From positions 246,688 to 310,687 of the forward strand of contig WGNA01000011.1 of the NCBI GenBank assembly GCA_016124755.1: 64,000 nucleotides of DNA, in the 5' to 3' direction. Below the pieces are notes generated by a model. The model was not told the origin of the DNA, made no database searches, and saw only the letters and a list, made by a program, of their open reading frames with translations. Every line of letters begins with the position of its first letter. The first letter of the stretch is position 1. Positions 1 through 64,000 of the stretch are shown one piece after another. Origin of the DNA: Bacteroidota bacterium. GTDB taxonomy: Bacteria; Bacteroidota; Bacteroidia; NS11-12g; UBA9320. The position numbers and the translations under genes were made by a program.

Positions 1-59
1 TGAAGAGATTAATTATAAAAAATTAATGAAGGTTGAGTTTTAAGGTGAGGGGGATCCGG

Positions 60-178
60 AGAAATGATTGATTTTTTGCTTACTTTTTTATCAAGAAAAA
101 AGTGAGAAAAGAGATTGTTAATTGATACCCAAACCGATTTACAATCTTGGTGTATCCAAACGGAGAAGCATTAAATAT
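60..178 (+). repeat. Copy 1 of a ~115-bp conserved noncoding element. The second copy is at 57758-57872. It contains an A/T-rich 11-bp-stem hairpin CTTACTTTTTT-atcaag-AAAAAAGTGAG.
   Basis: Aligning the two loci by eye gives about 85-90% identity over ~115 bp. Both copies sit directly upstream of + strand genes. Confidence 0.6.
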
Positions 179-190
179 TAAATCGCTAAA

Positions 191-610
191 ATGATCAAGT
201 TATCACATGAAGACGCAAACTATGAAGCCGTTTTTTTTATCATCTTTTGGACACTTTTTACAATGCTGACAGGTTGTGACCCAACTCACCACTTGACATT
301 GGAGAATAAAACAGATAAAACCGTTCAAGTTATTTATCTGCCTGAAATAGACGGCAGATATTTAAATGGAATAGAAACAGAGAAGATTAATATTCGAGGT
401 CAGGAAATGAATATACTAACCTTAGACTCAGGAGAAATAATTACAATTGGTAGCGTTTCCGCCATGTATACTCCAAAAGCAAGTGATATTCACTTACAAT
501 ATTTAGAACTAAGATATGGTTCTGACACACTAAGGTTATCCGGAAAAAACGCAATATTTTCAACTATACAGAAGGTCAAAAAACTTGATTGGAGACTTTT
601 AATAAAATAA
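191..610 (+). CDS. Hypothetical lipoprotein, 139 aa. A possible lipobox LTGC follows a hydrophobic N-terminus.
   Basis: ORF with a signal-like N-terminus (FFIIFWTLFTMLTGC). I recognised no family. Confidence 0.35.
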   Translation: MIKLSHEDANYEAVFFIIFWTLFTMLTGCDPTHHLTLENKTDKTVQVIYLPEIDGRYLNGIETEKINIRGQEMNILTLDSGEIITIGSVSAMYTPKASDIHLQYLELRYGSDTLRLSGKNAIFSTIQKVKKLDWRLLIK

Positions 611-935
611 TAGATTGTTGACTGAATCACATTTTAATGAATCTTCCAAAATTACAATTATCATAAGCTTCAATAGTAAGATACTGCTGAGCTTGCAGAA
701 GAAAAACTTACACAATCAAAACTTCAATATTTATATCGATTATTGGGTTTATAGTGGCCTGCGAAAATTCTGTGAACAGTAATTAATTCTATTGTTGCTT
801 TCAAACCGGTAATATATTCACCTCTATATTAAAACAACAGATTCAAATACCTTCATATCATTTCTTGATCTAAATCAACAAATCAGGCTGATCCTTCAAT
901 CTACTTTTGCCGTCTGAAAAACAAGAAATAAAATA

Positions 936-1931
936 ATGAAAAACATTTTTCTAACACTTGGAGCAACGGGTGGAGTGGGGTATGCTTTTACACGTGAACT
1001 GATTTCAAGACAAATTCCTTCAACCATTTTAGTGCGAAACCGGGAAAAGGCAATCAAACTTTTTGGGAATTCTGAATATCTGGAAATCGTGGAAGGTGAC
1101 ATCACCAACAGCAATATTTTGCATAAAATCTCCGGTGGAAAGAAGTTTATTTTCTTCGGAATAAATTTCCCGTATCAGGATTGGGAATCGAAATTTAAAC
1201 CTTCTCTGGAGACCGTAATTAATGCGTCTAAAGAATCTCGCGCGACCATACTCTTTCCTGAAAATAATTATGCTTTTGGAAATACTTCATCTCCTATTTC
1301 AGAGATTACTGAACCAGTACCTACAACTAAAAAAGGGTTGATTCGGCTGGAATTGGTAAAACTGTTAAAAGCTGCCTCTCAACACGGTGATTGCAAAGCG
1401 GTTGTTTTACGACTTCCCGATTTTTTTGGTCCGAATGTTACCAATGGTTTAATTAAGCCCATCTTTGAAAATGCGATACATCAAAAGCCAATGCAATGGA
1501 TAATAAATGCGGATATTCCTCATCAATTTGCCTTTACCCCGGACGTGGCTGCGGTTTTTTATCAACTCACACAAGTAAAGGAATTGCCGGATTTTTATTT
1601 GTTGAATTATGGAGGAGAAGTTATTTCCAGCATTAAAGAATTTGGTATAAACGTGAGTAAATGTACGAACGGACCATCGGAAATAAAGGTGCTTCCGAAA
1701 TTTGTCTTAAACTTAATTGGCTTGGTTAGTCCGGAAGTGAAATCCCTGAAGGAAAATTTCTACCAATTTGAAAACTCAATTGTTTTGGACGACACAACAT
1801 TCAATAAAACATTCCCGGATTTTAAGAAAACACCTATGCAGGATGCCATTAAGGCAACCGTTGATTGGTACAGGCAGCATCACAGTATTTCTAAATTGAA
1901 AGCTGACCAAATCTATGTTACGAAATCTTAA
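936..1931 (+). CDS. NAD(P)-dependent epimerase/dehydratase, an SDR-family oxidoreductase.
   Basis: N-terminal Rossmann motif TLGATGGVG. The length is about 330 aa, as expected for extended SDRs. Confidence 0.65.
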   Translation: MKNIFLTLGATGGVGYAFTRELISRQIPSTILVRNREKAIKLFGNSEYLEIVEGDITNSNILHKISGGKKFIFFGINFPYQDWESKFKPSLETVINASKESRATILFPENNYAFGNTSSPISEITEPVPTTKKGLIRLELVKLLKAASQHGDCKAVVLRLPDFFGPNVTNGLIKPIFENAIHQKPMQWIINADIPHQFAFTPDVAAVFYQLTQVKELPDFYLLNYGGEVISSIKEFGINVSKCTNGPSEIKVLPKFVLNLIGLVSPEVKSLKENFYQFENSIVLDDTTFNKTFPDFKKTPMQDAIKATVDWYRQHHSISKLKADQIYVTKS

Positions 1932-2316
1932 AAAGGTAAGGAGTGAAAGCCTTTCAGTTCTTTTTTATTCTAAAAACTGTGTAACGGATATTATTTGAAA
2001 AGTAATCTTGCATATAGCAAGGTTTGTATAACCATAATGGCGGAGATATTCTTCGAAATGAATGTTGTCAAGAGTAGCCCAGGCAGCAAAACATAAGAAA
2101 ATAATCCAGAGACGGGAGCTCTAAGACCAATGAATTACAGAATGCTAAAAACCTGATCGGCTTTGGTATAAATTGTTTTTAGCTCTTCAAATAGTTGGTG
2201 ATATCGACTGCCTGCAAGTACCTTTGTAAACTTAGAATGTGGTTATTTGTACGAAAGGAATTGAAATGATTCTCAATATGTGATCTCTACTGTATAATGA
2301 ATAATTTGAATGAAAA

Positions 2317-3069
2317 ATGGAACACCTAAATAAAGTAGCAAAAATATCCCTGATTTTTTGGTTGATGAAAATTGTAGCCACCACGTTGGGTGAAACGTTG
2401 GGAGATTTTTTTTCAATGACACTTAAATTGGGGTATGGCGCCGGAATTGGTATTACATTGTTATTTTTTATCGGTGTGTTGATTGCTCAATTAGCTGCAA
2501 AAAAATATGAGCCCGTTATTTATTGGCTTGTGATTATTGGCACAACAACTTTGGGAACCGAGATTTCAGATTTTATTGATAGGAGTTTACATCTGGGATA
2601 TACGTTTGGAAGCTTACTTCTGGTGTCCGGACTTTTAATAACCTTGTATTTTTGGTTTCGGAAATACAAATCGCTGGAAGTTTATCCGATAAGTGAAAGA
2701 TCTAAGGAAATATATTATTGGATTGCCATCCTATTTTCCAATAGTTTAGGGACTGCTTTTGGTGATTTTCTGAGTGATGATGTCGGTTTAAGCTATTTGA
2801 ACGGTGCGCTTGTAACAGGCGCAATTATTTTGATTGTTGTGCTATTACACTACATGACCAAAATTAATCATATTGTTTTATTCTGGATTGCCTTTGTATT
2901 TACGAGACCTTTTGGTGCAACCTTTGGCGATTTTTTAACGAAACCCTTATCGAAGGGAGGATTGGATTTGGGAACATTGCAATCTTCTTTGGTATCTGTT
3001 ATGGTCATGACCATTTTAATTTATATCGCGCATTTTCAACACAAAAGATCCCATACAGAACAAAATTGA
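2317..3069 (+). CDS. Polytopic membrane protein with a four-fold internal repeat (TM helix, LGxxxGDFxS...LGY, TM helix).
   Basis: Four repeats are visible in the translation: LGETLGDFFS..LKLGY, LGTEISDFID..LHLGY, LGTAFGDFLSD..GLSY, FGATFGDFLTK..LDLG. Each is flanked by hydrophobic helices. Confidence 0.55.
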   Translation: MEHLNKVAKISLIFWLMKIVATTLGETLGDFFSMTLKLGYGAGIGITLLFFIGVLIAQLAAKKYEPVIYWLVIIGTTTLGTEISDFIDRSLHLGYTFGSLLLVSGLLITLYFWFRKYKSLEVYPISERSKEIYYWIAILFSNSLGTAFGDFLSDDVGLSYLNGALVTGAIILIVVLLHYMTKINHIVLFWIAFVFTRPFGATFGDFLTKPLSKGGLDLGTLQSSLVSVMVMTILIYIAHFQHKRSHTEQN

Positions 3070-3321
3070 TTGGTTCGATTTCAAGTATATCTGCCACTAA
3101 AAAAGTTATGTAGTTAAAACTATCGCTATAGCATGAGGATGCTTGGCATGTGGTAGTTGGCCCAGGTATGACTTACCCGTAAAGTATGAACATCAAAACC
3201 AATGTAGAGTAATCGGAGTCCTGTCAATTAAAGACTGTTAAAAACCGGATCGGCGGAGATATAAGGCCGGTTATACATCAGATTGTTTTAAATTAATTCC
3301 AATATTTTCGCCGACCGGAAA

Positions 3322-4386
3322 TTGGGAATAATCCAGATTTTAAATTTAACATTCATGTATAAAAGATTAAAACCACTTGTAGGGATACCGTCCATAGCAT
3401 TAATATGCTTGCTGGTTGCTGTATCAGGATGTGCGATGGATCTTCAACCGCTCCCCGATTCGGTTGAAGCCGAGGTCGACCATGCTATTGAGCGAGGTTT
3501 CGACGGAATAATAGTGTATGTTAATCGACCGGGGAATTCACGACATTACTGTTCCGGCTGGAAGAACCGCGAGAATAAAATTCCGGCTGATTCGAGCACT
3601 TTATTCAAAATTGCGAGCATAAGCAAATTATACATTGCAGCCGCCACAACAATGCTGGTTGCCAACGATCAGTTGTCGTTGGATGACACGCTGTCTGCAC
3701 TAATTCCCGAAGTTTCCGGAAGAATAGAAAATGCAAATCAGATCACTTTGCGATTGTTGTTGCAACACCGGAGCGGGATTCCGGATTTCCTATTTGATCC
3801 GGAATTTAAAAACAGCGATCCGGATGAGGATTACTTAACCACAGCTTCCCTCATTTATGATGAACCTGCAGATTTTCCTCCGGACAAAAAATACAAGTAT
3901 TCAAATACCAATTATTTACTAATCGGAGAAATTCTTGACAGAACTCTGGGGTATTCGCATCACGATTATATCAAACAGAATATATTAATTCCACTCGGTT
4001 TGAAAAATACATACAATGTGTATAGCGATGCCGATTCCAATGCAGTAATGAGTGGTTATTATATCGGGTACAATCGGGATCTGAAATCCGATGATTTTAC
4101 CCGTCCGGGCGGGTCAATGGTTGCTTCAGCTGAAGACGTTGCCATTTTTTTAAGAGCACTGATCGACGGAACTTTATTTACTGAAAAGGAGCAGGCCATT
4201 TATTCCTCGGTTTATGTATATGAACACACCGGCTGGTTGAATGGATACACGAGTATTGCCCGCTATCATAGCGATATGGATGCGGTCGTTGTTCAGTTTG
4301 TGAATACCAGCAGCAACGAGATTTATTGGTTGAAATTGGAACGCGTTTACAACCGGATCGTACGAATTCTCGAAAAGGAAAATTAG
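3322..4386 (+). CDS. Serine hydrolase of the beta-lactamase / class C PBP-like family. The likely true start is M at 3355, which gives a lipoprotein signal LVAVSGC.
   Basis: SxxK motif (FKIASISKLY) and YxN motif (YSNTNY). Paralog of 4963..6000. Confidence 0.7.
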   Translation: MGIIQILNLTFMYKRLKPLVGIPSIALICLLVAVSGCAMDLQPLPDSVEAEVDHAIERGFDGIIVYVNRPGNSRHYCSGWKNRENKIPADSSTLFKIASISKLYIAAATTMLVANDQLSLDDTLSALIPEVSGRIENANQITLRLLLQHRSGIPDFLFDPEFKNSDPDEDYLTTASLIYDEPADFPPDKKYKYSNTNYLLIGEILDRTLGYSHHDYIKQNILIPLGLKNTYNVYSDADSNAVMSGYYIGYNRDLKSDDFTRPGGSMVASAEDVAIFLRALIDGTLFTEKEQAIYSSVYVYEHTGWLNGYTSIARYHSDMDAVVVQFVNTSSNEIYWLKLERVYNRIVRILEKEN

Positions 4387-4393
4387 GACGAAA

Positions 4394-4936
4394 ATGAAAA
4401 ATATACTTTTATCGCTTTTATTCCTGATTCCATTATTTGTGTCTGCCCAACACAAAGAACCAATTCGCAAATTTGGATTTGTATTGAATTCGGGTTTTAA
4501 TGGTGAACTTTATCCGATCAGACTGGTCCCGGGGGTTACGTACACAAAAGGAAAAAATAAAATCGAATTGGGTACAGGATTTCACCCATACCTGAAGCAA
4601 AAACAAAGATTGGTAAGCGGAGAAATGAATTACAAATATTTTCCGAATGGGATGGCTAACAAATTAAATATGTATCTGGTAGGGCGTTTTTCGTATGTTA
4701 ATAACAAAAGAGATACGTATTTCCCCACCACATACAATTATCTTTTCCTTAACGGAGGATATGGTTTTGAGATAAATGCATTCACTGGTGTGTATCTCGG
4801 AACAAATGTGAGTGCAGGCGGTTTTACCTACAGTAAAAATTCAGAAAATCCGTATTTAAGTTATTCTAAAAATAAAATGTTTGATAATTCAGGCTTAAAT
4901 CTGGCTTTTCAGTTTAATATCGGTTACAGACTTTAA
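4394..4936 (+). CDS. Small outer-membrane beta-barrel protein.
   Basis: Signal peptide (LLFLIPLFVSAQ) and alternating aromatic/hydrophilic strands. The C-terminus ends ...IGYRL. Confidence 0.5.
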   Translation: MKNILLSLLFLIPLFVSAQHKEPIRKFGFVLNSGFNGELYPIRLVPGVTYTKGKNKIELGTGFHPYLKQKQRLVSGEMNYKYFPNGMANKLNMYLVGRFSYVNNKRDTYFPTTYNYLFLNGGYGFEINAFTGVYLGTNVSAGGFTYSKNSENPYLSYSKNKMFDNSGLNLAFQFNIGYRL

Positions 4937-4962
4937 TTCAAATAATTTAACAACTATTATTA

Positions 4963-6000
4963 ATGGGGAAAAGAACACAGAAAATTATTCGAATTGTTTT
5001 ATTGGCCGGAACGGTTATCTCAATGTTTTTTGTTCCGTGGATTTTGGTCAAAGCCTGGATAAAGCCCCTCCCGGATACGGTTCAGAAACAATTGGAGGAA
5101 GCGGTTGACCTCGGATTTGAAGGAATTATTGTTTACGTTGATGAAGCCGGGAAACCACCGGCTTTTTATGCGGCAGGTTATCATAACCGGGATGCCAAAA
5201 CACCGGCAGATGCGCATTCATTATTTAAAATAGCCAGCATCGGAAAGCTTTATACAGCCGTTTCCATAACCCGATTGTCGTATTATGGCCGCTTAAATTT
5301 AGATGATAAACTCACGGATTTTTTTCCCGAGTTTTCCCATAGAATCGAATACGCGAATAAAATTACGGTGAGTAATCTGGTACGGCACCGGAGTGGAATT
5401 CCGGATTTCGTGGGCACCCCGGACTATTGGGTTCATCCGAAACAAACAGGTCAGGATCGTCTGGATCTGGTGCTCGACTTGCCGGCGCATTTCGAACCGG
5501 GTGAGAAATATGAATACAGCAACACGAATTATTTATTACTAGCCCGAATTATTGAAAAGGTTACTGGTATAAGTAAGTTTCAATATATACAACAGGAAAT
5601 ATTAAATCCGCTCCATCTGAAAAACACCTTTGGTTCCATAGATGACGTGAACCTTGACGAGGTAATGAGCGGTTATTACGAAGGATATGAAAAGGATTTA
5701 AAGACAGACAACAATGGAGTAATGCTGGCAACTGCCGAAGATCTGGGGAAATTTATCCGGGCGTTAAACAACGGTTCGGTCTTTAAAGATAAAAGAGAAC
5801 AGGAAATTTATTCCACATTATATAAATACGAACACACGGGTTTAATTCCGGGTTATCAGAGTATAGCGAAATATGAAAAAGACCTCGATGCTGTAGTAAT
5901 TCAGTTTACCAACCATACGAACTTTGATGGTTACGAATGGAATTTATCCGAAATTGTTTTTAACAGGATTTTGAAAATAATCCGGAAATCAAAATCTTAA
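4963..6000 (+). CDS. Serine hydrolase of the beta-lactamase family. It is a membrane-anchored paralog of 3322..4386.
   Basis: SxxK motif (FKIASIGKLY) and YSNTNY. An N-terminal TM helix is present. Identity to the upstream paralog by eye is about 45%. Confidence 0.7.
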   Translation: MGKRTQKIIRIVLLAGTVISMFFVPWILVKAWIKPLPDTVQKQLEEAVDLGFEGIIVYVDEAGKPPAFYAAGYHNRDAKTPADAHSLFKIASIGKLYTAVSITRLSYYGRLNLDDKLTDFFPEFSHRIEYANKITVSNLVRHRSGIPDFVGTPDYWVHPKQTGQDRLDLVLDLPAHFEPGEKYEYSNTNYLLLARIIEKVTGISKFQYIQQEILNPLHLKNTFGSIDDVNLDEVMSGYYEGYEKDLKTDNNGVMLATAEDLGKFIRALNNGSVFKDKREQEIYSTLYKYEHTGLIPGYQSIAKYEKDLDAVVIQFTNHTNFDGYEWNLSEIVFNRILKIIRKSKS

Positions 6001-6236
6001 ATAAAACCCAGACTAGAAAAACACATGATGCCCAAGCTTTATCAAAAAATCTTCCTTTGTTGGCGGCAGATACTTCATTCGGTTCGGGGTGTAAGGTAGA
6101 TCAGTGGTGAAATGAGAGGTGTTTTGGAGTAAGTGTGCGCGACTTTTCACTATGGCAGGTTGAATTAAATTCGGATATCTGATGGATTTGTATTTCACAC
6201 GACATAATTTTGGTTTTGAAATCCGGTTGAAATATT

Positions 6237-7361
6237 ATGGTCAATTATGCAAAAAAGTTGCTGATTTTTATTAATACGCTTTTGCCAGTTGTTACTACAG
6301 CATGTACTTGTGTTCCTTTTCCAACTTACCGGGTTGATACGACAGAATTGAAAGAGTACGATTTCATTGCCCATGTTTTAATAACCAATGCAAACAGCGA
6401 TACAAATAATATTTCGGATAAAATTGCGACCATTCAAATTCTTGAATTGTTTAAGGGTAGCAATGTAAGTTCAATTCGCGAAGAAGGCAAAAATTCATTT
6501 TGTAAGGTTGGGTTCCTTGACGGAGAGGAATGGGTGGTTTTTTGTAAAATTTATAATGGTGAACTTTACCAAAGTATTTGTGATCGTTATGTGCAAATCA
6601 GAGAATCAGATGGCACAAAAAAGTATGGAGCTGATCACTTGTCGGTTTTGCGTGAATATTATCATCACCCGGAAAAAAAGATTGATGACGGGGTGAACAG
6701 AGAGTATTACCGAAACTGTCAGATTGAGATTGAGGAAAATTATCTGAATGGTAAGTATCACGGTGAAAGAAAGATGTGGTATCCTAATGGTCAGATAATG
6801 CGCATTGATACTTTTGTCAATGGTCACTTATCAGGTCTTTCCAGAAGCTGGTATCCCAACGGTGGTTTGAAATGTACAGGTCTTTATGTAGATGGTGCTT
6901 CGGAAGGGAAGTCGGTGTGTTATTATCCATCCGGACAGATTTCCTCCATTCATTTCGCCGCAAATGGTAAATTAGTCGGACAGTACGTAACATATTTTGA
7001 TACCTCCGAGTCGCTCGATTTTATGTTAAAATCATCTGGTTTGCCAAATGGAGATATTGATTCTTTAATAAGACTGTATAATAAAATTCAAGTACAAGAT
7101 GAATGGATTTATAATGATAAAGGCGAAATCATGATTAAACGGGCATTCAGGAGAAATGGCCATATTGAACATGAGGAAATATTTGTGAACGAACTGAATT
7201 GGGTGACATATATATCTTATCATGAAAATGGGAGGCTTGAATCGGTTGGGTATAAAAAGGATGGGAAAAAATACGGTCATTATCAATGGTACGATGAAAA
7301 TGGCTTGCCAACCCGTGGCTGGGACTATGATGAGGATGGAAGAATTATCAAGAAAAATTGA
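6237..7361 (+). CDS. MORN-repeat (YwqK-like) protein with a signal/lipoprotein N-terminus.
   Basis: Repeated YxNGxxxGxxxxWYxNG units (e.g. WYPNGQIMRIDTFVNGHLSG, WYPNGGLKCTGLYVDG). Confidence 0.55.
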   Translation: MVNYAKKLLIFINTLLPVVTTACTCVPFPTYRVDTTELKEYDFIAHVLITNANSDTNNISDKIATIQILELFKGSNVSSIREEGKNSFCKVGFLDGEEWVVFCKIYNGELYQSICDRYVQIRESDGTKKYGADHLSVLREYYHHPEKKIDDGVNREYYRNCQIEIEENYLNGKYHGERKMWYPNGQIMRIDTFVNGHLSGLSRSWYPNGGLKCTGLYVDGASEGKSVCYYPSGQISSIHFAANGKLVGQYVTYFDTSESLDFMLKSSGLPNGDIDSLIRLYNKIQVQDEWIYNDKGEIMIKRAFRRNGHIEHEEIFVNELNWVTYISYHENGRLESVGYKKDGKKYGHYQWYDENGLPTRGWDYDEDGRIIKKN

Positions 7362-7423
7362 AGAATTAAAGGTCGTAATTTAAGATCTCAATTTTGATCT
7401 AAGAAAGGAAAGCATAAGATACA

Positions 7424-8176
7424 ATGAAATTGATGGATGCCTTACATTCCGTTGTTGAATTTGTTAAAAAGCCCGGTAGCTACGTTATTACGGAACTTTT
7501 GTTGGTTGTTTTTATTCTTTTTGTATCTGTGGTTTATTTTTTATTACGAAACAACAGATTATTTAAGTCGGTAACCACAAATCAAAGGGGAACAGCATCG
7601 GAAAGAAATATGGTTGTGAATCTTTTAAAATCAGGTTTTCAGCCAGAAAATATTTTTCATGATCTTTTAGTTCACAAGGGCAATGATTATTTTTCTCAAA
7701 TTGATTTGGTAGTTCTCACCGATGAGGGGATTCTGGTAATTGAAGTAAAGGACTATAGTGGATGGATTTATGGCAGCGGATACGCAGCACAATGGACAAA
7801 AGTGTTAGCAAAGGGTAGAAAAAAATATAGATTTCAGAATCCTATCAAACAAAATCACAGTCACATTTTGGCATTGAAAAGTATTATTCCGGATTCCCAT
7901 TTGATCCCGTTTTATTCAATCATTGTTTTTTACGGTGATTGCCGGTTAAAGGATATAGACTTTGTGCCGAAAGATACCTATATAGTTAAATCAAGCCGGA
8001 TATTACAGGTTCTCAAACAGATTCGTAAAAATGGTGTTCCGGTTAAATATTGGGATAAATCGGAAGTTATATCGAAGTTGTCAAATGCTGTTATTGATGG
8101 TGGAAGCAAAATCAATCGAAAGCAACATGAGAAAAATATTAGAGACTTATTGGGTAAGGACCGAATTTTTAGATAA
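7424..8176 (+). CDS. NERD (nuclease-related domain) protein with an N-terminal TM helix.
   Basis: NERD core DLVVLTDEGILVIEVKDYSGWIYGS followed by a conserved W..Q. A hydrophobic segment sits at residues ~20-40. Confidence 0.6.
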   Translation: MKLMDALHSVVEFVKKPGSYVITELLLVVFILFVSVVYFLLRNNRLFKSVTTNQRGTASERNMVVNLLKSGFQPENIFHDLLVHKGNDYFSQIDLVVLTDEGILVIEVKDYSGWIYGSGYAAQWTKVLAKGRKKYRFQNPIKQNHSHILALKSIIPDSHLIPFYSIIVFYGDCRLKDIDFVPKDTYIVKSSRILQVLKQIRKNGVPVKYWDKSEVISKLSNAVIDGGSKINRKQHEKNIRDLLGKDRIFR

Positions 8177-8365
8177 TAGTATTCAGACTATGTTAAAGTC
8201 ATAAAGAAATTATTCGTTTCAGCTTTTATATTTGATTCTGAATCATTTGGGAATTCGTGCATAATTATGGTGCCATCAGCATTTTTATCCTCCTAAAATA
8301 TACTGATATCAAACTATGAATGAAATTTTGGTTTGGATACCTGCCTGCGATTTTATGATAAAAAT

Positions 8366-8950
8366 TCATTTCACCCCTTTGGGGTTGAACGTCCTCCTGT
8401 GTAGATTGTTTTATAATAATATCACCCCTTTGGGGTTTTGCAAACTCTGTGTAGTTTGTTTTATAATAATACCACCCCTTCGGGGTTTCACATACTCCTT
8501 TCCTTTGTTTTTATAATAATGCCAACCCTTCGGGTTTTACAACCTCGTTCACAAGATGTTTAATGGCAATTTCAATCCTTCTGGTTTACAAACCCTTGTT
8601 CAGAAGATCGATTTAGATTAATGCAAACCCATAAGGTTTGAGAACACCTGATCGCAGAGGATTTGTTTACTCTGAAAATTTATTTCAACGATCATAACCA
8701 ATCCCGAAGGGATGCAATGATTATAAAACCACACAAATGCAAATCCCAACCCCGAAGGGGTGACACATTATGGGAAATTAACTCGGGATTATAACCTGTG
8801 GTGTATAAGCTTTCCCACGAAGAAATAGTTCAGAAGAAAGATTGTTTAGGTATCACCCCTTCGGGGTTTACCATTCTCGTTTAGAGGTGTTTTTATAATA
8901 ATGCCAACCCTTCGGGTTTTATAACGATTTAGTATAAAAATTAGAGTTAC
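8366..8950. repeat. Array of about 10 degenerate ~50-bp units. Each carries a GC-clamped tetraloop hairpin (CACCCC-TTYG-GGGGTT or its reverse complement CCCC-GAAG-GGG) and a TGTTTTATAATAAT flank. The array fills the convergent intergenic region.
   Basis: Units start at about 8370, 8421, 8470, 8520, 8569, 8622, 8697, 8739, 8851 and 8902. Units G and H are inverted. The inter-hairpin segments are partly conserved (ctgtgtagattg / ctgtgtagtttg). Confidence 0.7.
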
Positions 8951-8985
8951 TAAAAATAGATTTAATAAAAAAACCTTTTTCCTGA

Positions 8986-10047
8986 TCATTCCCGCAAATA
9001 CTTCACGATCTCGTTCCTTCGTCCGGACGAACCGCCGTGCAGCACCCATTCCTTTATCCCGTTTTCGTTGTAACCAACAATTGCAGGAAAAGAATTGCCG
9101 GTGATGTTAATGGGTTCTTTATATCGGTAATACAAAAAAGGATATTGTTTTTTATTAATGTAATTGAGCAATTCATCTCTTCCGTTATTTACATTAACTA
9201 CAATAATATCTTTGGGATCCACTTCCCCTTTTTCTACCGATTCCATCAATAGATTCTTTACAATTGAACAGCCGGCACACCCGATAAAACTGTAGATCAC
9301 AACTTTTTTACCGGGTCTTAATTCTAAAGAAGTTAATGATTCGAGATCCTCAAAAAAGTTTAAGGAATCGTGCAATGTAAACGTAAGCATATTGCTTACC
9401 GGAACCGGTGTTCGGATTATCCGACTCGTAAAAAAAGAATCTGAGGGCTTGTCCTCCAGAATTTTAATATTAAAAATAGTGGAATCATACGCGTCAAATC
9501 TTTTTAGGCTAAAAATTTCGGTTACCAACGGACACACTTCGCCGGAGTCAATGGAGCAACTACTCTTAACATGTGCAAGGTTTAAACGATCATATAATTT
9601 CCATTGAAAATTGTTAGAAGTGGATGTACATTTTTGGCACTTCCAAAAAAATCCGGGGTTATTAAATTTTCGCATTAATAATGAAAATGCACTACCGGGT
9701 CTTTCTAATTCAGTCTTTTGAATTTCCTGACCAGAAGGACGGTTATAAACAACTTTATCTCCGGAGAAATGAAAAGTACCCCAGACATCCATACCGTGAT
9801 ACGATTTGAATTTAGCATCTTCAATGAACAGATACGCACTGTCTTTCTGGATTTCCCCGGTCATCTTATCATAATTTACCGAATACACCATGAGGTGTTT
9901 TCCGATAAGTGGTGCTGTTTGTTTATGAATGGATTTTTTGGATGAACTACACGACAATCCCGCCATTGCAATTATCAAACAGATAAAAATGGAGTATTTC
10001 ATGGGCAAACAAGTTAAGAGTTTAAAGCGGATATCAAATCTGTACAA
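8986..10047 (-). CDS. Thioredoxin-fold lipoprotein with a CxxC motif (CAGC). The probable start is MKYSIF at 10002.
   Basis: Lipoprotein signal IIAMAGLSCSS. The C-terminal region reads IYSFIGCAGCSIVKNLL, a thioredoxin-like CxxC. Confidence 0.45.
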   Translation of the reverse strand: MYRFDIRFKLLTCLPMKYSIFICLIIAMAGLSCSSSKKSIHKQTAPLIGKHLMVYSVNYDKMTGEIQKDSAYLFIEDAKFKSYHGMDVWGTFHFSGDKVVYNRPSGQEIQKTELERPGSAFSLLMRKFNNPGFFWKCQKCTSTSNNFQWKLYDRLNLAHVKSSCSIDSGEVCPLVTEIFSLKRFDAYDSTIFNIKILEDKPSDSFFTSRIIRTPVPVSNMLTFTLHDSLNFFEDLESLTSLELRPGKKVVIYSFIGCAGCSIVKNLLMESVEKGEVDPKDIIVVNVNNGRDELLNYINKKQYPFLYYRYKEPINITGNSFPAIVGYNENGIKEWVLHGGSSGRRNEIVKYLRE

Positions 10048-10118
10048 CCAACTCGAAATTAGTAAAAATGTGAGCAGTGTCGCATTTTTGATTTATCATA
10101 TTTTAGGTTCAGGGTGAT

Positions 10119-10424
10119 TTGAGAAAATGCTTCCCTTACCTTCGCTTCGTGTCTCAAAAGCAGGTTAAAATTATTGTAACCGGGAAAGTTCAGGGTGTGT
10201 ATTTCCGGAAGTTCACCCAGATTCAGGCAAAGACTTTAGGTGTTACCGGCTATGTGAAAAACCAAGCCGATGGAAGCGTTTTTATTTATGCATCCGGAAC
10301 GGAAGACCAATTAAAGGAACTCGAAAAATGGTGTTACAAAGGCTCTCCTTTTTCTAAAGTGGAAAAAGTGGATGTACGGGCAACACATGAACAGGAATCG
10401 CATTCCGGTTTCGAAATTTTCTGA
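10119..10424 (+). CDS. acyP: Acylphosphatase. An alternative GTG start at 10149 would give the typical ~90 aa length.
   Basis: Signature VxGxVQGVYFRKFT plus GYVKNQADGSV. Confidence 0.75.
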   Translation: MRKCFPYLRFVSQKQVKIIVTGKVQGVYFRKFTQIQAKTLGVTGYVKNQADGSVFIYASGTEDQLKELEKWCYKGSPFSKVEKVDVRATHEQESHSGFEIF

Positions 10425-10475
10425 CATCTGAAACTGTTCCCTGGACGTACTTCTGAACAAAGCATTCTTTTACCT

Positions 10476-12155
10476 TTGACACCACCAAATCAGATGAAGA
10501 AACTCACTACCGTTTTTGCTGTTGTTGCACTTTTTGCTCACAATCTCCGGGCTCAGTCAACCTATTTACCGACCGATGCCGATGGTTACCATCTGCTGGA
10601 AAGGTATATTGTTCTTCATCCCGATTCACTGCCTTTTCAAACCACCATTAAACCGTTTAACCGCGAATTGGCTAATCGCGTTGCCAATGTAATCGGTGCA
10701 AACCCGATGAATGCCCGGGACTCTTTTAATTACCGCTTTCTTAAAAAAGATAACTGGAACGTTTTGTCGAAAGACGAGCGCGCAAACTGGAAAATGAATC
10801 ATTCGAAATGGAAAGATTTTTACACCTATGAAAGCTCGTTGTTTTCTGTGGAAGAAGAAGATTTTACTTTATCTGTAAATCCTGTTTTGTGTTTTGACAT
10901 GGGATACGACAAAGATTCGTCGGAACAGGTTTTCAGAAACACACGCGGAGTGGAAGTGCGGGGCAACATTGCCGATAAAATTTCCTTTTATAGTTTCGTT
11001 AGTGAAAATCAGTTTCGGTATCCGCCGGCCTACGAAGAATGGATGAACGCCCGCAGTGTTGTGCCAGGCGCCGGATTCATTAAACCGTTTGGTTCCCGTG
11101 CGAAAGATTTTTTTGTGGCCCGCGGTTATTTTGTGGTTCGTCCGATCAAACAGATTACCATGCAGTTTGGTCACGACCGCAATTTTATCGGTAACGGATA
11201 TCGCTCCATGATTCTGAGCGATTTTTCAAAAGAGAATTTAAGCCTCAAAATCCGTTGGAAATTCTGGCGGGTTGAATACATGAATTTATTTTCACAATAC
11301 ACCGATGGCACGGGAAAAGGTTCGGTAAAGAAATATGGTGCTTTTCATTATTTAAATCTGAATGTGATTCCCGGAAAATTAGATATCGGAGCCTTTGAGC
11401 ATGTAGTTTTTGCGCGAACCGGCGGGTATGAAATAAATTACATGAACCCGATTATTTTTTATAGAGCGGTTGAACACGGTTTAAACAGTACCGACAACGC
11501 ATTGCTCGGTGGTGATTTTCGTTTTATCCCGCGAAAAGGTGTGATGGTTTACGGTCAGTTTGTGCTTGATGAATTTCACAAAAAGGAAATGTTTGCGCGG
11601 TCACACGCCTGGGTGAACAAATGGGCAAGCCAGTTTGGTGTGAAATATTTTAATGTTCTAAAAGTTCAGAATCTCGATTTGCAGGTTGAATCAAACGTGG
11701 CAAGACCTTATACGTATACGCACTTTCTGGTTTCTCAGAATTATACCAATTATAATCAGAGTCTGGCGCATCCGGTGGGGACAAATTTCCGGGAGCTGCT
11801 TGCTGTTGCGTATTATCAGATTAAACCGAGATGGAACCTTTCGGTAAAATACTTTCACATTATGCACGGAGCCGACAGCACAATCAGTGCGACCACAACA
11901 CATTTCGGAGGTGAAATTTTAAACGATTATTACAACCGCGCGAAAGACGATAATGTGAAAATCGGTAGCGGACTAAAAGAGCACATTCAGATTCTGGATC
12001 TCACTTGCAGTTACCAATTTTATCACCGCACATTTCTGGATTTCAGAATTGTTAAACAATCGAATGTGCGGCAATCTCCATTAATCAGCAATTCGAGTTT
12101 TGTTTTCTATTTGTGTTTGCGGATGAATGTGGACCGAACCAGCTTAGATTTCTAA
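10476..12155 (+). CDS. Large outer-membrane beta-barrel protein, possibly Wzi-like (capsule assembly). The family assignment is unverified.
   Basis: Signal peptide (FAVVALFAHNLRAQS), an aromatic-rich beta-strand pattern and a C-terminal ...SLDF. It sits upstream of a GT2 gene. Confidence 0.45.
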   Translation: MTPPNQMKKLTTVFAVVALFAHNLRAQSTYLPTDADGYHLLERYIVLHPDSLPFQTTIKPFNRELANRVANVIGANPMNARDSFNYRFLKKDNWNVLSKDERANWKMNHSKWKDFYTYESSLFSVEEEDFTLSVNPVLCFDMGYDKDSSEQVFRNTRGVEVRGNIADKISFYSFVSENQFRYPPAYEEWMNARSVVPGAGFIKPFGSRAKDFFVARGYFVVRPIKQITMQFGHDRNFIGNGYRSMILSDFSKENLSLKIRWKFWRVEYMNLFSQYTDGTGKGSVKKYGAFHYLNLNVIPGKLDIGAFEHVVFARTGGYEINYMNPIIFYRAVEHGLNSTDNALLGGDFRFIPRKGVMVYGQFVLDEFHKKEMFARSHAWVNKWASQFGVKYFNVLKVQNLDLQVESNVARPYTYTHFLVSQNYTNYNQSLAHPVGTNFRELLAVAYYQIKPRWNLSVKYFHIMHGADSTISATTTHFGGEILNDYYNRAKDDNVKIGSGLKEHIQILDLTCSYQFYHRTFLDFRIVKQSNVRQSPLISNSSFVFYLCLRMNVDRTSLDF

Positions 12156-12182
12156 GACCATTAAATTGCCGTTCTTTGAAGC

Positions 12183-13109
12183 ATGATTTCCGTTGTAATT
12201 CCGGTATACAATGAAGCCCCGAACCTGCCAGTTTTGTACGAACGGCTGGTAAAGGTTTTAGATAAACTCAATCAATCCCGTGAATTCATTTTTGTGAACG
12301 ACGGAAGTCACGACCAGAGTGAAGAAGTTCTTCGCGAGCTCGCCAAAAAGAATCCGGAAGTGCGGTTCATTAATTTCAGCCGCAACTTCGGACATCAGAT
12401 AGCCGTGAGCGCCGGACTCGATCACACAAAGGGAGACAAAGTCGTAATTATCGATGCCGATGGTCAGGATCCGCCCGAGTTAATCGAACAACTTTACCTC
12501 AGAAGTCTCGACGGTTTCGAAGTTGTGTACGCCCAACGTGTTAGCCGCAAAGGAGAAAGCTGGATGAAGAAGGCGACCGCAAAATGGTTTTACCGCATCT
12601 TAAAGCGCATCACGCAAATTCCGATTCCGGTCGATACCGGCGATTTTAGAATAATCGACAAAAAGGTAGTTGAACAGTTGAGACAAATGCCCGAGCGACA
12701 AAAATTTCTGCGCGGACAAATTGCCTGGATCGGGTTTCATCAGACTTATGTTAACTACGAACGCGACGAACGGCTGTATGGAAAAACCGGTTACAGTTAT
12801 CGCAAAATGATCCGGTTTGCGTTAGACGGAATTACATCTTTCAGTAACTGGCCGCTTCGGCTGGCAACTATTTCCGGATTTGTCTTCGCGTTTATCGGTT
12901 TTATTCTAATTCTCTACACGCTGTATTCGCGGTTCTGGATTAAAAATTACGAACCGGGCTGGGCTTCCGAAATGCTCACCATTTTATTTTTGGGTGGCAT
13001 TCAATTAATTGGAATAGGCATAATCGGGGAATATATCAGCCGCATGAATGATAACATTCGGAGCCGTCCTTTGTATATAATAAAAGATACGAACATCAAA
13101 GGAAATTAA
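12183..13109 (+). CDS. GT2 polyprenyl-phosphate glycosyltransferase (GtrB/ArnC-like, bactoprenol glucosyl/mannosyl transferase).
   Basis: VVIPVYNE...FVNDGSHD...DADGQDPPE motifs and two C-terminal TM helices. Confidence 0.85.
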   Translation: MISVVIPVYNEAPNLPVLYERLVKVLDKLNQSREFIFVNDGSHDQSEEVLRELAKKNPEVRFINFSRNFGHQIAVSAGLDHTKGDKVVIIDADGQDPPELIEQLYLRSLDGFEVVYAQRVSRKGESWMKKATAKWFYRILKRITQIPIPVDTGDFRIIDKKVVEQLRQMPERQKFLRGQIAWIGFHQTYVNYERDERLYGKTGYSYRKMIRFALDGITSFSNWPLRLATISGFVFAFIGFILILYTLYSRFWIKNYEPGWASEMLTILFLGGIQLIGIGIIGEYISRMNDNIRSRPLYIIKDTNIKGN

Positions 13110-13110
13110 C

Positions 13111-13695
13111 ATGCACCAGATCGAACCACATTATTTATGGAGGCATCTGTATAAAGCGAGCAAAGACCCGAATTCTCCTTTTTACCGAACCGAACATTCG
13201 CAGTTTGAATACACCAACCGCATTTATAATTACGCCATTCATCCGCAATGGGATTATTTCGGTAGCGAAACACTTTTAATGAAAGTGCTTTTTGTGGATT
13301 ACGATGAAGGATATGCCATAATTGAAATGATCGGCGAGTGGAACGACTGTCTGCACAACGACATTATGACGCTGAAGCGGGAAATTGTTGACGACATGAT
13401 CGATCACGGAATCGACAAGTTTGTTTTTCTGTGCGAGAACATTCTCAATTTTCACGGCAGCGACGATTCGTATTATCAGGAGTGGTGGGAAGATGTTCCG
13501 GGAGGTTGGGTAGCTTTTCTGCATTTGCGCGATCACATTATCAATGAAATGGAATCGATCGGAATTCACAATTATATTTCGGTGGAAGAAGACGATGAAA
13601 CTACCTGGTCTTGGAAAACCAACAAGCCCGAGCATCTGTTTCAGGCGGTGAATAAAATGATGCGGCGTTATTTGGATAATGCACCGGAGGTTTAA
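13111..13695 (+). CDS. Conserved hypothetical protein (Trp/acidic-rich).
   Basis: ORF tightly coupled between the GT2 gene and rsmA. No motif recognised. Confidence 0.4.
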   Translation: MHQIEPHYLWRHLYKASKDPNSPFYRTEHSQFEYTNRIYNYAIHPQWDYFGSETLLMKVLFVDYDEGYAIIEMIGEWNDCLHNDIMTLKREIVDDMIDHGIDKFVFLCENILNFHGSDDSYYQEWWEDVPGGWVAFLHLRDHIINEMESIGIHNYISVEEDDETTWSWKTNKPEHLFQAVNKMMRRYLDNAPEV

Positions 13696-13704
13696 TTACT
13701 TTTA

Positions 13705-14466
13705 ATGGTAAGACCTAAAAAACATCTCGGACAACATTTTCTGCGCGACGAAAATATAGCCCGGAAAACGGCCGATATTGTCGATCGTACCGAACTTAAA
13801 AATTGGTTGGAAATTGGTCCGGGTACCGGTGTGTTAACCCAATTTTTATTAACTAAAGACATTGATCTTGAGGTTGCAGAAATTGATACGGAATCGGTGG
13901 TTTATCTGAAAAAACATTATCCGGATCTGGTGATTCATGAAGGGGATTTTTTAGAAATGGATACTTCCAACTGGCCTGATGAATTGGGCGTAATTGGTAA
14001 TTTTCCATATAACATTTCATCCCAGATTGTATTTAAAATATTAGAACATACCGATCGCATTCCGGTCTTTGCTGGCATGTTTCAATTGGAAGTAGCCCAA
14101 CGTCTGGCGGCGAATCCGGGCAATAAAACCTATGGAATTCTTTCCGTTCTCACTCAGGCTTTTTACGATGTGAAAGTGGAATTTAAAATTGCACCCGGCG
14201 CTTTTTTTCCGCCGCCAAAAGTACAGTCGGCGGTGATAACGGCCATACGCCACAACCGGCCATTGAATGCAGATCGAACGTTGTTTTTTGATGTGGTAAA
14301 AACCGCTTTTCAACAGAGACGAAAGATGCTGAGCAATGCTTTGCAGAAATTTAACCTCGATTCCGGTCATCCCGAACTCAAGCATTTCCTTAAATTGCGC
14401 GCTGAAAACCTCGGTGTGGAGGATTTCGCAAAACTTACGGATTGGATACGGAAAAACACGGGTTAA
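13705..14466 (+). CDS. rsmA: 16S rRNA (adenine1518/1519-N6)-dimethyltransferase RsmA/KsgA.
   Basis: N-terminus PKKHLGQHFLRDENI, SAM motif EIGPGTGVLT and the NFPYNISS motif. Confidence 0.9.
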   Translation: MVRPKKHLGQHFLRDENIARKTADIVDRTELKNWLEIGPGTGVLTQFLLTKDIDLEVAEIDTESVVYLKKHYPDLVIHEGDFLEMDTSNWPDELGVIGNFPYNISSQIVFKILEHTDRIPVFAGMFQLEVAQRLAANPGNKTYGILSVLTQAFYDVKVEFKIAPGAFFPPPKVQSAVITAIRHNRPLNADRTLFFDVVKTAFQQRRKMLSNALQKFNLDSGHPELKHFLKLRAENLGVEDFAKLTDWIRKNTG

Positions 14467-14469
14467 AAA

Positions 14470-15822
14470 ATGGAGAAGTTCCAGATCACGAAGGAATTTT
14501 CAGAAGACATTCTTTCCCTGATTCAGGAAAGAAGAGGTGATGAACTCGTACCTGTTCTCAACAGGTTACACGCTCCCGATATAGCTGAACTTATTGAAGA
14601 TTACGACCTGGAAGAGGCCGTGTATCTCACATCGTTGCTGGAAACGCCCAAAAAGGTGGAAGTGCTGGCAGAGCTCGAACCGGAGGCGCGCCAGAATTAT
14701 CTCGACGGTTTTAATTCGGAACAGATCGCAGTTGATTTTATCTCGAACATGGATTCGGATGACGCAGCCGATTTGCTCAACGAATTTGAACCGGAACGAA
14801 CTTCTGAGATTCTTTCCAAAATGCCGGATCACGCGTATTCCATGTCGCTTGCTACCCTTTTGCGATATCCGGAAGATGCAGCCGGCGGACTTATGGCGAG
14901 CGAGCTTATCAAAGTGAACATCAATTGGGATGTTGCTCAATGCACAGCGGAAATTAGGAAACAGGCAGAAGAAGTAAGCAAGGTTTTTACGGTTTATGTG
15001 GTCGACGACGACGACATATTACTGGGAATTGTTTCATTAAAAAAGATCATTCTGGCGAAGGCTAATTCCCGGGTTTCGGAGATTTATGAATCAAATTTCG
15101 TTTCCGAAAATGTGTATGCTCCCGGGGAAAAGGTCGCGAGCACAATGAATAAATACGACCTGGTTTCACTTCCGATTGTAGACGCTCTCGGTCGGCTTGT
15201 GGGGCGAATAACCATCGACGACGTGATGGATTTCGTGAAAGAAGAAGCCGACAAGGATTACCAGCTGCTTTCCGGAATCAGTGAAAATGTTGAGGTGAGC
15301 GACCGCATCTGGGTTTTGTCGAGAGCGCGTCTTCCCTGGCTAATCATCGGTTTGTTCGGCGGTGTGATGAGTTCGTTGGTAATCGGAGGTTTCGAGGGAG
15401 AGATTTCCAGAAATGTGAGCCTCGCTTTTTTTATGCCGTTAGTAATGGCAATGGGCGGAAATGCAGGTGTTCAATCGAGTGCAATCGTGGTTCAGGGTCT
15501 GGCGAATAACACATTAGGCCACATCACAATTTTACCGCGACTCGGAAAGGAATTTATGGTTGCTTTGATAAATGCATTGGTCTGCGCTTCCATTGTTTTG
15601 ATATACGGACTGGTTTCTAAAGTGGGATACGACATTACGATTGTGGTTTGCATTTCGATGTTGTCGGCTATCATTTTCGCGTCGCTGATGGGTTCGTTAA
15701 TTCCGATAATGTTAAATACCTTCGGAATCGATCCCGCGCTGGCAACAGGGCCTTTTATCACGACCAGCAACGACCTTTTAGGATTGTTCATTTATTTCTT
15801 TACCGGACATGCCATACTCTGA
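14470..15822 (+). CDS. mgtE: Magnesium transporter MgtE.
   Basis: MgtE N-domain, tandem CBS region (ITIDDVMDFV) and a C-terminal 5-TM MgtE domain with GGNAGVQSS. Confidence 0.9.
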   Translation: MEKFQITKEFSEDILSLIQERRGDELVPVLNRLHAPDIAELIEDYDLEEAVYLTSLLETPKKVEVLAELEPEARQNYLDGFNSEQIAVDFISNMDSDDAADLLNEFEPERTSEILSKMPDHAYSMSLATLLRYPEDAAGGLMASELIKVNINWDVAQCTAEIRKQAEEVSKVFTVYVVDDDDILLGIVSLKKIILAKANSRVSEIYESNFVSENVYAPGEKVASTMNKYDLVSLPIVDALGRLVGRITIDDVMDFVKEEADKDYQLLSGISENVEVSDRIWVLSRARLPWLIIGLFGGVMSSLVIGGFEGEISRNVSLAFFMPLVMAMGGNAGVQSSAIVVQGLANNTLGHITILPRLGKEFMVALINALVCASIVLIYGLVSKVGYDITIVVCISMLSAIIFASLMGSLIPIMLNTFGIDPALATGPFITTSNDLLGLFIYFFTGHAIL

Positions 15823-16819
15823 AAGTCCGGAGATAACATCGCTAATTAATGGAATCAGGATCGGGAACCGCGCGTCTCTGGCCAAAGCTATTACACTGGT
15901 TGAAAGTGATTCTGAAAAACACATTGCCAAAGCCGCCGAATTATTGGAAAGATGTCTGCCTTATACCGGAAAATCAATACGCATCGGAATTACCGGTTCG
16001 CCGGGAGCCGGCAAGAGCACATTTATTAATGCGTTCGGAAAACACCTGATCGATAAACATAATAAAAGGGTCGCGGTGTTGGCAGTTGATCCCTCGAGCC
16101 GACTCAGCGGCGGAAGTATTTTAGGCGATAAAACCCGAATGCCGGAATTGGCGGTTGACGAAGATGCTTTTATCAGGCCGTCTCCCAGTCGGGGGGATCT
16201 GGGCGGGGTGGCTGCCCGAACCCGCGAATCCGTTTTGTTGTGTGAAGCGGCAGGTTACGACGTGATCTTAGTGGAAACTGTCGGGGTGGGGCAAAGTGAA
16301 ACGGCGGTTCACGAAATGGTGGATTTTTTTCTGTTGATTTTACTACCCGGTTCGGGAGACGATTTACAGGGAATAAAAAAAGGAATTATGGAAATGACCG
16401 ATTTGGTTGTGGTAAATAAAGCGGATGGCGACATGCTGAAAAAAGCCGGAGAATCTCAATCGTTTTACCGGCAGGCATTAATGCTGATGCACTCTCGCAG
16501 ATCGAATTGGTCAACTCCGGTTCTGTTGGCGTCTTCAACCGAAAATTCCGGGATGGAAGAAATCTGGAAAACCATAACCGAATTTGTATCCGTACAAAAA
16601 GAATCGTCCGCCTGGGATGAAAATCGCAGTCTTCAAAACATCACCTGGTTCGACCGCCATCTTGAAGAGGCCGTTGGGAGATATGTGAAGCGATCCGAAA
16701 AAGTGCGCTTACTTCGGGAAGCACTACTCCCCGAATTGCGAACCGGAAAAATTCACCCGTTGAATGCCGCGGAGGATGTTATGAAGAGGGTTTTGGGGGA
16801 GTGGGAGAAGGAGCAGTAA
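15809..16819 (+). CDS. meaB: Methylmalonyl-CoA mutase-associated GTPase MeaB (ArgK).
   Basis: P-loop GITGSPGAGKSTF, switch VETVGVGQSE and NKADG. No mutase gene lies adjacent. Confidence 0.85.
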   Translation: MPYSESPEITSLINGIRIGNRASLAKAITLVESDSEKHIAKAAELLERCLPYTGKSIRIGITGSPGAGKSTFINAFGKHLIDKHNKRVAVLAVDPSSRLSGGSILGDKTRMPELAVDEDAFIRPSPSRGDLGGVAARTRESVLLCEAAGYDVILVETVGVGQSETAVHEMVDFFLLILLPGSGDDLQGIKKGIMEMTDLVVVNKADGDMLKKAGESQSFYRQALMLMHSRRSNWSTPVLLASSTENSGMEEIWKTITEFVSVQKESSAWDENRSLQNITWFDRHLEEAVGRYVKRSEKVRLLREALLPELRTGKIHPLNAAEDVMKRVLGEWEKEQ

Positions 16820-17200
16820 CTGTAACTGTAACAGTAGCGAGAGCTAAAGAGAAAGAGCCGGAGAGACGCTGAATAATAGAAATTCTGAGCGTGCGAAGAA
16901 TCCCTTTTATCTGAATCGAACTACGTCATTCTGAGCGAAGCGAAGAAACTGTAGAAGTTCCTGCATTTTTACTGTTCAGTTGCTTCACTTTGCAAAACTT
17001 GATCTGAGACCGTTACCGTTACCGTTACTGTTTCCGTTTCTTCGCTTCGCTCAGAATGACGGCGGCTTTTTGGGGAAATCGGGGATTCTTCGCGAGCTAA
17101 GAATTTTAATCGCTCTCCCGCTCTTTTGCTCTGTGGCTCTTGTTACTGTTACCGTTACTGTTACCGTTACCGTTACACACCCCGTTTCCAATACCTTTGC
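16812..17200. repeat. Two inverted copies of a ~185-bp composite element. It consists of (GTAACN)n hexamers, an AGAGCGAAAGAGC-type purine tract, an AATTCTGAGC..GCGAAGAATCCC hairpin and GTCATTCTGAGCGAAGCGAAGAAAC. Together they form a ~390-bp imperfect palindrome centred near 16975.
   Basis: The reverse complement of 17010-17200 aligns with 16812-16960. A third copy lies at 32455-32650. Confidence 0.75.
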
Positions 17201-17207
17201 TCCCAAT

Positions 17208-17801
17208 ATGAAAGACGTTGCCGACTCGGATCTTTTATTTGAACAAGCCTGCAGGGAACAAGACAGCATTCTGCTTTCGGGATATCATAAAAAATATGGA
17301 ATCGGATTTTTTGCCAAACGCAAATTGCGGAAGACCATCAAAAAATTCAATCAATGTTTGGAGCAATCGCCCGGAGATACCGAAATTTTATTACGTCTTG
17401 CCAAATCAGAATCGCGATTGAAAAGATATAAAGATGCACTAAAACGAATGGAATTTGCAGTTAGGGTTGAACCGGAAAATTACGATATACAAATGCTTTT
17501 ATCGCAATTGTATATGCAATTAAAACAAACCGAAAAGGGAGTTGAACATTCTCGTATGGCGGTGCAATTGGCTCCGGATGATCTGGCAATTTTACAGGAA
17601 CATGCGCTGCATTTATTGGTTGCCGGCGACGATGAAGGTGCTAAAGAAATAATGACCAGAGCACATCAATTAGATCCGGAAAATGATTTCACTAAAGTTG
17701 TAATTAAAGTAATAAACCGTGTGGTTAATGAAGTGATTTATCGTCCGACTTACGACGAATTGCTGAACGTACGGCAGTTGAGCGCGTTCGGGTTTATTTA
17801 A
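17208..17801 (+). CDS. TPR-like helical repeat protein. The ORF-track start at 16980 is an artefact of translating the repeat element (VTVTVT).
   Basis: First in-frame ATG after the repeat is at 17208 (MKDVADSD). Helical Leu/Ala-rich repeats follow. Confidence 0.45.
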   Translation: MKDVADSDLLFEQACREQDSILLSGYHKKYGIGFFAKRKLRKTIKKFNQCLEQSPGDTEILLRLAKSESRLKRYKDALKRMEFAVRVEPENYDIQMLLSQLYMQLKQTEKGVEHSRMAVQLAPDDLAILQEHALHLLVAGDDEGAKEIMTRAHQLDPENDFTKVVIKVINRVVNEVIYRPTYDELLNVRQLSAFGFI

Positions 17802-18083
17802 TGAACGTTTAAATTCCCGAAATGTAAATCGTCCAGAACAGATTGAAAAGAATTAAAAAGGTGTATTGATGAGTTTTTGAACTTTCAAGGCAAGTGCGGA
17901 AAAAATTTCCATCACTAAAAATTCTATTTTTCTATCAACCGGGTTCGGGAACTAAATTACAATGCATTTAATGCGAGTCTCAGTTTTATTCATAAATCCC
18001 GGTACTCCGTATCAGCGGGTGCGATCTGGAATTGGCGCATCGATCCTCAGCGACCGGCCGATATGGATTTGTCGGATAGATGA

Positions 18084-18419
18084 ACCTGGAGCTACCCGTA
18101 CGAAGCGATTAGCGGGTATTACCTCGCCATGGGCACAATTTACCCGATACGAAAAAGCAGGTTGCATGTATCTGTTGGTGCGGGTCCGGGTGAGATCACG
18201 TATCCCGTCCACTATCATTGGGAACAAGGTGTTTATTACAACTCCCATTATTATACAGTCACAAATAAAGTTACCCGGGAGTTTAATATACTCTTGCAAA
18301 CGTGTTGGGAATTCCCGGTTTTTAAAGCGTTCGGAATGTACGCTCATGCAACGGCTTATGGCAACAAACATGCGGTTTCGGTTAATGCGGGAGTCGGCTG
18401 CATGATCGGGAAACTATAG
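18084..18419 (+). pseudogene. Possible remnant of an outer-membrane beta-barrel gene.
   Basis: The frame opens without a start codon at 18084 (TWSYPYEAISGYYLAMGT...). It has an aromatic-alternating strand pattern and ends ...AGVGCMIGKL. Incoherent overlapping ORFs cover the region on both strands. Confidence 0.2.
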
Positions 18420-18499
18420 AATTTGGATGTATTCAGGAGTATTTTTAATTCTGCTCATGCAAAAAATCATAAATTGGCGAATGATTATTTGAGTCAGCC

Positions 18500-19264
18500 A
18501 TGGAAGAATTAGACAGCAGCGAACTGGAATTTGAAGTAGGTATTTTAGATAATTCTGTGCGGGCAAGGCATGCTATTAATGCTTTACTCGCAAACGGAGT
18601 CTCTTTGATTTATCTAATTTTTGTGAATTTGTATTCAATCCGGTTGATGAAAATCGGCGGTGTTTCCATCGATTTTTCAGGTGGGTTGTCGTATTACCAT
18701 TCTGATCGCATTAAACTGCTTTTGCTATTCGGATATGTGGCTCTGCTTATATCCACGGTTTTGTGTGCCATTTTCTTTTTACGGTGGTTCAGACGATCGT
18801 ATGCAAATCTTGAAAGATTAAAAATTTCGGTTAACGAGAATAATGCCATGGCTATCTGGTGGTTTGTAATACCGATTGCGAATCTTTTCAAACCTTTTAT
18901 GTTGGCTAAAGAAATCTGGAGAAAAATGACGAAAAGCCTTGAACAGACTTTTGAAGATCAACGGTTTGAGGAATCGGCGGATTTTATTTTAATATGGTGG
19001 CTTGCTTTTATTAGTGCAAGCATTACAGGTAACCGGTTTTTAGAAGAATATCTGCAACAAAATTTTGGATCGGCTTCACTTACCTTCTCCACACAACTCG
19101 ATATTTTTCAGGAAGGCATGTATTTGATTGCTGCGTTGTTGGCGGTTCGTTTTATCCGTAAAATGGCGGAACGAGAAAAGATGATCAGTGACACATTGCC
19201 TCAACTTCGAGCAAGTTATGCGGTACGCGAAAAGCCCGGTTTGAAGCGCGAAAGGAAGAATTAA
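18500..19264 (+). CDS. Integral membrane protein, DUF4328-like.
   Basis: Motif AIWWFVIPIANLFKPFMLAKEIW and several TM helices. The family was recalled from memory, not searched. Confidence 0.45.
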   Translation: MEELDSSELEFEVGILDNSVRARHAINALLANGVSLIYLIFVNLYSIRLMKIGGVSIDFSGGLSYYHSDRIKLLLLFGYVALLISTVLCAIFFLRWFRRSYANLERLKISVNENNAMAIWWFVIPIANLFKPFMLAKEIWRKMTKSLEQTFEDQRFEESADFILIWWLAFISASITGNRFLEEYLQQNFGSASLTFSTQLDIFQEGMYLIAALLAVRFIRKMAEREKMISDTLPQLRASYAVREKPGLKRERKN

Positions 19265-19439
19265 GAGAAGAATGAATATGAGCCTGCTGAAAATAATTTG
19301 TGATTGAACTAAATTAATTCTCAGGATATTCAGCTAATATGTCCCAATTGCAATTTATTTTATAAACCAAAGTTCATCAACACATACAATGTGAACATTA
19401 CGTTTATTTATTTAACTATGTTTCTTTAATTGTTGAAAT

Positions 19440-20198
19440 ATGAATTCAATTTTTAACACCTGTATGTTGATGGCGATTTGTTTTAATCTGCAGTCAAATC
19501 CGCATGAAATCATGGAGTGTACATTTGGTAATCAGACCTTGTGTGATACACCAACATCAACCTACGATACCATATATAGTTATAAGAGGAACAAGCAAAA
19601 ATTAAAAAATTTATGTACAGTGAAGTATTTCTGTGACAGCATTCTTATTAAAGAAACAGCATACAAACATGGTAAACTGATCAAAAGTCGGGAGTATGAA
19701 AATGGATTGCTTCAAACTGTAAAAGCATATAATCCCCGCAATGGTTATTTGATTTACGATTCATTTTTCAGTGAATCCAATATTTCCTGCGGATTATATG
19801 ATAAGTTTGGGGATATTAAGATTAGGAAACATCATTATTCTTGGTTTGATTTAAAATGCAATGTGAATTTTTTTTCACCGGATTTTCAGGGAAATCAAAG
19901 TATTAGTTCAATATGGATTGAAGCTGATAGTGCTACAAATTGGAATTTCGATGTTCAGTATATACGATATTTTGGTTTATATAGAATAGGTTTTCACCCC
20001 CCCCCAAGTGACGGGAAACACCAAAATAAAGACGTAGCAGACGTAGCCTTTTTTGAATATAATCAGGACCACACCTTTCGCGGCTGGGTTGTATATAATC
20101 CTGAATATTTCAACGGCAATACAAAGGATCAGATTTATCTTGAATTGAATCAAGCCTTGACTCATTTAATGCTATATTTTGAGATTCCAGACATGTAA
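19440..20198 (+). CDS. Hypothetical protein containing a C9 homopolymer (GFHPPPSD).
   Basis: ORF with a Cys/aromatic-rich sequence. Poly-C run at 19997-20005. Confidence 0.4.
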   Translation: MNSIFNTCMLMAICFNLQSNPHEIMECTFGNQTLCDTPTSTYDTIYSYKRNKQKLKNLCTVKYFCDSILIKETAYKHGKLIKSREYENGLLQTVKAYNPRNGYLIYDSFFSESNISCGLYDKFGDIKIRKHHYSWFDLKCNVNFFSPDFQGNQSISSIWIEADSATNWNFDVQYIRYFGLYRIGFHPPPSDGKHQNKDVADVAFFEYNQDHTFRGWVVYNPEYFNGNTKDQIYLELNQALTHLMLYFEIPDM

Positions 20199-20328
20199 AT
20201 TGGAGTATATCCGGTTTCTAATACTTTTAATGGCTCAAATGAAATCCATTGTTTTGTTAAACTATTTGAAGGTATTTATTTCTACCGGAAAAGATATTTG
20301 TGCATAAAAAAGAGAATCCCAGTTTATG

Positions 20329-21567
20329 CTAATTCCCCGTTGATTCTGCTAAAATTTCTTCAATGTACTTTACAACTTTTTTTTCGGTATCACCTCCATA
20401 ACCGACATTCACTTTCCGAATGATTCCTTTACGGTCGATTAAATAAAGTGTAGGAAAACCATACACATGATAATCCTTTGCAACCGGTTTCCCTTCCAGT
20501 AAAATTTGATATCCGGCTCCGCGCTTCTGTAAAAAATCAGAAAGATTTTTTTCATCATTGTTATCGTATGGGTCAATACCAATAACCACCAAACCCTGAT
20601 CTTTATATTTCTCAGATAGAGCCTGAAGAGCGGGAACAGCCTGCATGCAAGGGGAACACCCTTTATAGAAAAATTCGAGAAGTACAACCTTTCCTTTTAA
20701 TTGATCGAGAGAAACGGAATCTTTCGGATTCATCATTTTCGGCAATTTCCAATATGGAGCAACGGAACTGTCTGCCAACAGGTCTGGTCTTTTGAAGTCG
20801 AAAGGGGAGAGAAATAGGTGATTTGATATGTCATCGATTGCATTTGCGATGGAATCGTTTGGTACATTAAACCGGTAATTTAACAACCTGTAATTTCTGA
20901 ATTCAGAAAAATAAAATCCGGATAATTGTTCGAAGTATTCATTATATTGAATCGGAATAAAGGATTTTTTTTGGATCCAAAATTCATTTGTAACATTAAA
21001 AGTGTCGTGGTTTGTGGAGTACATCGGACAGGAATATTTTATTCTGTAACATTTTACCCCGTTTATTTTTTCTATTCCAATCAATTTAAATCGGGCCTGT
21101 TTGTTTTCTAATTGTTTATCATGCGGTAAAATGTAAGCTGAGTCGTTTGTTACTAATTGAAACAACCGGAGCATGTACAAATCATTGAGAGATGTACAAT
21201 TTTTTTCCCGGTAATTTATTATTTCACCTATGCTGTCTGAAGGGGTATATGTAATTAATATTGAGTCGGAATATACAGCCGCTTTATTTTGATTAGTATC
21301 GATCTGATGGAAACGAAATGGTACGCTGTTGCTTTGTGTTTCTTTTATGAAATCGCAATGGAAACTGTTCTTTACTGTGTCAGACCTTAAGTTAGTGAAG
21401 TGTTGAAACTCCTCGTCATAAGTGCCATTTCTTATTTCCGTGCATTTATTCCAACTCTTTTGAAGAATGGTTTTCGGATTTGGCGCGCAGGAAGCCAAAA
21501 GGGTTACTGTTAGCGCGAAACTCAATGAAATTTTCATAAACTGGCGTTTATTATAGCTGCTGAACAA
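20329..21567 (-). CDS. TlpA-like thiol:disulfide oxidoreductase lipoprotein carrying a ~270-aa N-terminal domain I could not assign to any family.
   Basis: Lipoprotein signal LLASCAP. The C-terminal thioredoxin fold reads FFYKGCSPCMQAVPAL...GFPTLYLID. Tandem paralog of 21609..22865. Confidence 0.65.
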   Translation of the reverse strand: MFSSYNKRQFMKISLSFALTVTLLASCAPNPKTILQKSWNKCTEIRNGTYDEEFQHFTNLRSDTVKNSFHCDFIKETQSNSVPFRFHQIDTNQNKAAVYSDSILITYTPSDSIGEIINYREKNCTSLNDLYMLRLFQLVTNDSAYILPHDKQLENKQARFKLIGIEKINGVKCYRIKYSCPMYSTNHDTFNVTNEFWIQKKSFIPIQYNEYFEQLSGFYFSEFRNYRLLNYRFNVPNDSIANAIDDISNHLFLSPFDFKRPDLLADSSVAPYWKLPKMMNPKDSVSLDQLKGKVVLLEFFYKGCSPCMQAVPALQALSEKYKDQGLVVIGIDPYDNNDEKNLSDFLQKRGAGYQILLEGKPVAKDYHVYGFPTLYLIDRKGIIRKVNVGYGGDTEKKVVKYIEEILAESTGN

Positions 21568-21608
21568 AGAAATTTCCGTTACTGCCTTACATGAATATTA
21601 ATTTGAGG

Positions 21609-22865
21609 CTAATTCACCGGAGATTCCGCTAATATTTCTTCAATGTATTGTTCCAATAATTCGTCAGTCCCATCTCCGAAGCCAACATTCACCTGTCGGA
21701 TGATTCCTTCCCGGTCGATTACATACATCGTGGGATATCCGGAAACGTGATAATTATCTGAAGCTGATTTCCCATCCATCAATATCTGATAACTGGCTCC
21801 GCGTTTTTCAAGAAAATCAGAAAGATTATTGTTTTCATTATTGTCGAACGGATCAATACCAACTACTTCAACACCTTTTTCTTTATAGGCTTCGCTCAGT
21901 TTCTGCAATCCGGGTATCGCTTGCATACACGGGTAACAACCTTTGTAGAAAAAGTCAATCAGAACAATTTTGCCCTTTAATTCCATCAGAGAAAGTGAGT
22001 CGGTAGAATCGCGCAATGTCGGGAGTTTCCAGACAGGTGCTATCGTATCGACAGGCAATAATGTTGGAGGCACGTATGGTTTAAATTCTTCCAGTTTTAC
22101 GTATTCCGGAACCCGGTTTAAAGAAATAGAATCACCCAATCCGGGAATATCAAACTGCGAATTGCGTATGGTTTTAATATTTAATTGGGTCATGGTATCT
22201 TTTTCCATGGTGATTAAATACAACGATGAATATCTCACCGGAATCATCGACTTTTTATCAATCCAATAATCGTTGGTAATGCTCAGAATCTGCATCGCTT
22301 CCGAAGTGTCGGGTTTGGGAGTTTGAATGGTTTGAATCCGGAAACATTTATGATTATTCAGATTGGCCGCTTTTAGGGATTTAATGTTAAACCCTGTATG
22401 GTGATACATCGAATCATCGGGTAACGGTGAAGCGTTTGTTCGAAACACAACATCGTAGAAATTGTAGTTGTGTTTGTATGCATCAATTTTGTCCGACCAT
22501 TTTTCGTTCGACATAATGGTACCCGCACTGTCGGTGGTTTTATAATTTACGAATTCGCTGGAAGTGTACAGAATGTCGCCGCCGTATTTTCCATTAAAAG
22601 TGTAGCTGTAGTGAAACTTCGCCGGATATATCGTGTCGTTTTCAAGTTTTGAAAATATGCAGTCGTATTCCCGCTTTACTGTATCAGTTTGGGTCATATA
22701 TTTTGTAATGTGATCCATGTGATACCTGCCGTTTTCGATGCTCTGACATTTATCCTTAGATATTTTCAGAATTTTTTCCGGTCTGGAAGAGCAGCCGTAT
22801 ACAAGAAGAAATGCCAATGCAAGTTGAATTAATTTTTTCATTGTTATTAAGACTTTCTTAATCAA
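21609..22865 (-). CDS. TlpA-like thiol:disulfide oxidoreductase lipoprotein, paralog of 20329..21567.
   Basis: Signal LVYGCSS. FFYKGCYPCMQAIPGL...GYPTMYVID. The C-terminal domains of the two paralogs are about 65% identical by eye. Confidence 0.65.
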   Translation of the reverse strand: MIKKVLITMKKLIQLALAFLLVYGCSSRPEKILKISKDKCQSIENGRYHMDHITKYMTQTDTVKREYDCIFSKLENDTIYPAKFHYSYTFNGKYGGDILYTSSEFVNYKTTDSAGTIMSNEKWSDKIDAYKHNYNFYDVVFRTNASPLPDDSMYHHTGFNIKSLKAANLNNHKCFRIQTIQTPKPDTSEAMQILSITNDYWIDKKSMIPVRYSSLYLITMEKDTMTQLNIKTIRNSQFDIPGLGDSISLNRVPEYVKLEEFKPYVPPTLLPVDTIAPVWKLPTLRDSTDSLSLMELKGKIVLIDFFYKGCYPCMQAIPGLQKLSEAYKEKGVEVVGIDPFDNNENNNLSDFLEKRGASYQILMDGKSASDNYHVSGYPTMYVIDREGIIRQVNVGFGDGTDELLEQYIEEILAESPVN

Positions 22866-22988
22866 TTTTAATCATATTTCTGCACAATTCGTCACTGTCG
22901 ACGGTACTTTTTTGTTTGTTCCTGAGGTTTGAAATTGAAAGTTTTGGTTGTAAAAACAGGATAGCTTGACATTAAAAGTTAGTTCTAA

Positions 22989-23471
22989 ATGCATATTGTT
23001 TCCGCTATCTTCCCGCCAATGAAATGGTTAAATCTCGCCGGACTCACACTACAGTTTTTAGCGTTCTGGTTCGCTGCACCGGAATTGCTGGGAGAATCAA
23101 CCATGAAGAGATTGGAAAACGGACTGATTCGATTGGTGTCTTCGTTACCCGTTATTCTGATTGCCGGAGGTGCCATTGTATTTGGTGTTTTTATGGCAAT
23201 TGCTGGCGTGAGGTTCGGACTGGAAGCCGGCAGGGAAGGCGCGGAGAACCTTAATCTTATGTTTGTGATTCTGGGAGTTTCCGTTATTTCCACCTTGTAT
23301 TTCGCATTGTTTTCCGCCAAAACCACACGCTGGATGAAACGTAAATATGCAACTCCATTAATTAATAAACTCATCGCATCTGAGCAATTCCGAAAAACAG
23401 CATTACAGCTTGGAGCGGTTTTGTTTTCCGTGGGTTTTGTATTGCAGTTTGTGGTTATGCTATTGAGTTAA
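22989..23471 (+). CDS. Small 4-TM membrane protein.
   Basis: Four hydrophobic helices. It is the first gene of a tightly spaced three-gene unit. Confidence 0.4.
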   Translation: MHIVSAIFPPMKWLNLAGLTLQFLAFWFAAPELLGESTMKRLENGLIRLVSSLPVILIAGGAIVFGVFMAIAGVRFGLEAGREGAENLNLMFVILGVSVISTLYFALFSAKTTRWMKRKYATPLINKLIASEQFRKTALQLGAVLFSVGFVLQFVVMLLS

Positions 23472-23480
23472 TACAACGTT

Positions 23481-23993
23481 TTGGACCAATTGGAAATAAA
23501 TAAAACGCAAACCGAACTCTGGAAACGAATTCAGGACTTCGATCCGGATGATCCGGATTCGGAATTTTCCTTTTCCGATCGGCTTTGTCGGGAAAACGAC
23601 TGGAAATTAGAATTTGCCATTCGGGCGATTGATGAATATAAAAAATTCATGTTTCTTATTTGTTTGGGTGAAGGGCCATTAACTCCATCCGATGAAATTG
23701 ATCAGGTCTGGCACCTGCATTTGCTTTATACCGAATCGTACTGGAACGAGTGGTGCCGGAATACGTTGGGCAGAGAAATACATCACGGCCCAACAACCGG
23801 TGGAACGGAATCACGGGAGAACTACACGAATCTTTATAATAAAACACTCGATTTGTATGAAAATGTTTTTAAAACAAAACCGCCGTCAGACATCTGGCCG
23901 CCCGACGAAAAACGATTCAGGGATATACATTTTACCCGAGTAAATCGACACAAATACTGGTTAATTCCTAAATTATTCCGGCGAAAGCAATGA
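23481..23993 (+). CDS. Hypothetical protein, possibly DUF1399/GRDP-like.
   Basis: Motif EIDQVWHLHLLYTESYW. The ATGA overlap with the next gene indicates translational coupling. The family assignment comes from memory only. Confidence 0.35.
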   Translation: MDQLEINKTQTELWKRIQDFDPDDPDSEFSFSDRLCRENDWKLEFAIRAIDEYKKFMFLICLGEGPLTPSDEIDQVWHLHLLYTESYWNEWCRNTLGREIHHGPTTGGTESRENYTNLYNKTLDLYENVFKTKPPSDIWPPDEKRFRDIHFTRVNRHKYWLIPKLFRRKQ

Positions 23994-24811
23994 ACATGAA
24001 TATTTCGAAATCCGATTATTTGCTGGCAGATTATCTTCCTGCCGAAGTTCTCATTTTAATACAAGAAGATGATTTTAAACTCGGCGAATTGCTACGATAT
24101 ACCCTGCTCGATTTACATCTGAAAAAGGTTCTTCTGATTAAGCCGAAATACAAAACCAGCAGGGGAAAAACCAGAACCTATTTGTATGTGCATTCCGGTC
24201 CGGCAATTGAAAATTACAGCTATCTGCCGCACGAAGGTATTTTTATTAAACCCTTTCGCATCAACCGGATTAAAATACAGGTGAAGCAATTGGCAAAAAT
24301 TGTTCGGCGGGATTCGGGAGGTCCGTTGAGTTATGTAAAAAGAATGCTCTGGAAAAGTGAAAAATTATCCAATTGTTTTGTGCGCAATCCTTTGACCTGG
24401 TTTGTAGGAAAGGTTAAACTGAAACCCAATGGGAAATTAATTGCAGACCGGCTTTCTGCAGAATTGGATGAATTAAACAATATAATTCCGGAATTACTGG
24501 AAACAGATCCACAGTCTGCTGCCATGATTTTAAGATCAATTGGTTCAAACATGTATCTGCTTTCGAATGTGGATTGGAGCAAGGTTCAGGAACTCAAAGA
24601 ATATTTTAAGCCAGAAGAGTTTCAAGATTTTACGGCTGCTGCCGGTTGTGGTGGATGCGCTATTTTCACTGATGTGGGTTCAGATGTTTTTAGTCATGGT
24701 GATTTCGGCGGATTTGATGCCGGCGGGGATTTTGGTTGTGGTTCGTCTTGCAGTGGCTGCAGCGGCTGTGGAGGATGCGGTGGTTGTGGAGGATGTGGTG
24801 GTTGCAGTTAA
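23990..24811 (+). CDS. Soluble protein ending in a Gly/Cys-rich low-complexity tail: ...GCGSSCSGCSGCGGCGGCGGCGGCS.
   Basis: The ORF is translationally coupled to the upstream gene. The C-terminal (GCGG)n repeat is encoded by a ggatgtggtggttgtgg repeat at 24720-24808. Confidence 0.45.
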   Translation: MNMNISKSDYLLADYLPAEVLILIQEDDFKLGELLRYTLLDLHLKKVLLIKPKYKTSRGKTRTYLYVHSGPAIENYSYLPHEGIFIKPFRINRIKIQVKQLAKIVRRDSGGPLSYVKRMLWKSEKLSNCFVRNPLTWFVGKVKLKPNGKLIADRLSAELDELNNIIPELLETDPQSAAMILRSIGSNMYLLSNVDWSKVQELKEYFKPEEFQDFTAAAGCGGCAIFTDVGSDVFSHGDFGGFDAGGDFGCGSSCSGCSGCGGCGGCGGCGGCS

Positions 24812-24884
24812 AAGCATTTTAATAAGAGTCGGATTTTTATCCGTGCTTTTTCAGTAAACCTTATCTTGCACCCAAACAAAACGC

Positions 24885-26054
24885 ATGAAATATTTTAAAG
24901 GAGAATATCTTTTTGATGGCCGGGAATTTAAGAAAGATGCAGTCTTAGTGACAGAGGACGATGGTACTACCGTTTCGATATTAAACACAAATGATTGTGC
25001 GGATGAAAATATTCAATCGTATAATGGAATCATCTGTCCGGGCTTTATTAATACGCATTGCCATTTGGAGCTGAGTCACATGCGGGGAATGCTCAAAGAA
25101 AAAACCGGACTCATTGAATTTATAAAAGGGGTTCTATCGAAAAGAGAAGCATCGGCAGAAGTAATTTCTCAGGCGATTGAAGATTGCGATCGGGAAATGT
25201 ATGAAAACGGAATTGTGGCGGTTGGCGATATTTCAAATACGACCGATACATTTCCGCAAAAGGCTAAAAGTTTAATTCATTATCACACCTTTATTGAGGT
25301 ATTTGATCTGGATCCCGAAAAAGCCGGAACTATGATTCAACAAGGAAAACAGAATGCCGGTGAGCTTAACAAACTCAGACTTTCGCATTCCATTGTACCG
25401 CACGCTCCTTATACGGTTTCGCCTGAATTATTTGCATTAATTAATGAATTTAACGACGAGAGAAAATCGCTTTCATCGATGCATAATCAGGAGACTCCGC
25501 AAGAAAACGAATTTTTTATTTCCGGAACCGGTGCGTTTGCCGATTTCTATCGCGACTGGGGAATGGACATTTCTTTTTTTCAGCCAACCGGAGAAAAATC
25601 GCTGCCTTCGGTAATTCCGCACATGAGTAGTAAAGGCAAAACCCTTTTGGTGCACAACACCTTTTCTCAGATCGACGACATCGAAATGGCAACGGATCAT
25701 TTTGATGAAGTTTTTTTGTGTACGAATCCGAATGCGAATTTGTATATCGAAGACCGTTTGCCGAAATACGAGAACTTTCTGGAGACAGATGCGATCGTTA
25801 CATTGGGAACCGACAGCATTGCTTCCAACTGGCAACTTTCGATTTTAGAAGAAATAAAAACCATCGACAAATATTTTCCGGAGATTGGTTTGCAAACATT
25901 GCTAACGTGGGCTACGTCGAACGGCGCAAGGGCTTTGGAAATAGATGATTGGGCCGGAAGTTTCGAACCGGGAAAAAAGCCGGGAGTTCTGTTGATCGGA
26001 AATGTTGATGATCTTAAAACTAATAAATCCACATTCGTTAAACGTCTTTTATGA
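24885..26054 (+). CDS. Metal-dependent amidohydrolase of the deaminase/chlorohydrolase-like superfamily.
   Basis: HxH motif INTHCHLELSHM, later His and Asp ligands (LVHNT, GTDS), and a TIM-barrel-typical length. Confidence 0.7.
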   Translation: MKYFKGEYLFDGREFKKDAVLVTEDDGTTVSILNTNDCADENIQSYNGIICPGFINTHCHLELSHMRGMLKEKTGLIEFIKGVLSKREASAEVISQAIEDCDREMYENGIVAVGDISNTTDTFPQKAKSLIHYHTFIEVFDLDPEKAGTMIQQGKQNAGELNKLRLSHSIVPHAPYTVSPELFALINEFNDERKSLSSMHNQETPQENEFFISGTGAFADFYRDWGMDISFFQPTGEKSLPSVIPHMSSKGKTLLVHNTFSQIDDIEMATDHFDEVFLCTNPNANLYIEDRLPKYENFLETDAIVTLGTDSIASNWQLSILEEIKTIDKYFPEIGLQTLLTWATSNGARALEIDDWAGSFEPGKKPGVLLIGNVDDLKTNKSTFVKRLL

Positions 26055-27487
26055 TTAATTCGGAATACGGAATTCAGGTCAAAAAAATATTTACTATTCA
26101 TCTGATTTTCTGTCTGGCTTTGGTTGGGGTAAATTTATTATTAGAATACACAGGACTAATATTTACCGAGGTTGATGGGGAGCTGAGGATCAATAGATTC
26201 GTACAGCAAATAATAGCGTTTGTGACCTACGCTATACTTTGGATTTCCCTGTTGATTACCGGAGATAAGAAGGTGAAAATTGGGTCGATGGTGGCATTGG
26301 TGTTATCTCTACTCAGTGTGGCTTTTCGCTATTCGTTACCTATTCAGAAAATGATTCCGGAAGGTGCAAGAATGTTTATCGGCATTGCCATGTTTTTATC
26401 TGTTTTTGTGGTGTTCGGATTTTTAGTATTCGGCAAAAAAGGTTTGGGGATGATTGTTCCGGCATTTATTATTTACGGATTGGTTAATCTCACATTTTAT
26501 TTCAAACCCCTTTATCGATGGATATCGGATTCCATGAATATGGATGAAAGTTGGTTTTCTTTTTTAATTATAAAATTTTATCAAACTGAGAATTCCTGGC
26601 GCGAGGTGGATATTCTGGAAATCGTTTTTGATTCGGGATTGAGTTTGCTGATTCTTTTTGTATTTGTGTCGTTTTATCTGGCGCTGCGATCCGGAAATAG
26701 TGTGCTAAAGGAATATGTATGGCCGAGGGTTCCGTTTGTTCAAAATAGGTTTCGGTGGTCGGTTTGGTTTCTTATGAGCCGTATGCTTATCGGCACTATG
26801 ATGTTGGGTATTTTATTCCGGAAACTCATGCCGGATTCTTCGTATTCTTTTGAAATGGTTCAGCCGCATAAAACCTTTTTCGATTATTTTTTAATTGCAA
26901 CCATGTTTTTTGCGCTGATCTTTTATGCATTTTATTTTCGAAACGGAGTGACTTTATTCCACGTAAGAAATAGAAGAACTCCCGGTGTTTTGTACTTTTT
27001 TCTGTATCTGCCTTTTGTACATATTATCGCCTGGATTATTTCCCTTTTCTTAAAGAAGAAAGAACGCGGTGAGGCAGAATCAATAGAGTCTTGGCTTGAT
27101 TTGCAGCAACGGACGTATGAAACATCGAACCGCAATTTATGGTTTAAATTTCTGTTGGTTTTGGCCGGAATAATAAACGTTGTTCGCTTTATGTTCTCGG
27201 ATGAAAGCGGAACTAATTTCCTGATCGGACTTTCATTAATGATTATAAATTTCGTATTAATATTAGTCTATATTCAATACGAAAAAATCATGTGGTGGAT
27301 CGTGGGAAGTCAGGTTCTTATTTATTTTGTTGCGTTCGCCTTACCCGATTTTCAGGTTGCGTGGATTCCGTCTGTTGCGATTCTGAATTCAATAATTATG
27401 TACCCACTGCTGCATTTTGATAAAATGAAATTGGGTGATACAGAGGTGGAAGAATCTGAATCAGAAGTTGTGATGGAAGAAGGGTGA
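26051..27487 (+). CDS. Polytopic membrane protein with at least 10 TM helices. Function unknown.
   Basis: ATGA overlap with the amidohydrolase gene. Highly hydrophobic throughout. Confidence 0.5.
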   Translation: MINSEYGIQVKKIFTIHLIFCLALVGVNLLLEYTGLIFTEVDGELRINRFVQQIIAFVTYAILWISLLITGDKKVKIGSMVALVLSLLSVAFRYSLPIQKMIPEGARMFIGIAMFLSVFVVFGFLVFGKKGLGMIVPAFIIYGLVNLTFYFKPLYRWISDSMNMDESWFSFLIIKFYQTENSWREVDILEIVFDSGLSLLILFVFVSFYLALRSGNSVLKEYVWPRVPFVQNRFRWSVWFLMSRMLIGTMMLGILFRKLMPDSSYSFEMVQPHKTFFDYFLIATMFFALIFYAFYFRNGVTLFHVRNRRTPGVLYFFLYLPFVHIIAWIISLFLKKKERGEAESIESWLDLQQRTYETSNRNLWFKFLLVLAGIINVVRFMFSDESGTNFLIGLSLMIINFVLILVYIQYEKIMWWIVGSQVLIYFVAFALPDFQVAWIPSVAILNSIIMYPLLHFDKMKLGDTEVEESESEVVMEEG

Positions 27488-29073
27488 AGCACGTATCTGC
27501 TCAATTCTTACATTTGCCCGCTTTTGTCGTATTACCCATGAAGCCGCACAAATCATTTCGACCCTGTTGCCTTTTAATCGCAACCTTTTTATTACTAATG
27601 TCTAATTCCGGAAATGTGAAAGCACAAATGTTGCTCGACACCGGAAACATTTTTAATGATGTAACTTCTATAATTAATGCAATGCCCGGAATTGGCGGTG
27701 ATGATTTTCACATGCCGACCGAACGACAACAGGAAATCTGGGAAAACACATTAGAAACCTTTTTCGATGGTAATTTTAATGATGCTGCCGATTCTGCCGA
27801 TCTAATTGATTATACTCTTACACAGTATTACGATAATTCTGTGAGCCCGAATGCAACGTATTATTTATTCCAGAATACAGGTACAAATTACTGGGGAACG
27901 TATATCTGTAATTTCGATTATTGTCGGCCGTTGGTGGTTCAGGCGCCGCATCCCAAATTTGATTTTAACACCGGAAAACAGGCGCTACATGTATTTCGGG
28001 AAGTAGAGGCATTTTTTTATTGTATGGCCGGAACGCACCGCTGTAATCAGTCGATTTACAGCACGTGCGACGGAACAACAGATGTGTGCGGAGCTGATGA
28101 GGATTTTCGTATTTCGGATATGGCGCATAAAGACAGTACCTTGTTTCATCTGGCAACGAGATCGATATATAACCGGTATTCGGGAAGTTATTTTTTGCAA
28201 TTGCACGGTTTCACAAAAGGCGCTTCCGACCCGTATGTAATTCTCAGTAACGGAACCCGCGACACACCGACATTAGATTATATAGAAACACTGGTTGATG
28301 AATTATATATTGAAGATACGGTGCTCACTTTTAAAGTTGTGCATTGGGATCAGAATTGGGATAAACAGGCCGGCTTGGTTAATACGCAGGGAAGAATGAT
28401 CAACGGAAGTTCGGATCCGTGCGACCAGAATCCGTCATCTGCAAGTGGTCGTTTCATTCACATGGAGCAGGAGAAGACAAGATTGCGGGCCGATATCTCG
28501 GGCTGGACAATTGTGGCCAATGCGGTGGCAAGTACGTTTCCGTGTGACGCACTTCCGGTTCAATGGCTGGGAGTTGATATAAAAGGAGACGAACATCAGC
28601 GTGAATTAATTTGGCAAACTGCCTCCGAACACAATTCTGATTATTTCGAAATTCAATATTCTAATGATGGAAAAAATTGGATTAAATCAGATCGAATAAT
28701 GGCAGCGGGTAATTCCGAATCCGTCCGTGAATATGTTTTTACGGATTTGCGGTTTGCGAATTCGGTAGTTTATTACCGGATAAAACAAGTTGATTTTAAC
28801 GGAGAGTTCATCTGGTCGGGATATGTGATGTTTAATCCGGGAAATAAAATTATTTCTATTTATCCGAATCCGGCAAAGAATGAAATTCAGGTTTCGGGTA
28901 AAATATCGGGAAATGAAAAATGGGTAATCCGGAATATTTCGGGTCAGGAGGAAATGAGCGGGGAATTAAATTCCGGAAGTGTAATTAATATTTCTCAGAT
29001 TAAACCGGGATTTTATTGGTTGGAAGTGGTGGATGGGTACAGATCAACAGTTCAAAAGATAGTTATTAATTAA
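27484..29073 (+). CDS. Secreted protein with a T9SS type A C-terminal sorting domain. The likely start is ATG at 27538, which gives a signal peptide.
   Basis: The C-terminus IYPNPAKNEIQVSGK...GFYWLEVVDGYRSTVQKIVIN matches the Por secretion tail pattern. Confidence 0.65.
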   Translation: MKHVSAQFLHLPAFVVLPMKPHKSFRPCCLLIATFLLLMSNSGNVKAQMLLDTGNIFNDVTSIINAMPGIGGDDFHMPTERQQEIWENTLETFFDGNFNDAADSADLIDYTLTQYYDNSVSPNATYYLFQNTGTNYWGTYICNFDYCRPLVVQAPHPKFDFNTGKQALHVFREVEAFFYCMAGTHRCNQSIYSTCDGTTDVCGADEDFRISDMAHKDSTLFHLATRSIYNRYSGSYFLQLHGFTKGASDPYVILSNGTRDTPTLDYIETLVDELYIEDTVLTFKVVHWDQNWDKQAGLVNTQGRMINGSSDPCDQNPSSASGRFIHMEQEKTRLRADISGWTIVANAVASTFPCDALPVQWLGVDIKGDEHQRELIWQTASEHNSDYFEIQYSNDGKNWIKSDRIMAAGNSESVREYVFTDLRFANSVVYYRIKQVDFNGEFIWSGYVMFNPGNKIISIYPNPAKNEIQVSGKISGNEKWVIRNISGQEEMSGELNSGSVINISQIKPGFYWLEVVDGYRSTVQKIVIN

Positions 29074-29515
29074 TCCTGTTATTTCCGGAAGTAACATTAT
29101 CCTTAATCCACATTTTACAATAATGCCGGATTTCATTTCTCACCTTTCTGAATTTTTCCGGTTTTAATTCGGGGTTACCGGAGTATTTGGAAGGGTCGCG
29201 AAAATTGTGATGGAAATTTTCGGTTCCGGGTAAGTACGGACAAACTTCCCGGGCATTATCACAGACGGTAATTACATAATCGAATTGGATGTTTTTGTAT
29301 TCATCGATCACATTGGAAGTATGGTGTGAAATGTCGATTCCGTCTTCCAGCATGGTTTGAACCGCATCCGGATTTAATCCGTGAGCTTCGATTCCGGCGC
29401 TGAAAACTTCAACCCGGTCTTTTCCGAAAAATCGGAGATAGGCTTCCGCCATCTGGCTGCGGCAACTGTTGCCGGTGCACAGAACTAATATTTTCTTCAT
29501 AAGCAGTTCAGACAA
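29066..29515 (-). CDS. arsC: Arsenate reductase ArsC of the LMW-PTPase family (thioredoxin-coupled).
   Basis: CTGNSCRSQMAE P-loop near the N-terminus. It lies in a cluster with arsR. Confidence 0.8.
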   Translation of the reverse strand: MSELLMKKILVLCTGNSCRSQMAEAYLRFFGKDRVEVFSAGIEAHGLNPDAVQTMLEDGIDISHHTSNVIDEYKNIQFDYVITVCDNAREVCPYLPGTENFHHNFRDPSKYSGNPELKPEKFRKVRNEIRHYCKMWIKDNVTSGNNRIN

Positions 29516-29637
29516 AAAGCCAGATAATATTGATGATGCAGAATTTGGGATCGAACCCCCAGATTAATTGCAGAATCAACAATGAAGTGGTAATAATGAT
29601 GGCTTTTTTGTACCGATTAAAAAAATGTGTAAGTATT

Positions 29638-30129
29638 TCAACAGCAGACTTCATTGGGAGAGCAGCAAGTTGTTTTGGGTGTAAGGTCTGAGAGTTTTAA
29701 TTTTTGTTTTTCAGCAGGAATTCCGCATTTGTCTTTTGCCGGGCAATCCGTAAAAAGATTCAGCAGATTAAATTGATCATTAGTAAAAGCAACACCGAAT
29801 CGACCGATAGTACCGGATTGATATTCAAATTCAACCTCCGGATCTGAGTCTCCGAAAATTTCGTCGGCCTTTTTAATTATTTCTAAAAGTTTGGAAGGTT
29901 TAAGACGATGGTCGGTGTCACCGGCAACCCAAATTTGAAATATAATGGATTGTGTTTTTTTAACCGTTCCTCCACAATCAATCACATGTTTGGAAACCAG
30001 TCCGGCTTCGGTGATGTGAAAATGAGCGGGAACCAAAGACGAGTCGGGGAGAACAAATGTTAATTCGTTCAGGTGGCTCAGATGATTTTTAAATTTAGAT
30101 AGCAGCATTTTAATTTGAATTAGCAGCAA
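29638..30129 (-). CDS. ars-cluster hypothetical protein with a Cys-rich C-terminus (TTCCSPNEVCC), possibly DUF6428-like.
   Basis: Overlaps the arsR stop. Position between arsR and arsC. A Cys cluster sits at the C-terminus. Confidence 0.45.
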   Translation of the reverse strand: MLLIQIKMLLSKFKNHLSHLNELTFVLPDSSLVPAHFHITEAGLVSKHVIDCGGTVKKTQSIIFQIWVAGDTDHRLKPSKLLEIIKKADEIFGDSDPEVEFEYQSGTIGRFGVAFTNDQFNLLNLFTDCPAKDKCGIPAEKQKLKLSDLTPKTTCCSPNEVCC

Positions 30130-30452
30130 TTATTTTTTAGACATTCGGCATGACTTGCAACGCCGGAAAGAAATTTCAGAAGGTCATCAACGGCTCCCTG
30201 ATTTATACAATAGTTAATGGCATTGCCTTCAATATTGCCTTTAATAAAACCGGCCAGTTTCAACTCCTTGAGGTGTTGTGAAACGGTGGGTTGAGCCAGC
30301 GGCAATTCGTTAACAATGTCGCCGCAAACACAGGCGTTGGTTTTCATCAGATATTCCAGAATGGCAATGCGGGCAGGATGTGCAAGCGCTTTGGCCAGAC
30401 CCGAAATCTGATTGTGTTTTTCTGAAAAATGTTCCGCTTTTGAAAGTCCCAT
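30120..30452 (-). CDS. arsR: ArsR/SmtB-family metalloregulator.
   Basis: HTH region PARIAILEYL...CVCGDIVNEL...VSQHLKELK. The CVC motif lies at the As(III)-sensing position. Confidence 0.8.
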   Translation of the reverse strand: MGLSKAEHFSEKHNQISGLAKALAHPARIAILEYLMKTNACVCGDIVNELPLAQPTVSQHLKELKLAGFIKGNIEGNAINYCINQGAVDDLLKFLSGVASHAECLKNNCC

Positions 30453-30614
30453 TTATATTTCTATATCGCAATATTACGATAAAGCGATGAATCGAAAACG
30501 GAGCTGAATTTTTTTTTAGTGAAAAGTAAGTCAGGATTCCAACCCCAAAGAATATCCATCCGTCAGCATTGTGGATGTCGTAAAACTTTAGTTCAACAAC
30601 CTTAGATCAAAAAA

Positions 30615-30965
30615 ATGAAGAAGCTTTTCAAAAACATGTTCGCCAGTTGTATCATTTGCGCAATTCAGTCATTTTCTCCAACAGCAGAAAACGGTGTTGA
30701 TGCAACGTACGGCGTTTCTCCCGGAGACCCGTCACACATTTCACTGGAACTGCACAGCAATTACACCTTTGTTTTTAAAGATTACTCACTTCCCAACCAC
30801 AAGACGAAAGTTAACGGAACCTATACTCTGCAGAATAACCGGTTACATTTAACAGCGGAGAACTCAAATGAAAAATTCAGAGATGATTGGAAAATTGTAA
30901 ATAACGGCAATGCAGTTTCCTCCAGTTTCCGACTATCTTTTTACAGGCTCTGCAAGTTGGATTAA
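30615..30965 (+). CDS. Small secreted hypothetical protein.
   Basis: N-terminal signal-like sequence only. Confidence 0.3.
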   Translation: MKKLFKNMFASCIICAIQSFSPTAENGVDATYGVSPGDPSHISLELHSNYTFVFKDYSLPNHKTKVNGTYTLQNNRLHLTAENSNEKFRDDWKIVNNGNAVSSSFRLSFYRLCKLD

Positions 30966-31069
30966 GAGAATTGCATTTGGGCAGATTCATCTTCTCACAT
31001 TCATTCTTATCGAAACCTTAACCTGTTCTAAAACGCACATGACCTTATTTTCGTGACCAAAATTGCGTT

Positions 31070-32443
31070 TTGCAGGAATTAAAAAGCCAGATTCAACAAT
31101 TCACTTCGCCGGTTACTTTCGAATCACTCCGGTCGTTTATTACAGAACTTACACTTGAAAACCTCCGTTTCAATGAACACATTCCGGAACCGGAAGCTGC
31201 CGGGGATTACGGAAGAAATATTATAACACTTGAACCTTTTGAATGCGTTCTTATTCATTGGCCGGCCGGGGTTTCAAGCGCAATTCATTTACACGAGGGA
31301 CTTTTTGGTTATGTCTGGGTTCTGGAAGGAGAACTCGACAATGTCTTTTATAAATTTCAGGATGGTAAACTCATCGAATATTCCGTAGCCCGATATGGCA
31401 AAAACGGATTGATTCCGGAACCCGACGGAGTGATTCACAAACTCGCCAATAACACAAACACGCGCGCGATAACACTGCATTTTTATTACCCGGCGATTGA
31501 AAGTTTCGAGGGGATGCAGTTGTTCAATGTAGAAAAGCGAGCCATTGGTAGTCTGAGTGATAATGCCAATACCGCCAGTTGGCAGGATGAGGACGGACAT
31601 TTTTCAGAAGTAAAAACCAATGCATTCGACTTCGTTCCGTTTGATGTGCATCACCAACCCAAAACCCACGTAATGATTCCGGTTATTCCGAAACCGACAT
31701 CGGAAAGAATCCGGGAAATGAACGACGAATACTTTAGTGAGCAGGCACACAAATACGACTTTTCGGATTTCAACCAGCCCCGTAGAAAAGCTTATATCGA
31801 TGGCATTGACCGGGAAATTGCCCGTTTGCTTCAGGAGTCGGAACCCATAAAAAAAGTAATGGATATCGCAGTGGGTACTGGAAGACGTGCTCTTCACATA
31901 CGGGAAATCAGCGAACTCAATTATTCCATAACCGGGGTCGACATCAGTGAAGAGATGTGTGCCATTGCGGGTGAACGGGGCATTAGGGCAATTCACCACG
32001 ACTGGGTAAATGCTGAAATTCCGGATGAAAAGGACTTCGATGCCGTAACGTTCTTATACGCATTCGGACATATTGCCGACATAGAATCGAGAGAGCGTGC
32101 ATTGCGAAAAGTTCATCAGGTTTTAAAACCGGGCGGGATGATTTTCTTTGATGTCTTTAGTCTGAACAACCAAAACGAATGGGGACCTCAGGCTTCAAAG
32201 GCATTTGACCAACGCAATCTCGGGGAAAACGGATTCGACCGGGGCGATGTGTTCTATAAAAAAACGGAATTCAACAGCATCGCTTTTCTACATTATTTCA
32301 CCCATGAAGAAATTGAAGAATTACTCCATAAAACCGGATTTGTAGAGATAGAAATCCGTTCGATTGGTTATGCGAAAAATCCGGGACAGTGGGTGGATAG
32401 TGATAATGAGGGGAACTTTTTTGTGGCGGCGAGGAAGGTTTGA
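31070..32443 (+). CDS. Fusion protein with an N-terminal cupin domain and a C-terminal class I SAM-dependent methyltransferase (TTG start).
   Basis: Cupin-like HWPAGVSSAIHLHEGLFGYVWVLEGE. Methyltransferase motif I VMDIAVGTGRRAL and post-I VDISEEM...LKPGGMIFFDVF. Confidence 0.6.
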   Translation: MQELKSQIQQFTSPVTFESLRSFITELTLENLRFNEHIPEPEAAGDYGRNIITLEPFECVLIHWPAGVSSAIHLHEGLFGYVWVLEGELDNVFYKFQDGKLIEYSVARYGKNGLIPEPDGVIHKLANNTNTRAITLHFYYPAIESFEGMQLFNVEKRAIGSLSDNANTASWQDEDGHFSEVKTNAFDFVPFDVHHQPKTHVMIPVIPKPTSERIREMNDEYFSEQAHKYDFSDFNQPRRKAYIDGIDREIARLLQESEPIKKVMDIAVGTGRRALHIREISELNYSITGVDISEEMCAIAGERGIRAIHHDWVNAEIPDEKDFDAVTFLYAFGHIADIESRERALRKVHQVLKPGGMIFFDVFSLNNQNEWGPQASKAFDQRNLGENGFDRGDVFYKKTEFNSIAFLHYFTHEEIEELLHKTGFVEIEIRSIGYAKNPGQWVDSDNEGNFFVAARKV

Positions 32444-32454
32444 AGAGGAGGAGG

Positions 32455-32650
32455 GAGCGGTAGCGGTAACTGCAACGGTAACTGCAACGGTAACTGCAAC
32501 GGTAACCGTAACGGTAACAAGAGAAGGAGAGCGAAAGAGCTGGAGACAGGAGAGCGATCAAAATTCTGAGCCAGCGGAGAATCCCGATTTTCCCCAAAAA
32601 AAGACCGTCATTCCGAGCGAAGCGAAGATACCCAAACAGTAACGGGAACG
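32455..32650 (+). repeat. Third copy of the ~185-bp composite element: (GTAACTGCAACG)n hexamers, a purine tract, the AATTCTGAGCCAGCGGAGAATCCC hairpin and GTCATTCCGAGCGAAGCGAAGA.
   Basis: Aligns module-by-module with 17010-17200 (reverse complement) and 16812-16960. Confidence 0.7.
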
Positions 32651-32741
32651 GAAGAGCGGAAGAAAACGGAGAACGAATGCTAAGAGCGATGAAAAAGAAG
32701 GATTTCTGGCGGTTGGTTAATTTGGAATGGATCCTCGGTTT

Positions 32742-33003
32742 GTTCGGGGAAAGGGCTTAAGCCCTTCTTCGTGCGCAAGTACGATTGTTTACCAGACCAA
32801 GAGCAACAAAATCTGTCATTTGAAAATTACCGCTTAAAAATTCTAACTCAACGCAGTCAACTTGGGTATCGACAGATTGGAAAACCATCAACCTAAAAGA
32901 CGCTGAAGGATTTTGGTAGTTGTCGCTGGTGAAACGGATTGATAGGAAAATAACCCGAAAATGTTTTGGGGAATCAGGCATAGAAAGGGCTTAAGCCCTT
33001 CTC
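32742..33003. repeat. Two copies of a perfect 16-bp palindrome AAGGGCTTAAGCCCTT (32746-32761 and 32985-33000) flanking 223 bp inside a ~700-bp ORF-free region.
   Basis: Read directly from the sequence. Both copies share the flank GAAAGGGCTTAAGCCCTTCT. Confidence 0.6.
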
Positions 33004-33142
33004 ATAGCGCGCCCGTGAATCTAACCCGGTCCTCCCAAATCCACCATCAGCGAAACCTCAAATTATTCCCAAAGTTGGTTCTGCGTTACCCAACGCCATT
33101 CACAAAAAAATCCCGGCATTCTCGAGAAAGACCAAATCTTAA

Positions 33143-33448
33143 TTAACACATATTGGCCTCTTTTATCTCAGAATGATCTACCCTCTTGGGGCTAATAAAT
33201 ATATATGGGGTAGAACCCTTTCGAGGAAGGATTTCAACCTTGATTTCATCAAAAATGATCCTCGATATATTACCGGTTGAAATTGAGTTGATAAAAGAAT
33301 CAAGATTAGAATTTGAACATTGTAAAGGGGGAAGATTAAAGGTGTCGTCGATGTAGATTACTGTTCGAAATGATAGCACCCTGACAGAGAGAATGAATGC
33401 ACCTATCCTAACCAGATAACCTTTATCCACATTTCGCCTTAGCCGCAC
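33143..33448 (-). CDS. Doubtful small ORF downstream of lipB.
   Basis: ORF only. No motif recognised. Confidence 0.2.
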   Translation of the reverse strand: MRLRRNVDKGYLVRIGAFILSVRVLSFRTVIYIDDTFNLPPLQCSNSNLDSFINSISTGNISRIIFDEIKVEILPRKGSTPYIFISPKRVDHSEIKEANMC

Positions 33449-33453
33449 GCAGT

Positions 33454-34113
33454 TTATACCGATATCTTTTCTGTATTAAAAATCTTTTCAAATTGCTTTA
33501 CATACTCGGCAGCAACTTCACTTACCGGAATTTTTCTTCCAAGTTCTTTGGATATGGATGTCACACCTTTATCGGTAATACCACACGGAACTATGTGATT
33601 AAAATACGATAGATCGGTTGAAACATTTAAAGCAAATCCGTGCATCGTAACCCATCGGCTCACTTTTATTCCGATGGCAGCAATTTTTCTGGGTGCGCCT
33701 TCAATCAGCCAGATCCCGGTTAGTCCTTCGATGCGTTGTGTTTTTATTCCGTAAGTCAGGAGGGTTTGGATAAGGCTTTCTTCCAGCAAATCAACATAAG
33801 TTCGAATGCCCATCTTCCGATCGTTCAGATTTAAAATCGGATACCCAACTAATTGACCCGGTCCGTGAAATGTTATATCGCCACCCCGTTCAATCTGAAA
33901 TACCTCTGCACCGATATTTTTCAGGAAAACCGGATTAACTAATAAATTATTCGCATCTGCACTTTTGCCTAAGGTATAAACCGGCTCGTGTTCGCATATA
34001 AGGAGTTGGTCCGCAATCGCACCTTCAATCCGTTTTTGAAGGAGTTCTTTCTGTAAATCCCAGGCATTGCCATACCGGATCAAACCGAGGTGCTGAATTT
34101 CAAATTCTGTCAT
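33454..34113 (-). CDS. lipB: Octanoyl-[ACP]:protein N-octanoyltransferase LipB.
   Basis: Motifs ICEHEPVYTLGK, RGGDITFHGPGQLVGYP and the KIAAIGIK lysine. Confidence 0.9.
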   Translation of the reverse strand: MTEFEIQHLGLIRYGNAWDLQKELLQKRIEGAIADQLLICEHEPVYTLGKSADANNLLVNPVFLKNIGAEVFQIERGGDITFHGPGQLVGYPILNLNDRKMGIRTYVDLLEESLIQTLLTYGIKTQRIEGLTGIWLIEGAPRKIAAIGIKVSRWVTMHGFALNVSTDLSYFNHIVPCGITDKGVTSISKELGRKIPVSEVAAEYVKQFEKIFNTEKISV

Positions 34114-35665
34114 TTACAATCCTTTTAACAATCAGACTCAACAACAAAAACACGGAAATAAAGATTGCAATCCGGCCGATATAATCTCCGTGTGTGGCAT
34201 AAAAGGTTAGCCCGCTGAATTCCGGAACATCGTATGAAAACGCCTTGGGTTCCCACCATTCTGTATGCGTGATGATTTCACCGGTGTTATTTATCACACA
34301 AGAAATTCCTGTGTTTGCTGCCCGAACAACCGACCGCCTGTTTTCAATTGCCCGCAATCTTCCGTAATGCAAATGCTGCCGGTAACCGGGTGTGTTTCCC
34401 CACCAACCATCGTTCGTAATCACTAAAATCGTCCCGGCACCTTTTCGCACAAACGAACCCACATATTCTCCGAAAATACTTTCGTAACAAATCGTAGTTG
34501 CCATGCTCGAATCCAGAATTTTGGATTCTTTATCACTACCCAAACTGCCGGAAATTCCTCCCATATCAATGGCCAGCGGTGCTAAAATTTTGAAAAATCC
34601 GGGATAAGGCATCATCTCAACACCGGGAACCAGTCGTGATTTGTGATACGCTTGTTCAACACCATTTTCATTAATAAATAAAGCGGTGTTATACGAATCG
34701 TAATACTGATTAGTGGGTTCGTAATGACGTGCGGTAACACTCAGTTCTTCGCCCGAAGAATAGAATTTATACGTGGAAGCTCCAGTGATTATTTTTAACC
34801 CGGAATGCCGTTCACATAATTCTCTCAGCATCCTGATGGACGTATAGCTATTCCAGTTGCTTTCGTCAAGATTTTCAACAATTGCCGTTTCCGGGAGAAC
34901 CACGTACTCAGTTGTAGAATCGATTTGTTGTTCGGCAAGCGAGATAAAAATCTTCATTTGATTCATCTCCTCACCCGAATTGAATTTGTTGTACGGATCG
35001 ATATTCGGCTGAACAACTACGATTTTATGGGATAAATAAGATTCTCGTAGTTCCTGGCGAATTAGCAATAAATGGGATATGCCAATCGGTAATAAAAGGA
35101 GCCCGGCTAAACGGTAAGCGGTTCCGGTGTTGTGATTAACAACCCAATAAAACAGCAGCACGTTAGCCAGTAAAATCCAGAGACTCCCGCCTAAAACTCC
35201 GGTGTATTCGTACCATTGAATAATGGAGGTACTGGTAGCAAATGAATTTCCGAGAACCAACCAGGGATACGCCAGATCCCAGCGATAATGCAGGAATTCG
35301 TAACCGAGCCAGTATAGAATAAATGCGACTAATGCTCTTTCCAATCCCAGAATCTGACGGGTGAAGCGATAAAACATGAAAGGAAAAGTCATGATCAGAC
35401 TGTTCGCTATCAGCATAAATACAGCACCTCCGGGAGATGCGTTCCACACCCACCAGGTAGTGGTTAGATTAAAAAGAAACAAAGACAGATACAGATACCG
35501 GAAGTAAACACCGGTTTTTCCTTTATCCTGTAATAGCTGATCCAATCCTAATAAAGGGGCAAATGCAACAAACATCAGATACGGCATCTGATGCGGAGGC
35601 CACGCCAGAAATAATAGAAGTGGCGATAACAAAGTGAGAATCCAGAGAGCCGTTTTTTTATTCAT
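34100..35665 (-). CDS. lnt: Apolipoprotein N-acyltransferase Lnt.
   Basis: N-terminal polytopic region plus a C-terminal CN-hydrolase domain (E...K...ICYESIF Cys). Length 521 aa. Confidence 0.8.
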   Translation of the reverse strand: MNKKTALWILTLLSPLLLFLAWPPHQMPYLMFVAFAPLLGLDQLLQDKGKTGVYFRYLYLSLFLFNLTTTWWVWNASPGGAVFMLIANSLIMTFPFMFYRFTRQILGLERALVAFILYWLGYEFLHYRWDLAYPWLVLGNSFATSTSIIQWYEYTGVLGGSLWILLANVLLFYWVVNHNTGTAYRLAGLLLLPIGISHLLLIRQELRESYLSHKIVVVQPNIDPYNKFNSGEEMNQMKIFISLAEQQIDSTTEYVVLPETAIVENLDESNWNSYTSIRMLRELCERHSGLKIITGASTYKFYSSGEELSVTARHYEPTNQYYDSYNTALFINENGVEQAYHKSRLVPGVEMMPYPGFFKILAPLAIDMGGISGSLGSDKESKILDSSMATTICYESIFGEYVGSFVRKGAGTILVITNDGWWGNTPGYRQHLHYGRLRAIENRRSVVRAANTGISCVINNTGEIITHTEWWEPKAFSYDVPEFSGLTFYATHGDYIGRIAIFISVFLLLSLIVKRIVNDRI

Positions 35666-36356
35666 AAATGCTCGCGTTTACACCGCCGATTATTACCACA
35701 AACTCCCCCTTTGCAACTCCGTTTTCTAATTGAATCGCTACTTCTGTGGCGGATCCCCGATAATACGTTTCGTGAATTTTACTGATCTCTCTTGCCACTA
35801 CAATTTGCCGTTGATCTCCGAAATGTTCCGCCAGTTCTTCGAGCAACCGGAAAATTCTGTGCGGACTTTCATATAGCACAACGGTTCGTTCTTCCTCTTT
35901 TAGTGCTAATAATCTTTTTTGTCTTCCTTTTTTATGCGGAAGAAATCCTTCGTAAACAAATCGGTCGCAGGGCAATCCGGATGCGACAAGAGCCGGAACG
36001 AAAGCAGTAGCACCCGGTAGGCATTCCACCTTAATGTTGAGACGAACACATTCCCGGATAAGCAGATATCCCGGATCCGAAATTCCCGGAGTTCCGGCAT
36101 CACTGCAATAACTAATGGTTTTCCCGGATTGAATTTCCTGAATTACGGCCGGAACTTTTCGGTGTTCATTATTCTGATGGAGCGAATCTACCGGCGCGTG
36201 TATTTCAAAATGACTCATCAGTTTGCGCACATTACGACTGTCTTCGGCTAAAATCAGATCTGAATTTTTCATCACTTCAATTGCCCGGAAAGTCATGTCG
36301 CCGAGATTTCCGATGGGAGTCGGAACCAGGATTAGTTTGCCCGTAGTTGAAATCAT
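35658..36356 (-). CDS. rsmI: 16S rRNA (cytidine1402-2'-O)-methyltransferase RsmI.
   Basis: KLILVPTPIGNLGDMT...ILAEDSR signature of the tetrapyrrole-methylase fold. Confidence 0.9.
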   Translation of the reverse strand: MISTTGKLILVPTPIGNLGDMTFRAIEVMKNSDLILAEDSRNVRKLMSHFEIHAPVDSLHQNNEHRKVPAVIQEIQSGKTISYCSDAGTPGISDPGYLLIRECVRLNIKVECLPGATAFVPALVASGLPCDRFVYEGFLPHKKGRQKRLLALKEEERTVVLYESPHRIFRLLEELAEHFGDQRQIVVAREISKIHETYYRGSATEVAIQLENGVAKGEFVVIIGGVNASIYE

Positions 36357-36487
36357 TTAACCGCTGCGAATTTACTTCACAATCGTATGGAACATGAATC
36401 GGTAATTTCTTTAGAAAGGTTAATCTGTTCGAAACAGGTTAACAATGAAAACAACTTTGAGCTAATAATTTTGCGCATCAATTCCGC

Positions 36488-37264
36488 ATGATGAAGAGGA
36501 TAAAATATCTGAAAAAATTTCTGGCAATTCCGCTGGTAGTCTTGTTTATGCACAGTTTCACCACCGACAATGGATTTCGCGACAGTCAGTTGAAAAATCA
36601 ACGAGTTCAGATGGCTTTTAAAGAGAAGTTGGTGGATGTGAATACGATGTTGGGTTTGAAAGGCATTGATCAAACGAACTTTGAAATATACATCCGTGCT
36701 TTTAAAATGGAGCAAGTTGTGGAAGTTTGGGGAAGAACCCGGGGTGCAAATACATGGTGCAATGTGGTTAATTATAATTTCTGTAGTACGGTAGGACAAT
36801 TAGGCCCGAAAAGGAAAGAAGGAGATTATCAGATTCCGGAAGGCTTTTACACCGTGTCGGAATTCAATCCGAATAGCGATTTTCTGCTATCACTAAAACT
36901 CAATTACCCGAACAAATCAGACAGTATTCTCGGTGTTAAAGGAAAACTCGGAGACCTTATATATATACACGGAGGATGCATGACTATCGGTTGCATCCCG
37001 ATCACCGACGATAAAATTGAGGAGTTGTATGTTCTGTCGGTTATTGCTAAAGATCAGGGCCAGAATCAAATTCCGATTCATATTTTTCCGGCACGTCTTA
37101 ATTATGGCAATTACAATATGCTCGCGAAACAAACCACGAACAAATCGAATGTTCGGTTTTGGGGAAACCTTCGTACATGCTATACCTACTTTGAGGAAAA
37201 CGGTATTCTGCCGGAAATTTCAGTGAACGAAAAAGGTGACTATGTTTATAAACGAAGTGAATAG
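36488..37264 (+). CDS. L,D-transpeptidase-family periplasmic protein (YafK-like).
   Basis: Signal peptide. Catalytic-like motif IHGGCMTIGCIP (His...Cys). Confidence 0.5.
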   Translation: MMKRIKYLKKFLAIPLVVLFMHSFTTDNGFRDSQLKNQRVQMAFKEKLVDVNTMLGLKGIDQTNFEIYIRAFKMEQVVEVWGRTRGANTWCNVVNYNFCSTVGQLGPKRKEGDYQIPEGFYTVSEFNPNSDFLLSLKLNYPNKSDSILGVKGKLGDLIYIHGGCMTIGCIPITDDKIEELYVLSVIAKDQGQNQIPIHIFPARLNYGNYNMLAKQTTNKSNVRFWGNLRTCYTYFEENGILPEISVNEKGDYVYKRSE

Positions 37265-37441
37265 AAAGGAGTTTCAACACATTTTACTCTTTTGTTTTAA
37301 AGGTGATTTAAATTCTGGGAACTGTAGAGTTCGAAATCACTTCGGATCGGCCAGGAACAGATTTCAACCGAATTTTAATTTTCACAACCGCTCCTTAATA
37401 TCATAAGTTCTATTTTCGCTGAGCTTTTTTAAAGAACCAAA

Positions 37442-38587
37442 TTGATGAATTTCGAACAGACCGAAAATCAAAAAATGATCGCCGATATGGTGGCGGATTT
37501 TGCAGCCCGACACATCAAACCTAAGATGATGGAATGGGACGAATCGCAACACTTTCCGGTAGAAGTTTTTAAAGAACTGGGTAAGCAAGGCTTAATGGGA
37601 GTTTTGGTTCCGCATGAATACGGCGGGTCAGGATTTGGTTATCTTGAATACATGACGGCCATTGTGGAGCTTTCAAAAGTTTGCGGAAGCATCGGCTTGT
37701 CGATGGCCGCTCACAATTCTCTTTGCACCGGGCATATTCTGCAATTTGGCAACGAAGCCCAAAAGCAGAAATACCTGCCCAAACTGGCAACCGGAGAATT
37801 TATCGGAGCGTGGGGATTAACAGAAACCGGAACCGGATCGGATGCCGGCGGAATGAATACAACGGCTGTTAAAGACGGTGATTATTGGGTGATCAACGGT
37901 TCCAAGAATTTTATTACACATGCCATTTCTGGAGATGTTGCTGTTGTAATCGTTAGAACTGGCGAAAAGGGAGATTCACATGGAATGACGGCCTTTATTG
38001 TAGAAAGAGAAACACCGGGTTTCAGTGGAGGCAAAAAAGAAAACAAACTTGGAATGCGGGCTTCAGAAACCGCTTGTTTGTTCTTTGATAATTGTCGTAT
38101 TCATCAGGATCAGATGCTCGGTAAGGAAGGTGAAGGATTCATTCAGGCAATGAAAGTTTTGGATGGCGGGCGAATTAGCATTGCTTCTCTTGCTTTAGGA
38201 ATTGCAAAAGGGGCCTATGAAGCTGCTTTGGCGTATTCCAAAGAACGCGAACAATTCGGAAAGCCGATTTCTGAATTTCAGGCTATTGCTTTCAAACTTG
38301 CCGATATGGCGACAAAAATCGAATGTGCCGAACTGTTGACTTCTCAGGCAGCAGTTATGAAGAACGAAGGAAAACCGATGACCAAAGAGTCTGCGATGGC
38401 CAAGTATTATGCTTCAGAAATTGCGGTTCAGATTGGTAATGACGCAGTTCAGGTTTTCGGAGGATACGGATACACTAAAGACTATCCGGCGGAGAAGTTT
38501 TATCGGGATGCCAAGCTTTGTACCATTGGTGAAGGAACTTCTGAAATCCAGAAATTGGTAATCAGTCGGCAGATCTTAAAAGGCTGA
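37442..38587 (+). CDS. Acyl-CoA dehydrogenase, short/branched-chain type.
   Basis: Full ACAD architecture with the C-terminal catalytic Glu ([10 protein letters not shown]) and a FAD-binding region. Length 381 aa. Confidence 0.9.
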
Positions 38588-38674
38588 TTGAGAAATTCTT
38601 TTTGGGTCGCTTGAATTTTAGTTCAATAATTAGATATTTGCAGCCCTTTTAAACGACCAGTCATTTTTGTACTT

Positions 38675-38860
38675 ATGTTAGTAGTAAACGTTAAAGAAAA
38701 CGAATCTGTTGAAAAGGCGCTCAAGCGCTTCAAAAAGAAATTTGAAAAAACCGGTGTTCTCCGTGAATTGAGAGAGCGTCAGCAGTTTACCAAACCTTCT
38801 GTAAAACGCAGAATGGAGAAAATTAAAGCTGCTTACAAAGAGCAACAACAAAACGGTTGA
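38675..38860 (+). CDS. rpsU: 30S ribosomal protein S21.
   Basis: LKRFKKKFEKTGVLRELRERQQF...RR, the Bacteroidota-type S21. Length 61 aa. Confidence 0.85.
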   Translation: MLVVNVKENESVEKALKRFKKKFEKTGVLRELRERQQFTKPSVKRRMEKIKAAYKEQQQNG

Positions 38861-39006
38861 TCACAGATCGGCCTGTATTCTTCTTTCCTTTTAGAAATCT
38901 TTGGTGCTGCTTCCAGTTGGTCGTTGACTAAGTTGCACGCATTTTTATTCTATTAATTTTATTCCTTCTAATCCTTTTTTAACTTGCGGTTGTTAAGTTC
39001 ATAATC

Positions 39007-39897
39007 TTGAACCAACTGTTGGTTAAATATCTGAATTACCTGACGTTTCAGAGAAATCTGTCGCACCATACAATTGATGCGTATCGCTCAGACCTCCAGC
39101 AGTTCTGTGCTTTTCACAGCCTTGAAACAGACGATTCGATATTAAATGTAAAGTACAATGATGTACGGAGTTGGGTTGCGAGTCTGGCAAAAAGCAAAAT
39201 GGCACCAACTAGCATCAATCGGAAAATCAGTGCCGTAAAGCGCTTTTATAAGTACCTGAAAAAGTTGGATTTGGTTTCTGTGAATCCGGCAGATAGCGTC
39301 GGAAATCTGAAGAAGCCAAGAAGGTTGCCTCAATACGTGAAGCAATACGAAATGGATCGTTTAATCGATTCACATAAACCTGTAAATACCGGGGAAACCG
39401 AGTATACAGAAATCCTGGAGTTTACTGCTCTAATGCTCTTATATCAGGCAGGTTTGCGAAGATCAGAACTAATAAATCTGCTGGATGTTAATGTTGATAC
39501 GATTCAAAAAACCGTAAAGGTTATGGGAAAAGGGAGTAAGGAGAGAATCGTTCCGTTGACCGAAGAAATGAATGAACTTCTCAATAATTACAGGAATTCC
39601 CGTAATACTCTTGGAGATTTCCATGACAACTTTTTTATATTTGAGAACGGTAAGCCACTTTATGAGAAATGGGTTTACCGGCTGGTCAAAAAGTCATTGA
39701 GTGAAGTATCTACTGTCGCGAAGAAAAGCCCACACGTGTTGAGACATTCCTTTGCCACTCATCTGTTACAGAGAGGGGCAGATATTAATGCCATCAAGGA
39801 ATTACTCGGGCACTCGAGTTTGGCGGCTACCCAGATTTACGCGCACAACGACATTGAGCAGTTGAAGAAAATACATAAGTTACATCCTAATTCTTAG
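39007..39897 (+). CDS. Tyrosine site-specific recombinase, XerC/XerD family.
   Basis: C-terminal RHSFATHLL...LGHSSLAATQIYAH with the catalytic Tyr. Conserved position after rpsU. Confidence 0.85.
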   Translation: MNQLLVKYLNYLTFQRNLSHHTIDAYRSDLQQFCAFHSLETDDSILNVKYNDVRSWVASLAKSKMAPTSINRKISAVKRFYKYLKKLDLVSVNPADSVGNLKKPRRLPQYVKQYEMDRLIDSHKPVNTGETEYTEILEFTALMLLYQAGLRRSELINLLDVNVDTIQKTVKVMGKGSKERIVPLTEEMNELLNNYRNSRNTLGDFHDNFFIFENGKPLYEKWVYRLVKKSLSEVSTVAKKSPHVLRHSFATHLLQRGADINAIKELLGHSSLAATQIYAHNDIEQLKKIHKLHPNS

Positions 39898-39901
39898 ACC
39901 A

Positions 39902-40204
39902 ATGAAAGTACAAATTCAATCCATTCACTTCAAAGCTGATCAAAAACTCAAAGATTATATCGCGCGAAAACTTTCCAAACTTGATCACTTATACGATGCT
40001 ATTATTGACTCACAGGTTTTTCTCAAACTTGAAAACAATCATCAGAAAATCAACAAGACAATAGAAGTGAAATTGAATGTACAGAATCAAAGTATTTTCA
40101 AGACACAAACCTCTCAAAGTTTTGAAGCTGCAACCGATTTAGCAGTAGATGCTCTCAAAATTCAAATCACTAAGTATAAAGAGCGTCTGAAACTACCTGC
40201 CTGA
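39902..40204 (+). CDS. hpf: Ribosome hibernation promoting factor / RaiA (short form).
   Basis: Sequence MKVQIQSIHFKADQKLKDYI...KLNVQNQSIFKT. Length 100 aa. Conserved synteny with xerC-like and tuf. Confidence 0.85.
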   Translation: MKVQIQSIHFKADQKLKDYIARKLSKLDHLYDAIIDSQVFLKLENNHQKINKTIEVKLNVQNQSIFKTQTSQSFEAATDLAVDALKIQITKYKERLKLPA

Positions 40205-40402
40205 GGACACAAGTTGAAACTTTTTACATCGCAAAACATCAGTAAAATCGGGCATTCCGACGTTTCAAACTCTTCCCAAATATTTTTATCCAATTTTTGA
40301 TTGCGATTCAAAAAAAATGTACTTTTGCCAACCCTAAAAAATCGTGGGAGGTTATTAGGGTTCGTTAGAAGTCTTAGGATTTCTGTGAAATTGGATAAAA
40401 TT

Positions 40403-40475
40403 GCCACCTTAGCTCAGCTGGTAGAGCAGCTGATTTGTAATCAGCCGGTCGTTGGTTCGAGTCCGACAGGTGGCT
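40403..40475 (+). tRNA. tRNA-Thr (anticodon TGT).
   Basis: Cloverleaf read by hand. Acceptor GCCACCT/AGGTGGC and anticodon loop tTGTaa. Confidence 0.85.
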
Positions 40476-40483
40476 CTTAATCC

Positions 40484-40564
40484 GGGGAGATACCAGAGCG
40501 GTCAAATGGGACGGACTGTAAATCCGTTGCTTCGGCTACGTAGGTTCGAATCCTACTCTCCCCA
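40484..40564 (+). tRNA. tRNA-Tyr (anticodon GTA) with a long variable arm.
   Basis: Acceptor GGGGAGA/TCTCCCC. Anticodon loop ctGTAaa. TTCGAAT T-loop. Confidence 0.85.
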
Positions 40565-40676
40565 CTCGTTATTTGGCAAGTCCGAAAGGTTGTTGAGGAT
40601 GACCTTTCAGAAAAGTTAAGAACGCTTGTGTTCGGTAGAGTGAAGTTGATCTTCACAATACAGGATACAAAAATTT

Positions 40677-40749
40677 GCGGGAGTAGCTCAGTTGGTAGAG
40701 CGACAGCCTTCCAAGCTGTAGGTCGCGGGTTCGAGCCTCGTCTCCCGCT
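40677..40749 (+). tRNA. tRNA-Gly (anticodon TCC).
   Basis: Acceptor GCGGGAG/CTCCCGC. Anticodon loop cTTCCaa... read as cttCCaa with TCC. TTCGAGC T-loop. Confidence 0.8.
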
Positions 40750-40845
40750 CAAGCCGGTTGAATTTCGGGTTTCCGGATTTCAACCGGTTAGGGTTTTTAG
40801 CCAATGACGCTCTGAATAATCCGGTGAAATTGGCGAAGAATTCAA

Positions 40846-40917
40846 GCCGATGTAGCTCAGGGGTAGAGCGTTTCCTTGGTAAGGAAGAGGTCGTGGGTTC
40901 AATTCCCATCATTGGCT
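40846..40917 (+). tRNA. tRNA-Thr (anticodon GGT).
   Basis: Acceptor GCCGATG/CATTGGC with one G-U pair. Anticodon loop ttGGTaa. Confidence 0.8.
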
Positions 40918-40999
40918 CAAAGGTGATGAAAGACTCACCAAGATTTTTTAACAATCCTCATAAGAGAAACAAAACAAAAAGTAACATTATTTAATCGTC

Positions 41000-42187
41000 A
41001 TGGCTAAAGAAACATTTGACCGTTCCAAACCACACGTAAACATCGGAACGATCGGTCACGTTGACCACGGTAAAACTACCCTGACCGCCGCCATCACAAC
41101 AGTTCTGGCGTCACAGGGTCTTGCTGAAAAGAAAGATTTTGACACTATCGACTCTGCTCCCGAAGAAAAAGAGCGTGGTATCACGATCAACACAGCACAC
41201 GTGGAGTATCAAACGGCAAATCGTCACTATGCTCACGTTGACTGTCCGGGTCACGCTGACTATGTAAAGAACATGGTTACTGGTGCGGCTCAGATGGACG
41301 GAGCTATCCTCGTGGTAGCATCTACCGATGGTCCTATGCCACAAACCAAAGAGCACATCCTTCTCGCTCGTCAGGTAGGTGTACCTAGACTGGTTGTTTT
41401 TATGAACAAAGTTGACATGGTTGACGATGAGGAATTGTTGGAGCTTGTTGAAATGGAAATTCGTGAACTGCTCGACTTCTATGGATTCGATGCAGACAAT
41501 ACACCAATCATCAGAGGATCTGCCCTTGGCGGACTCAACGGTGAAGAAAAATGGGTGAACACCATTATGGAACTCATGAGCGCAGTAGACGAGTGGATTC
41601 CGGTTCCTCCAAGATTGGTTGATCAGCCTTTCCTTATGCCAGTTGAAGACGTGTTCTCAATCACTGGTCGTGGAACAGTTGCTACAGGTCGTATCGAAAG
41701 AGGTGTCATCAAAGTTGGTGAGCCTGTTGAGATCGTAGGTATGGGTGCAGAGAAACTTACTTCTACCTGTACAGGTGTTGAGATGTTCCGTAAGCTCCTC
41801 GATCAGGGAGAAGCTGGAGATAACGCCGGTATTCTTCTGAGAGGTATTGAGAAAACCGATATCCGTCGTGGTATGGTTATCTGCAAGCCGGGTTCAGTTA
41901 AACCACACAAAAAATTCAAAGCTGAGGTTTACGTACTTTCTAAAGAAGAAGGTGGACGTCACACTCCATTCTTTAACAAATACCGTCCACAGTTCTACTT
42001 CAGAACTACAGACGTAACAGGGGAAATCATGTTGCCGGAAGGAACCGAAATGGTTATGCCTGGTGATAACGTTACTATTACTGTTGAACTTCTCAACCCG
42101 GTAGCTATGGAAAAAGGACTCAAGTTCGCGATTCGTGAAGGCGGTCGTACCGTAGGTGCTGGTCAGGTAACTGAAATCCTCGAGTAA
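41000..42187 (+). CDS. tuf: Elongation factor Tu.
   Basis: [28 protein letters not shown] and the full-length EF-Tu sequence. Confidence 0.97.
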
Positions 42188-42249
42188 TCGGAATAATAAT
42201 TTTGCGGGATCCGCGGGTGCTTCTGCATCCGCGGACTTCCTGTAAATAA

Positions 42250-42322
42250 AGGAGAGTAGTTCAATTGGTAGAGCAGCGGTCTCCAAAACCGCAAGTTGCA
42301 GGTTCGAGCCCTGTCTCTCCTG
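42250..42322 (+). tRNA. tRNA-Trp (anticodon CCA).
   Basis: Acceptor AGGAGAG/CTCTCCT. Anticodon loop ctCCAaa. Conserved tuf-tRNA-Trp-secE arrangement. Confidence 0.85.
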
Positions 42323-42346
42323 CTGAAAACGTAAAGTAAATAGTCA

Positions 42347-42538
42347 ATGGAGCGACTTAGAAATATTTGGAACGTGACCATCGATGAGTTGATGAACAAA
42401 GTAACCTGGCCAAGCTGGGATGAACTCGTTCAAAGTACCATCATTGTGCTCATCGCTTCCATCATCTTTGCTTTGGCGGTGTATATCATCGACCTGAGCT
42501 TTGATAACATTATGAACTTGCTTTACAAGCTCATGTAA
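42347..42538 (+). CDS. secE: Preprotein translocase subunit SecE.
   Basis: 63-aa single-TM protein immediately upstream of nusG. Confidence 0.8.
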   Translation: MERLRNIWNVTIDELMNKVTWPSWDELVQSTIIVLIASIIFALAVYIIDLSFDNIMNLLYKLM

Positions 42539-42566
42539 TAAACCGAAAGGTTAAAAATCGGAGATC

Positions 42567-43118
42567 ATGGAACAGGTGAACGGAGATTACAAATGGTATG
42601 TGGTGCGAGCCATTACCGGACAGGAAAAGAAAGTGAAAGCAATGATCGAGTCTGAACTCGCTCATGAAAAACTAACGGATTACGTTCCGCAGATTCTGAT
42701 CCCGACTACCAAGGTTTATGAAATCAAGAACGGAAAAAAAACGTCCCGCGAAAAGAGTTTCTATCCGGGGTATATTTTAATAAATGCCAATCTGGTGGGT
42801 GAGGTGTTACCTACCATTAAAGGTATTAATGGCGTTGTGGGTTTTTTGGGAGACGAAGGTGTTCCAACACCTATGCGCCAGAGTGAAGTTAACCGGATTC
42901 TCGGTCAGGTGGATGAGACCAACGAAATGGGTGAGAGCATGATCGAACCTTTTATTGTTGGTGAAATGGTGAAAGTGAACGACGGACCTTTCTCCGGATT
43001 TGTGGGTGTGATCGAAGAAGTGAATGAGGAAAAGAAAAAACTGAAGGTGATGGTAAAAATCTTCGGTCGAAAAACACCAATGGAATTGAACTACGTACAG
43101 GTAGAAAAAGAAAAATAG
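42567..43118 (+). CDS. nusG: Transcription termination/antitermination factor NusG.
   Basis: NGN domain WYVVRAITGQEKKV and a C-terminal KOW motif (GEMVKVNDGPFSGFVG). Confidence 0.95.
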   Translation: MEQVNGDYKWYVVRAITGQEKKVKAMIESELAHEKLTDYVPQILIPTTKVYEIKNGKKTSREKSFYPGYILINANLVGEVLPTIKGINGVVGFLGDEGVPTPMRQSEVNRILGQVDETNEMGESMIEPFIVGEMVKVNDGPFSGFVGVIEEVNEEKKKLKVMVKIFGRKTPMELNYVQVEKEK

Positions 43119-43121
43119 AAA

Positions 43122-43565
43122 ATGGCTAAGCAAATTTCAGCTTTCGTTAAGTTACAGGTTAAAGGTGGAGCGGCAAATCCGGCTCCTCCAATCGGACCGG
43201 CCCTTGGTGCCAAAGGGGTGAACATTATGGATTTTTGCAAACAATTTAATGCAAGAACTCAGGACAGACCCGGAAAGGTATTGCCGGTTGTAATTACTGT
43301 TTATCAGGATAAGTCTTTTGACTTCATCATTAAAACTCCTCCGGTTGCTTCTCAACTGATGGAGGCTACCAAAGCCAAAAAAGGATCTGCAGAACCTAAC
43401 AGACAAAAAGTTGCGAAAGTTACCTGGGATCAGGTAAGAACTATCGCCGAAGATAAAATGCCCGACCTCAATGCCTTCACCGTTGAATCAGCCATGAGAA
43501 TGGTTGCCGGTACTGCAAGAAGTATGGGTATCACTGTAACCGGACAGTTTCCGGGAGATAAATAA
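43122..43565 (+). CDS. rplK: 50S ribosomal protein L11.
   Basis: Sequence [28 protein letters not shown]. Confidence 0.95.
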
Positions 43566-43581
43566 TTATCGCTAACACATT

Positions 43582-44280
43582 ATGTCAAAAGTTTCAAAAA
43601 AGAGAAAAGACGCTCTTACGAAACTGGATCGCCAAAAGCTTTACAGTTTAACGGAAGCAGCGGAGCTCGTTAAGAGCATCACTTACACGAAGTTTGACGC
43701 ATCAGTTGACCTCGATGTTAAACTCGGTGTTGACCCGCGTCAGGCAAATCAAATGGTGAGAGGGGTTGCTAGCCTTCCTCACGGAACCGGTAAAAATGTT
43801 CGGGTATTGGTACTTTGTACCCCCGACAAAGAAGCAGAAGCCAAAGAAGCCGGAGCTGATCACGTTGGATTGGATGACTACATCGAAAAAATCTCAGGAG
43901 GCTGGGTAGATATCGATGTTATTATTACTATGCCGAGTGTTATGGCTAAGATCGGTAAACTGGGAAGAATCCTCGGGCCAAGAAACCTCATGCCAAACCC
44001 AAAATCCGGTACTGTTACCATGGAAGTTGGAAAAGCTGTTTCTGAGGTAAAAGCCGGTAAGATTGATTTCAAGGTTGATAAAACCGGTATCATTCACAGC
44101 TCAATCGGAAAAGTTTCTTTTGATCCGACCAAGATCACCGAAAACGCACAGGAGTTTGTTAACACTTTGCACAAATTGAAACCTTCTGCTGCCAAAGGAA
44201 CGTACTTCCAGTCAATAACAATGTCCAGCACCATGAGTCCTGGGATTAAAGTAGATGTTAAATCAATTCCGGGAATCTAA
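43582..44280 (+). CDS. rplA: 50S ribosomal protein L1.
   Basis: Sequence [22 protein letters not shown]. Length 232 aa. Confidence 0.95.
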
Positions 44281-44291
44281 TTAGTTGAGCC

Positions 44292-44813
44292 ATGACAAGA
44301 GACGAAAAAAATCAGGTAATTGACGAACTCGTTCAGAGTCTCAATACCTATGAATTTATATATGTTACGGACAGTTCTGAGTTAACCGCAAACAACAACA
44401 ACGAACTCCGTCGTATGCTCCACAAAAATGGAGTTAAGATGCAGGTTGCTAAAAACACCTTAATCCGTCAGGCATTAGTGAGGGCCGAAAAGGATTGGGG
44501 TGAATTAACCGACACCCTCAAAGGGACTACAGCCTTACTTTTTGCTTCCAACCCCAAGGCTCCCGCGATCGCAATTAAAGACTTTCGCAAAAAGGGCGAC
44601 AGACCGGTTTTAAAAGGCGCCTTCCTCGACAGTAGTGTTTATGTAGGTGACGATCAACTCGAAGTCCTGCTGAACTACAAGTCGAAAGAGGATTTGATCG
44701 GAGAACTCATCGGATTGCTCCAATCACCAGCCAAGAATGTTATTTCCGCCCTTCGTTCTGGTGGAACTACTATTCACGGCATCCTTCAAACCTTATCCGA
44801 AAAAGAAAATTAA
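44292..44813 (+). CDS. rplJ: 50S ribosomal protein L10.
   Basis: Position in the conserved operon. Length 173 aa. L10-like sequence. Confidence 0.9.
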   Translation: MTRDEKNQVIDELVQSLNTYEFIYVTDSSELTANNNNELRRMLHKNGVKMQVAKNTLIRQALVRAEKDWGELTDTLKGTTALLFASNPKAPAIAIKDFRKKGDRPVLKGAFLDSSVYVGDDQLEVLLNYKSKEDLIGELIGLLQSPAKNVISALRSGGTTIHGILQTLSEKEN

Positions 44814-44846
44814 TCAAATCATCAACAGCACTTTAAATAGTTAAAA

Positions 44847-45227
44847 ATGTCAAACTTAAAGGAATTCGCAGAACAACTTGTTAACCTCACAGTTAAAGAA
44901 GTTAACGAACTGGCAGCTATTCTGAAAGACGAATACGGTATTGAGCCAGCAGCAGCTGCAGTTGCAGTTGCCGCTCCTGCAGCAGGCGGCGGAGACGCAG
45001 CAGCTGTAGAAGAGAAAACAGAATTTACGGTTGTTTTAAAATCAGCCGGAGCTTCTAAACTGAACGTTGTTAAGGTTGTTAAAGACCTTACCGGACTCGG
45101 TCTAAAAGAAGCAAAAGAAATCGTTGATTCAGCTCCAAAAGAAGTCAAGGAAAACGTTTCAAAAGATGAAGCGGATGCTTTAAAAGCAAAACTTGAAGAA
45201 GCAGGAGCTGAAGTTGAGATCAAGTAA
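44847..45227 (+). CDS. rplL: 50S ribosomal protein L7/L12.
   Basis: Ala-rich hinge followed by a C-terminal domain [19 protein letters not shown]...[11 protein letters not shown]. Confidence 0.95.
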
Positions 45228-45249
45228 AATAACACACTTATAACACAAT

Positions 45250-45288
45250 AGACCCCAGAGAAATCTGTGGGTCTATCTGTGTTTTTGT
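45250..45288 (+). terminator. rplL-rpoB intergenic attenuator / partial intrinsic terminator.
   Basis: Hairpin AGACCC-cagagaaatctgt-GGGTCT followed by ATCTGTGTTTTTGTG. Confidence 0.55.
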
Positions 45289-45331
45289 GCGTTTGCAGAG
45301 TTCATTTTTTCGCCAACCTAATTTTAATACC

Positions 45332-48300
45332 TTGTCAACCGTACAACAAAACACTCGAATAAATTTTGCCTCCATCCCGGAAATCATTCCCTATCCCGAT
45401 TTTCTGGATGTTCAGGTGAAGTCGTTTCAGGAATTCTTCCAGCTTGAAACTTCTTCTGAGGATCGTGCTAACGAAGGACTGTATAAGGTGTTCAGTGAGA
45501 ACTTCCCTATTACAGACACACGTAACATCTTCGTTCTCGAATTCCTCGACTACTTCGTGGATCCACCGAGATACACAATGGAAGAGTGCATCGATCGCGG
45601 TCTGACCTATGCGGTTCCGCTGAAGGCCAAACTTAAATTGTCTTGTAACGATATCGAACACGAAGATTTCGAAACGATCGTACAGGATGTTTATCTGGGT
45701 ACCATTCCATATATGACCCCTCGCGGGACATTTATTATTAATGGTGCAGAAAGAGTTATCGTTTCTCAGTTACACCGGTCTCCGGGTGTGTTCTTCGCAC
45801 AGTCGTATCACACCAACGGAACCAAGTTGTATTCGGCAAGGGTAATTCCTTTCAAAGGAAGCTGGATCGAATTCGCAACAGACGTGAATAACGTTATGTA
45901 TGCCTACATCGACCGTAAAAAGAAATTCCCGGTAACAACTCTTCTTCGTGCCATTGGATTCGAAACGGATAAAGACATCCTCGACATCTTTGGTCTTGCT
46001 GAAGAAGTGAAAGTTTCCAAAGCCGCTCTCAAAAGATCAATTGGAAGAAGACTCGCCGCAAGGGTTCTTCGCTCCTGGATTGAAGACTTCGTTGACGAGG
46101 ATACCGGTGAAGTGGTATCTATCGAACGTAACGAGGTTATTATTGAGCGGGATACAGTTCTGGAAGATGATCACGTGGATGAAATTCTTGAGTCCGGTGT
46201 TAAAACCATCATCCTGAGCAATGAGGAAGGCAACAAGAATGACTTTGCCATCATTCACAACACACTTCAGAAAGATACTTCCAACAGCGGAAAAGAAGCT
46301 GTGGAGCATATCTACCGTCAGTTGAGAAATACCGATCCACCGGATGAAGAAACAGCGCGCGGTATTATCGACCGGTTGTTCTTCTCCGACAAACGTTACG
46401 ACCTCGGAGACGTTGGTCGTTACAGGATCAACAAAAAACTGAAACTTGAGATTTCGGAAGATACCAAGGTGTTAACTAACGACGACATCATCAGCATCAT
46501 CCGTTACCTCATCGAACTTAGTAACTCCAGAACGGACGTTGACGATATTGACCACCTGAGTAACCGTCGTGTTCGTACGGTGGGTGAGCAATTGTACGCA
46601 CAGTTCGGAGTTGGTCTTGCGAGAATGGCGAGAACGATTCGCGAGCGTATGAACATCCGTGATAATGAGGTGTTCACTCCAACGGATCTTATCAACGCCA
46701 GAACCTTGTCGTCGGTAATCAATTCGTTCTTCGGAACCAATCAGTTATCTCAGTTCATGGATCAAACGAATCCATTGGCGGAAATAACCCACAAACGAAG
46801 AATGTCGGCACTCGGACCAGGCGGTCTCTCAAGAGACAGAGCTGGTTTCGAGGTACGGGACGTTCACTATACGCACTACGGACGTTTGTGTACCATTGAA
46901 ACTCCGGAAGGACCGAACATCGGACTTATTTCATCTCTGTGTGTGCATGCTAAAATTAACTCCATGGGCTTCATCGAAACTCCATACCGAAAGGTGGATA
47001 GCGGTGTTGTTCAACAGGGAGTTGTTTATCTGAGCGCAGAAGAAGAGGATACCAAAATTATCGCTCAGGCGAATGCTCCGGTGGCTGAGGATGGTCATTT
47101 CGAAAGAGATGATATCAAAGCCAGAAACGAGGGAGACTTCCCGATCGTTACTCCGGATCAGGTAGACTATATGGATGTGGCTCCAAACCAGATTGTGTCG
47201 ATTGCCGCATCTCTCATTCCGTTCCTCGAACACGACGACGCCAACCGTGCGCTCATGGGATCAAACATGCAGCGTCAGGCAGTTCCATTGCTTCGCCCTC
47301 AAGCACCGATTGTAGGAACCGGTCTCGAAGGAAAAATTGCACAGGATTCCAGAAACCTTATTAATGCAGAAGGTGATGGAGTTGTGGAATATGTTGATGC
47401 GAATGAAATCCGGGTGCGATACGACATGACGGAAGATGAACAAACTGTTTCCTTTACCGGTGAAGTAAAAGCGTATCCTCTGATCAAGTTCCGAAGAACC
47501 AATCAGAATACGTGTATCAACCTCAGACCGATCGTTAAAAAAGGAGATCGGGTAAAAGAAGGTCAGGTACTTTGTGATGGTTACGCAACCGACGGAGGAG
47601 AACTCGCACTTGGAAGAAACCTGATGGTCGCCTTCATGCCATGGCAGGGTTACAACTTCGAGGATGCGATCGTTATTTCTGAGAAAGTTGTTAAAGAAGA
47701 CTTCTACACTTCTATTCACATAGTTGAATACGAACTTGAAGTACGGGATACCAAAAGGGGAGAGGAAGAACTCACAAACGACATCCCGAATGTGAGTGAA
47801 GAAGCGACCCGAAACCTCGACGAAAACGGTTTGATCCGAATCGGAGCGAGAGTTCTGGAAGGTGATATCCTGATTGGAAAGATTACGCCTAAAGGTGAGT
47901 CTGAACCATCACCTGAAGAAAAACTTCTTCGTGCGATCTTCGGTGATAAAGCCGGTGACGTTAAAGATGCAAGTTTGAAAGCACCTCCGTCTACCAACGG
48001 AATCGTGATCGATAAGAAACTTTTCTCACGCGTTAAAAAGGATAAAACAGCGAAAGCCGATGATAAGGTTAAGTTGTCTAAACTGGATGCGGAACACGAA
48101 AAGAATCTGGCAAAACTGAAAGCCGTACTTATCGAAAAACTCTTCAAGGTTGTAAACGGAAGAACTTCGCAGGGAGTGAACAACGTGTACTTTGAGGAAA
48201 TCGTTCCGAAAGGCACTAAGTTCACCCAGAAGAATCTTGCCGATATCGATTACAACTCGATTTCTTACAACGGCTGGACTTCCGATGAAGCGAAAAACAA

Positions 48301-49135
48301 ACTCATCGCCAACATCCTAAATAACTACAAGCAACGTGTTAATGCAATCACTACAGATTACAAGCGTCAGCACTTTGCAATCAGTGTGGGAGATGAATTA
48401 CCAACCGGTATTCTTCAACTCGCTAAAGTTTATCTCGCAACCAAGCGAAAACTGAAAGTGGGAGATAAGATGGCGGGTCGTCACGGTAACAAGGGTATTG
48501 TTGCCCGAATCGTACCGGAAGCCGACATGCCATTCCTCGAAGACGGAAAGCCGGTTGATATTGTTCTTAACCCGCTTGGGGTACCTTCCCGTATGAACCT
48601 CGGACAGATTTACGAAACTGTTCTCGGTTGGGCAGGTAAAGAACTCGGTTTGAAATTCGCCACACCGATTTTCGACGGTGCATCAGAAGAAAGCATCAAT
48701 CAATATGTTCAGCAAGCCAACCTTCCGTTGATGGGATCAACCTACCTCTACAACGGTTTAACCGGTGAGCGTTTCGACCAGAAAACAACAGTAGGTGTTA
48801 TCTACATGCTGAAACTCGGTCACATGGTTGATGATAAAATGCACTCCAGATCTATTGGGCCATACTCACTCATTACCCAGCAACCTTTGGGTGGTAAGGC
48901 ACAATTCGGAGGTCAGAGATTCGGGGAGATGGAAGTTTGGGCACTGGAAGCTTTCGGTGCGTCGAACATCCTTCGCGAAATCCTGACGGTTAAATCCGAC
49001 GATATCGTTGGACGAGCCAAGACATACGAAGCCATTGTTAAAGGAGATAACAGTGTTGAACCCGGAATTCCGGAGTCGTTCAACGTATTGCTCCACGAAT
49101 TGCGCGGACTCGGTCTTGAGATCACCTTCGATTGA
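45332..49135 (+). CDS. rpoB: DNA-directed RNA polymerase beta subunit. The probable start is TTG at 45332. The ORF-track GTG at 45287 lies inside the attenuator T-tract.
   Basis: Full-length RpoB. The N-terminus (L)[14 protein letters not shown] matches the Bacteroidota start pattern ...NQRVNFASI. Confidence 0.95.
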
Positions 49136-49172
49136 TGAATTTTTAGCTGGATTAACTTAGAGATTAAACGAC

Positions 49173-52100
49173 ATGTCTTACAATAAAAAAGAGCAAAAGG
49201 TTAAAAGTAACTTTAAAACAATCCGTATCGGTTTGTCTTCTCCGGAAGTGATTCTCCAAAGATCACACGGTGAAGTAATCAAGCCGGAAACCATCAACTA
49301 CCGGTCGTATAAGCCGGAGATGGGCGGACTCTTTTGCGAGAGAATATTTGGTCCGGTAAAGGACTATGAATGTCACTGCGGTAAATACAAGCGAATCCGT
49401 TACAAGGGTATCGTATGTGACCGTTGTGGTGTTGAGGTAACCGAGAAGAAAGTACGTCGTGAGCGTATGGGACACATCGAATTGGTGGTTCCGGTTGCAC
49501 ACATCTGGTACTTCCGTTCTCTTCCGAATAAAATCGGATACCTGCTCGGTCTTCCTTCCAAGAAACTCGACATGATCATCTACTACGAAAGATACGTGGT
49601 AGTGCAATCAGGAGTAAAAGAAGAAGACGGTATCAACTATCTCGATTTCCTCACAGAAGAAGAATACCTTGATATTCTTGACAGTCTTCCAAAAGAAAAT
49701 CAGTACCTCGACGATCACGATCCGAACAAGTTTGTGGCGAAGATGGGTGCCGAAGCGCTTTGGGATCTGCTTGCTCGTCTGGATCTCGACCAGTTGTCGT
49801 ACGACCTGCGTCACCAGGCAGCAAATGAGACTTCACAACAACGAAAGGCAGAAGCTTTAAAAAGACTAAAAGTTATTGAGTCTTTCCGTGAAGCAAATTC
49901 CCGTTTCGAAAACCGTCCGGAATGGATGATCATGAAGATTCTTCCTGTTATTCCACCGGAACTCAGACCGCTTGTGCCTTTGGATGGCGGACGTTTCGCA
50001 ACCAGTGACCTCAACGATTTGTATCGACGGGTTATCATCCGAAACAACCGTTTGAAGCGATTGATGGAAATCAAGGCTCCGGAAGTAATTCTCCGAAACG
50101 AGAAACGAATGCTTCAGGAAGCAGTGGATTCATTGCTCGATAATACCCGACGTGCGAACGCGGTGAAGGCAAGTGGAAACCGTCCGTTGAAATCTCTCAG
50201 CGACATGCTGAAAGGAAAGCAGGGACGTTTCCGTCAGAACCTGCTCGGTAAAAGGGTTGACTATTCCGGTCGTTCGGTTATCGTGGTTGGTCCTACATTG
50301 AAACTTCACGAGTGCGGACTTCCAAAAGGAATGGCGAGCGAGTTATTCAAGCCGTTCATTATCCGGAAACTCATTGAAAGAGGAATTGTTAAAACCGTAA
50401 AATCTGCCAAGAAAATCGTGGATCGAAAGGATCCGGTGATTTGGGAGATTCTGGAAAATATTCTGAAAGGCCATCCGGTTCTTCTCAACCGGGCCCCAAC
50501 ACTTCACAGACTGGGTATTCAGGCATTTCAGCCGAAACTCGTTGAAGGAAAAGCGATTCAGTTACACCCGCTCGTTTGTACCGGTTTCAACGCCGACTTC
50601 GACGGTGACCAGATGGCGGTTCACGTACCTCTCGGAAACGCAGCGGTTCTGGAAGCTCAGATTCTGATGCTCGCTCCGCACAACATTCTGAACCCGGCGA
50701 ATGGGGCTCCGATTGCGGTTCCTTCTCAGGACATGGTTTTGGGTCTGTATTATCTCACCAAGCCAAGAAAGAGTACCGAAGAAAAACCCGTTAAAGGGGA
50801 AGGTCTTACTTTCTACAGCGAGGAAGAGCTTACCATCGCGCATAATGAAGGACGCGCAGCTTTGCACTCCATCATTAAAATAAAAGCCAAAGTTCGAGAG
50901 AACGGCGAACTGGTTGAAAAGGTAATCGAGACCACGGTTGGTCGTGTGATCTTCAACCGCTACGTTCCTCAGGACATGGGCTATCTGAATGTTCTTCTCA
51001 CCAAAAAATCTTTGAGAAACATCATCGGCGACATGGTGAAAGAAGTGGGAATTGCAACAACTGCAGAATTCCTCGACAACATTAAAGATCTTGGATTCCA
51101 GTATTCATTCCGCGGAGGCTTGTCATTCTCTATTAATGACGTAGTTCAGCCGGATGAAAAAGATCAGCTTATTGCTTCGGCTAAAGAAGAAGTCGATGAA
51201 ATCTGGTCTAATTACAACAATGGTTTCATTACCAACAACGAACGATACAACCAGGTAATTGACATCTGGACACGTGTTAACTCCAGAGTTTCCGACGCAC
51301 TTATCAAGAAATTGACGAATGACGATCAGGGCTTTAACCCGATCTACATGATGCTCGATTCCGGTGCGCGGGGTTCTAAAGAGCAGATTCGTCAGCTCGG
51401 AGGTATGCGGGGATTGATGGCAAAACCACAGAAAAAGACAGGTCACGGAGGAACAGGGGAGATTATCGAAAACCCGATTCTTTCCAACTTCCGCGAAGGT
51501 CTTTCGATTCTCGAATACTTCATTTCTACACACGGTGCGCGTAAAGGTCTTGCGGATACGGCTTTGAAAACGGCCGACGCGGGTTACCTTACCCGTCGTT
51601 TGCACGACGTTGCGCAGGACGTAGTTGTTACCAATGTGGATTGTGAAACGCTGAGGGGTATTGAAATTTCCGCTCTTAAGGAAAATGAAGAAATCGTGGA
51701 AAGTCTCTACGACCGGATCCTCGGAAGAACCAGCCTTTACGACGTTGAACATCCGGAAACCGGAGAAATTATCGTTGAGGCAGGCGGTGAAATCAACGAA
51801 GACGTTGCCAAGTCGATTGAAGACAGCGGCATCGAGCGCGTTGAAATCCGTTCGGTAATGACATGTGAGGCGAAACGTGGTGTTTGTGCTAAATGTTACG
51901 GACGAAATCTGGCAAGCGGAAGAATGGTTCAACGAGGTGAAGCAGTGGGTGTAATTGCAGCACAGTCAATCGGGGAACCGGGAACACAGCTTACACTTCG
52001 AACATTCCACGTGGGTGGTACGGCTTCCAACATCGCATCCGAATCGGAATTGCATGTTAAAGTGAGTGGTATTCTCGAGTTCGACGAAGTTAAAACTGTA

Positions 52101-53498
52101 TCTAAAATCACGGAAGACGGAGAAAAACAGGAAATCATCATCGGTCGATCCGGTGAGATTAAAGTTCTTCACCCGAAATCAAAGGAATTGCTCAATACGA
52201 TGAATGTTCCTTATGGTTCCTTCCTGCATGTTAAAAACGGAGATACCGTTGAGAAAGATGACCTCATCTGCTCATGGGATCCATATAACGCGGTGATTAT
52301 TTCTGACCAGGAAGGTCAGGTTGAATTCAAAGACGTAATCGAAGGTTTCACTTATAAAGATGAAATTGACGAACAAACCGGATTCAAGGAAAAAGTACTC
52401 ATCGAGAACCGGGATAAAAAACTGGTTCCTGCGGTAATGCTTTACGATAAGAAGGGTGAAACGCTTAAGGAATTCAACCTTCCGGTAGGTGCGCACATCG
52501 CAGTTGACGACAAACAAAAAATCAAGGCCGGTACCATCATCGCGAAGATTCCGCGTGTGATTGGTAAAACCGGGGATATCACGGGAGGTCTTCCACGGGT
52601 AACTGAATTGTTCGAAGCGCGTAACCCGTCGAATCCGGCGGTTGTTTCCGAGATCGACGGTGTTGTTACCTACGGAGCGATCAAGCGTGGTAACCGTGAG
52701 ATCATCATCGAATCCAAAGAAGGCGTTCAGAAGAAATACCTCGTATCTCTTTCCAAACACATTCTGGTTCAGGACAACGACTTTATCAAAGCCGGAACTC
52801 CATTATCCGATGGTTCGATCACGCCGAAAGATATTCTCGCGATTGAAGGTCCGAGCGCTGTACACAAATACATCGTAAACGGAATTCAGGAAGTATACCG
52901 ACTACAGGGTGTAAAGATCAACGACAAGCACATTGAAGTGATCGTGCGTCAGATGATGCAGAAGGTTACCATTGTTGATCCGGGAGATACCAAGTTCCTC
53001 GAAGGCGAAGGAGTTGACAAAATCGAATTCAAAGAAGAGAACGATTGGATCTACGACAAAAAAGTAGTTACCGATGCGGGCGATTCAAATGAATTGAAAC
53101 CAGGTCAGATCGTGAGTCTGAGAAAACTTCGTGATGTTAACTCGGTTCTGAAACGTAAGGATATGAAGATCGTTGAAATCCGTGACGCAGTTCCGGCAAC
53201 GAGCGAACCATTGCTGATGGGTATTACCAAAGCATCTCTTGGAACGCAAAGCTTTATGTCTGCCGCTTCATTCCAGGAAACTACTAAGGTTCTCAACGAG
53301 GCTGCGATTGCAGGTAAAATTGATGAGATGACAGGTCTTAAGGAGAACGTGATCGTGGGTCACCTTATCCCGGCAGGAACCGGTCTCAGAGATTACGAAG
53401 ACATAATTGTTGGTTCACGTGAAGAGTACGACATGCTGATGAGTTCGAAAGAAGAAGAGTCAGAAGTCTTAGGAGAAGTGGGCGCTTCCAACAGTTGA
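49173..53498 (+). CDS. rpoC: DNA-directed RNA polymerase beta' subunit.
   Basis: Zn-finger [21 protein letters not shown], the NADFDGDQM catalytic motif, 1441 aa. Confidence 0.97.
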
Positions 53499-53518
53499 TA
53501 ATACATTAACACTAAAGT

Positions 53519-53553
53519 AAGGGCGGTGAACTTTCATCGCCCTTATCTGTTTA
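53519..53553 (+). terminator. Rho-independent terminator after rpoC.
   Basis: AAGGGCG-gtgaactttcat-CGCCCTT, a 7-bp perfect stem, followed by ATCTGTTT. Confidence 0.6.
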
Positions 53554-53565
53554 AAAAAATAGGTT

Positions 53566-53880
53566 ATGGACGAAAACGAAAACAAAGGTCAGCAGATCGA
53601 CATCGAACTCTCTGAAGAAGTAGCAGACGGTATTTACGCCAATCTCGCTATTATTTCTCACTCTAATTCTGAATTCATTGTTGACTTCGTTCGAATGATG
53701 CCCGGAACTCCGAAAGCAAAAGTGAAATCCCGCATCATCCTTTCACCACAGCACGCCAAAAGACTTTTGGCCGCACTCAATGAAAATGTCCGGAAATACG
53801 AGGACAATTTCGGGGAGATTGAATCTCACGAACAATTCCCTACCTTCCCGATGAATTTCGGGCCGGTTGGTGAAGCCTGA
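53566..53880 (+). CDS. DUF3467-like small protein, commonly found downstream of rpoC in Bacteroidota.
   Basis: Motif GIYANLAIISHSNSEFIVDF. Conserved position. Confidence 0.5.
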   Translation: MDENENKGQQIDIELSEEVADGIYANLAIISHSNSEFIVDFVRMMPGTPKAKVKSRIILSPQHAKRLLAALNENVRKYEDNFGEIESHEQFPTFPMNFGPVGEA

Positions 53881-53895
53881 TCCGGCTGAGTTATC

Positions 53896-54591
53896 ATGCG
53901 CGGTACTGTCGGTATCATACTGATCATTGCCATTAGCGGCCAGATTTCCGGATGCAAACCCGGTAATCGAAATCGTACTGCTCATTCTGAAGAGCAGGAA
54001 GTCTCCACGGATTCGGAACCTGAGATACAGAGCGTAAAGCAGGTGAAGACCTCAGATGCGGAAATCACAACGGAAGAAGTCTCAGAGGAAAATGAGGAAA
54101 CAGACGGCTTGTATTCTGTTGCGGTAAAAATCCTGCATCTGATTAAAAACTTCCGTTTCGATACTCTTCAATCGTACATTCATCCATCGCGCGGTGTCGC
54201 ATTTTCACCCTACGGATATATCGATTCTCCATTAGTTTTTAAACCTAAAGAACTGAACGGGTATCTGGCATCAGACTCTGTTTTTTGCTGGGGTTATTAC
54301 GATGGATCCGGCGACAGCATTCTAATGACTTTCCCGGATTACATTAAGTCTTTTGTGTATTGTGCGGATTTTCTCGACATGGCCGACACTTCGGTTAATC
54401 GCGTTTATCACGCAGGCAATACTTTAAATAATTTCAAATCCTGTTATCCGTCGGCACAGTATATCGACTTTCATGTCGAAGGAACCGAAGAATACGGGGG
54501 AATGGATTGGAGAACCCTGAGAATGGGATTCGTGAAAGTGAAAGATCAATGGAAACTCATCGCGCTCATTCACGATGAGTGGACGATCTGA
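53896..54591 (+). CDS. Hypothetical lipoprotein.
   Basis: Signal with lipobox (AISGQISGC). Confidence 0.35.
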   Translation: MRGTVGIILIIAISGQISGCKPGNRNRTAHSEEQEVSTDSEPEIQSVKQVKTSDAEITTEEVSEENEETDGLYSVAVKILHLIKNFRFDTLQSYIHPSRGVAFSPYGYIDSPLVFKPKELNGYLASDSVFCWGYYDGSGDSILMTFPDYIKSFVYCADFLDMADTSVNRVYHAGNTLNNFKSCYPSAQYIDFHVEGTEEYGGMDWRTLRMGFVKVKDQWKLIALIHDEWTI

Positions 54592-54596
54592 TCACC

Positions 54597-56825
54597 TTAT
54601 TCGATCTGAATTTTAGTCCGGAAGACTCCACCTTTCCCATCATTAATTTCTAAAATGTACATGCCGTAACTTGCGGTTTCAACATTGATCATTATTCCGT
54701 TTGAAGTCGGATTACTGTCGTGATTAATTTCCCGCCCCGCCAAATCCATTATCCTGATCTGATTATCGGCATTAGAAGAAATTCCTTCAATAAATATTCT
54801 CCCCTGCGAAGGGTTCGGGAATATTTTATAATCCGGAGCATCAATCACGGGGCTTGAAAGTGCATCTGAAATCTGAATGGTATCGTAATAGGTGCCGCAA
54901 CCATTGCTCACTTTAACCCAATAGGTTCCAAAATCAGTTACAGTTAAAGTGGAAGAAGTAGAACCATCACTCCATGTGTATTTCGCATCGGCATTGGAAG
55001 CATTGAGTTGTATGCTGAAGGGTTTTTTAACAAGCGTATCATTTCCGAGATTTACGACCGGAGTGTATTGCAGAGCAACCTGAGTACTGTCTCTAAAGGT
55101 TCCGCAGTATTGGGTTTTAACACGAACTTTATAATTTCCGATTGCATTAACAATGTGAGAGCTATCCGTTGATCCGTCGTTCCATAGAATGTCCGCATCG
55201 GGATTATTCGCATTTAGTTCACCCTTTAGTGAGTCGCAGAAAATGGTTGTGTCGGGCCAGTTGATTGGCGTTGCGCTTCCCAGCCTCACCTTCATATACC
55301 TGAAAACATTGTCGCGACAAGTTCCCTGAGTTGAAATAAAGAGTTTGAAATCTCCTGATTTTTTAAACTCAACCGTATCGCTGATTCCTTCCCCAAACAC
55401 ATCTCCGCTACTGGAAAATGTGTGGTTACCGGAATTGGTAATAACCGCACCCAACGTATCGAACACATACCAACCGAAGGAAGTTTTAGCAGACGGATTT
55501 CTGAAATCCACTTTTAAAGCAAACTTCTCGCAACCCAGCGTGTCGATTCCGATCTCGGGGAAGGATCTCGGGTTTACCTTAATCATCACATGTTTGTATG
55601 CAAATCCCGGAACCGGACAGTGATTGTCGTTCGCTTCCAGCAATAAGTGATAAAGCTGATCAGAAGCATCGCCTTCGGCAGGTCTCCATCCGAAAACCAG
55701 TTTGCGCAATCTGGCTGTAGAATCTTCCCATCGGGTTGTACTGCCGTTAATTGAATTGAGAACTCTGATGGAAACCGTATCCGGATCGGGTGTCGGGTTT
55801 GGCGGCGGGAGAACTTTAACTTTATCGTCGCTGGTTATAAAAAAGCTCAGCGAATCTCCTTCACATACCTGATAGAACTCAAAGCCGCTCATGGTTGGAG
55901 CATTGTTCTGATCGCATACCATCATTTCTAACTGAACCTCCCGGATAGCGGTTGAAATATTCACATACAGACCGGAAGAGTTCTTTCTCCATTCTTTAAC
56001 CTGCACGTTCAACAAAGAATAATCATCACATTTTGTTGGCGTGAAAATGAGATCACCGGTTTGGGCATTTAAATAAAATCCGATAGGCGGATCTGCTTTA
56101 GGATTAATAACTCCTTTACCGGTAGGGTCATAAATTTTAACCGGATTGGCATAACTGTAACCGGTTGAAAAAGTTACGTTGGAACCGGCACCCTGAAGCG
56201 GAGTTGCCAACTCATAACTCAAACTGTCTCCATCCGGATCGTAAGCTCCGATACTTAAAAAATTTGGCGTATTACAACATAATTTTTGTCTTGGTGAACT
56301 CAGAAAAACCGGACTTGAATTTTTGGGAAATTGGTTCGGATCAAATTCTAAATACAAATACGTGTTGGTATTGGCCGGGCCGGTTGAGATCGAAGAATTG
56401 CGGCAACACTGTCCGCTTTCTGCCACCAATGTTCCGCATCCCAAAAGCGATTTATATTTGGTTGTTCTAAAATCAACCGTGGTTTTATACGTGTGTTGTT
56501 CTTCGCCGGAACCGCTCATATTCGTGTTGGCAGGGGAACAGGGAACAGAGCCCGATGAACAATAATTGGAGATATTTTTAATGCCGACCAACGTGAGGGA
56601 AACCGCAACAGACTTGCTTCCGTTTTTACATTTTATATGCGTTACGCTCTCTGGGTTGTCGAATTTCACCCCCCGGCAATCGCGGTAAAAAGTGAAGTAA
56701 AAATCATAAACAGAATCGCCAACCAACTCGTAACGGATGTCTCCACCCATTAAATGAGTCGCTTTAGTCTGAGTAAAAAAGGAAAGGGTCAACAGGAGTA
56801 AAATCAGGTTTCTTTTCATGTGCAT
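54597..56825 (-). CDS. Large secreted T9SS cargo protein with a C-terminal type A sorting domain.
   Basis: Signal peptide MKRNLILLLLTLSFFTQTKA. C-terminus KIFPNPSQGRIFIEG...GMYILEINDGKGGVFRTKIQIE. Confidence 0.65.
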   Translation of the reverse strand: MHMKRNLILLLLTLSFFTQTKATHLMGGDIRYELVGDSVYDFYFTFYRDCRGVKFDNPESVTHIKCKNGSKSVAVSLTLVGIKNISNYCSSGSVPCSPANTNMSGSGEEQHTYKTTVDFRTTKYKSLLGCGTLVAESGQCCRNSSISTGPANTNTYLYLEFDPNQFPKNSSPVFLSSPRQKLCCNTPNFLSIGAYDPDGDSLSYELATPLQGAGSNVTFSTGYSYANPVKIYDPTGKGVINPKADPPIGFYLNAQTGDLIFTPTKCDDYSLLNVQVKEWRKNSSGLYVNISTAIREVQLEMMVCDQNNAPTMSGFEFYQVCEGDSLSFFITSDDKVKVLPPPNPTPDPDTVSIRVLNSINGSTTRWEDSTARLRKLVFGWRPAEGDASDQLYHLLLEANDNHCPVPGFAYKHVMIKVNPRSFPEIGIDTLGCEKFALKVDFRNPSAKTSFGWYVFDTLGAVITNSGNHTFSSSGDVFGEGISDTVEFKKSGDFKLFISTQGTCRDNVFRYMKVRLGSATPINWPDTTIFCDSLKGELNANNPDADILWNDGSTDSSHIVNAIGNYKVRVKTQYCGTFRDSTQVALQYTPVVNLGNDTLVKKPFSIQLNASNADAKYTWSDGSTSSTLTVTDFGTYWVKVSNGCGTYYDTIQISDALSSPVIDAPDYKIFPNPSQGRIFIEGISSNADNQIRIMDLAGREINHDSNPTSNGIMINVETASYGMYILEINDGKGGVFRTKIQIE

Positions 56826-56990
56826 CAGGGTCGATTTGCTAAAATAAGTTAGTGTGTTATAAATCCGAAATTCTATCGGGCTTATTTGTAGAATCTGTTG
56901 TTAAGGATGTACAGATTTACTTTTTGGTTGTCTGAAGTTAATTAACCGAATCTGATTACACTATTTATTAAGTGTAAATACTAATTTGCC

Positions 56991-57608
56991 TTGCGTAAAA
57001 AAATCACATTAGTAAATATGGATATCACCAAAATTATCATGGACCAGTTGGGCGAAAACGGACTTTCCGCCATGGCTGAAAAAATTGGAGCGGATAAAAA
57101 ACAAACTGCATCTGCTTTAGAAGGAATAATGCCTACACTACTCGGTGCGATGTCGAATAATTCGCAATCCGAATCCGGTGCATCGGGTTTACTCGGAGCA
57201 TTAGACCGCGATCATGACGGAAGCATTTTGGATGATATTACGGGTTTTATTACCGGTGGAGACAACAACTCCGGCTCCGGAATTCTTCGACACGTTTTGG
57301 GGGATAATCAATCTGCGGTTGAACAGGGCTTAAGTGCGAAAACCGGTTTGCAATCCAATCAGATTTCCAGTTTGCTCACGATGGTTGCGCCGATTTTAAT
57401 GGGATATCTCGGAAAACAGAAAAAACAATCCAATAACCAATCCGGTGGATTTGATCTCGGCGGGCTCTCTTCACTTTTAGGAAACTGGGCAGGTGAGGCA
57501 GACAAAAACACCGGTCTCGACCTCAACGATATTTTAAAAGTTGTGGGAGGATTAGGTGGCAAAAGTTCCGGTGGTCTTGGCGGATTACTCGGCAATCTTT
57601 TTAAATAA
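56991..57608 (+). CDS. Gly/Ser/Leu-rich DUF937-like protein.
   Basis: Repeated LLGA/LGGL segments (PTLLGAMS, GLLGAL, LGGLSSLLGN, GGLGGLLGNLF). Confidence 0.45.
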   Translation: MRKKITLVNMDITKIIMDQLGENGLSAMAEKIGADKKQTASALEGIMPTLLGAMSNNSQSESGASGLLGALDRDHDGSILDDITGFITGGDNNSGSGILRHVLGDNQSAVEQGLSAKTGLQSNQISSLLTMVAPILMGYLGKQKKQSNNQSGGFDLGGLSSLLGNWAGEADKNTGLDLNDILKVVGGLGGKSSGGLGGLLGNLFK

Positions 57609-57757
57609 TAATTATTTCTCCGCTTCATCACACCTTCTTGTGGTTAGAACTAAAAGAACAAAATGAATTGTGCGAAGCGGATTCTAAAACAAGAATTGGA
57701 TCGCGTGGGTGGGACGTGGGAAAGGCGGGATGGCCCCGGCGGGAATTTGCTATCCGA

Positions 57758-57872
57758 CTTGATTTTTTGCTTACTTTTTTATCAAGAAAAAAGTGAGAAG
57801 AAAATAGTTTGTACATCGATCTCCCAACCAATTTACAATCTTGGTGTATCCATACTGAGAAGTATTTACCAA
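57758..57872 (+). repeat. Copy 2 of the ~115-bp conserved noncoding element. Copy 1 is at 60-178.
   Basis: Shared segments GATTTTTTGCTTACTTTTTTATCAAGAAAAAAGTGAGAA and CAATTTACAATCTTGGTGTATCCA. Confidence 0.6.
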
Positions 57873-57976
57873 TTTTTTATCCGGAGGAAATTTGCTCCTC
57901 CGATGCAACCTTTTCTCCACGTATCAGACTAAGGGAAAAACGTATCTTTACCTGAGATTCCGTTATTTCCTTTAGC

Positions 57977-59584
57977 ATGATAACATCAACGCAGAAAGCC
58001 ACACGCACTCAATCCGGACTTAGTGAATACACCGGGTCATGGACAGCAGCGGAAGTTCGACACCTGCTTCGGCGAACCATGTTTGGTTGCAAGCCATCGG
58101 ATGTTGAATATTTCCTTTCTAAAAACATGAGCGATTCGGTGGATGAATTACTCAATGTTTCATCGACTCCACCCGATCCTCCGGTGAACAATTATAATTC
58201 GAGCAGGCTTACCGATCCGGATATTGCTTTGGGCGATACCTGGGTGAACGGGCCGGATAATTCCGGTTTGTATGGTGTGCGGATGTTGTCTTTAAAAGCC
58301 TGGTGGGTTGGTTTAATGATCAACCAAAGCCGGTCTGTTCTCGAGCAGATGACGCTCTTTTGGCACAACCATTTTTCGACCGAAACCAACGTGTACCGCG
58401 ATCCGATTTACGGCTACAAACACGTGGCGATGTTGCGGGCAAATGCTCTCGGAAATTTTAAATCATTCGTAAAATCAGTAACACTCGATCCGGCGATGCT
58501 CGACTATCTCAACGGGCAGAAAAATTCTAAAAATGCGCCGGATGAAAATTATGGAAGAGAACTACAAGAGCTCTTCACTTTAGGAAAAGGCCCCGATTCG
58601 AAATACACTGAAGACGATGTTAAACAAGCGGCCAGAGTTCTAACCGGCTACCGGATTAACCGAACGAATTACACTTCCTTTTTTCAGGCGAATCAACACG
58701 ATACCGGAAATAAAACTTTCTCATCTTTCTATGGCAACCATACCATTACCGGGAAAAGCGGAACCGACGGAGCAACTGAACTCGACGACTTGCTCGATAT
58801 GATTTTTAATGAAGAGGAAGTGTCGAAATTTCTTTGCCGCAAACTCTATCGATGGTTCGTTTACTACGACATTGATGCGGGTGTGGAAGACGATGTAATT
58901 TCTCCGTTGGCGGCAATTTTCAGAACGAATAATTACGATATAAAACCGGTACTCGAAGCACTGTTTAAAAGCGAACACTTTTTTGATGTTGCGAATCGGG
59001 GTTGTCTCATTAAATCCCCCATCAACTCAACAGTTGGAATGTTGCGGCAATGCGATGTTGCGATTCCTGATTCTTCCAAAGTTGTTCAACAATATTATTT
59101 CTGGCAGATTGCCCAGCAGGTTTCGGCAGCGCAGCAACAGGATGTCGGAGATCCGCCAAATGTTTCCGGTTGGCCGGCATATTATCAGGTCCCGCAATTC
59201 CATGAAATCTGGATCAACACCGACACGCTACCGAAGCGAAATCAGATAACCGACATAATGGTTTTTGCCGGAGTGAGCCGCGACGGAGAAAAGATGGTGA
59301 TCGACACCACGCACGTTGCGGAAATGACTTCCAAACCAGAAGATCCGAATAAGCTGATTCAGGATTTGCTCGATAACTTTTATACGCTCGATGTCAGTTC
59401 GGATCAGAAAACCTATATGAAAAGTTTGCTGCTTTCGGGGCAATCGAACGACAGCTACTGGACGAATGCCTGGAATACCTATCAGGGAGATAAAACCAAT
59501 GCGCTCAACAAAACAATAGTTGAGAACCGTTTGAAAGGATTGTTAAAATACATCATGAACCTGGGAGAATTTCAACTCTCGTAA
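57977..59584 (+). CDS. DUF1800 family protein.
   Basis: N-terminal HLLRRTMFG motif. Length 535 aa. Paired with a downstream DUF1501 gene. Confidence 0.65.
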   Translation: MITSTQKATRTQSGLSEYTGSWTAAEVRHLLRRTMFGCKPSDVEYFLSKNMSDSVDELLNVSSTPPDPPVNNYNSSRLTDPDIALGDTWVNGPDNSGLYGVRMLSLKAWWVGLMINQSRSVLEQMTLFWHNHFSTETNVYRDPIYGYKHVAMLRANALGNFKSFVKSVTLDPAMLDYLNGQKNSKNAPDENYGRELQELFTLGKGPDSKYTEDDVKQAARVLTGYRINRTNYTSFFQANQHDTGNKTFSSFYGNHTITGKSGTDGATELDDLLDMIFNEEEVSKFLCRKLYRWFVYYDIDAGVEDDVISPLAAIFRTNNYDIKPVLEALFKSEHFFDVANRGCLIKSPINSTVGMLRQCDVAIPDSSKVVQQYYFWQIAQQVSAAQQQDVGDPPNVSGWPAYYQVPQFHEIWINTDTLPKRNQITDIMVFAGVSRDGEKMVIDTTHVAEMTSKPEDPNKLIQDLLDNFYTLDVSSDQKTYMKSLLLSGQSNDSYWTNAWNTYQGDKTNALNKTIVENRLKGLLKYIMNLGEFQLS

Positions 59585-59595
59585 AAACTGAAGCG

Positions 59596-61194
59596 ATGAA
59601 AAGAAGAGAATTTTTAAAAGCCAGCGCTCCGTTTACCGCACTCCCATTTATGATGAACGGCGTACCGCTCACGGCATTGGGGAAACCGGAAATTATGAAC
59701 GCGCTTTCGGGAGCCTTCGTAAATACCGATCACGTTTTAGTTTTAATTCAACTCAATGGCGGAAACGACGGACTCAACACCGTTATTCCGGTAGATCAAT
59801 ACACCAATCTCGCGAAGGTTCGGTCGAATATTATGGTTCCCGTTGCCAAGGTTTTAGTGCTGAATGATGTTACCGGAACCGGACTTCATCCTGCCATGAC
59901 GCACATGCGTTCGATGTTTAATGAAGGGAAACTGAACATCATTCAAAGTGTCGGGTATCCGAATCCGAACTTTTCGCATTTCCGTGCGACCGACATCTGG
60001 AACACCGCTTCCGATTCTGATGAAATCTTGTATTCAGGTTGGGTGGGGAGATACCTCAGCCATGAATTTCCAAACTTCCCGATTGGGTTTCCCAACTCCG
60101 ATATGCCGGATCCGCTGGCTCTCCAGGTAGGTTCGGTGGTTTCAACGGTTTGTCAGGGTGTGAGTGTAAACATGGGTATGGCGATCAGCGATCCTGCGGC
60201 ATATTATGCTTTGGTCACCGGTAATTACACGACCTCGCCATCGACACATGCCGGAAAAGAACTGGATTACATCCGACGGGTTGCCGAACAAAGCAATGAA
60301 TACGGTCAGGTTGTAAAAACAGCCGGAGAAAAAGGTGCGAACAAGAGCAGCAAATATCCGGATGCCGGTGTGAATTCTCTTGCAGATCAGTTGAAGATCG
60401 TGGCGAGACTCATTTCCGGCGGACTAAAAACCCGGATTTACGTGGTGAATCTGAATGGTTTCGATACCCACGCCGGACAAGTAGATGCAACCGGAGGAAC
60501 CGAAACCGGATATCATGCGAATTTGTTGGGATGGATCAGCGAGGCAATTGATGCGTTTCAGGACGACATCGAACAATTAGGATTAGATGACCGGGTTTTG
60601 GGAATGACGTATTCCGAATTCGGTCGCAGAATCATGTCGAATTTCTCGTTGGGAACCGACCACGGAGCAGCGGCGCCAATGTTCTTATTCGGAAAAAATG
60701 CAAAAGGTGGAATTACCGGTTCAAACCCAACCATTAGTTCGAGTGTAACGGTAAACGACAATATTCCGATGCAATACGATTTCCGGTCTGTGTACTCTTC
60801 CATTCTGAAAAACTGGTTCTGCCTCGAAACCACCGAAGTGGATGAAGTTTTAACCAGCACCCACCAACCTCTCGATCTCATTCAGGAATCGGCTTGTGGA
60901 ATTTCATCGGTTGAACGCGCACGGTTGCGAAAATCCGGAGAAGCCTGGGTGCTCAATTATCCGAATCCGTTCAGTGACTTCACCACGATACGCTACGAAT
61001 CGGATGGCGGACATATTTTAATTCAGATTTATAATCATCAGGCGCAACTGATCGAAACTTTGGTAGATGAAGTAACCGCTCCGGGCGAACACGAAGTGGT
61101 GTTTAATGCTTCGCAATATGCGGCCGGAACTTATTATTACCGGTACCAGCGGGGCATGTATCAGCAAACCAAACCGATGATCAAAATCCGGTAA
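59596..61194 (+). CDS. DUF1501 family protein (sulfatase-like fold, Tat signal) fused to a T9SS C-terminal sorting domain.
   Basis: N-terminus MKRREFLKASAPF. C-terminus VLNYPNPFSDFTTIRYE...AGTYYYRYQ, typical of a T9SS tail. Confidence 0.65.
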   Translation: MKRREFLKASAPFTALPFMMNGVPLTALGKPEIMNALSGAFVNTDHVLVLIQLNGGNDGLNTVIPVDQYTNLAKVRSNIMVPVAKVLVLNDVTGTGLHPAMTHMRSMFNEGKLNIIQSVGYPNPNFSHFRATDIWNTASDSDEILYSGWVGRYLSHEFPNFPIGFPNSDMPDPLALQVGSVVSTVCQGVSVNMGMAISDPAAYYALVTGNYTTSPSTHAGKELDYIRRVAEQSNEYGQVVKTAGEKGANKSSKYPDAGVNSLADQLKIVARLISGGLKTRIYVVNLNGFDTHAGQVDATGGTETGYHANLLGWISEAIDAFQDDIEQLGLDDRVLGMTYSEFGRRIMSNFSLGTDHGAAAPMFLFGKNAKGGITGSNPTISSSVTVNDNIPMQYDFRSVYSSILKNWFCLETTEVDEVLTSTHQPLDLIQESACGISSVERARLRKSGEAWVLNYPNPFSDFTTIRYESDGGHILIQIYNHQAQLIETLVDEVTAPGEHEVVFNASQYAAGTYYYRYQRGMYQQTKPMIKIR

Positions 61195-61247
61195 AGTGTT
61201 AAAGCCTTTTCACCGGGGTTAGGTTCGTTTGCCGTGAGGTCTGATAT

Positions 61248-62501
61248 TTGCGAAGCGCGACGCGAATTTTAATCAGATACAACATGCAGAATTGGGTTAA
61301 AGCCAGTCGGATTTTTCTGGCAATAATGTTCATCTTTTCAGCGGTCAGTAAAATGCTGTCGCTTCCTTTTTTCGATGGTTTGGTGGCGGAGTTAATTCTC
61401 GGTCCGGATTACTACAACAATCCCGAACCGCTTTTGTACACTCAGATGCTCACCCGTTTTCTCATTGGTGCAGAATTAATTTTGGGCGTTGCGATTCTTC
61501 TCGAATTTCAAATTAAACGATTGGTAATTCCCGGAATTCTGGCCATGCTTTTAATCTTTACCATTCATCTTTTTTATGTTGGATTTACCAGTTCCAAAGG
61601 ATTTATCGAAGGCAATTGCGGATGTTTCGGCGACATTCTTCCGATGAATAATCTCGAGAGCATTATTAAAAATGTGGTCGCCATAATTGCCGGTGTTTTT
61701 GTTTGGATGAAATACAATCCGAGTGAACAAAAAGCATTTCCGGTGTGGACGACTCCATTGGTTTTAGGTTTAATAACTTTTGCAACACTGGGCGCTACCA
61801 TTAAAGATTACGGTACGCCAATCGAAATGCCAACCGAACCTGAATTTGAAGAAGAAATCAGTTCCGACACCAATAATTCTTCAGGTATTGATACCATCCA
61901 AAATGCAATTTCCGAAGAAGGAAAAATAGATGATAAAACAGAAAAGAGCGATCCTAAATATCCGGATAAAACCACGGAGACATCCACTTCTACAAAAACC
62001 GATAACAGCACACCTGTGAATAAAACCATTCAGATGCTGAATAAAATTCCGGCTCTTTCAGACGGAAGCAAGCTCAATGCTTCGAGCGGAAAAGTGTTGG
62101 TGTGTATGTTCAGCATGACGTGCAGCCATTGTCAGGAAATCTATCGCGACATGTGCAAAACGAATGGCGATGCGGGTTGGCCGAAAACGGTATTAATTAA
62201 TTTCGGAAAAGACTTCGAGCAGAAATATTTTTTCACGCAGGCCGGAGGTTGCGAAAAACCACATTACCGCACCGAAGATTATGTTCAATTCAACAAATGG
62301 CTCGAAGGCGAAGGTTTCCCGAGAATTCTCGCCATTGAAAACGGAGTAATCAAAAAATCGTGGAACCTCGACAGCTACACAAAAGAAGACTTCTTCAATT
62401 TCTACGGCATCAAAGAAAAGAAAACCGAAGACGGCGGAATTAAATTACAAAAACCCAACAACGACGGCGACGGATTGCAGGGTAAAAATCCGTGGGACTA
62501 G
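61248..62501 (+). CDS. Membrane protein with a 4-TM DoxX/MauE-like N-terminus, a Thr/acidic linker and a C-terminal thioredoxin-like domain (CSHC).
   Basis: Hydrophobic N-terminal 170 aa. Low-complexity linker TETSTSTKTDNSTP. CxxC motif VCMFSMTCSHCQE. Confidence 0.45.
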   Translation: MRSATRILIRYNMQNWVKASRIFLAIMFIFSAVSKMLSLPFFDGLVAELILGPDYYNNPEPLLYTQMLTRFLIGAELILGVAILLEFQIKRLVIPGILAMLLIFTIHLFYVGFTSSKGFIEGNCGCFGDILPMNNLESIIKNVVAIIAGVFVWMKYNPSEQKAFPVWTTPLVLGLITFATLGATIKDYGTPIEMPTEPEFEEEISSDTNNSSGIDTIQNAISEEGKIDDKTEKSDPKYPDKTTETSTSTKTDNSTPVNKTIQMLNKIPALSDGSKLNASSGKVLVCMFSMTCSHCQEIYRDMCKTNGDAGWPKTVLINFGKDFEQKYFFTQAGGCEKPHYRTEDYVQFNKWLEGEGFPRILAIENGVIKKSWNLDSYTKEDFFNFYGIKEKKTEDGGIKLQKPNNDGDGLQGKNPWD

Positions 62502-62891
62502 AAGAGAATTGAAGAATTAAGGAATGAAAAGAATTAAAGAATGAAAGGGAATGAGGTGGGAGATGGGTTTTGAAAATTTTAATTATTCCTCGGCTTTTGT
62601 TCTTCCATTAATTAGTTAAACGCGAAACTCAGATTTTGCAAACGGGCCATGTTGCGCATTAGCATTAACAAATAATAAGAGCGGTTTTCTTTTTAATTCT
62701 TTTAGTTTTCCTAATTTCTGGTAATAGATTCGAATCCATTAAGGGATTGAAGATTTAGTTACAGAACCAAAGCAGAGATAGAAGAGATGGGGACAGCGTT
62801 ACAATCTGCCCAATTAATTTGCTCGGTGCAAACAATATTCAAGACCTGAAATACCAGAAGTTAAACTGTAAGATTAAAACTAAAACACATA

Positions 62892-64000
62892 ATGACGAGC
62901 TTAGCGCAAAGACAAGAACTGCAAAATAAAATATGGAAAATCGCTAACGATGTTCGCGGTTCTGTTGATGGTTGGGATTTTAAACAGTTCGTGTTAGGAA
63001 CACTTTTCTACCGTTTTATCAGTGAGAATTTTACCCATTACATTGAAGGTGGAGATGAGAGCGTGAACTATCCGAGTCTATCAGATGACGTAATTACACC
63101 AGAAATAAAAGACGATGCGATAAAAACCAAAGGCTACTTTATTTCCCCAAGCCAATTGTTTGTGAATGTTGCTAAAAATGCCAACACCAACCCAAATCTC
63201 AATACCGACTTAAAAGCCATTTTCGACTCAATTGAAAGTTCGGCCAACGGTTATCCATCGGAGCAAGACATAAAAGGATTGTTTGCCGATTTCGACACCA
63301 CCAGTTCGAGACTTGGGAATACAGTAGAAAATAAAAACAGGCGATTAGCTGCTGTTTTGAAAGGCGTGGAAGAACTTAATTTCCGAAGTTTTGAAGAAAG
63401 CGAAATTGAACTCTTTGGTGATGCCTATGAATTTCTGATTGGTAATTATGCTGCCAATGCCGGAAAATCGGGAGGCGAATTCTTTACGCCAGTGCACGTT
63501 TCAAAACTCATTGCACAATTGGCCATGCATGGGCAAACAACCGTAAACAAAATTTACGATCCGGCGGCCGGTTCCGGTTCCTTGCTTTTACAAGCCAAAA
63601 AACACTTCGACGACCACATTATTCAGGAAGGATTCTTCGGACAGGAAGTAAACCACACCACGTACAACCTGGCTCGCATGAACATGTTTTTGCACAACAT
63701 TAATTACGACAAGTTTCATATTGTACTGGGTGACACCTTGCGGGAACCACAATTGGGGAATGAAAAGCCATTTGACGCCATCGTATCTAATCCGCCTTAT
63801 TCGGTAAAATGGATTGGCGACGATGATCCCACCTTAATCAATGACGACCGATTTGCACCTGCCGGTGTTTTAGCTCCCAAGTCTAAAGCCGATTTTGCCT
63901 TTGTACTGCACGCACTTAGTTATCTTTCCGGTACAGGACGAGCCGCCATTGTCTGTTTCCCCGGCATATTTTACCGGGGTGGTGCGGAGCAGAAAATCCG
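62892..64000 (+). CDS. hsdM: Type I restriction-modification system methyltransferase subunit HsdM, 5' partial; 3' end lies beyond the window.
   Basis: Hand translation gives [47 protein letters not shown]...[12 protein letters not shown]...IVSNPPYS. It is missing from the ORF track because no stop codon falls inside the window. Confidence 0.85.

Follow-up and report, generated by a model that had tools for sequence, protein, structure and literature searches.

A short intergenic element with an A/T-rich hairpin, present twice in a Bacteroidota genome, as a candidate dispersed repeat

The same sequence of about a hundred nucleotides occurs twice in a 64,000-nt stretch of a Bacteroidota genome (the window), each time in front of a different gene, which raises the question of whether it is a shared regulatory region, an RNA, or a repeat. 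The window is ordinary chromosome, with tRNAs, tuf, the rpoB-rpoC region, and genes for housekeeping enzymes, and several of its proteins carry a type IX secretion sorting domain, which places the organism in Bacteroidota. An earlier note made from the sequence had placed the two copies, A and B, at 60-178 and 57758-57872 and had put their identity at ~85-90%. Both copies were recovered, with a slightly shorter homologous core (Table 1). Their alignment spans 108 columns at 85% identity and contains 13 substitutions and a single 3-nt indel; blastn gives 86% over 108. The copies lie 57.7 kb apart, and their flanks are unrelated. The element (~106 nt) is intergenic and has the same orientation as the flanking genes in both copies.

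The downstream plus-strand genes are as the earlier note described them. Copy A is followed by an ORF at 191-610 (+ strand; MBI1306786.1, locus tag GC181_09245) that has no Pfam match and encodes, as read from the sequence, a lipoprotein-type signal ending in LTGC; the shared part of copy A ends ~18 nt before the ATG of this gene. Copy B is followed by an ORF at 57977-59584 (+ strand; MBI1306839.1) that matches DUF1800 with E = 2.5e-97. No third copy was detected in the 64-kb window, whether with nhmmer (--max) or with a two-copy covariance model run with filters off, and the same model found nothing new in 125 kb of loci from relatives. The part of the genome readable for copy counting was the 64-kb window and 5.6 kb beyond it.

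Table 1. Positions of the element, its parts, and nearby features in the window.
Feature	Position	Strand	Sequence	Remark
Copy A	68-172	+		Occupies most of the 147 nt from the stop codon of a possible ORF (41-43) to the lipoprotein ATG (191)
41-nt block, copy A	68-108	+	TTGATTTTTTGCTTACTTTTTTATCAAGAAAAAAGTGAGAA	Identical in both copies
Hairpin, copy A	79-106	+	CTTACTTTTTT / ATCAAG / AAAAAAGTGAG	Arms 79-89 and 96-106, loop ATCAAG 90-95
22-mer, copy A	137-158	+	ATTTACAATCTTGGTGTATCCA	Identical in both copies
Left flank of copy A	54-65	+	ATCCGGAGAAAT	Marginal likeness to the 5′ half of the G+C hairpin, P ~0.016
Copy B	57759-57866	+		Within the 368-nt DUF937-DUF1800 spacer
41-nt block, copy B	57759-57799	+	TTGATTTTTTGCTTACTTTTTTATCAAGAAAAAAGTGAGAA	Identical in both copies
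Hairpin, copy B	57770-57797	+	CTTACTTTTTT / ATCAAG / AAAAAAGTGAG	Arms 57770-57780 and 57787-57797, loop 57781-57786
22-mer, copy B	57831-57852	+	ATTTACAATCTTGGTGTATCCA	Identical in both copies
Imperfect 23-nt direct repeat around copy B, left member	57736-57757	+	CCGGCGGGAATTTGCT-ATCCGA	P ~7e-4 by shuffling
Imperfect 23-nt direct repeat around copy B, right member	57881-57903	+	CCGGAGGAAATTTGCTCCTCCGA	P ~7e-4 by shuffling
Presumed −7 box of the DUF1800 gene, outside the element	57943-57950	+	TATCTTTA	TAnnTTT invariant in six genomes

Divergence between the copies is patchy. Two blocks, 63 nt in total, show 100% identity, in contrast to ~67% in the remaining 43 columns, which contain 14 events; runs of 41 and 22 identical bases have P = 1.5e-4 under random placement of the differences. 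The perfect preservation of 63 nt beside ~67% identity elsewhere implies that the two blocks are constrained or that gene conversion was patchy. The same contrast would suit a functional RNA or a site bound by a protein as well. The second block had been proposed as a conserved 24-mer; its 22 nt listed in Table 1 are identical, but the start of the 24-mer differs, with CG in copy A and CA in copy B. The left boundary of the element is sharp at TTGAT, 5′ of which the copies have no similarity, and the right boundary fades into A/T-rich sequence past GAGAAG(C/T)ATT. In 100 dinucleotide shuffles, the hairpin and 22-mer patterns occurred 0 times with up to 3 mismatches allowed.

The palindromic A/T hairpin reported for each copy is present and lies inside the 41-nt block. 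It is A/T-rich, with 11-nt arms and one T-G position. An upstream T-run pairs with a downstream A-rich run to give a stem of 16-18 bp; in copy A, the stem is lengthened by pairing of U72-77 with 107-112. Differences between the copies at the base of the stem preserve pairing. Folded as RNA, the hairpin has −11.8 kcal/mol on the + strand versus −5.4 on the − strand in copy A, and −13.4 versus −4.7 in copy B. The + strand hairpin is more stable, by 6-9 kcal/mol, because its G-U pairs become C-A mismatches on the − strand. If a single-stranded structure matters, these folds would make the + strand the relevant one, and the flanking genes have their sense sequence on that strand too. Folds of the whole element have z = −3.3 (copy A) and −2.0 (copy B) on the + strand and −0.9 and −0.3 on the − strand. 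The hairpin is the sole structure common to both copies, the folds predicted elsewhere differing between A and B, and since it is identical in the two copies, it carries no covariation information.

Homologues were searched for with exact words. Exact 17- to 29-mers from the element identified no real homologue in 596 Gb of genomes, JGI metagenomes, or IMG/VR, and three exact-word scans of viral collections returned nothing or chance matches in unrelated sequence. The 20-mer TTTACAATCTTGGTGTATCC from the conserved box matched once in each of two collections, the 596 Gb of species-representative genomes and the JGI metagenomes; the two matches, in coding DNA (a Paucisalibacillus gene and a TPR gene) with dissimilar flanks, were rejected as due to chance. 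The earlier note had named the lack of homologues elsewhere and of covariation as an argument against the element. Neither was found, in a search that used exact words only, which rules out near-identical copies in the scanned collections rather than diverged homologues and is thus a weak test of homology.

Assembled reads hint at further copies. Logan k=31 contigs of the same organism (run SRR10063241, the comparison metagenome in PMC8468003) end inside or next to both copies, at window positions 146, 57680, and 57826. If the shared 41-mer were the only cause of these breaks, they would lie closer in; their positions may thus mean that other copies share longer stretches with A and B. Some breaks have causes other than repeats, since one of the contigs (L002) also breaks off within a coding region.

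The element is noncoding, as had been proposed, in that it contains no conserved ORF. On the + strand, a frame open in copy B is interrupted in copy A; on the − strand, a frame is open in both copies, with no start codon in A and with differences that are all non-synonymous. A search of protein databases with six-frame translations of both copies returned nothing at E <= 10. The element also fits no riboswitch, in line with the earlier reading: no Rfam 15 family matches it at gathering score, and matches at E <= 10 are only hairpin look-alikes to microRNA precursors.

The housekeeping promoter of Bacteroidota consists of a −7 box, TAnnTTTG, with TTTG ~19-21 nt upstream. TAnnTTTG is absent from both strands of the element. 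The only relaxed −7 match, TACTTTTT, lies within a hairpin arm and has no shared −33 partner, and upstream of the element there is no Bacteroidota-type promoter motif common to both copies. A sigma-70 promoter was rejected, the only match being weak (9/12) and confined to copy B, as was a sigma-54 promoter, for which no such spacing is visible. None of the DnaA box, the dif/Xer site, and the integron attC site fits beyond a few bases on inspection. Scans of 1-700 and 57400-58100 detected no intrinsic terminator, and the hairpin of the element is itself unlike one, since A residues follow its A/U-rich stem. The 48 window ORFs scanned against Pfam include no gene for a transposase, a RAYT, or a HUH enzyme. 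The only recombinase in the window is a XerD-like protein (39007-39897) with a SAM-like N-terminal domain and a catalytic domain, whose gene is immediately followed by hpf, a tRNA cluster, and tuf.

The site of copy B can be compared with relatives. The gene order rpoC, DUF3467, hypothetical gene, (variable genes), DUF937, DUF1800, DUF1501 is kept in five of them. Their DUF937-DUF1800 spacers are 101-189 nt long versus 368 nt in the window, and the element is absent from all five. It is also absent from locus L019, where the DUF1800 orthologue lies in a different gene context. Because the relatives are distant, the closest DUF1800 orthologues being 73-74% identical, the apparent insertion at copy B is best regarded as lineage-specific DNA rather than as a demonstrated empty site.

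Other repeated or structured DNA occurs at the same site. In one relative (L011/L012), the DUF937-DUF1800 spacer contains three tandem copies of a different palindrome, GGTCGGTGTTCTCACCGACC (L011 8267-8457; L012 3154-3344), so this site tolerates or attracts repeats. In the window, the spacer contains, upstream of copy B, an interrupted long hairpin, CCGCTTC...GAAGCGG (57619-57681; −18.5 kcal/mol, z = −3.3), followed by a G-rich run (57700-57745). The Logan contig that ends at 57680 does so exactly there, so this part of the spacer may also be repeated elsewhere.

With moderate confidence, we take the element to be a lineage-specific, noncoding, dispersed intergenic repeat of the general REP/ERIC/Correia kind that is co-transcribed with its neighbours, a reading for which two copies are so far the basis. 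The sequence family is new, and the general kind is familiar. We infer mobility, co-transcription, and, if there is one, an effect at the RNA level. The element would have been added in this lineage to spacers between co-directional genes, in the orientation of those genes. Since it has the same orientation as its flanking genes, it is probably transcribed within their mRNAs: copy B would be part of the 3′ untranslated region of the DUF937 transcript, and copy A part of an operon spacer or a 5′ leader. Its two putatively constrained modules, the 16-18-bp A/U hairpin and the 22-nt box, would most likely be cis sites for the propagation of the element itself, or would provide an RNA hairpin that affects processing or stability of host transcripts, as known for REP, ERIC, and Correia-type repeats.

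The REP/BIME, ERIC/IRU, and Correia (NEMIS) sequences of proteobacteria are small repeats, dispersed between genes and transcribed together with them. The element resembles them in its length of ~100 nt, its noncoding and intergenic nature, its strong hairpin, its position on the transcribed strand of co-directional genes, and its restriction to one lineage. It differs from them in that it has no sequence similarity to any of them, no terminal inverted repeats of the Correia or ERIC type, no GTAG-type REP head, and no RAYT among the window ORFs. REP/BIME sequences are imperfect palindromes of 20-40 nt with a conserved head tetranucleotide, often clustered, in genomes with a RAYT gene; here, in contrast, the unit is ~106 nt long with one palindrome, the copies are single, and no Y1 transposase is found among the window ORFs. 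PATEs, which are miniature elements derived from IS200/IS605, carry related hairpins at their two ends, require a TnpA (Y1) gene, and have neither inverted ends nor a target duplication. The element shares with them the lack of inverted ends, the single orientation, and a hairpin close to one end, and it shows no convincing target duplication, but it has the left hairpin only, and there is no TnpA in the window. MITEs are recognised by terminal inverted repeats, by short target-site duplications of equal length at all copies, and by high copy number; the element has no terminal inverted repeats. Since features of MITEs, REPs, and IS200/IS605 derivatives are lacking wherever they can be checked, we file the element under none of these classes. 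A precedent within Bacteroidota is the BrickBuilt MITE of Porphyromonas gingivalis, for which PMC4596501 reports small inverted repeats at the ends, a 23-nt minisatellite inside, 19 copies, and promoter activity that was measured. BrickBuilt is likewise species-restricted and always intergenic, tens to hundreds of nucleotides from coding sequences, whereas our element has no inverted ends, no internal tandem repeat, no promoter motif, and two known copies.

An unlikely alternative, though the one to be taken most seriously, is one also raised in the earlier note: a small RNA gene or cis-acting RNA module, encoded on the + strand. Its 5′ A/U hairpin would precede the 22-nt box, which would be single-stranded and would pair with targets or bind a protein. 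The two perfectly kept blocks beside ~67% identity elsewhere, the far greater stability of the hairpin on the + strand with its G-U pairs, and the z scores of the whole-element folds (−3.3 and −2.0 on the + strand versus −0.9 and −0.3 on the − strand) are all consistent with an RNA. So is a G+C hairpin located after copy B (CGGAGGA / AATTTGC / TCCTCCG, 57882-57902; −11.9 kcal/mol, z = −3.2). However, there is no Bacteroidota-type promoter motif inside the element or shared upstream of it, and copy A has no terminator and is followed by the lipoprotein ATG ~18 nt past the shared part. The folds of A and B differ outside the hairpin, no Rfam family matches, and the searched collections yielded no homologue that could reveal covariation.

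The flanks of the copies were compared as well. The right member of the imperfect direct repeat around copy B (Table 1) is also the G+C hairpin, which adjoins the conserved upstream region of DUF1800. This direct repeat has no counterpart at copy A; the AAATGAT repeat that flanks copy A differs from it in both length and sequence and is not significant. Flank comparison and shuffling revealed no convincing target-site duplication at either copy. Terminal inverted repeats joining the ends of either copy are also absent, the internal hairpin being the only strong inverted repeat. Given the marginal likeness of the left flank of copy A to the G+C hairpin, the element may carry this motif at its left end or may insert beside such hairpins; it could be up to ~130 nt long if the left CCGG..AAT motif belongs to it.

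These observations bear on a rather improbable alternative, namely that the element is a relic of the end of a larger mobile element (an IS end, a single-strand element of the IS200/IS605 or IS91 type, or a recombinase attachment region), with the hairpin as the recognition site of the enzyme. Such an origin would agree with the sharp left boundary at TTGAT in the absence of terminal inverted repeats and of a convincing target duplication, with the position of the hairpin near one end, and with the significant 23-nt direct repeat that brackets copy B and contains 7-bp inverted arms around AATTTGC. Two motif resemblances go in the same direction. On the − strand, the loop reads CTTGATA (90-96; 57781-57787), which we take to be a rolling-circle nick motif of the pC194/phiX174 type, and TTGAT at the left boundary (68-72; 57759-57763) presumably corresponds to the ISDra2 target. 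However, both resemblances are short, were noticed after the fact, and are probably coincidences. Moreover, IS200/IS605 derivatives retain a hairpin at either end, and the element has just one. The window encodes no enzyme that would match, and no larger element with shared sequence was found in the collections scanned.

At copy B, the data contradict the earlier idea that the element serves both genes as promoter or leader: the upstream region of DUF1800 (57903-57976) is conserved in relatives that do not have the element. This region aligns with the L005 spacer (ATGCAACC...CAGACTAA...GTATCTTTAC). A TAnnTTT box, which we take to be a Bacteroidota −7 promoter element, is located 27-30 nt before the DUF1800 ATG in all six genomes. 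Since this conserved box is downstream of copy B, DUF1800 has its own promoter, 75 nt downstream of the copy, and the G+C hairpin stands between the two. It is thus improbable that the element is a promoter or operator, that is, a DNA cassette putting the lipoprotein and DUF1800-DUF1501 genes under one regulator, even though both copies point to a downstream + strand gene, copy A ends just before the lipoprotein ATG, and candidate protein-binding sites can be read in the 41-nt block, which is near-palindromic with phased T6, T6, A6, and A4 tracts ~11-12 bp apart, and in the 22-mer, which contains TACA-N7-TGTA; the lack of TAnnTTTG and of visible sigma-54-like spacing, and a sigma-70-type match of 9/12 in copy B only, weigh further against it. 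In annotation, the element should not be assigned to the DUF1800-DUF1501 operon as its promoter or leader.

We also doubt that the element is a lineage-restricted functional RNA or single-strand DNA module whose hairpin and 22-nt box are recognised by a protein or act as an antisense seed; such a module could be, for example, a repeat-born small RNA family or the cis site of an undescribed mobilisation system of Bacteroidota, which could insert beside terminator-like hairpins such as CGGAGGA-AATTTGC-TCCTCCG.

If the dispersed repeat proves to be multi-copy in the genome, Bacteroidota, a phylum with few described families of structured intergenic repeats, would gain another, and the repeat would mark sites of genome plasticity beside conserved genes. 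Its importance is limited at present to that of a two-copy repeat in one metagenome-assembled genome, with a putative role.

Besides this element, the window contains at least two other families of intergenic repeats. An 800-nt noncoding stretch (8177-8985), between a NERD-domain gene and a − strand ORF, contains at least seven G+C hairpins (CACCCCTTTGGGGT or CAACCCTTCGGGTT), several of them in ~50-nt units starting with TGTTTTATAATAATA; judging by their sequence, the hairpins of this cluster look like REP-like or terminator-like repeats. The second family, at 16815-17190 and 32440-32680, consists of a palindromic unit, CGTCATTCTGAGCGAAGCGAAGAA, together with runs of short GTAAC(C/T)G tandem repeats, and its inverted copies, 15 kb apart, are 83% complementary over 103 nt.

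Two further observations concern genes. At 20329-21567 and 21609-22865 (− strand), there are tandem paralogues of ~415 aa with a C-terminal AhpC/TSA-redoxin domain, which share 285 nt at 73% identity. From window position 62892 onward and past the window end (L004 5067-11759), the DNA encodes a type I restriction-modification system together with a RhuM protein. The HsdR of this locus matches proteins named from Algoriphagus, Marivirga, Roseivirga, and others at 88-94% identity, whereas no match of the DUF1800 protein encoded next to it exceeds 74%, which suggests that the restriction-modification locus was acquired horizontally.

Follow-up and report, generated by a model that had tools for sequence, protein, structure and literature searches.

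The closest described relatives of the repeats studied here are the REP/BIME/REPIN sequences of E. coli, Pseudomonas and Stenotrophomonas, imperfect extragenic palindromes of 20-40 nt that can fold into a hairpin and whose single-stranded 5' tag (GT[AG]G, at the stem foot) is conserved. They occur as singles, inverted pairs and tandem clusters, are amplified locally and far outnumber the RAYT genes associated with them, the single-copy Y1/HUH gene being itself bracketed by inverted copies (REPtron). Classical REPs are species-specific, and published searches for them look for stems of 7 bp or longer (PMC6006769). The E. coli enzyme TnpA-REP cuts BIMEs in single-stranded form and recombines them; the model put forward is transposition followed by local amplification (PMC3333891). 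The IS200/IS605 elements have no terminal inverted repeats and are acted on on one strand; hairpins lie subterminally at their ends, and a guide sequence is found on the 5' side of the hairpin foot (PMC3333891). A further group, TnpAY1 subclass 1.2 of Quentin, Siguier, Chandler and Fichant (2018), carries the signature DH[IV]H, WQ and Y---Q--HH (YIKNQKEHH) in about 148 aa, with a C-terminal tail of about 30 aa. It is found at low copy number in Bacteroidetes or Cyanobacteria (1.7 copies per genome at 36% identity, against 4.8 at 99% for true IS200) and is listed as 'REP: no' and without IS200-type terminal structures (PMC6006769).

We analysed a stretch of 64,000 nucleotides, hereafter the window, in which the gap between two convergent genes is occupied by an array of ten units of about 50 bp (8366-8926), eight of them scored by a covariance model (R1) and two decayed. 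TRF called part of it (8372-8546, period 50, 3.5 copies, 78% matches), and a direct-repeat search recovered a 6-copy family (D1) with spacings of 50, 50, 50, 52 and 280 bp and inverted copies at 8698-8714 and 8746-8762. An array of about ten units with a period of about 50 bp, announced for this place by an earlier sequence-only reading, is thus confirmed by TRF, the repeat search and R1. The 15-mer CACCCCTTCGGGGTT, with up to 3 mismatches, occurs 8 times in the window, always inside 8372-8919; shuffled windows gave a mean of 1.33 matches and reached 8 in none of 100 shuffles. The covariance model detected no similar units elsewhere in the 64 kb. The features are listed below by window position.

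7424..8176, plus strand: NERD-domain gene (Pfam PF08378, 86.5 bits), upstream context and not part of the element
8368..8393, plus strand: unit 1, R1 18.9 bits over model positions 17-42 only, hairpin core CACCCCTTTGGGGTT at 8372-8386, matching the 15-mer pattern; 5' TATAATAAT flank absent or diverged
8403..8444, plus strand: unit 2, complete, TTTTATAATAAT-AT-CACCCCTTTGGGGTT, R1 50.9 bits, E 8.5e-11
8453..8494, plus strand: unit 3, complete, TTTTATAATAAT-AC-CACCCCTTCGGGGTT, R1 52.3 bits; 5-bp stem of 8474-8478 paired with 8482-8486, DNA fold -3.7 kcal/mol
8503..8544, plus strand: unit 4, complete, R1 49.0 bits; stem variant CAACCC...GGGTTT, a compensatory change of C:G to A:T
8553..8594, plus strand: unit 5, decayed, ATGTTTAATGGCAAT-TT-CAATCCTTCTGGTTT (CAATCCTTCTGGTTT at 8573), 63% identical to the reference copy of family D1, under the R1 threshold and without a stable hairpin
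8605..8646, plus strand: unit 6, decayed, AAACCCATAAGGTTT at 8625, 71% identity in family D1, under the R1 threshold; loop changed, stem retained
8693..8734, minus strand: unit 7, inverted, R1 35.3 bits on the minus strand, inverted-repeat pairs I1-I4; stem variant CATCCC...GGGATT, a compensatory T:A
8741..8765, minus strand: unit 8, inverted, hairpin part only (CACCCCTTCGGGGTT), R1 21.3 bits; inverted repeat (I5) 95% complementary to 8850-8868
8851..8875, plus strand: unit 9, hairpin part only, R1 22.5 bits
8885..8926, plus strand: unit 10, complete, R1 49.8 bits, family D1, 97% identical to unit 4
8986..10002, minus strand: gene for a 338-aa orphan protein without Pfam match, convergent context and not part of the element

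The units follow one another in the orientations ++++++--++. Neighbours are the most alike, and their identities (0.88, 0.84, 0.72, 0.80 and 0.68) bear out the earlier claim that similarity decays along the array. Units 8 and 9 form an inverted pair 83 nt apart; neither tblastn nor an HMM search found a remnant of a Y1 gene between them (8766-8850), and no Y1 gene is present in the window. As single-stranded DNA, the segment 8685-8935 folds at -43.9 kcal/mol (z -5.5). Two Logan contigs of the source organism end inside the array, at window positions 8535 and 8892. As for the adjacent genes, the next-best NERD protein is just 59% identical, and NERD genes are absent from the recurrent gene families near units in other genomes; the only match of the 338-aa protein among 5.8 billion proteins is itself.

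The repeat belongs to a family that is spread over many genomes. The pattern TTATAATAATNNCANCCCTTYGGG matched exactly at least 149 times, in no fewer than 120 genome blocks; by our own estimate for 596 Gb at 40% GC, chance would account for about 1 match. The counts given below over 120 loci, 572 units and 702 ORFs cover the matches listed for this pattern. Among the matches listed, the main hosts are Bacteroidota and Ignavibacteria, followed by Calditrichaceae, anammox Planctomycetota (Brocadia/Jettenia) and one Nitrospirota MAG, and they include the cultured isolates Pedobacter changchengzhani E01020, Melioribacter sp. Ez-97, Brumimicrobium aurantiacum N62, Dyadobacter sp. CY345, Emticicia aquatilis and Sinomicrobium weinanense. 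OY781463.1 is a carrier with a complete genome. Separate contigs of a single assembly were matched repeatedly among the matches listed (at least 5 in JANLOW01, at least 4 in WFZY01 and at least 4 in JBDRHR01). The source genome showed a single cluster within the roughly 71 kb examined, that is the window and the 7 kb past its right end, the latter containing neither units nor a Y1 gene.

These units are extragenic: 559 of the 572 lie outside crude ORFs, though ORFs make up 79% of the sequence. They are found as singles, as '+-' pairs (10), as '++--' quartets (12) or '--++' quartets (4), and in tandem runs of up to 16 units, with orientations mixed inside single arrays and a same-strand spacing that peaks at 45-54 bp. 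Local duplication is apparent from the linkers, which are at least 80% identical in 24% of adjacent pairs within an array and in 0.2% of pairs between loci (p=1e-20). The repeat is not confined to a species or genus, one core spanning several phyla. Rfam searches at the gathering threshold and at E<=10 returned no relevant family, only chance snoRNA and miRNA matches. A phage origin of the units was ruled out by the result of a search of 2.9 million viral contigs, in which there were 0 matches.

Each unit consists of the 5' motif TATAATAAT, a spacer of 2-3 nt ending in C, a 5-bp hairpin, a conserved T and a T-rich linker of about 20 nt. The core, of about 27-30 nt, reads TATAATAAT-N-T-CA-NCCC-TTC-GGGN'-TT. 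The AT-rich flank had been described as conserved and is so, TATAATAAT being kept across phyla, although this conservation is partly built in because the loci were gathered with a search pattern in which most of the core is fixed. The REP-type tag GT[AG]G / CGTC is not present at the stem foot, the 5' flank being TATAATAAT-N-T-C.

Compensatory conservation of the stem across copies had been set beforehand as the test on which the sequence-only reading could fail, and the stem does covary. At the variable pair 23:33, 121 distinct units showed UA 44 times, CG 35, GC 34, AU 7 and UG once, with no unpaired case. Its covariation score of 0.281 compares with 0.046 in shuffles, none of 500 reaching 0.281, and with at most 0.043 in slid registers; column 33 lies outside the search pattern. 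The pair also holds in 93% of another 414 units, which lie outside the pattern, although these were still selected by an HMM. The same covariation sets the register as A-N-C-C-C / TTC triloop / G-G-G-N'-T, with 99.5% of cells paired, against 72.9% in the one-shifted register that a UUCG tetraloop needs. The cUUCGg register is thereby ruled out, and the YNCG/GNRA-type tetraloop first proposed (CCCC-TTCG-GGGG) has to be replaced by a 5-bp stem with a TTC triloop: since the sequence is four C, TTC and four G, the earlier notation counts one G twice. The case for a hairpin rests on covariation at essentially one variable pair, and a palindromic double-stranded binding site would give the same signal. 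Single units folded as single-stranded DNA reach -2.9 to -3.7 kcal/mol (z -0.8 to -1.9); their thermodynamics were not taken as evidence, since the stability of the hairpins does not significantly exceed that of shuffles.

The 702 ORFs were clustered all-against-all. One family stood out, present in 30 of the 120 loci, with a median length of 153 aa and a median distance of 15 bp from the units; the remaining recurrent families are housekeeping genes. The protein is a Y1/HUH transposase by Pfam (Y1_Tnp, 88 bits) and by NCBIfam (transpos_IS200, NF033573, 65-67 bits against a cut-off of 55), it matches the ISDra2 TnpA structure 2xm3 (E 2e-4), and its score with the RAYT model NF047646 is 27.2 bits, below the cut-off of 80. 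The motifs H.H and YI..Q..HH are conserved at 90% or more, and the consensus of 27 partner proteins reads dH.H, sWQeGyG and YIlnQe.HH. Identity ranges from 50 to 88% among the 27 loci (median pairwise value between genomes 69%) and from 80 to 90% for the top 120 database matches. In 29 of the 30 loci that carry it, the gene occurs once per 8-kb locus.

The position of the units around this gene is ordered. Of the 27 full-length genes, 16 are flanked within 300 bp by a '-' unit to the left and a '+' unit to the right; a further 8 have a unit in the correct orientation on one side. Five further Y1 homologues were picked by protein search, blind to the DNA, and inverted units flank all five. Around them, 62 of the 65 covariance-model hits obtained in 150 kb lie within 800 bp of the gene; of the other three, one (L122) overlaps the 3' end of a neighbouring Methylase_S gene, 733 bp off, and the last two are a weak distant hit in L130/L131.

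Compared with the described systems, the repeat shares with REP/RAYT pairs the extragenic palindrome with a conserved single-stranded 5' tag, the occurrence as singles, inverted pairs and tandem clusters, local amplification, the excess of units over genes and a Y1/HUH gene, single in 29 of 30 loci, that is bracketed by inverted copies. It differs in its tag, which is TATAATAAT and stands 2-3 nt off the stem, in a 5-bp stem with an invariant TTC loop, shorter than classical REPs, in a partner of class 1 (IS200-like) and not class 2, and in being conserved across phyla, as its protein is too, whereas the REP/RAYT pairs of Proteobacteria co-diverge fast. On motif comparison, the partner matches TnpAY1 subclass 1.2: it has DHIH, WQ and YILNQExHH in 153 aa, an extra C-terminal tail of about 30 aa, a low copy number and a presence in Bacteroidetes. 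The difference is that the genes found here are flanked by units, while the subclass was published as REP-less. These units were bound to escape Quentin et al., whose REP search was restricted to GTAG/GTGG and to stems of 7 bp or more (PMC6006769).

We therefore consider it probable that the array is a REP-type cluster, of a family common to Bacteroidota, Ignavibacteria, Calditrichaceae and anammox Planctomycetota, whose partner is a single-copy 153-aa Y1/HUH protein bracketed by inverted units in a REPtron-like manner. A REP/BIME-like cluster was among the explanations first offered, and it is the one supported by an intergenic palindrome, dispersed in other genomes, that forms singles, inverted pairs and tandems and by the inverted flanks of the Y1 gene. 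Whether the finding amounts to a hitherto undescribed REP system of the FCB group, in which a class-1 Y1/HUH protein of subclass 1.2 goes with a cognate core of about 27 nt that is near-constant across phyla, is in our estimation evenly balanced; no description of the repeat was found in the open-access literature, and an earlier description elsewhere is possible.

Three other explanations were weighed. The units might be the ends, or miniature derivatives (MITE/PATE), of an ordinary mobile IS200-type insertion sequence, the arrays being debris. The partner protein passes the NCBIfam IS200/IS605 equivalog cut-off, as noted above, and its NCBI name agrees; IS608 and ISDra2 have the same transposase fold and a substrate made of a hairpin with a 5' guide, and subterminal hairpins of this kind are what IS200/IS605 ends bear (PMC3333891). 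Those insertion sequences, however, move whole in many near-identical copies, whereas here the gene is single in its locus and it is the short units that multiply, far outnumbering the genes and forming gene-free arrays. The two flanks are copies of one unit, inverted relative to each other (the '-','+' arrangement of 16 of 27 genes), unlike IS200/IS605, which are without terminal inverted repeats (PMC3333891), and the 30 loci that carry the gene did not show the several near-identical copies with non-inverted ends expected of IS200/IS605. The single gene per locus, the low copy number of subclass 1.2, unlike that of true IS200 (PMC6006769), and the lack of matches in the viral contigs also count against this origin, which we regard as unlikely.

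The array could also be a stack of bidirectional intrinsic terminators, as the sequence-only reading had suggested, whose hairpins would halt transcripts coming from the two convergent genes (NERD and 338-aa). The array does occupy a convergent gap, downstream of each hairpin lie TT and a linker rich in T (48%), and two units were flagged as terminator-like on the minus strand; intergenic G+C-rich hairpins followed by T-rich sequence are indeed common to the units and to Rho-independent terminators. The REPs of E. coli, moreover, are known to influence 3'-end stability, and roles of this kind are listed in PMC8266576. The T-runs that had been noticed after the hairpins are present but weak, the scan of 7300-10200 giving 4 terminator-like sites against 2.5 +/- 1.9 in shuffles, which is no enrichment, and the stems are of only 5 bp, with -4.4 to -6.8 kcal/mol as RNA. 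Elsewhere, in other genomes, 40 of the units nearest to a gene 3' end run in the direction of the gene and 53 run against it (p=0.21), and of 78 clusters 55 lie between co-directional genes, 14 between convergent and 9 between divergent ones. Both the loop and the CCC/GGG are invariant and the single-stranded 5' motif is conserved, which points to sequence-specific recognition; a terminator could do without these features. Together with the short stem, the tandem copies and the lack of orientation preference, they set the units apart from Rho-independent terminators. Termination as the reason for the array is thus unsupported and very unlikely, and partial termination or 3'-end stabilisation may occur incidentally, as a side effect at most.

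A non-coding RNA or guide array (CRISPR-like, ToxI-like or a battery of sRNAs started at TATAAT-like boxes) is highly improbable: the 50-nt period does divide into about 30 nt conserved and 20 nt variable, TATAAT precedes the conserved CA by exactly 6 nt, the placing of a sigma-70 -10 box before a start site, and promoter-like matches are present in the scan, but the variable parts are related by descent and are not independent spacers, neither cas, tnpB or toxN nor any other effector family is recurrent around the arrays, Rfam gave no match, promoter-like sites number 14 against 11.5 +/- 3.9, which is no enrichment, and both orientations are mixed within single arrays. The housekeeping promoters of Bacteroidota, moreover, are of the TTTG / TAnnTTTG type and not TATAAT. 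A CRISPR-like or ToxI-like array was ruled out by the mutually related linkers and the lack of a recurrent effector gene, and a promoter battery by the lack of promoter-site enrichment and by the units at gene 5' ends, which point away in 48 cases and toward the gene in 28. We obtained no evidence for a source of small RNAs, which had been proposed at the outset: Rfam yielded no match, and the units are not oriented relative to genes, in either direction, in a way that would point to a transcript.

For the REP-type cluster, a mechanism can be drawn by analogy with E. coli TnpA-REP and IS608 TnpA. The Y1 enzyme would bind the hairpin on transiently single-stranded DNA, read the 5' motif TATAATAAT as a guide or recognition sequence, and then cut and rejoin close by. 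Units would in this way be seeded at new intergenic sites and amplify locally into tandem and inverted arrays, which would later decay through mutation; the array of the window would represent one such locally amplified and partly decayed cluster.

Arrays of such repeats would explain why short-read assemblies break inside them, and for annotation the finding means that these arrays are not to be labelled as terminators, CRISPR-like arrays or sRNA genes. The enzyme and its site would make a pair with an unusually well-defined, phylum-spanning recognition sequence, so that cultured hosts would allow its recognition rules to be tested directly, from the guide motif and the invariant loop to the single free pair, and the enzyme is a possible new HUH tag for covalent coupling of proteins to single-stranded DNA. 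If the finding is true, the REP/RAYT paradigm, so far one of Proteobacteria and Cyanobacteria, would come to include Bacteroidota, Ignavibacteria and allied groups, and a Y1 subclass previously without a function-related partner would acquire one. Should this be a REP system of the FCB group, its near-constant core and conserved protein would mean either an old and strongly constrained host function in the processing of single-stranded DNA, or repeated transfer of a closely matched enzyme-site pair across phyla.

Ten units of about 50 bp each make up the array at window positions 8366-8926, which lies in a gap between two convergent genes.

7424-8176, + strand: NERD-domain gene (Pfam PF08378), on one side of the array
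8986-10002, - strand: convergent gene for a 338-aa protein, on the other side

The 338-aa protein had no Pfam match, and its sole match among 5.8 billion database proteins was its own entry, GC181_09285 of a Bacteroidetes MAG, annotated as hypothetical. Tandem Repeats Finder reported a period of 50 with 3.5 copies at 8372-8546, and a repeat search of the window recovered a direct family of six copies (spacing 50/50/50/52/280 bp) and inverted unit copies at 8698-8714 and 8746-8762. The 15-mer core with at most 3 mismatches occurs eight times, always inside the array (shuffles: mean 1.3, 0/100 reaching 8). R1, a covariance model of the unit, scores eight units at 8368-8926 and none elsewhere in the 64 kb. 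Tandem Repeats Finder, the repeat families and R1 thus confirmed the sequence-only reading of some ten degenerate 50-bp units in a convergent gap, as well as their decay in similarity: neighbouring-unit identity declines along the array (0.88, 0.84, 0.72, 0.80, 0.68), and two units, at 8573 and 8625, have plainly degenerated. Two contigs assembled from short reads of the same sample agree with the window without a mismatch, and both stop within the array, one at 8535 and the other at 8892. Elsewhere in the window, five tRNA genes are clustered at 40403-42322 (+), and short-period tandem repeats of 6, 12 and 18 nt at 17009-17176 and 32458-32518 (ACCGTT, GTTACC/GTTACTGTTACC, and 4.6 copies of CGGTAACTGCAA) are probably in-frame coding repeats.

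The core of the unit reads CA-CCCC-TTC-GGGG-TT. Since it holds four G's and not five, the C(UUCG)G tetraloop proposed from the sequence alone was wrong, and a 5-bp stem A-N-C-C-C / G-G-G-N'-T closing a TTC triloop is supported instead; sliding the 3' partner by one column, to the UUCG register, lowers pairing from 99.5% to 72.9%. In A1, an alignment of 121 distinct units from many genomes, the stem position beside the conserved CA varies freely and its partner, whose column lay outside the search pattern, always matches (UA 44, CG 35, GC 34, AU 7, UG 1, none unpaired). This covariation scores 0.281; shuffles give 0.046, none of 500 reaching 0.281, and slid registers give no more than 0.043. 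The variable pair holds in 93% of 414 further HMM-found units that do not match the scan pattern, whose consensus is T-A-T-A-A-T-A-A-T (64-97% per position), N, T (75%), C (93%), A (98%), followed by N, CCC, TTC, GGG, N', TT. The window array has its own compensatory series, CACCCC/GGGGTT, CAACCC/GGGTTT and CATCCC/GGGATT. Compensatory conservation of the stem across copies and genomes, on which the earlier reading had staked the array, is therefore found, and the hairpin is kept by selection. A single hairpin folds as ssDNA with no unusual stability (-2.9 to -3.7 kcal/mol, z about -1 to -2), so that the argument rests on covariation, thermodynamics aside. The loop and the CCC/GGG, both invariant, and the conserved unpaired flanks suggest protein recognition rather than a generic structural role. 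A palindromic binding site in double-stranded DNA would covary in the same way and is a possible reading, though a less economical one than a hairpin, because the conserved flank is one-sided and the partner enzyme, the Y1 transposase treated below, would by analogy be single-strand-specific.

An exact scan for TTATAATAATNNCANCCCTTYGGG, with one genome per species, gave at least 149 matches in at least 120 genome blocks; by our own estimate, chance would yield about 1 match over the whole collection at 40% G+C. Hosts among the matches listed are Bacteroidota of many orders, Ignavibacteria/Melioribacteraceae, one Calditrichaceae MAG, a few anammox Planctomycetota and one Nitrospirota MAG, and include six cultured isolates. 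The unit had no match in 2.9 million viral contigs and has no Rfam family.

An HMM scan found 572 units in 121 loci, only 13 of them inside crude ORFs, although these ORFs make up 79% of the sequence. The units fall into 164 clusters, from singles to groups of 16, with same-strand spacing peaking at 45-54 bp; common patterns are singles, '++--' (12), '+-' (10) and long one-strand runs. Within an array, 24% of adjacent linkers reach an identity of 80% or more, against 0.2% of linkers from different loci (p=1e-20), from which it follows that arrays, that of the window included, lengthen as units are duplicated locally, the copies diverging afterwards. Higher-order tandem repeats, 280-317 bp long (L003 6150-7000, L112 58-905, L023 2662-3496, L035 3928-4704), each contain two to four units whose orientations follow a set order, '+ - -' or '+ +', indicating that composite blocks are amplified besides single units. 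Across all loci, linkers between same-strand units are markedly T-rich and C-poor (T 48%, C 11% on the unit's strand), a compositional asymmetry of the element. In one Nitrospirota MAG, the first unit at each of four loci is immediately preceded on its 5' side by a shared, conserved stretch of some 70 nt.

L038, ~124-193: conserved stretch
L077, ~6142-6211: conserved stretch
L087, minus strand: conserved stretch
L118, ~2198-2267: conserved stretch

This stretch holds an 8-bp inverted repeat (CTGTGCAG ... CTACACAG), to which CTGTGTAG in the window linkers is related, and may mark the terminus of a further element, repeated or mobile, that abuts the units.

Stacked bidirectional terminators, as the sequence-only reading had offered, would suit the convergent position of the array and its T-rich linkers, but were not borne out: terminator-like sites are not enriched, the stem is weak, and the invariant sequence is needless for termination. 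Orientation speaks against them too. Leaving out clusters beside a Y1 gene, 55 lie between co-directional, 14 between convergent and 9 between divergent genes; the unit nearest a gene 3' end is co-directional in 40 cases and opposite in 53 (p=0.21), and that nearest a 5' end points toward the gene in 28 and away in 48 (p=0.03), which fits neither terminators nor promoters. Some 3'-end effect from the unit nearest each gene is possible. What the loci hold is a repeat family with a selected hairpin, intergenic, without orientation bias, inverted and tandem, and locally amplified.

When 702 crude ORFs of the unit loci were compared all against all by BLASTP, one family stood out: its 31 members, in 30/120 loci, have a median length of 153 aa, and their median gap to the closest unit is 15 bp; the next recurrent families are housekeeping (ABC-F ATPase, FabG, GcvP, NtrC-type regulator and similar). 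It is a Y1/HUH transposase family (Pfam Y1_Tnp, 88 bits), whose closest solved structures are ISDra2 TnpA chains (E 2e-4). Among 27 full-length Y1 genes, 16 are bracketed within 300 bp by a '-' unit to the left and a '+' unit to the right, regardless of gene strand, and 8 more have a correctly oriented unit on one side. The gaps are often 0-16 bp, and the TATAATAAT side of the flanking units faces the gene, with the hairpin outward. To remove ascertainment bias, five Y1 homologues were taken from a protein search and their loci (Jettenia, a Bacteroidota MAG, Runella, two metagenome contigs) fetched without reference to DNA. These loci total 150 kb and give 65 model matches, of which 62 are found no farther than 800 bp from the Y1 gene, mostly '-' left and '+' right; another (L122) overlaps the 3' end of the adjacent Methylase_S gene, at 733 bp from the Y1 gene, and the last two are a weak match far from it (L130/L131). 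Units and Y1 gene are specifically linked, in the REPtron arrangement of TnpA-REP (PMC3333891; PMC6006769).

The family passes the NCBIfam IS200/IS605 model (65-67 bits, cut-off 55), which suits an ordinary IS200 with its debris; that reading fails, as the flanks are inverted, whereas IS200/IS605 ends are not inverted repeats, and the Y1 genes are single-copy and diverged. An RNA or guide array fails, as linkers are related to each other, orientations are mixed and there is no effector gene. The array is a REP/BIME-like cluster, and this option of the sequence-only reading was the right one, given intergenic, inverted and tandem units, local amplification and a Y1 gene in REPtron-like arrangement.

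Unit-flanked Y1 genes also sit inside type I restriction-modification operons in Jettenia (between hsdS and hsdM) and Runella (between hsdR and hsdM). The loci compared were as follows.

L122/L123, 7903-12572: type I restriction-modification locus
L126, 6982-12204: type I restriction-modification locus
L127, 2734-5715: type I restriction-modification locus
L133, 5067-12520: operon of the window's own genome, just beyond the right end (about window 62.9-70.3 kb)

The last holds neither units nor a Y1 gene. Loci L124 and L125 (7367-9994), from two assemblies, have identical Y1 proteins and right-hand genes; left of the unit cluster two unnamed ORFs stand in one against PsiE and TerC in the other, and unit number differs, so that the cluster coincides with a synteny break.

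The consensus of the 27 Y1 proteins (dH.H, sWQeGyG, YIlnQe.HH, with a tail of ~30 aa past the tyrosine motif) resembles, by motif comparison, TnpAY1 subclass 1.2, which has DH[IV]H, WQ and Y---Q--HH (YIKNQKEHH), a specific C-terminal domain and a median of 148 aa, against 153 aa here (Quentin et al. 2018, PMC6006769). That subclass occurs in Cyanobacteria and Bacteroidetes with few copies per genome (1.7, at 36% identity), is generally without IS200-type terminal structures, and is recorded as 'REP: no' (PMC6006769). The REP search of that study demanded GTAG or GTGG at 0-2 nt from a stem of 7 bp or longer, paired throughout (PMC6006769), and was therefore blind to a 5-bp stem tagged TATAATAAT. 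No description of the repeat was found in the open-access papers searched. The Y1 protein family is large and conserved, with at least 8000 clusters at 90% identity (E<=1e-10), and the best 120 matches to an Ignavibacteria query, at 80-90% identity, span several phyla. The element works like classical REPs but lacks their GT[AG]G tag and, unlike them, is not species-specific, and its partner fails the NCBIfam RAYT model (27 bits, cut-off 80).

If it acts as E. coli TnpA-REP and IS608 TnpA do, the Y1 enzyme would bind the unit hairpin on single-stranded DNA, with the 5' motif serving as recognition signal or guide, then cleave and rejoin nearby; such events could seed units at new sites and amplify them locally. 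In the window, units 7-10 (8693-8926, '--' then '++') have the polarity of Y1-gene flanks and are predicted to pair (-43.9 kcal/mol as ssDNA, z -5.5), and could form a long cruciform-type structure. The innermost pair, units 8 and 9, is only 83 nt apart, with no trace of a gene between; neither a Y1 gene nor a second unit cluster occurs in the window and a further 7 kb. The window array is an unremarkable, partly decayed member, and the interest lies in the family that it reveals rather than in this copy.

What the first reader, a model, noticed from the sequence alone, without database searches (positions are those of the whole stretch)
22989..24811. Tightly coupled three-gene unit ending in a protein with a (GCGG)n Gly/Cys tail
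A 4-TM membrane protein, a protein with a D.VWH.H.L motif (possibly DUF1399/GRDP-like) and a 273-aa soluble protein are translationally coupled by an ATGA overlap. The last protein terminates in ...GDFGCGSSCSGCSGCGGCGGCGGCGGCS. This periodic Cys array suggests metal or iron-sulfur cluster binding, or a substrate for thiol modification. Downstream and co-directional are an amidohydrolase, a membrane protein of at least 10 TM helices and a T9SS-secreted protein. I cannot name a described system with this composition.
Basis: partly seen in the sequence, partly recalled or inferred. Interest (0 to 1): 0.6.

Follow-up and report, generated by a model that had tools for sequence, protein, structure and literature searches.

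The report
Conserved gene pair with cysteine-glycine tail
Two of the three flagged genes form a widespread gene pair of unknown function, a small conserved helical protein plus a carrier protein ending in a Cys-Gly tail, and the same domain-plus-tail combination recurs as fused proteins in other bacteria, phages and plants.

Summary
The ORFs, the ATGA overlap and the Gly/Cys tail are real. The unit is two genes, not three.

- **Gene B** (23481-23993) belongs to Pfam PF27765 (UCP032817-like) and is a distant relative of plant DUF1399/GRDP.

**Conservation.** In 77 of 80 other loci, almost all Bacteroidota, a C homolog lies directly after B, usually overlapping by 1, 4 or 13 nt. Most complete copies (68 of 76) end in a Gly/Cys run; a few have a much weaker one. 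The membrane protein A and the downstream amidohydrolase, multi-TM and T9SS genes are never conserved with the pair.

**Fusions.** In cyanobacteria, Ralstonia, Rhizobium, Brucella and phage contigs, B is fused to a Gly/Cys tail, via TIGR04222, via two TM helices, or directly. Plant GRDP1/2 have the same domain-plus-tail architecture.

**Interpretation.** B and the tail work together; confidence in this is high. B keeps an invariant Asp/His/Cys/His set and has no solved structural relative. I infer it is a metal-dependent enzyme or partner acting on the tail cysteines in the cytoplasm. This mechanism is untested.

**Novelty.** This is a new, split variant of a known but biochemically uncharacterised kind.

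The parts
23481..23993 (+). Gene B: about 165-170 aa all-helical protein, Pfam PF27765 (UCP032817-like), distant DUF1399/GRDP-like. The start is uncertain: TTG 23481, TTG 23490, or ATA 23496 as used by NCBI.
23646..23792 (+). Conserved core of B, from F56 to P104. It includes PSDEIDQVWHLHLLYTESYWNEWC...IHHGP. The residues invariant across phyla are F56, D74, W77, H78, Y87, C92, H102 and P104. This is the candidate metal or catalytic site.
   Evidence: Alignment A2 of 32 Bacteroidota proteins, alignment A3 of 14 domains from 5 phyla plus phage contigs, and coordinates.
23990..23993 (+). ATGA: the start codon of C overlaps the stop codon of B (translational coupling).
   Evidence: The same kind of overlap is seen in 57 of 80 related loci: 24 overlap by 4 nt, 20 by 1 nt and 13 by 13 nt.
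23990..24811 (+). Gene C: 273-aa protein with no TM segment and no Pfam or NCBIfam family.
   Evidence: A profile search found 728 cluster representatives at E<=1e-3.
24017..24619 (+). Globular domain of C (residues 10-210): two N-terminal helices and a beta-hairpin, followed by a helical bundle.
24620..24733 (+). Disordered linker of C (residues 211-248). It contains a first C-x-x-C pair (C220, C223) and a conserved acidic Phe-Asp motif (F234, D235).
   Evidence: pLDDT is below 50. F234 and D235 are invariant in A1. The FD motif is present in 70 of 76 homologs.
24734..24808 (+). Gly/Cys/Ser tail of C (residues 249-273): GCGSSCSGCSGCGGCGGCGGCGGCS.
   Evidence: Over 76 homologs, the last 25 residues are on average G 40%, S 21%, C 21% and D 9.5%.
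24767..24804 (+). 18-bp tandem duplication (2.1 copies, 95% match) inside the tail-coding region. It accounts for the unusually long Cys run in this copy.
   Evidence: Other homologs have runs of 2-6 Cys at this spacing, and two have none.
24830..24852 (+). Weak terminator-like hairpin followed by a T-run, after C and before the next operon.
   Evidence: This is a consensus match only.
22989..23471 (+). Gene A: small membrane protein next to B. Listed only because the finding included it; it is not part of the conserved module.
   Evidence: It has 77 homologs. Three homolog contexts lack B and C. No A homolog is present in 80 B-C loci.

Best explanation
B and C form a self-contained two-protein module in the cytoplasm.

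C is a carrier. It has a globular, possibly GOLPH3-like and membrane-peripheral domain. That domain displays a flexible acidic linker and a terminal run of cysteines at C-x-x-C spacing.

B is a small helical domain with an invariant Asp/His/Cys/His set. It acts on, or together with, that tail. The most likely role is a metal-dependent enzyme that covalently modifies or loads the tail cysteines. The product would be a thiol-derived metal-binding or redox-active appendage. MNIO enzymes are proposed to play a comparable role for the Cys-rich tails of some TIGR04222 proteins.

Shown here: the obligate B-to-tail association, the translational coupling, and the absence of any other conserved partner. 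Inferred: that B is catalytic, the chemistry involved, the cytoplasmic location, and any role for metal.

Confidence in the functional coupling of B and the tail is about 0.9. The 0.4 given as the confidence of this explanation is for the enzyme-modifies-tail mechanism.
For: 1. **Gene order.** A C homolog lies directly downstream of B on the same strand in 77 of 80 loci from named genomes, almost all Bacteroidota, and 57 of these overlap by 1, 4 or 13 nt. Starting from C, B lies directly upstream in 3 of 3 loci, with unrelated flanks.
2. **No third partner.** Clustering all flanking ORFs recovers only B (80 of 80) and C (76 of 80). The next family is seen in 10 loci or fewer.
3. **Fusions.** B is fused to a TIGR04222 membrane domain plus a Gly/Cys tail in Allocoleopsis (TIGR04222 E 2.9e-47), Gloeothece, Planktothrix and Ralstonia. 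In Rhizobium it is fused to two TM helices plus a tail. In Brucella it is fused directly to the tail ...CAGCGGQGGGGGGCSHCSAC. In Nonomuraea the tail is CSQCYQGC.
4. **Phage contigs.** IMG/VR contigs carry B fused to two TM helices plus a tail, or B followed by a separate ORF encoding a TM helix and a tail.
5. **Plants.** GRDP1/2 combine DUF1399 with a C-terminal Gly-rich domain containing interspersed Cys, consensus [CG]GGGCGG[GC] (PMC4299439).
6. **Conservation pattern.** B is far more conserved than C: 52-63% identity to the window protein against 29-35%. Eight residues are invariant across 5 phyla plus phage, including D74, H78, C92 and H102. This pattern fits an enzyme and its carrier.
7. 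**Same compartment.** B and C have no TM segment and, read by eye, no N-terminal signal-like sequence. The fusions have an even number of hydrophobic segments between B and the tail, which puts both on the same side of the membrane. This rests on a crude hydropathy count.
8. **Precedent.** Cys-rich TIGR04222 tails are proposed MNIO substrates, and a third of genomes with TIGR04222 lack MNIO (PMC12452194). No MNIO is annotated next to the three B-TIGR04222 fusions whose records carry annotation.
Against: - No enzymatic activity is known for any DUF1399 or PF27765 protein.
- B has no detectable similarity to any solved enzyme, so catalysis is inferred only from conserved residues.
- The Asp/His/Cys/His set could equally be a structural or metal-binding site.
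- Fusion and translational coupling imply 1:1 stoichiometry. That fits a stable complex or a shared metal site at least as well as a turnover enzyme.
- No model coordinates were available to check whether the invariant residues cluster in space.
- Topology rests on hydropathy alone. The MNIO study predicts periplasmic tails for its TIGR04222 examples.
Confidence: 0.4

Rival explanations
1. There is no covalent modification. The C-x-x-C tail is itself a metal-thiolate or Fe-S binding element, like a metallothionein or a metallochaperone tail. B is a stoichiometric partner whose Asp/His/Cys/His site shares, receives or senses the metal.
For: - The tail has 3-7 Cys at C-x-x-C spacing with Gly spacers.
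- 1:1 coupling and cis fusions, including the soluble 182-aa Brucella protein, fit a complex.
- The invariant D/H/C/H residues are classic metal ligands.
- A TPMT-family S-methyltransferase overlaps the Gloeothece fusion gene. This is a single case.
Against: - The 80 loci show no conserved link to metal transporters, regulators or resistance genes.
- The ars-like genes in the window lie 4-6 kb away and are not conserved with the pair.
- The very high conservation of B, including many aromatic residues, is more than a simple metal site would need.
Confidence: 0.3
2. The tail is a membrane-targeting or material-forming element: a cysteine string that is lipidated, or a disulfide-crosslinking low-complexity segment. 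B would be the acylating or crosslinking factor.
For: - The globular domain of C resembles the peripheral membrane adaptor GOLPH3/Vps74.
- In other lineages the carrier is an integral membrane protein or a TM hairpin.
- C92, a His and D74 could form a Cys-His-Asp triad.
Against: - Lineages whose protein is already TM-anchored still keep the tail, so anchoring cannot be its main role.
- The Brucella protein has neither a TM segment nor a carrier domain.
- As far as I know, no bacterial S-acylation system of this type is known.
Confidence: 0.12
3. C is a RiPP-like precursor. The Gly/Cys/Ser tail is heterocyclised, cleaved off and exported as a small peptide, as with microcin B17, methanobactin or bufferin.
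For: The tail composition resembles TOMM and MNIO core peptides (and my own knowledge of McbA).
Against: - No YcaO, MNIO, radical-SAM enzyme, protease or exporter lies within 5 kb in the window.
- No such gene is conserved in the 80 loci.
- The 'leader' would be a 210-residue folded domain.
- The fused forms keep the tail on a membrane protein.
Confidence: 0.05
4. One reading: a three-gene operon (A-B-C) that works with the downstream amidohydrolase, multi-TM protein and T9SS protein.
For: The genes run in the same direction with short gaps in this window.
Against: - A homologs sit in unrelated contexts.
- None of the 80 B-C loci has A, the amidohydrolase, the multi-TM protein or the T9SS protein.
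- The three downstream genes overlap each other and form a separate unit after a 73-nt gap containing a hairpin.
Confidence: 0.04
5. The tail is a non-functional product of repeat slippage or of low-complexity DNA.
For: The tail-coding DNA contains an 18-bp tandem duplication, and the tail length varies between homologs.
Against: - The tail is present in homologs of only about 30% identity from hundreds of genomes.
- The window copy mixes Cys codons (TGC, TGT) and Gly codons (GGA, GGT, GGC).
- The motif recurs in fusions in other phyla, in phage contigs and in plants.
Confidence: 0.01

Closest known systems
Plant glycine-rich domain proteins GRDP1/GRDP2 (DUF1399, Pfam PF07173)
   Same: They combine a DUF1399-type domain with a C-terminal Gly-rich segment containing interspersed Cys, consensus [CG]GGGCGG[GC]. 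B gives consistent sub-threshold PF07173 matches over the D.VWH.H motif region. NCBI names some B homologs 'glycine-rich domain-containing protein'.
   Different: The plant proteins are about 790-aa single chains with additional regions. Here the domain and the tail lie on two separate proteins. B scores below the PF07173 threshold and is filed under PF07173's neighbour PF27765. No biochemical function is known for either.
TIGR04222 domain-containing membrane proteins, putative MNIO (DUF692) substrates
   Same: Both have a C-terminal disordered Ser/Gly/Cys tail on a larger protein. In cyanobacteria and Ralstonia, B is fused to bona fide TIGR04222 proteins. Profile comparison aligns only the tails.
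   Different: C has no TM segment and no match to the TIGR04222 HMM. Profile-profile comparison of the globular parts is not significant. No MNIO gene is nearby. The tail is predicted to be cytoplasmic here, whereas the published examples are predicted to be periplasmic.
GOLPH3 / Vps74 (GPP34 family, PF05719)
   Different: There is no PF05719 match, no hhalign signal and no Foldseek hit. The residues of the PI4P pocket were not examined. As far as I know, GPP34 proteins are not described with Cys/Gly tails.
Cys/Gly/Ser-rich RiPP cores (microcin B17 type TOMMs; methanobactin and bufferin type MNIO products)
   Same: The composition and periodicity of the tail resemble these cores, and a dedicated conserved partner gene lies next to it.
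   Different: No YcaO, MNIO, protease or exporter gene is present. The 'precursor' is a folded 273-aa protein. The partner B belongs to an unrelated, uncharacterised family.
Metallothioneins and Cys-rich metallochaperone tails
   Same: A dense array of cysteines at C-x-x-C spacing in a disordered segment.
   Different: Here the array is a short C-terminal appendage, always paired with a specific helical domain. Metal binding was not tested.

Membership tests
Pfam PF27765 (UCP032817-like), for B | Match to the family HMM | tested here: met
   Precomputed Pfam hits list PF27765.1 for all 120 listed homologs, including the 99%-identical protein P0121, and for the gene upstream of C in three genomes. 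The local Pfam scan did not return this family for B.
DUF1399 / GRDP-like (PF07173), for B | HMM score above the gathering threshold (22.7 bits) | tested here: not met
   The window protein scores 15.2 bits, E 0.036, over residues 41-88. Of 32 relatives, 20 match below threshold, best E 0.0022. B is a distant relative, not a member.
DUF1399 / GRDP-like (PF07173), for B | Association with a C-terminal Gly-rich, Cys-interspersed segment, as in plant GRDP1/2 | tested here: met
   The association holds in trans with C in 77 of 80 loci. It holds in cis in cyanobacteria, Proteobacteria, Nonomuraea (Cys-rich tail) and phage contigs. The plant motif is taken from PMC4299439.
TIGR04222, for C | Match to the TIGR04222 HMM | tested here: not met
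   No hit for C or for any of 25 family members, even at E<=10. Profile-profile comparison of the globular parts gives probability below 1%.
TIGR04222, for C | Integral membrane protein with several TM segments | tested here: not met
   The highest 19-residue hydropathy average in C is 1.08, and the median over homologs is 1.09. The scan finds no TM-like segment.
TIGR04222, for C | C-terminal low-complexity Ser/Gly/Cys tail | tested here: met
   The tails align with probability 98%.
TIGR04222, for C | Frequent genetic association with an MNIO (DUF692) enzyme | tested here: not met
   No MNIO among the genes within about 5 kb, and no such family recurs in the 80 loci.
GPP34 / GOLPH3 (PF05719), for C | Match to the family HMM or profile | tested here: not met
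   No PF05719 hit for C or for 25 relatives. hhalign against the GOLPH3 sequence is not significant.
GPP34 / GOLPH3 (PF05719), for C | GOLPH3 fold | tested here: inconclusive
GPP34 / GOLPH3 (PF05719), for C | Phosphoinositide-binding basic pocket and membrane association | not testable with these tools
   No model coordinates were accessible. This needs a structure superposition and lipid-binding assays.
RiPP biosynthetic gene cluster (TOMM or MNIO type) | Known class-defining modifying enzyme (YcaO, MNIO or radical SAM), plus a protease or exporter, next to the precursor | tested here: not met
Anti-phage defence systems (PADLOC) | Match to a known defence protein model | tested here: not met
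   There are no meaningful hits for A, B or C.

The most novel reading that the evidence does not exclude
The PF27765/DUF1399 domain is a new class of metalloenzyme with an unsolved fold. It post-translationally transforms cysteines of genetically attached or adjacent (Gly-Cys)n tails on proteins. This would be a third route alongside YcaO and MNIO chemistry. It would be conserved from Bacteroidota, cyanobacteria and Proteobacteria through large phages to plant GRDPs. The product would be a protein-borne chelator or redox group on the cytoplasmic face of the membrane.
Probability: 0.25. Interest if true: 0.85.

Novelty: new variant of a known kind. Interest (0 to 1): 0.62.

Why it matters
- **Two uncharacterised families get one testable hypothesis.** B belongs to PF27765/DUF1399. 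C belongs to a family of about 700 clusters with no Pfam or NCBIfam model. The hypothesis is that the helical domain works on a Cys-Gly tail.
- **The pairing is very widespread.** It persists whether the parts are split or fused, through different carriers (GOLPH3-like, TIGR04222, a bare TM hairpin, or none). It is also found in phage contigs and in plant GRDP stress and development proteins, whose biochemical function is still unknown.
- **A bacterial system would be easy to work with.** A two-gene bacterial version offers a simple experimental handle on that plant question.
- **It bears on an open question from the MNIO survey.** That survey asks what happens to the Cys-rich tails of TIGR04222 proteins that have no MNIO partner.
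- **If B is catalytic, it would be new chemistry.** It would add a new enzyme class for protein cysteine modification.

Tried and rejected
- **TIGR04222 membership of C.** I suspected this from memory of the N-terminal motif. It fails: no HMM hit, and hhalign of the globular parts is not significant. Only the tails align.
- **Weak bridge via DUF2207_C.** PF20990 matches below threshold in 3 of 25 C relatives and in two TIGR04222 fusions. This is too weak to use.
- **The search for related loci with the C alignment.** The B alignment was used instead.
- **afdb50 fold search.** The library was unavailable.
- **PDB searches with both profiles.** Nothing meaningful.
- **Defence-system and phage-family searches.** PADLOC gave nothing. 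PHROGs gave only an unknown-function family over the C-terminal third of C, including the tail, plus weak spanin- and holin-like hits for one phage ORF that look compositional.
- **Literature search with the peptide strings.** It returned only DNA matches.
- **Searches for UCP032817 and PF27765.** They found no paper.
- **Context-based functional hints.** These include the thioredoxin-like neighbours, the ars-like genes and the pyridine-nucleotide disulfide oxidoreductase next to the pair in Flavobacterium litorale. They were rejected because no flanking family recurs.
Full report
**1. What is in the window**

The three ORFs are as described.
- A is at 22989-23471 (160 aa) and has hydrophobic TM-like segments.
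- B is at 23481-23993 (170 aa from a TTG start).
- C is at 23990-24811 (273 aa).

The stop codon of B and the start codon of C share ATGA at 23990-23993. A and B are separated by 9 nt.

B has no ATG start. NCBI's protein from the same MAG ('MAG: Bacteroidetes bacterium', locus tag GC181_09360) starts at the ATA at 23496. One automatic gene caller skipped B altogether.

C ends in GCGSSCSGCSGCGGCGGCGGCGGCS. Its cysteines lie at residues 129, 220, 223, 250, 254, 257, 260, 263, 266, 269 and 272. This is the only Gly-rich C-x-x-C run in any reading frame of the window, and the window holds only one copy each of B and C.

**2. The tail is conserved**

C has 350 word-indexed homologs. A profile search finds 728 cluster representatives at E<=1e-3. 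These proteins are about 255-275 aa. The named ones are Bacteroidota (Cytophagales and Flavobacteriales), all carry 'hypothetical' or generic labels, and none has a Pfam domain.

Identity to the window protein is only 29-35%. Even so, the terminal GC-[SG]GCGGC block is invariant in 25 of 25 aligned sequences.

In 76 complete homologs taken from genome loci:
- the last 25 residues average G 40%, S 21%, C 21% and D 9.5%;
- 68 have at least three Cys at C-x-x-C spacing;
- 70 keep an upstream Phe-Asp motif.

The window copy contains an 18-bp tandem duplication (24767-24804). Its run of seven Cys is the longest seen; most others have 2-6 and two have none. Tail length therefore drifts, probably by slippage, but its presence is under selection.

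**3. The unit is two genes, not three**

Starting from C, three distant homologs were examined: Ekhidna, Flavobacterium litorale and a Cyclobacteriaceae MAG. In each, a 166-176-aa PF27765 gene lies directly upstream and overlaps C, and the flanks are unrelated.

Starting from B, a scan of one genome per species found at least 576 loci. Of the best 80:
- 77 have a C homolog directly downstream on the same strand;
- the overlap is 4 nt in 24 loci, 1 nt in 20 and 13 nt in 13;
- the three exceptions are a contig end (L084), a locus where RuvB follows (L048) and a fusion (L060).

Clustering all flanking ORFs recovers only B (80 of 80) and C (76 of 80). Nothing else is seen in more than 10 loci.

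A has 77 homologs of its own. Three contexts that were looked up have no B or C. No A homolog occurs in the 80 loci.

The window's amidohydrolase, multi-TM protein and T9SS-tail protein occur in 0 of 80 loci. They overlap one another by 4 nt each and form a separate operon, after a 73-nt gap that contains a weak hairpin.

No MNIO, YcaO, radical-SAM, protease or exporter gene lies within about 5 kb.

**4. What B is**

All listed homologs carry Pfam PF27765 (UCP032817-like), and NCBI names some of them 'glycine-rich domain-containing protein'. The window protein and 20 of 32 relatives also match plant-type DUF1399/GRDP-like (PF07173) below threshold, over the D.VWH.H region.

B is strongly conserved, at 52-63% identity to the window protein, with about 40 invariant positions.

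I aligned 14 B domains from Bacteroidota, Cyanobacteria, Alpha- and Betaproteobacteria, Actinomycetota, Deinococcota and phage contigs. Eight residues are invariant: F56, D74, W77, H78, Y87, C92, H102 and P104. H101 is nearly invariant. An Asp/His/Cys/His(His) set like this is typical of a metal or catalytic site. That reading is an inference.

**5. What C is**

AlphaFold models residues 10-210 with confidence (pLDDT mostly above 90). Residues 214-273 come out disordered.

This match is not reproduced by other methods:
- Foldseek finds nothing significant.
- Pfam PF05719 does not match.
- hhalign against the GOLPH3 sequence is not significant.

I therefore treat 'GOLPH3-like fold' as a moderate-confidence resemblance, not as family membership.

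C is not a TIGR04222 member either. It gives no HMM hit, has no TM segment, and shows no profile-profile signal outside the tail.

**6. The recurring link between the B domain and a Gly/Cys tail**

The one non-Bacteroidota locus among the 80 is from the cyanobacterium Allocoleopsis. It encodes a single 485-aa protein: a B domain, then a bona fide TIGR04222 membrane domain (E 2.9e-47), then ...SGCGGGGCGGCGGCGGCGG.

A tblastn search of plasmids found further architectures:
- the same B-TIGR04222-tail fusion in Gloeothece, Planktothrix and Ralstonia;
- B, two TM helices and a Gly/Cys tail, with no TIGR04222 domain, in Rhizobium;
- B joined directly to ...CAGCGGQGGGGGGCSHCSACKDDG in a 182-aa Brucella protein;
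- B followed by CSQCYQGC in Nonomuraea;
- B, TM helices and a Gly/Ser/Asp-rich segment in Deinococcus;
- one tail-less copy, in Stanieria.

IMG/VR contigs with genuine phage neighbours, namely a tRNA-His guanylyltransferase and a DNA transfer protein, carry two arrangements. In one, B is fused to two TM helices, a Ser-rich linker and ...SGCGSSGCGGCGGCGGCGS. In the other, B is followed by a separate ORF encoding a TM helix and a tail.

Plant GRDP1/2 combine an N-terminal DUF1399 domain with a C-terminal Gly-rich domain containing interspersed Cys, consensus [CG]GGGCGG[GC] (PMC4299439).

The carrier between the domain and the tail is therefore interchangeable. It can be GOLPH3-like, TIGR04222, a TM hairpin, or absent. 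The constant feature is the pairing of the B domain with the tail.

**7. Location**

B and C have no TM segment and, read by eye, no N-terminal signal-like sequence.

In the fusions, a crude hydropathy count gives two or four hydrophobic segments between B and the tail. In the split phage version, the single N-terminal TM helix is followed by a basic stretch. All of this places the tail on the same side of the membrane as B, presumably the cytoplasm. This is an inference. It differs from the periplasmic prediction made for MNIO-associated TIGR04222 proteins.

**8. Mechanism**

The association is firmly established; the chemistry is not.

The closest described precedent is the proposal that Cys-rich TIGR04222 tails are substrates of MNIO enzymes. 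[quoted passage not shown] No MNIO is annotated next to the three B-TIGR04222 fusions whose records carry annotation. The same paper does not mention GRDP or DUF1399.

My preferred reading is that B is a metal-dependent enzyme, or at least a metal-site partner, that modifies or loads the tail cysteines. I put this at about 0.4.

The main rival is an unmodified metal-thiolate or Fe-S tail working with B as a stoichiometric partner, at about 0.3. The 1:1 coupling and the fusions fit that rival at least as well.

The remaining alternatives are less likely:
- a role in lipidation or crosslinking;
- a cleaved RiPP-like peptide;
- a defence system (no PADLOC hits);
- a slippage artefact.

**9. Novelty**

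Pfam and NCBI already recognise the B family. The Gly/Cys tail is documented for plant GRDPs and for TIGR04222 proteins.

I found no description of the following:
- the C family;
- the conserved, translationally coupled B-C pair in Bacteroidota;
- the generalisation that the DUF1399-like domain is tied to a Gly/Cys tail across bacteria, phages and plants.

I rate this as a new variant of a known but biochemically uncharacterised kind.

Noticed in passing
window 20329-21567 (-) and 21609-22865 (-): Two tandem paralogous proteins of about 415 aa. Each has a C-terminal AhpC/TSA-Redoxin domain with a CxxC motif, and an unassigned N-terminal region of about 270 residues. They are transcribed divergently from the A-B-C genes and are not conserved with the pair (a homolog of one of them in 1 of 80 loci).
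   Followed up: partly
window 29066-30452 (-) and 31070-32443 (+): An ars-like operon of overlapping genes: ArsR, DUF6428 and an LMW-PTP/ArsC-type protein. Next to it is a 457-aa fusion of a cysteine-dioxygenase-type cupin (PF05995, E 4.7e-7) with a SAM methyltransferase, which is an unusual domain combination.
   Followed up: partly
window 24885-29073 (+): Amidohydrolase (closest to, but far below the cut-off of, aminofutalosine deaminase), a 478-aa multi-TM protein with no family, and a T9SS-sorted protein. Their start and stop codons overlap (ATGA at 26051, GTGA at 27484). They look like a separate operon of unknown role.
   Followed up: partly
window 23481-23500: Gene B has no ATG start. 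The candidates are TTG 23481, TTG 23490 and ATA 23496, and NCBI's protein begins at the ATA. The gene caller used for a Logan assembly of the same organism left B uncalled. B-family genes may therefore be under-annotated.
   Followed up: partly
L100-L106 (IMG/VR contigs), e.g. L102 2995-3939 and L105 2953-4061: Phage contigs of 16-374 kb carry B fused to two TM helices, a poly-Ser linker and a Gly/Cys tail, or B plus one or two separate ORFs that each encode a TM helix and a tail. The neighbours are phage genes (Thg1-like tRNA-His guanylyltransferase, DNA transfer protein).
   Followed up: partly
L090 5307-5972 (Gloeothece verrucosa PCC 7822 plasmid): A thiopurine S-methyltransferase (TPMT/TehB-like) gene overlaps the 3' end of the gene for the B-TIGR04222-tail fusion. 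In Stanieria a methyltransferase gene also lies shortly downstream of a tail-less B gene. This hints at S-methylation, but only from these two cases.
   Followed up: no
L051 1184-2906 and L069 4481-6754: Two loci, a Chitinophagales MAG and a Bacteroidia MAG, carry two C paralogs after a single B gene.
   Followed up: no
L091 (Ralstonia wenshanensis plasmid) 3860-5428: The gene for the B-TIGR04222-tail fusion sits inside a type VI secretion gene cluster, between tagF/OmpA-family genes and tssA.
   Followed up: no

Follow-up and report, generated by a model that had tools for sequence, protein, structure and literature searches.

The composite repeat described here was found in the spacer between two convergent genes, in a 64-kb stretch of DNA from an uncultured member of the Bacteroidota that was analyzed as a whole and is referred to as the window. 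The features of the spacer, and those of a second locus that carries two related copies, are collected in Table 1. The stop codon of the methyltransferase gene occupies 32441-32443 and that of lipB 33454-33456. An earlier note on this DNA had described a long noncoding stretch between the cupin-methyltransferase gene and the lipB operon. The location was right, but the stretch had been given as 32444-33142 and in fact extends all the way to lipB. The composite repeat is approximately 190 nt long. The copy in the spacer, copy C (32455-32651, plus strand), is noncoding and solo, and it begins 12 nt past the methyltransferase stop codon.

Table 1. Features of the copy C spacer and of the 17-kb locus (window coordinates)
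Feature	Coordinates	Strand	Basis or remark
Cysteine-dioxygenase-type cupin and class I methyltransferase gene	31070-32443	+	Pfam; homologues
Convergent spacer	32444-33453		1,010 nt; no coding signal
Copy C, leader	32444-32459
Copy C, hexanucleotide microsatellite GTAACN / GCAACG	32460-32518	+	TRF (period 6 x 10.2, period 12 x 4.6); pattern search
Copy C, purine-rich block AAGAG..GAGAGCGAAAGAGC..GGAGAGCGATC	32519-32559	+	Alignment; kept in 3/3 copies
Copy C, unit 1, AAAATTCTGAGCCAGCGGAGAATCCC	32560-32587	+	Pattern search (3 matches vs 0 expected); alignment
Copy C, linker T4C4A7, TTTTCCCCAAAAAAAGAC, joining units 1 and 2	32588-32605	+	Alignment
Copy C, unit 2, CGTCATTCCGAGCGAAGCGAAGATAC, CGTC-tagged	32606-32631	+	Best-conserved module
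Copy C, second hexamer run (short), CAGTAACGGGAACGG	32632-32651	+	Alignment to copy B
16-bp perfect palindrome AAGGGCTTAAGCCCTT, copy 1	32751-32766
Palindrome AAGGGCTTAAGCCCTT, copy 2	32985-33000		Within 20-mer 32983-33002
lipB (octanoyl/lipoyl transferase), terminal gene in the TP_methylase-lnt-lipB operon	33454-34113	-	Pfam
Copy A	16810-16960	+	Alignments; three motif searches
Copy B, inverted relative to A	17000-17195	-	Alignments

When the spacer was searched against the window with blastn, two similar regions were returned, copy B (17195-17016; 76% identity over 187 nt, E = 2e-35) and copy A (16818-16949; 72% over 135 nt, E = 2e-16). Multiple and pairwise alignments showed one order common to the three copies: the GTAACN tract, the purine-rich block, unit 1, the linker, unit 2 and the second hexamer run. 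Three motif searches gave matches in the window solely at these copies. Both GTCATTCYGAGCGAAGCGAAGA and AATTCTNAGCNNGCGRAGAATCCC matched three times and GTAACNGTAACNGTAAC had 19 overlapping matches, against a chance expectation of 0.00-0.04. The claim of the earlier note that a third copy lies here, with the same module order as the 17-kb locus, was therefore confirmed by blastn, alignments and motif searches alike. In all, the window contains three composite copies, or six units.

At the 17-kb locus, copies A and B are paired as a head-to-head dimer, with the CGTC tags, at 16924 and 17061, pointing outward. The TAA stop codon of the MeaB gene (15809-16819) is supplied by the first hexamer of copy A, and copy B ends 13 nt ahead of the ATG (17208) of a TPR gene. 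Together, A and B fold as a hairpin with arms of approximately 190 nt (z = -13.6), which is simply a consequence of having two inverted copies.

The three copies have diverged considerably. Pairwise identity is 75% for A and B, 72% for A and C, and 78% for B and C. Identities of only 72-78% mean that the copies are old, and since B resembles C more closely than it resembles A, with which it is inverted, the A and B arms are not a recent palindromic unit. Unit 1 has the consensus AAATTCTnAGCnnGCGrAGAATCCC. It retains the ATTCT/AGAAT arms and the next C, with AAA replacing the 5' GTC tag, and its differences between copies cluster at the two apex bases (GT, TC and CA). Unit 2 has the consensus CGTCATTCyGAGCGAAGCGAAGAwAC and starts with CGTC in all three copies. 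It keeps the C, but its 3' arm reads AGAAA or AGATA rather than AGAAT. Copies A and B are identical over the 26 positions of unit 2, and C agrees with both at 24 of the 26. The same defects are present in every copy, namely a unit 1 lacking the GTC tag and a unit 2 with a damaged 3' arm, indicating that the composite was multiplied as a whole and after it had decayed. Using patterns that span both units, the whole composite was absent from 185,579 species genomes and from the JGI metagenomes. Unit 1 alone had no match in metagenome contigs, and the spacer had none among plasmids or phages.

The earlier note had proposed that the element inserts into intergenic space and that an empty site should be looked for at the orthologous region of close relatives. 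The nearest homologues in 5.8 billion proteins are 57% (methyltransferase) and 63% (MeaB) identical to the proteins of the window. The sole relative that keeps the synteny around copy C is a Flavobacteriales MAG (L123; 56% protein identity), with the order Por_Secre_tail gene, methyltransferase (+), lipB (-), lnt, TP_methylase, further genes, acyl-CoA dehydrogenase, S21 and integrase. Its methyltransferase and lipB genes overlap by 9 nt, leaving zero spacer. Synteny is lost in five other relatives, where the methyltransferase gene is overlapped or closely followed by the next called gene, with a gap of at most 78 nt. At the MeaB locus, two relatives (58-60% identity) retain LpxK-KsgA-MgtE-MeaB and have 22-37 nt of DNA after MeaB, compared to 388 nt here. 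The MeaB C-terminus in the window is 2-7 residues longer than in relatives. Empty sites were thus found at both loci, and far from all carrying an identical sequence, the relatives had the composite at none of the methyltransferase or MeaB loci examined.

These comparisons support only part of the insertion claim. Syntenic relatives do not have the DNA at either locus. On the other hand, the divergence is deep, the copies are old, and no direct repeat that could be a target-site duplication flanks either the A/B pair or copy C. The extra DNA compared to the Flavobacteriales MAG is the whole 1,010-nt spacer and not merely the 197-nt element. With relatives that share just 56-60% protein identity, the comparison reveals lineage-specific extra DNA rather than a clean insertion event. 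Mobility of the element is plausible.

The best-conserved module of the composite, CGTCATTCYGAGCGAAGCGAAGA, is a slightly decayed form of a 25-mer, GTCATTCTGAGCGAAGCGAAGAATC, that is by no means restricted to this lineage. The 25-mer, or the corresponding unit-2 21-mer GTCATTCNGAGCGAAGCGAAG, is exact at no fewer than 120 loci in genomes of at least 14 phyla; GTCATTCNGAGCGAAGCGAAG is also exact in 43 viral contigs. The phyla are Acidobacteriota, Bacteroidota, Nitrospirota, Nitrospinota, Chloroflexota, Planctomycetota, Verrucomicrobiota, Firmicutes, Cyanobacteria, Patescibacteria, Ignavibacteria, Desulfobacterota, Campylobacterota and Proteobacteria. This places the core motif among the most widely and exactly conserved short noncoding sequences found. 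No mention of it, either as DNA or as its translations, was found in the literature. Its kinship to the core of the composite was not part of the earlier note's reading.

The intact unit has the form (C/T)GTC-ATTCT-GA-GC-GAA-GC-GA-AGAAT-C. Of 140 cross-phylum instances, 106 have T and 29 have C ahead of GTC, and in 114 GTCATTCNGAGCGAAGCGAAG runs on as AATCT or AATCC. The motif is mostly intergenic, with 36% of instances in long stop-free stretches compared to 86% of random positions. An inverted partner with the tags outside (head-to-head) was seen in 49/140 (35%), at a median of 30 nt downstream, and a tail-to-tail partner in 7/140. When relaxed matches at the same loci were included, the 5-bp outer stem was found to covary, with ATTCT/AGAAT in 161, ATCCT/AGGAT in 27, ACCCT/AGGGT in 7 and other pairs besides. 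By nearest-neighbour parameters, a single unit is a weak hairpin (-1.9 kcal/mol, z = 0.2), compared to -9 kcal/mol for NTS, a motif that is introduced below. Microsatellites of 6-7 nt adjoin the motif in the window and at some Acidobacteria, Nitrospirota and Bacteroidota loci. Overall, the enrichment of short tandem repeats beside the motif is modest (9/140, against the 1% of control windows at which the threshold was set).

The 25-mer also brackets small single-domain GIY-YIG genes (PF01541) at three loci, one viral (L162), one from Gracilibacteria (L006) and a third (L095). Among the 120 best homologues of these GIY-YIG proteins, 71 have their stop codon inside the motif, compared to 1 of 240 controls. 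Forty of the 120 end in ..RDSSLRSE*, the product of reading the motif's reverse complement as far as its TGA, and in another 31 the end is ..RVSF*, encoded by the forward GTGTCATTCTGA. Most of the homologue genes sit on contigs shorter than 2 kb, as would be expected if repeats flank them. A crude GIY-YIG regular expression run over the motif loci found one gene only; the link is supported by tblastn, published work and the protein-end test. When viral contigs were searched for further GIY-YIG relatives, only the already known locus was returned. The 64-kb window itself contains no GIY-YIG gene, and there is no Y1 transposase among its annotated genes.

Small GIY-YIG proteins with a flanking motif have been described before. 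The Neisseria Transformation Sequence (NTS), CGTCATTCCCGCGMAVGCGGGAATCYRG, and the kindred Ssn-related motifs (SRM) lie beside the gene for Ssn, a small GIY-YIG protein with a single domain of type cd10448 (Chenal et al. 2025, PMC11893778). NTS includes dRS3 (PMC11893778). In experiments, the family member SsnA bound its motif exclusively as single-stranded DNA and on just one of the two strands, and made its cut a few nucleotides upstream (PMC11893778). Mutagenesis of NTS showed cutting to depend most on the three bases ahead of the palindrome and binding to depend most on the C that follows it, and suggests that changes in the palindrome reduce binding (PMC11893778). Judged from gene ends and flanking sequence, the 25-mer is tied to a large GIY-YIG subfamily whose members resemble the Ssn single-strand DNA nucleases. 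This link between the core and a nuclease-associated motif is our main lead on how the element may work.

The 25-mer resembles SRM and NTS in several ways. Its 5' eight bases (CGTCATTC), its GCG..GCG centre and its AATC end match NTS, and it is a near-palindrome that starts with AT and is followed straight away by C. Like those motifs, it is directional, mostly intergenic and often found in inverted pairs, and its bracketing of small GIY-YIG genes recalls the NTS-ssnA-NTS arrangement. Of the positions critical in SRM, namely the GTC tag, the palindrome and the C after it, the 25-mer has all three, and units 1 and 2 have them in part. There are also differences. The stem of the 25-mer is broken by a GA/GA mismatch and its loop is GAA. 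The published SRM pattern, HGTCWYN(0-2)YYVSBRHN(0-5)WNVSBRGN(0-2)RNCYNB, matches the NTS control but has no match in the window, and the 25-mer, unit 2 (A, B and C) and unit 1 (A and C) all fail it. Surveys based on this pattern may therefore undercount nuclease-motif pairs. The units in the window differ further in being decayed and in lying inside a larger composite that was copied whole, with no Ssn gene in the window. Since the 3' arm of unit 2 is damaged and palindrome changes seem to lower the binding of NTS, the copies in the window may be dead relics. Taken on its sequence features, the 25-mer appears to work like an SRM, yet it is a variant outside the published SRM and CGTC-REP definitions.

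CGTC-tagged REPs are the second known family to which the units are close. They consist of an unpaired tag at one end (CGTC, TGTC or CCTC), a short tail and a stem that starts from AT (Di Nocera, De Gregorio and Rocco 2013, PMC3733652). Their usual place is downstream of genes, predominantly as head-to-head dimers 20-100 bp apart, and they occur in five phyla, including Bacteroidetes, at tens to thousands of copies per genome and with no dedicated transposase known (PMC3733652). In the composite, the tag of unit 2 is CGTC in all three copies and unit 1 is untagged. All copies lie between genes, A and C adjoin the stop codon of the gene upstream, and A and B are arranged head-to-head. The described families have perfect stems of 8-9 bp and loops of 4-5 nt (PMC3733652), whereas here a 3-nt loop closes a stem of 5 + 2 bp that an internal mismatch interrupts.

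At the level of the whole composite, the closest likeness is to the BIMEs of enterobacteria and to NIMEs, in which REP-type units and further short motifs follow one another in a fixed order, an arrangement that recurs at several intergenic sites and frequently behind genes. BIMEs are bound by IHF, gyrase or Pol I. The modules of the composite are different from theirs, and microsatellite flanks are not a described BIME feature. The inverted REP doublet of REPINs is similar in shape to the A/B pair and to the arrangement seen in 35% of the cross-phylum motif copies. In REPINs, two inverted REP units in a hairpin are the replicating unit (PMC3116915). REPINs, however, are built from GTAG-type REPs, are lineage-specific and go with a single-copy Y1 transposase (RAYT) that has the same REPs on its flanks (Bertels and Rainey 2011, PMC3116915). 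The motif described here has a CGTC tag and a core common to many phyla, and the gene associated with it elsewhere is that of a GIY-YIG nuclease.

Taken together, copy C is probably a solo, old copy of a lineage-specific, BIME/NIME-like mosaic that acts or acted at the level of DNA. As part of the same reading, and with the same moderate confidence, its core would be two tandem, partly decayed CGTC-tagged REP or SRM-family units, accompanied by GTAACN microsatellites and a purine-rich block, and the composite would be neither a gene nor a folded RNA. It belongs to a known kind of repeat, of which it is an old local variant, and is not a new system. Two unusually long gene-end spacers of this genome would then be explained as repeat-filled, lineage-specific DNA, and not as missed genes or RNAs.

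How the composite was copied, whether it is bound or cut today and how it may affect its neighboring genes are matters of inference. The composite may have arisen once, with both units already decayed by then, and may then have been copied whole to at least three gene-end positions of the genome. The copier could have been a trans-acting enzyme that recognizes single-stranded DNA hairpins, either an Ssn-type nuclease together with repair or a Y1 transposase, or the copying could have taken place by recombination. The flanks would have drifted later. The core of unit 2 may have stayed near invariant because a protein still recognizes it.

Another possible explanation is that the element acts in cis as RNA in the 3' UTR, as a hairpin terminator or a 3'-end stabilizer of the upstream gene. 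REP and BIME sequences of enterobacteria have been described in both roles. We consider this unlikely for the composite, though it has a modest chance of being correct. Copies A and C lie at or just past the upstream stop codon in the orientation of the upstream gene, and as RNA the A/B pair would form a highly stable hairpin between two genes of the same direction. Both tag families of REPs are found mostly downstream of genes and have been proposed to be RNA stabilizers (PMC3733652). Copy C is also followed, after the first palindrome, by a terminator-like hairpin (32769-32784) with a T-rich tail on the plus strand, and a terminator-like site for lipB lies at 33127-33111, but matches to the consensus occur at chance frequency in both cases. 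Copy C alone folds no better than its shuffles (z = -0.86), as does the remainder of the spacer (z = -1.2 and -1.7), and none of the 14 predicted pairs shows a compensatory change among the three copies. In an Rfam search of the window, only five tRNAs reached the gathering threshold, and nothing relevant appeared in 32300-33500 or 16700-17300 at E up to 10. A 3'-UTR function also does not fit copy B, which lies antisense to each of its two adjacent genes. In addition, the characterized partner of the related motif, Ssn, does not act on RNA (PMC11893778).

The element could also be an active or recent miniature transposon of the MITE or REPIN type that inserts intergenically, with A and B as the complete element and C as half of one. 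This would agree with the long, near-perfect hairpin of A and B, with the presence of copies in unrelated intergenic contexts and with the lack of this DNA in syntenic relatives. Like MITEs such as the Correia elements, the composite is small and noncoding, has inverted arms in the A and B pair and lies next to genes. We give this explanation a small chance. A recent transposon is difficult to reconcile with arms that are 75% alike, with the range of identity among the copies and with the closeness of B to C rather than to A. There is no visible target-site duplication, terminal consensus or defined terminus, as the ends are microsatellites, and no transposase was found among the annotated genes of the 64 kb. 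Copy C has no partner arm in the spacer, where the best reverse-complement alignment scores below the shuffles. A search downstream of C for a degenerate second copy, tandem or inverted, gave scores of 41 and 26, which are not significant compared to shuffled sequences (31 +/- 4.4, maximum 49). Finally, the element is absent from all searched collections and shows no sign of recent spread.

A more speculative explanation, to which we give a slim chance, is that the composite is the non-autonomous partner of an Ssn-type GIY-YIG nuclease and that nuclease-motif pairs are true mobile systems, comparable to RAYT/REPIN. The nuclease would nick exposed single strands upstream of the motif, and repair would copy the mosaic to new gene-end sites. 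The 6-7-nt microsatellites could then be scars of repeated cutting and slipped repair. Composites like copy C may serve as test cases for whether Ssn-type nucleases spread their motifs.

It is very improbable that the composite is coding sequence, whether for a short peptide with repeats or for an extension of the upstream protein at its C-terminus. A 92-codon ORF (32364-32642, plus strand) does pass through copy C, and a truncated form of it was called at a contig end; copy A gives MeaB its stop codon and perhaps its last few codons, in line with the longer C-terminus. However, the open frame differs among the three copies, as does the place where it ends, and the ORF through copy C runs out of frame over the last part of the methyltransferase gene. 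The ORFs within the spacer have codon-usage log-odds that are all zero or negative, compared to mostly +0.1 to +0.4 for the real genes of the window, and have no Pfam match. The independent gene caller used for the public assembly placed no gene in 32643-33453.

Chance similarity or an assembly artefact is hardly credible, given E-values down to 2e-35, a near-zero chance expectation for the three motifs, and an independent assembly of the same sample that reproduces both flanks of copy C exactly, including modules 2-6 of the common order. Two contigs of that assembly, L121 and L122, match the window exactly at 21070-32493 and 32477-40439, respectively. Both terminate within the hexamer tract, so the junction there is not independently spanned and the hexamer repeat number alone is left without independent confirmation.

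The remainder of the spacer has few other features. Sigma-70 and terminator scans of the spacer stayed at chance level, and the Bacteroidota-type promoter pattern had no match in it. The duplicated 16-bp palindrome that the earlier note had placed next to the element is indeed present twice, but it is not adjacent, since its copies lie 100 nt and 334 nt downstream of copy C. The window has just these two copies, both of them in this spacer and each within an identical 20-mer. The linker TTTTCCCCAAAAAAAGAC of copy C is weakly complementary to the GGGGAAA stretches immediately ahead of both palindromes.

Motif-carrying loci (L001-L120 in genomes and L126-L168 in viral contigs) were collected with GTCATTCNGAGCGAAGCGAAG as the query, and the homologue set consisted of proteins P0241-P0360. 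Across these loci, exact conservation of the 25-mer GTCATTCTGAGCGAAGCGAAGAATC extends over 43 viral contigs as well as at least 14 bacterial phyla. This variant is not matched by the published search pattern for the Ssn-related motif (SRM). Among the 120 best small GIY-YIG homologues, 71 have their stop codon within the 25-mer, and the C-termini of these 71 proteins read either ..RDSSLRSE* or ..RVSF*.

In other phyla, short tandem repeats with a period of 6-7, such as (GATTAGG)n and (GTGTTTC)n, immediately adjoin the 25-mer (flanks of L117, L015, L023, L047, L103, and L083). Repeats of this kind were seen beside 9 of 140 instances of the 25-mer, compared to 1% of control windows. The Acidobacteria hexamers beside the 25-mer have TTGCAGTT in common with the reverse complement of the window's hexamer tract.

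The hexamer tract of copy C, which has a 12-nt period, breaks de Bruijn assemblies. L121 and L122, two contigs assembled independently from short reads of the same sample, both terminate within it and overlap by 17 nt. Since the tract breaks such assemblies, the number of repeats that the window shows lacks independent confirmation.

Upstream of the methyltransferase gene, a block of three minus-strand genes and a 116-codon ORF follows the Por_Secre_tail gene. The syntenic relative L123, a Flavobacteriales MAG, lacks this block, and the gap between the two bordering genes there is 48 nt.

Positions of the features described in this section (window coordinates)
Feature	Position	Strand	Content
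L121/L122 overlap	32477-32493		hexamer tract
Gene block	29066-30965	minus (the three genes)	low-molecular-weight phosphatase/ArsC-like, DUF6428, ArsR-type HTH; 116-codon ORF
Convergent spacer	8177-8985		repeats at 8372-8925
41-nt identity and following 68 nt	68-172; 57759-57866		
285-nt direct repeat	20323-20607; 21603-21887	minus	AhpC-TSA/Redoxin genes
-7 box fit	17192-17199		TACCTTTG
TPR gene ATG	17208		
GGGGAAA-type stretches	32739-32752; 32964-32973		

Within the spacer around the 16-bp palindrome, GGGGAAA-type stretches lie just upstream of each palindrome copy and are complementary to the TTTCCCCAAAA linker of the composite element. These stretches may be what is left of partner copies in inverted orientation, though the alignment is not significant. 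The sequence TACCTTTG, located 8 nt ahead of the ATG of the TPR gene on the outer edge of copy B, agrees with the Bacteroidota -7 promoter box TAnnTTTG; the edge of this copy might supply a promoter element.

A second convergent spacer in the window (~800 nt) is likewise filled with repeats. Its units of ~50 nt occur as ~3.5 tandem copies plus dispersed ones, and every unit has a TTTTATAATAAT stretch followed by a CACCCCTTYGGGGT hairpin. The 285-nt direct repeat (73% identity) is due to two neighboring paralogous thioredoxin-fold genes. Elsewhere, two sites (68-172 and 57759-57866) have 41 identical nt, followed by 68 nt at 82% identity. At each site the identical stretch occurs shortly upstream of a plus-strand ORF, and it may serve both as a common promoter or leader.
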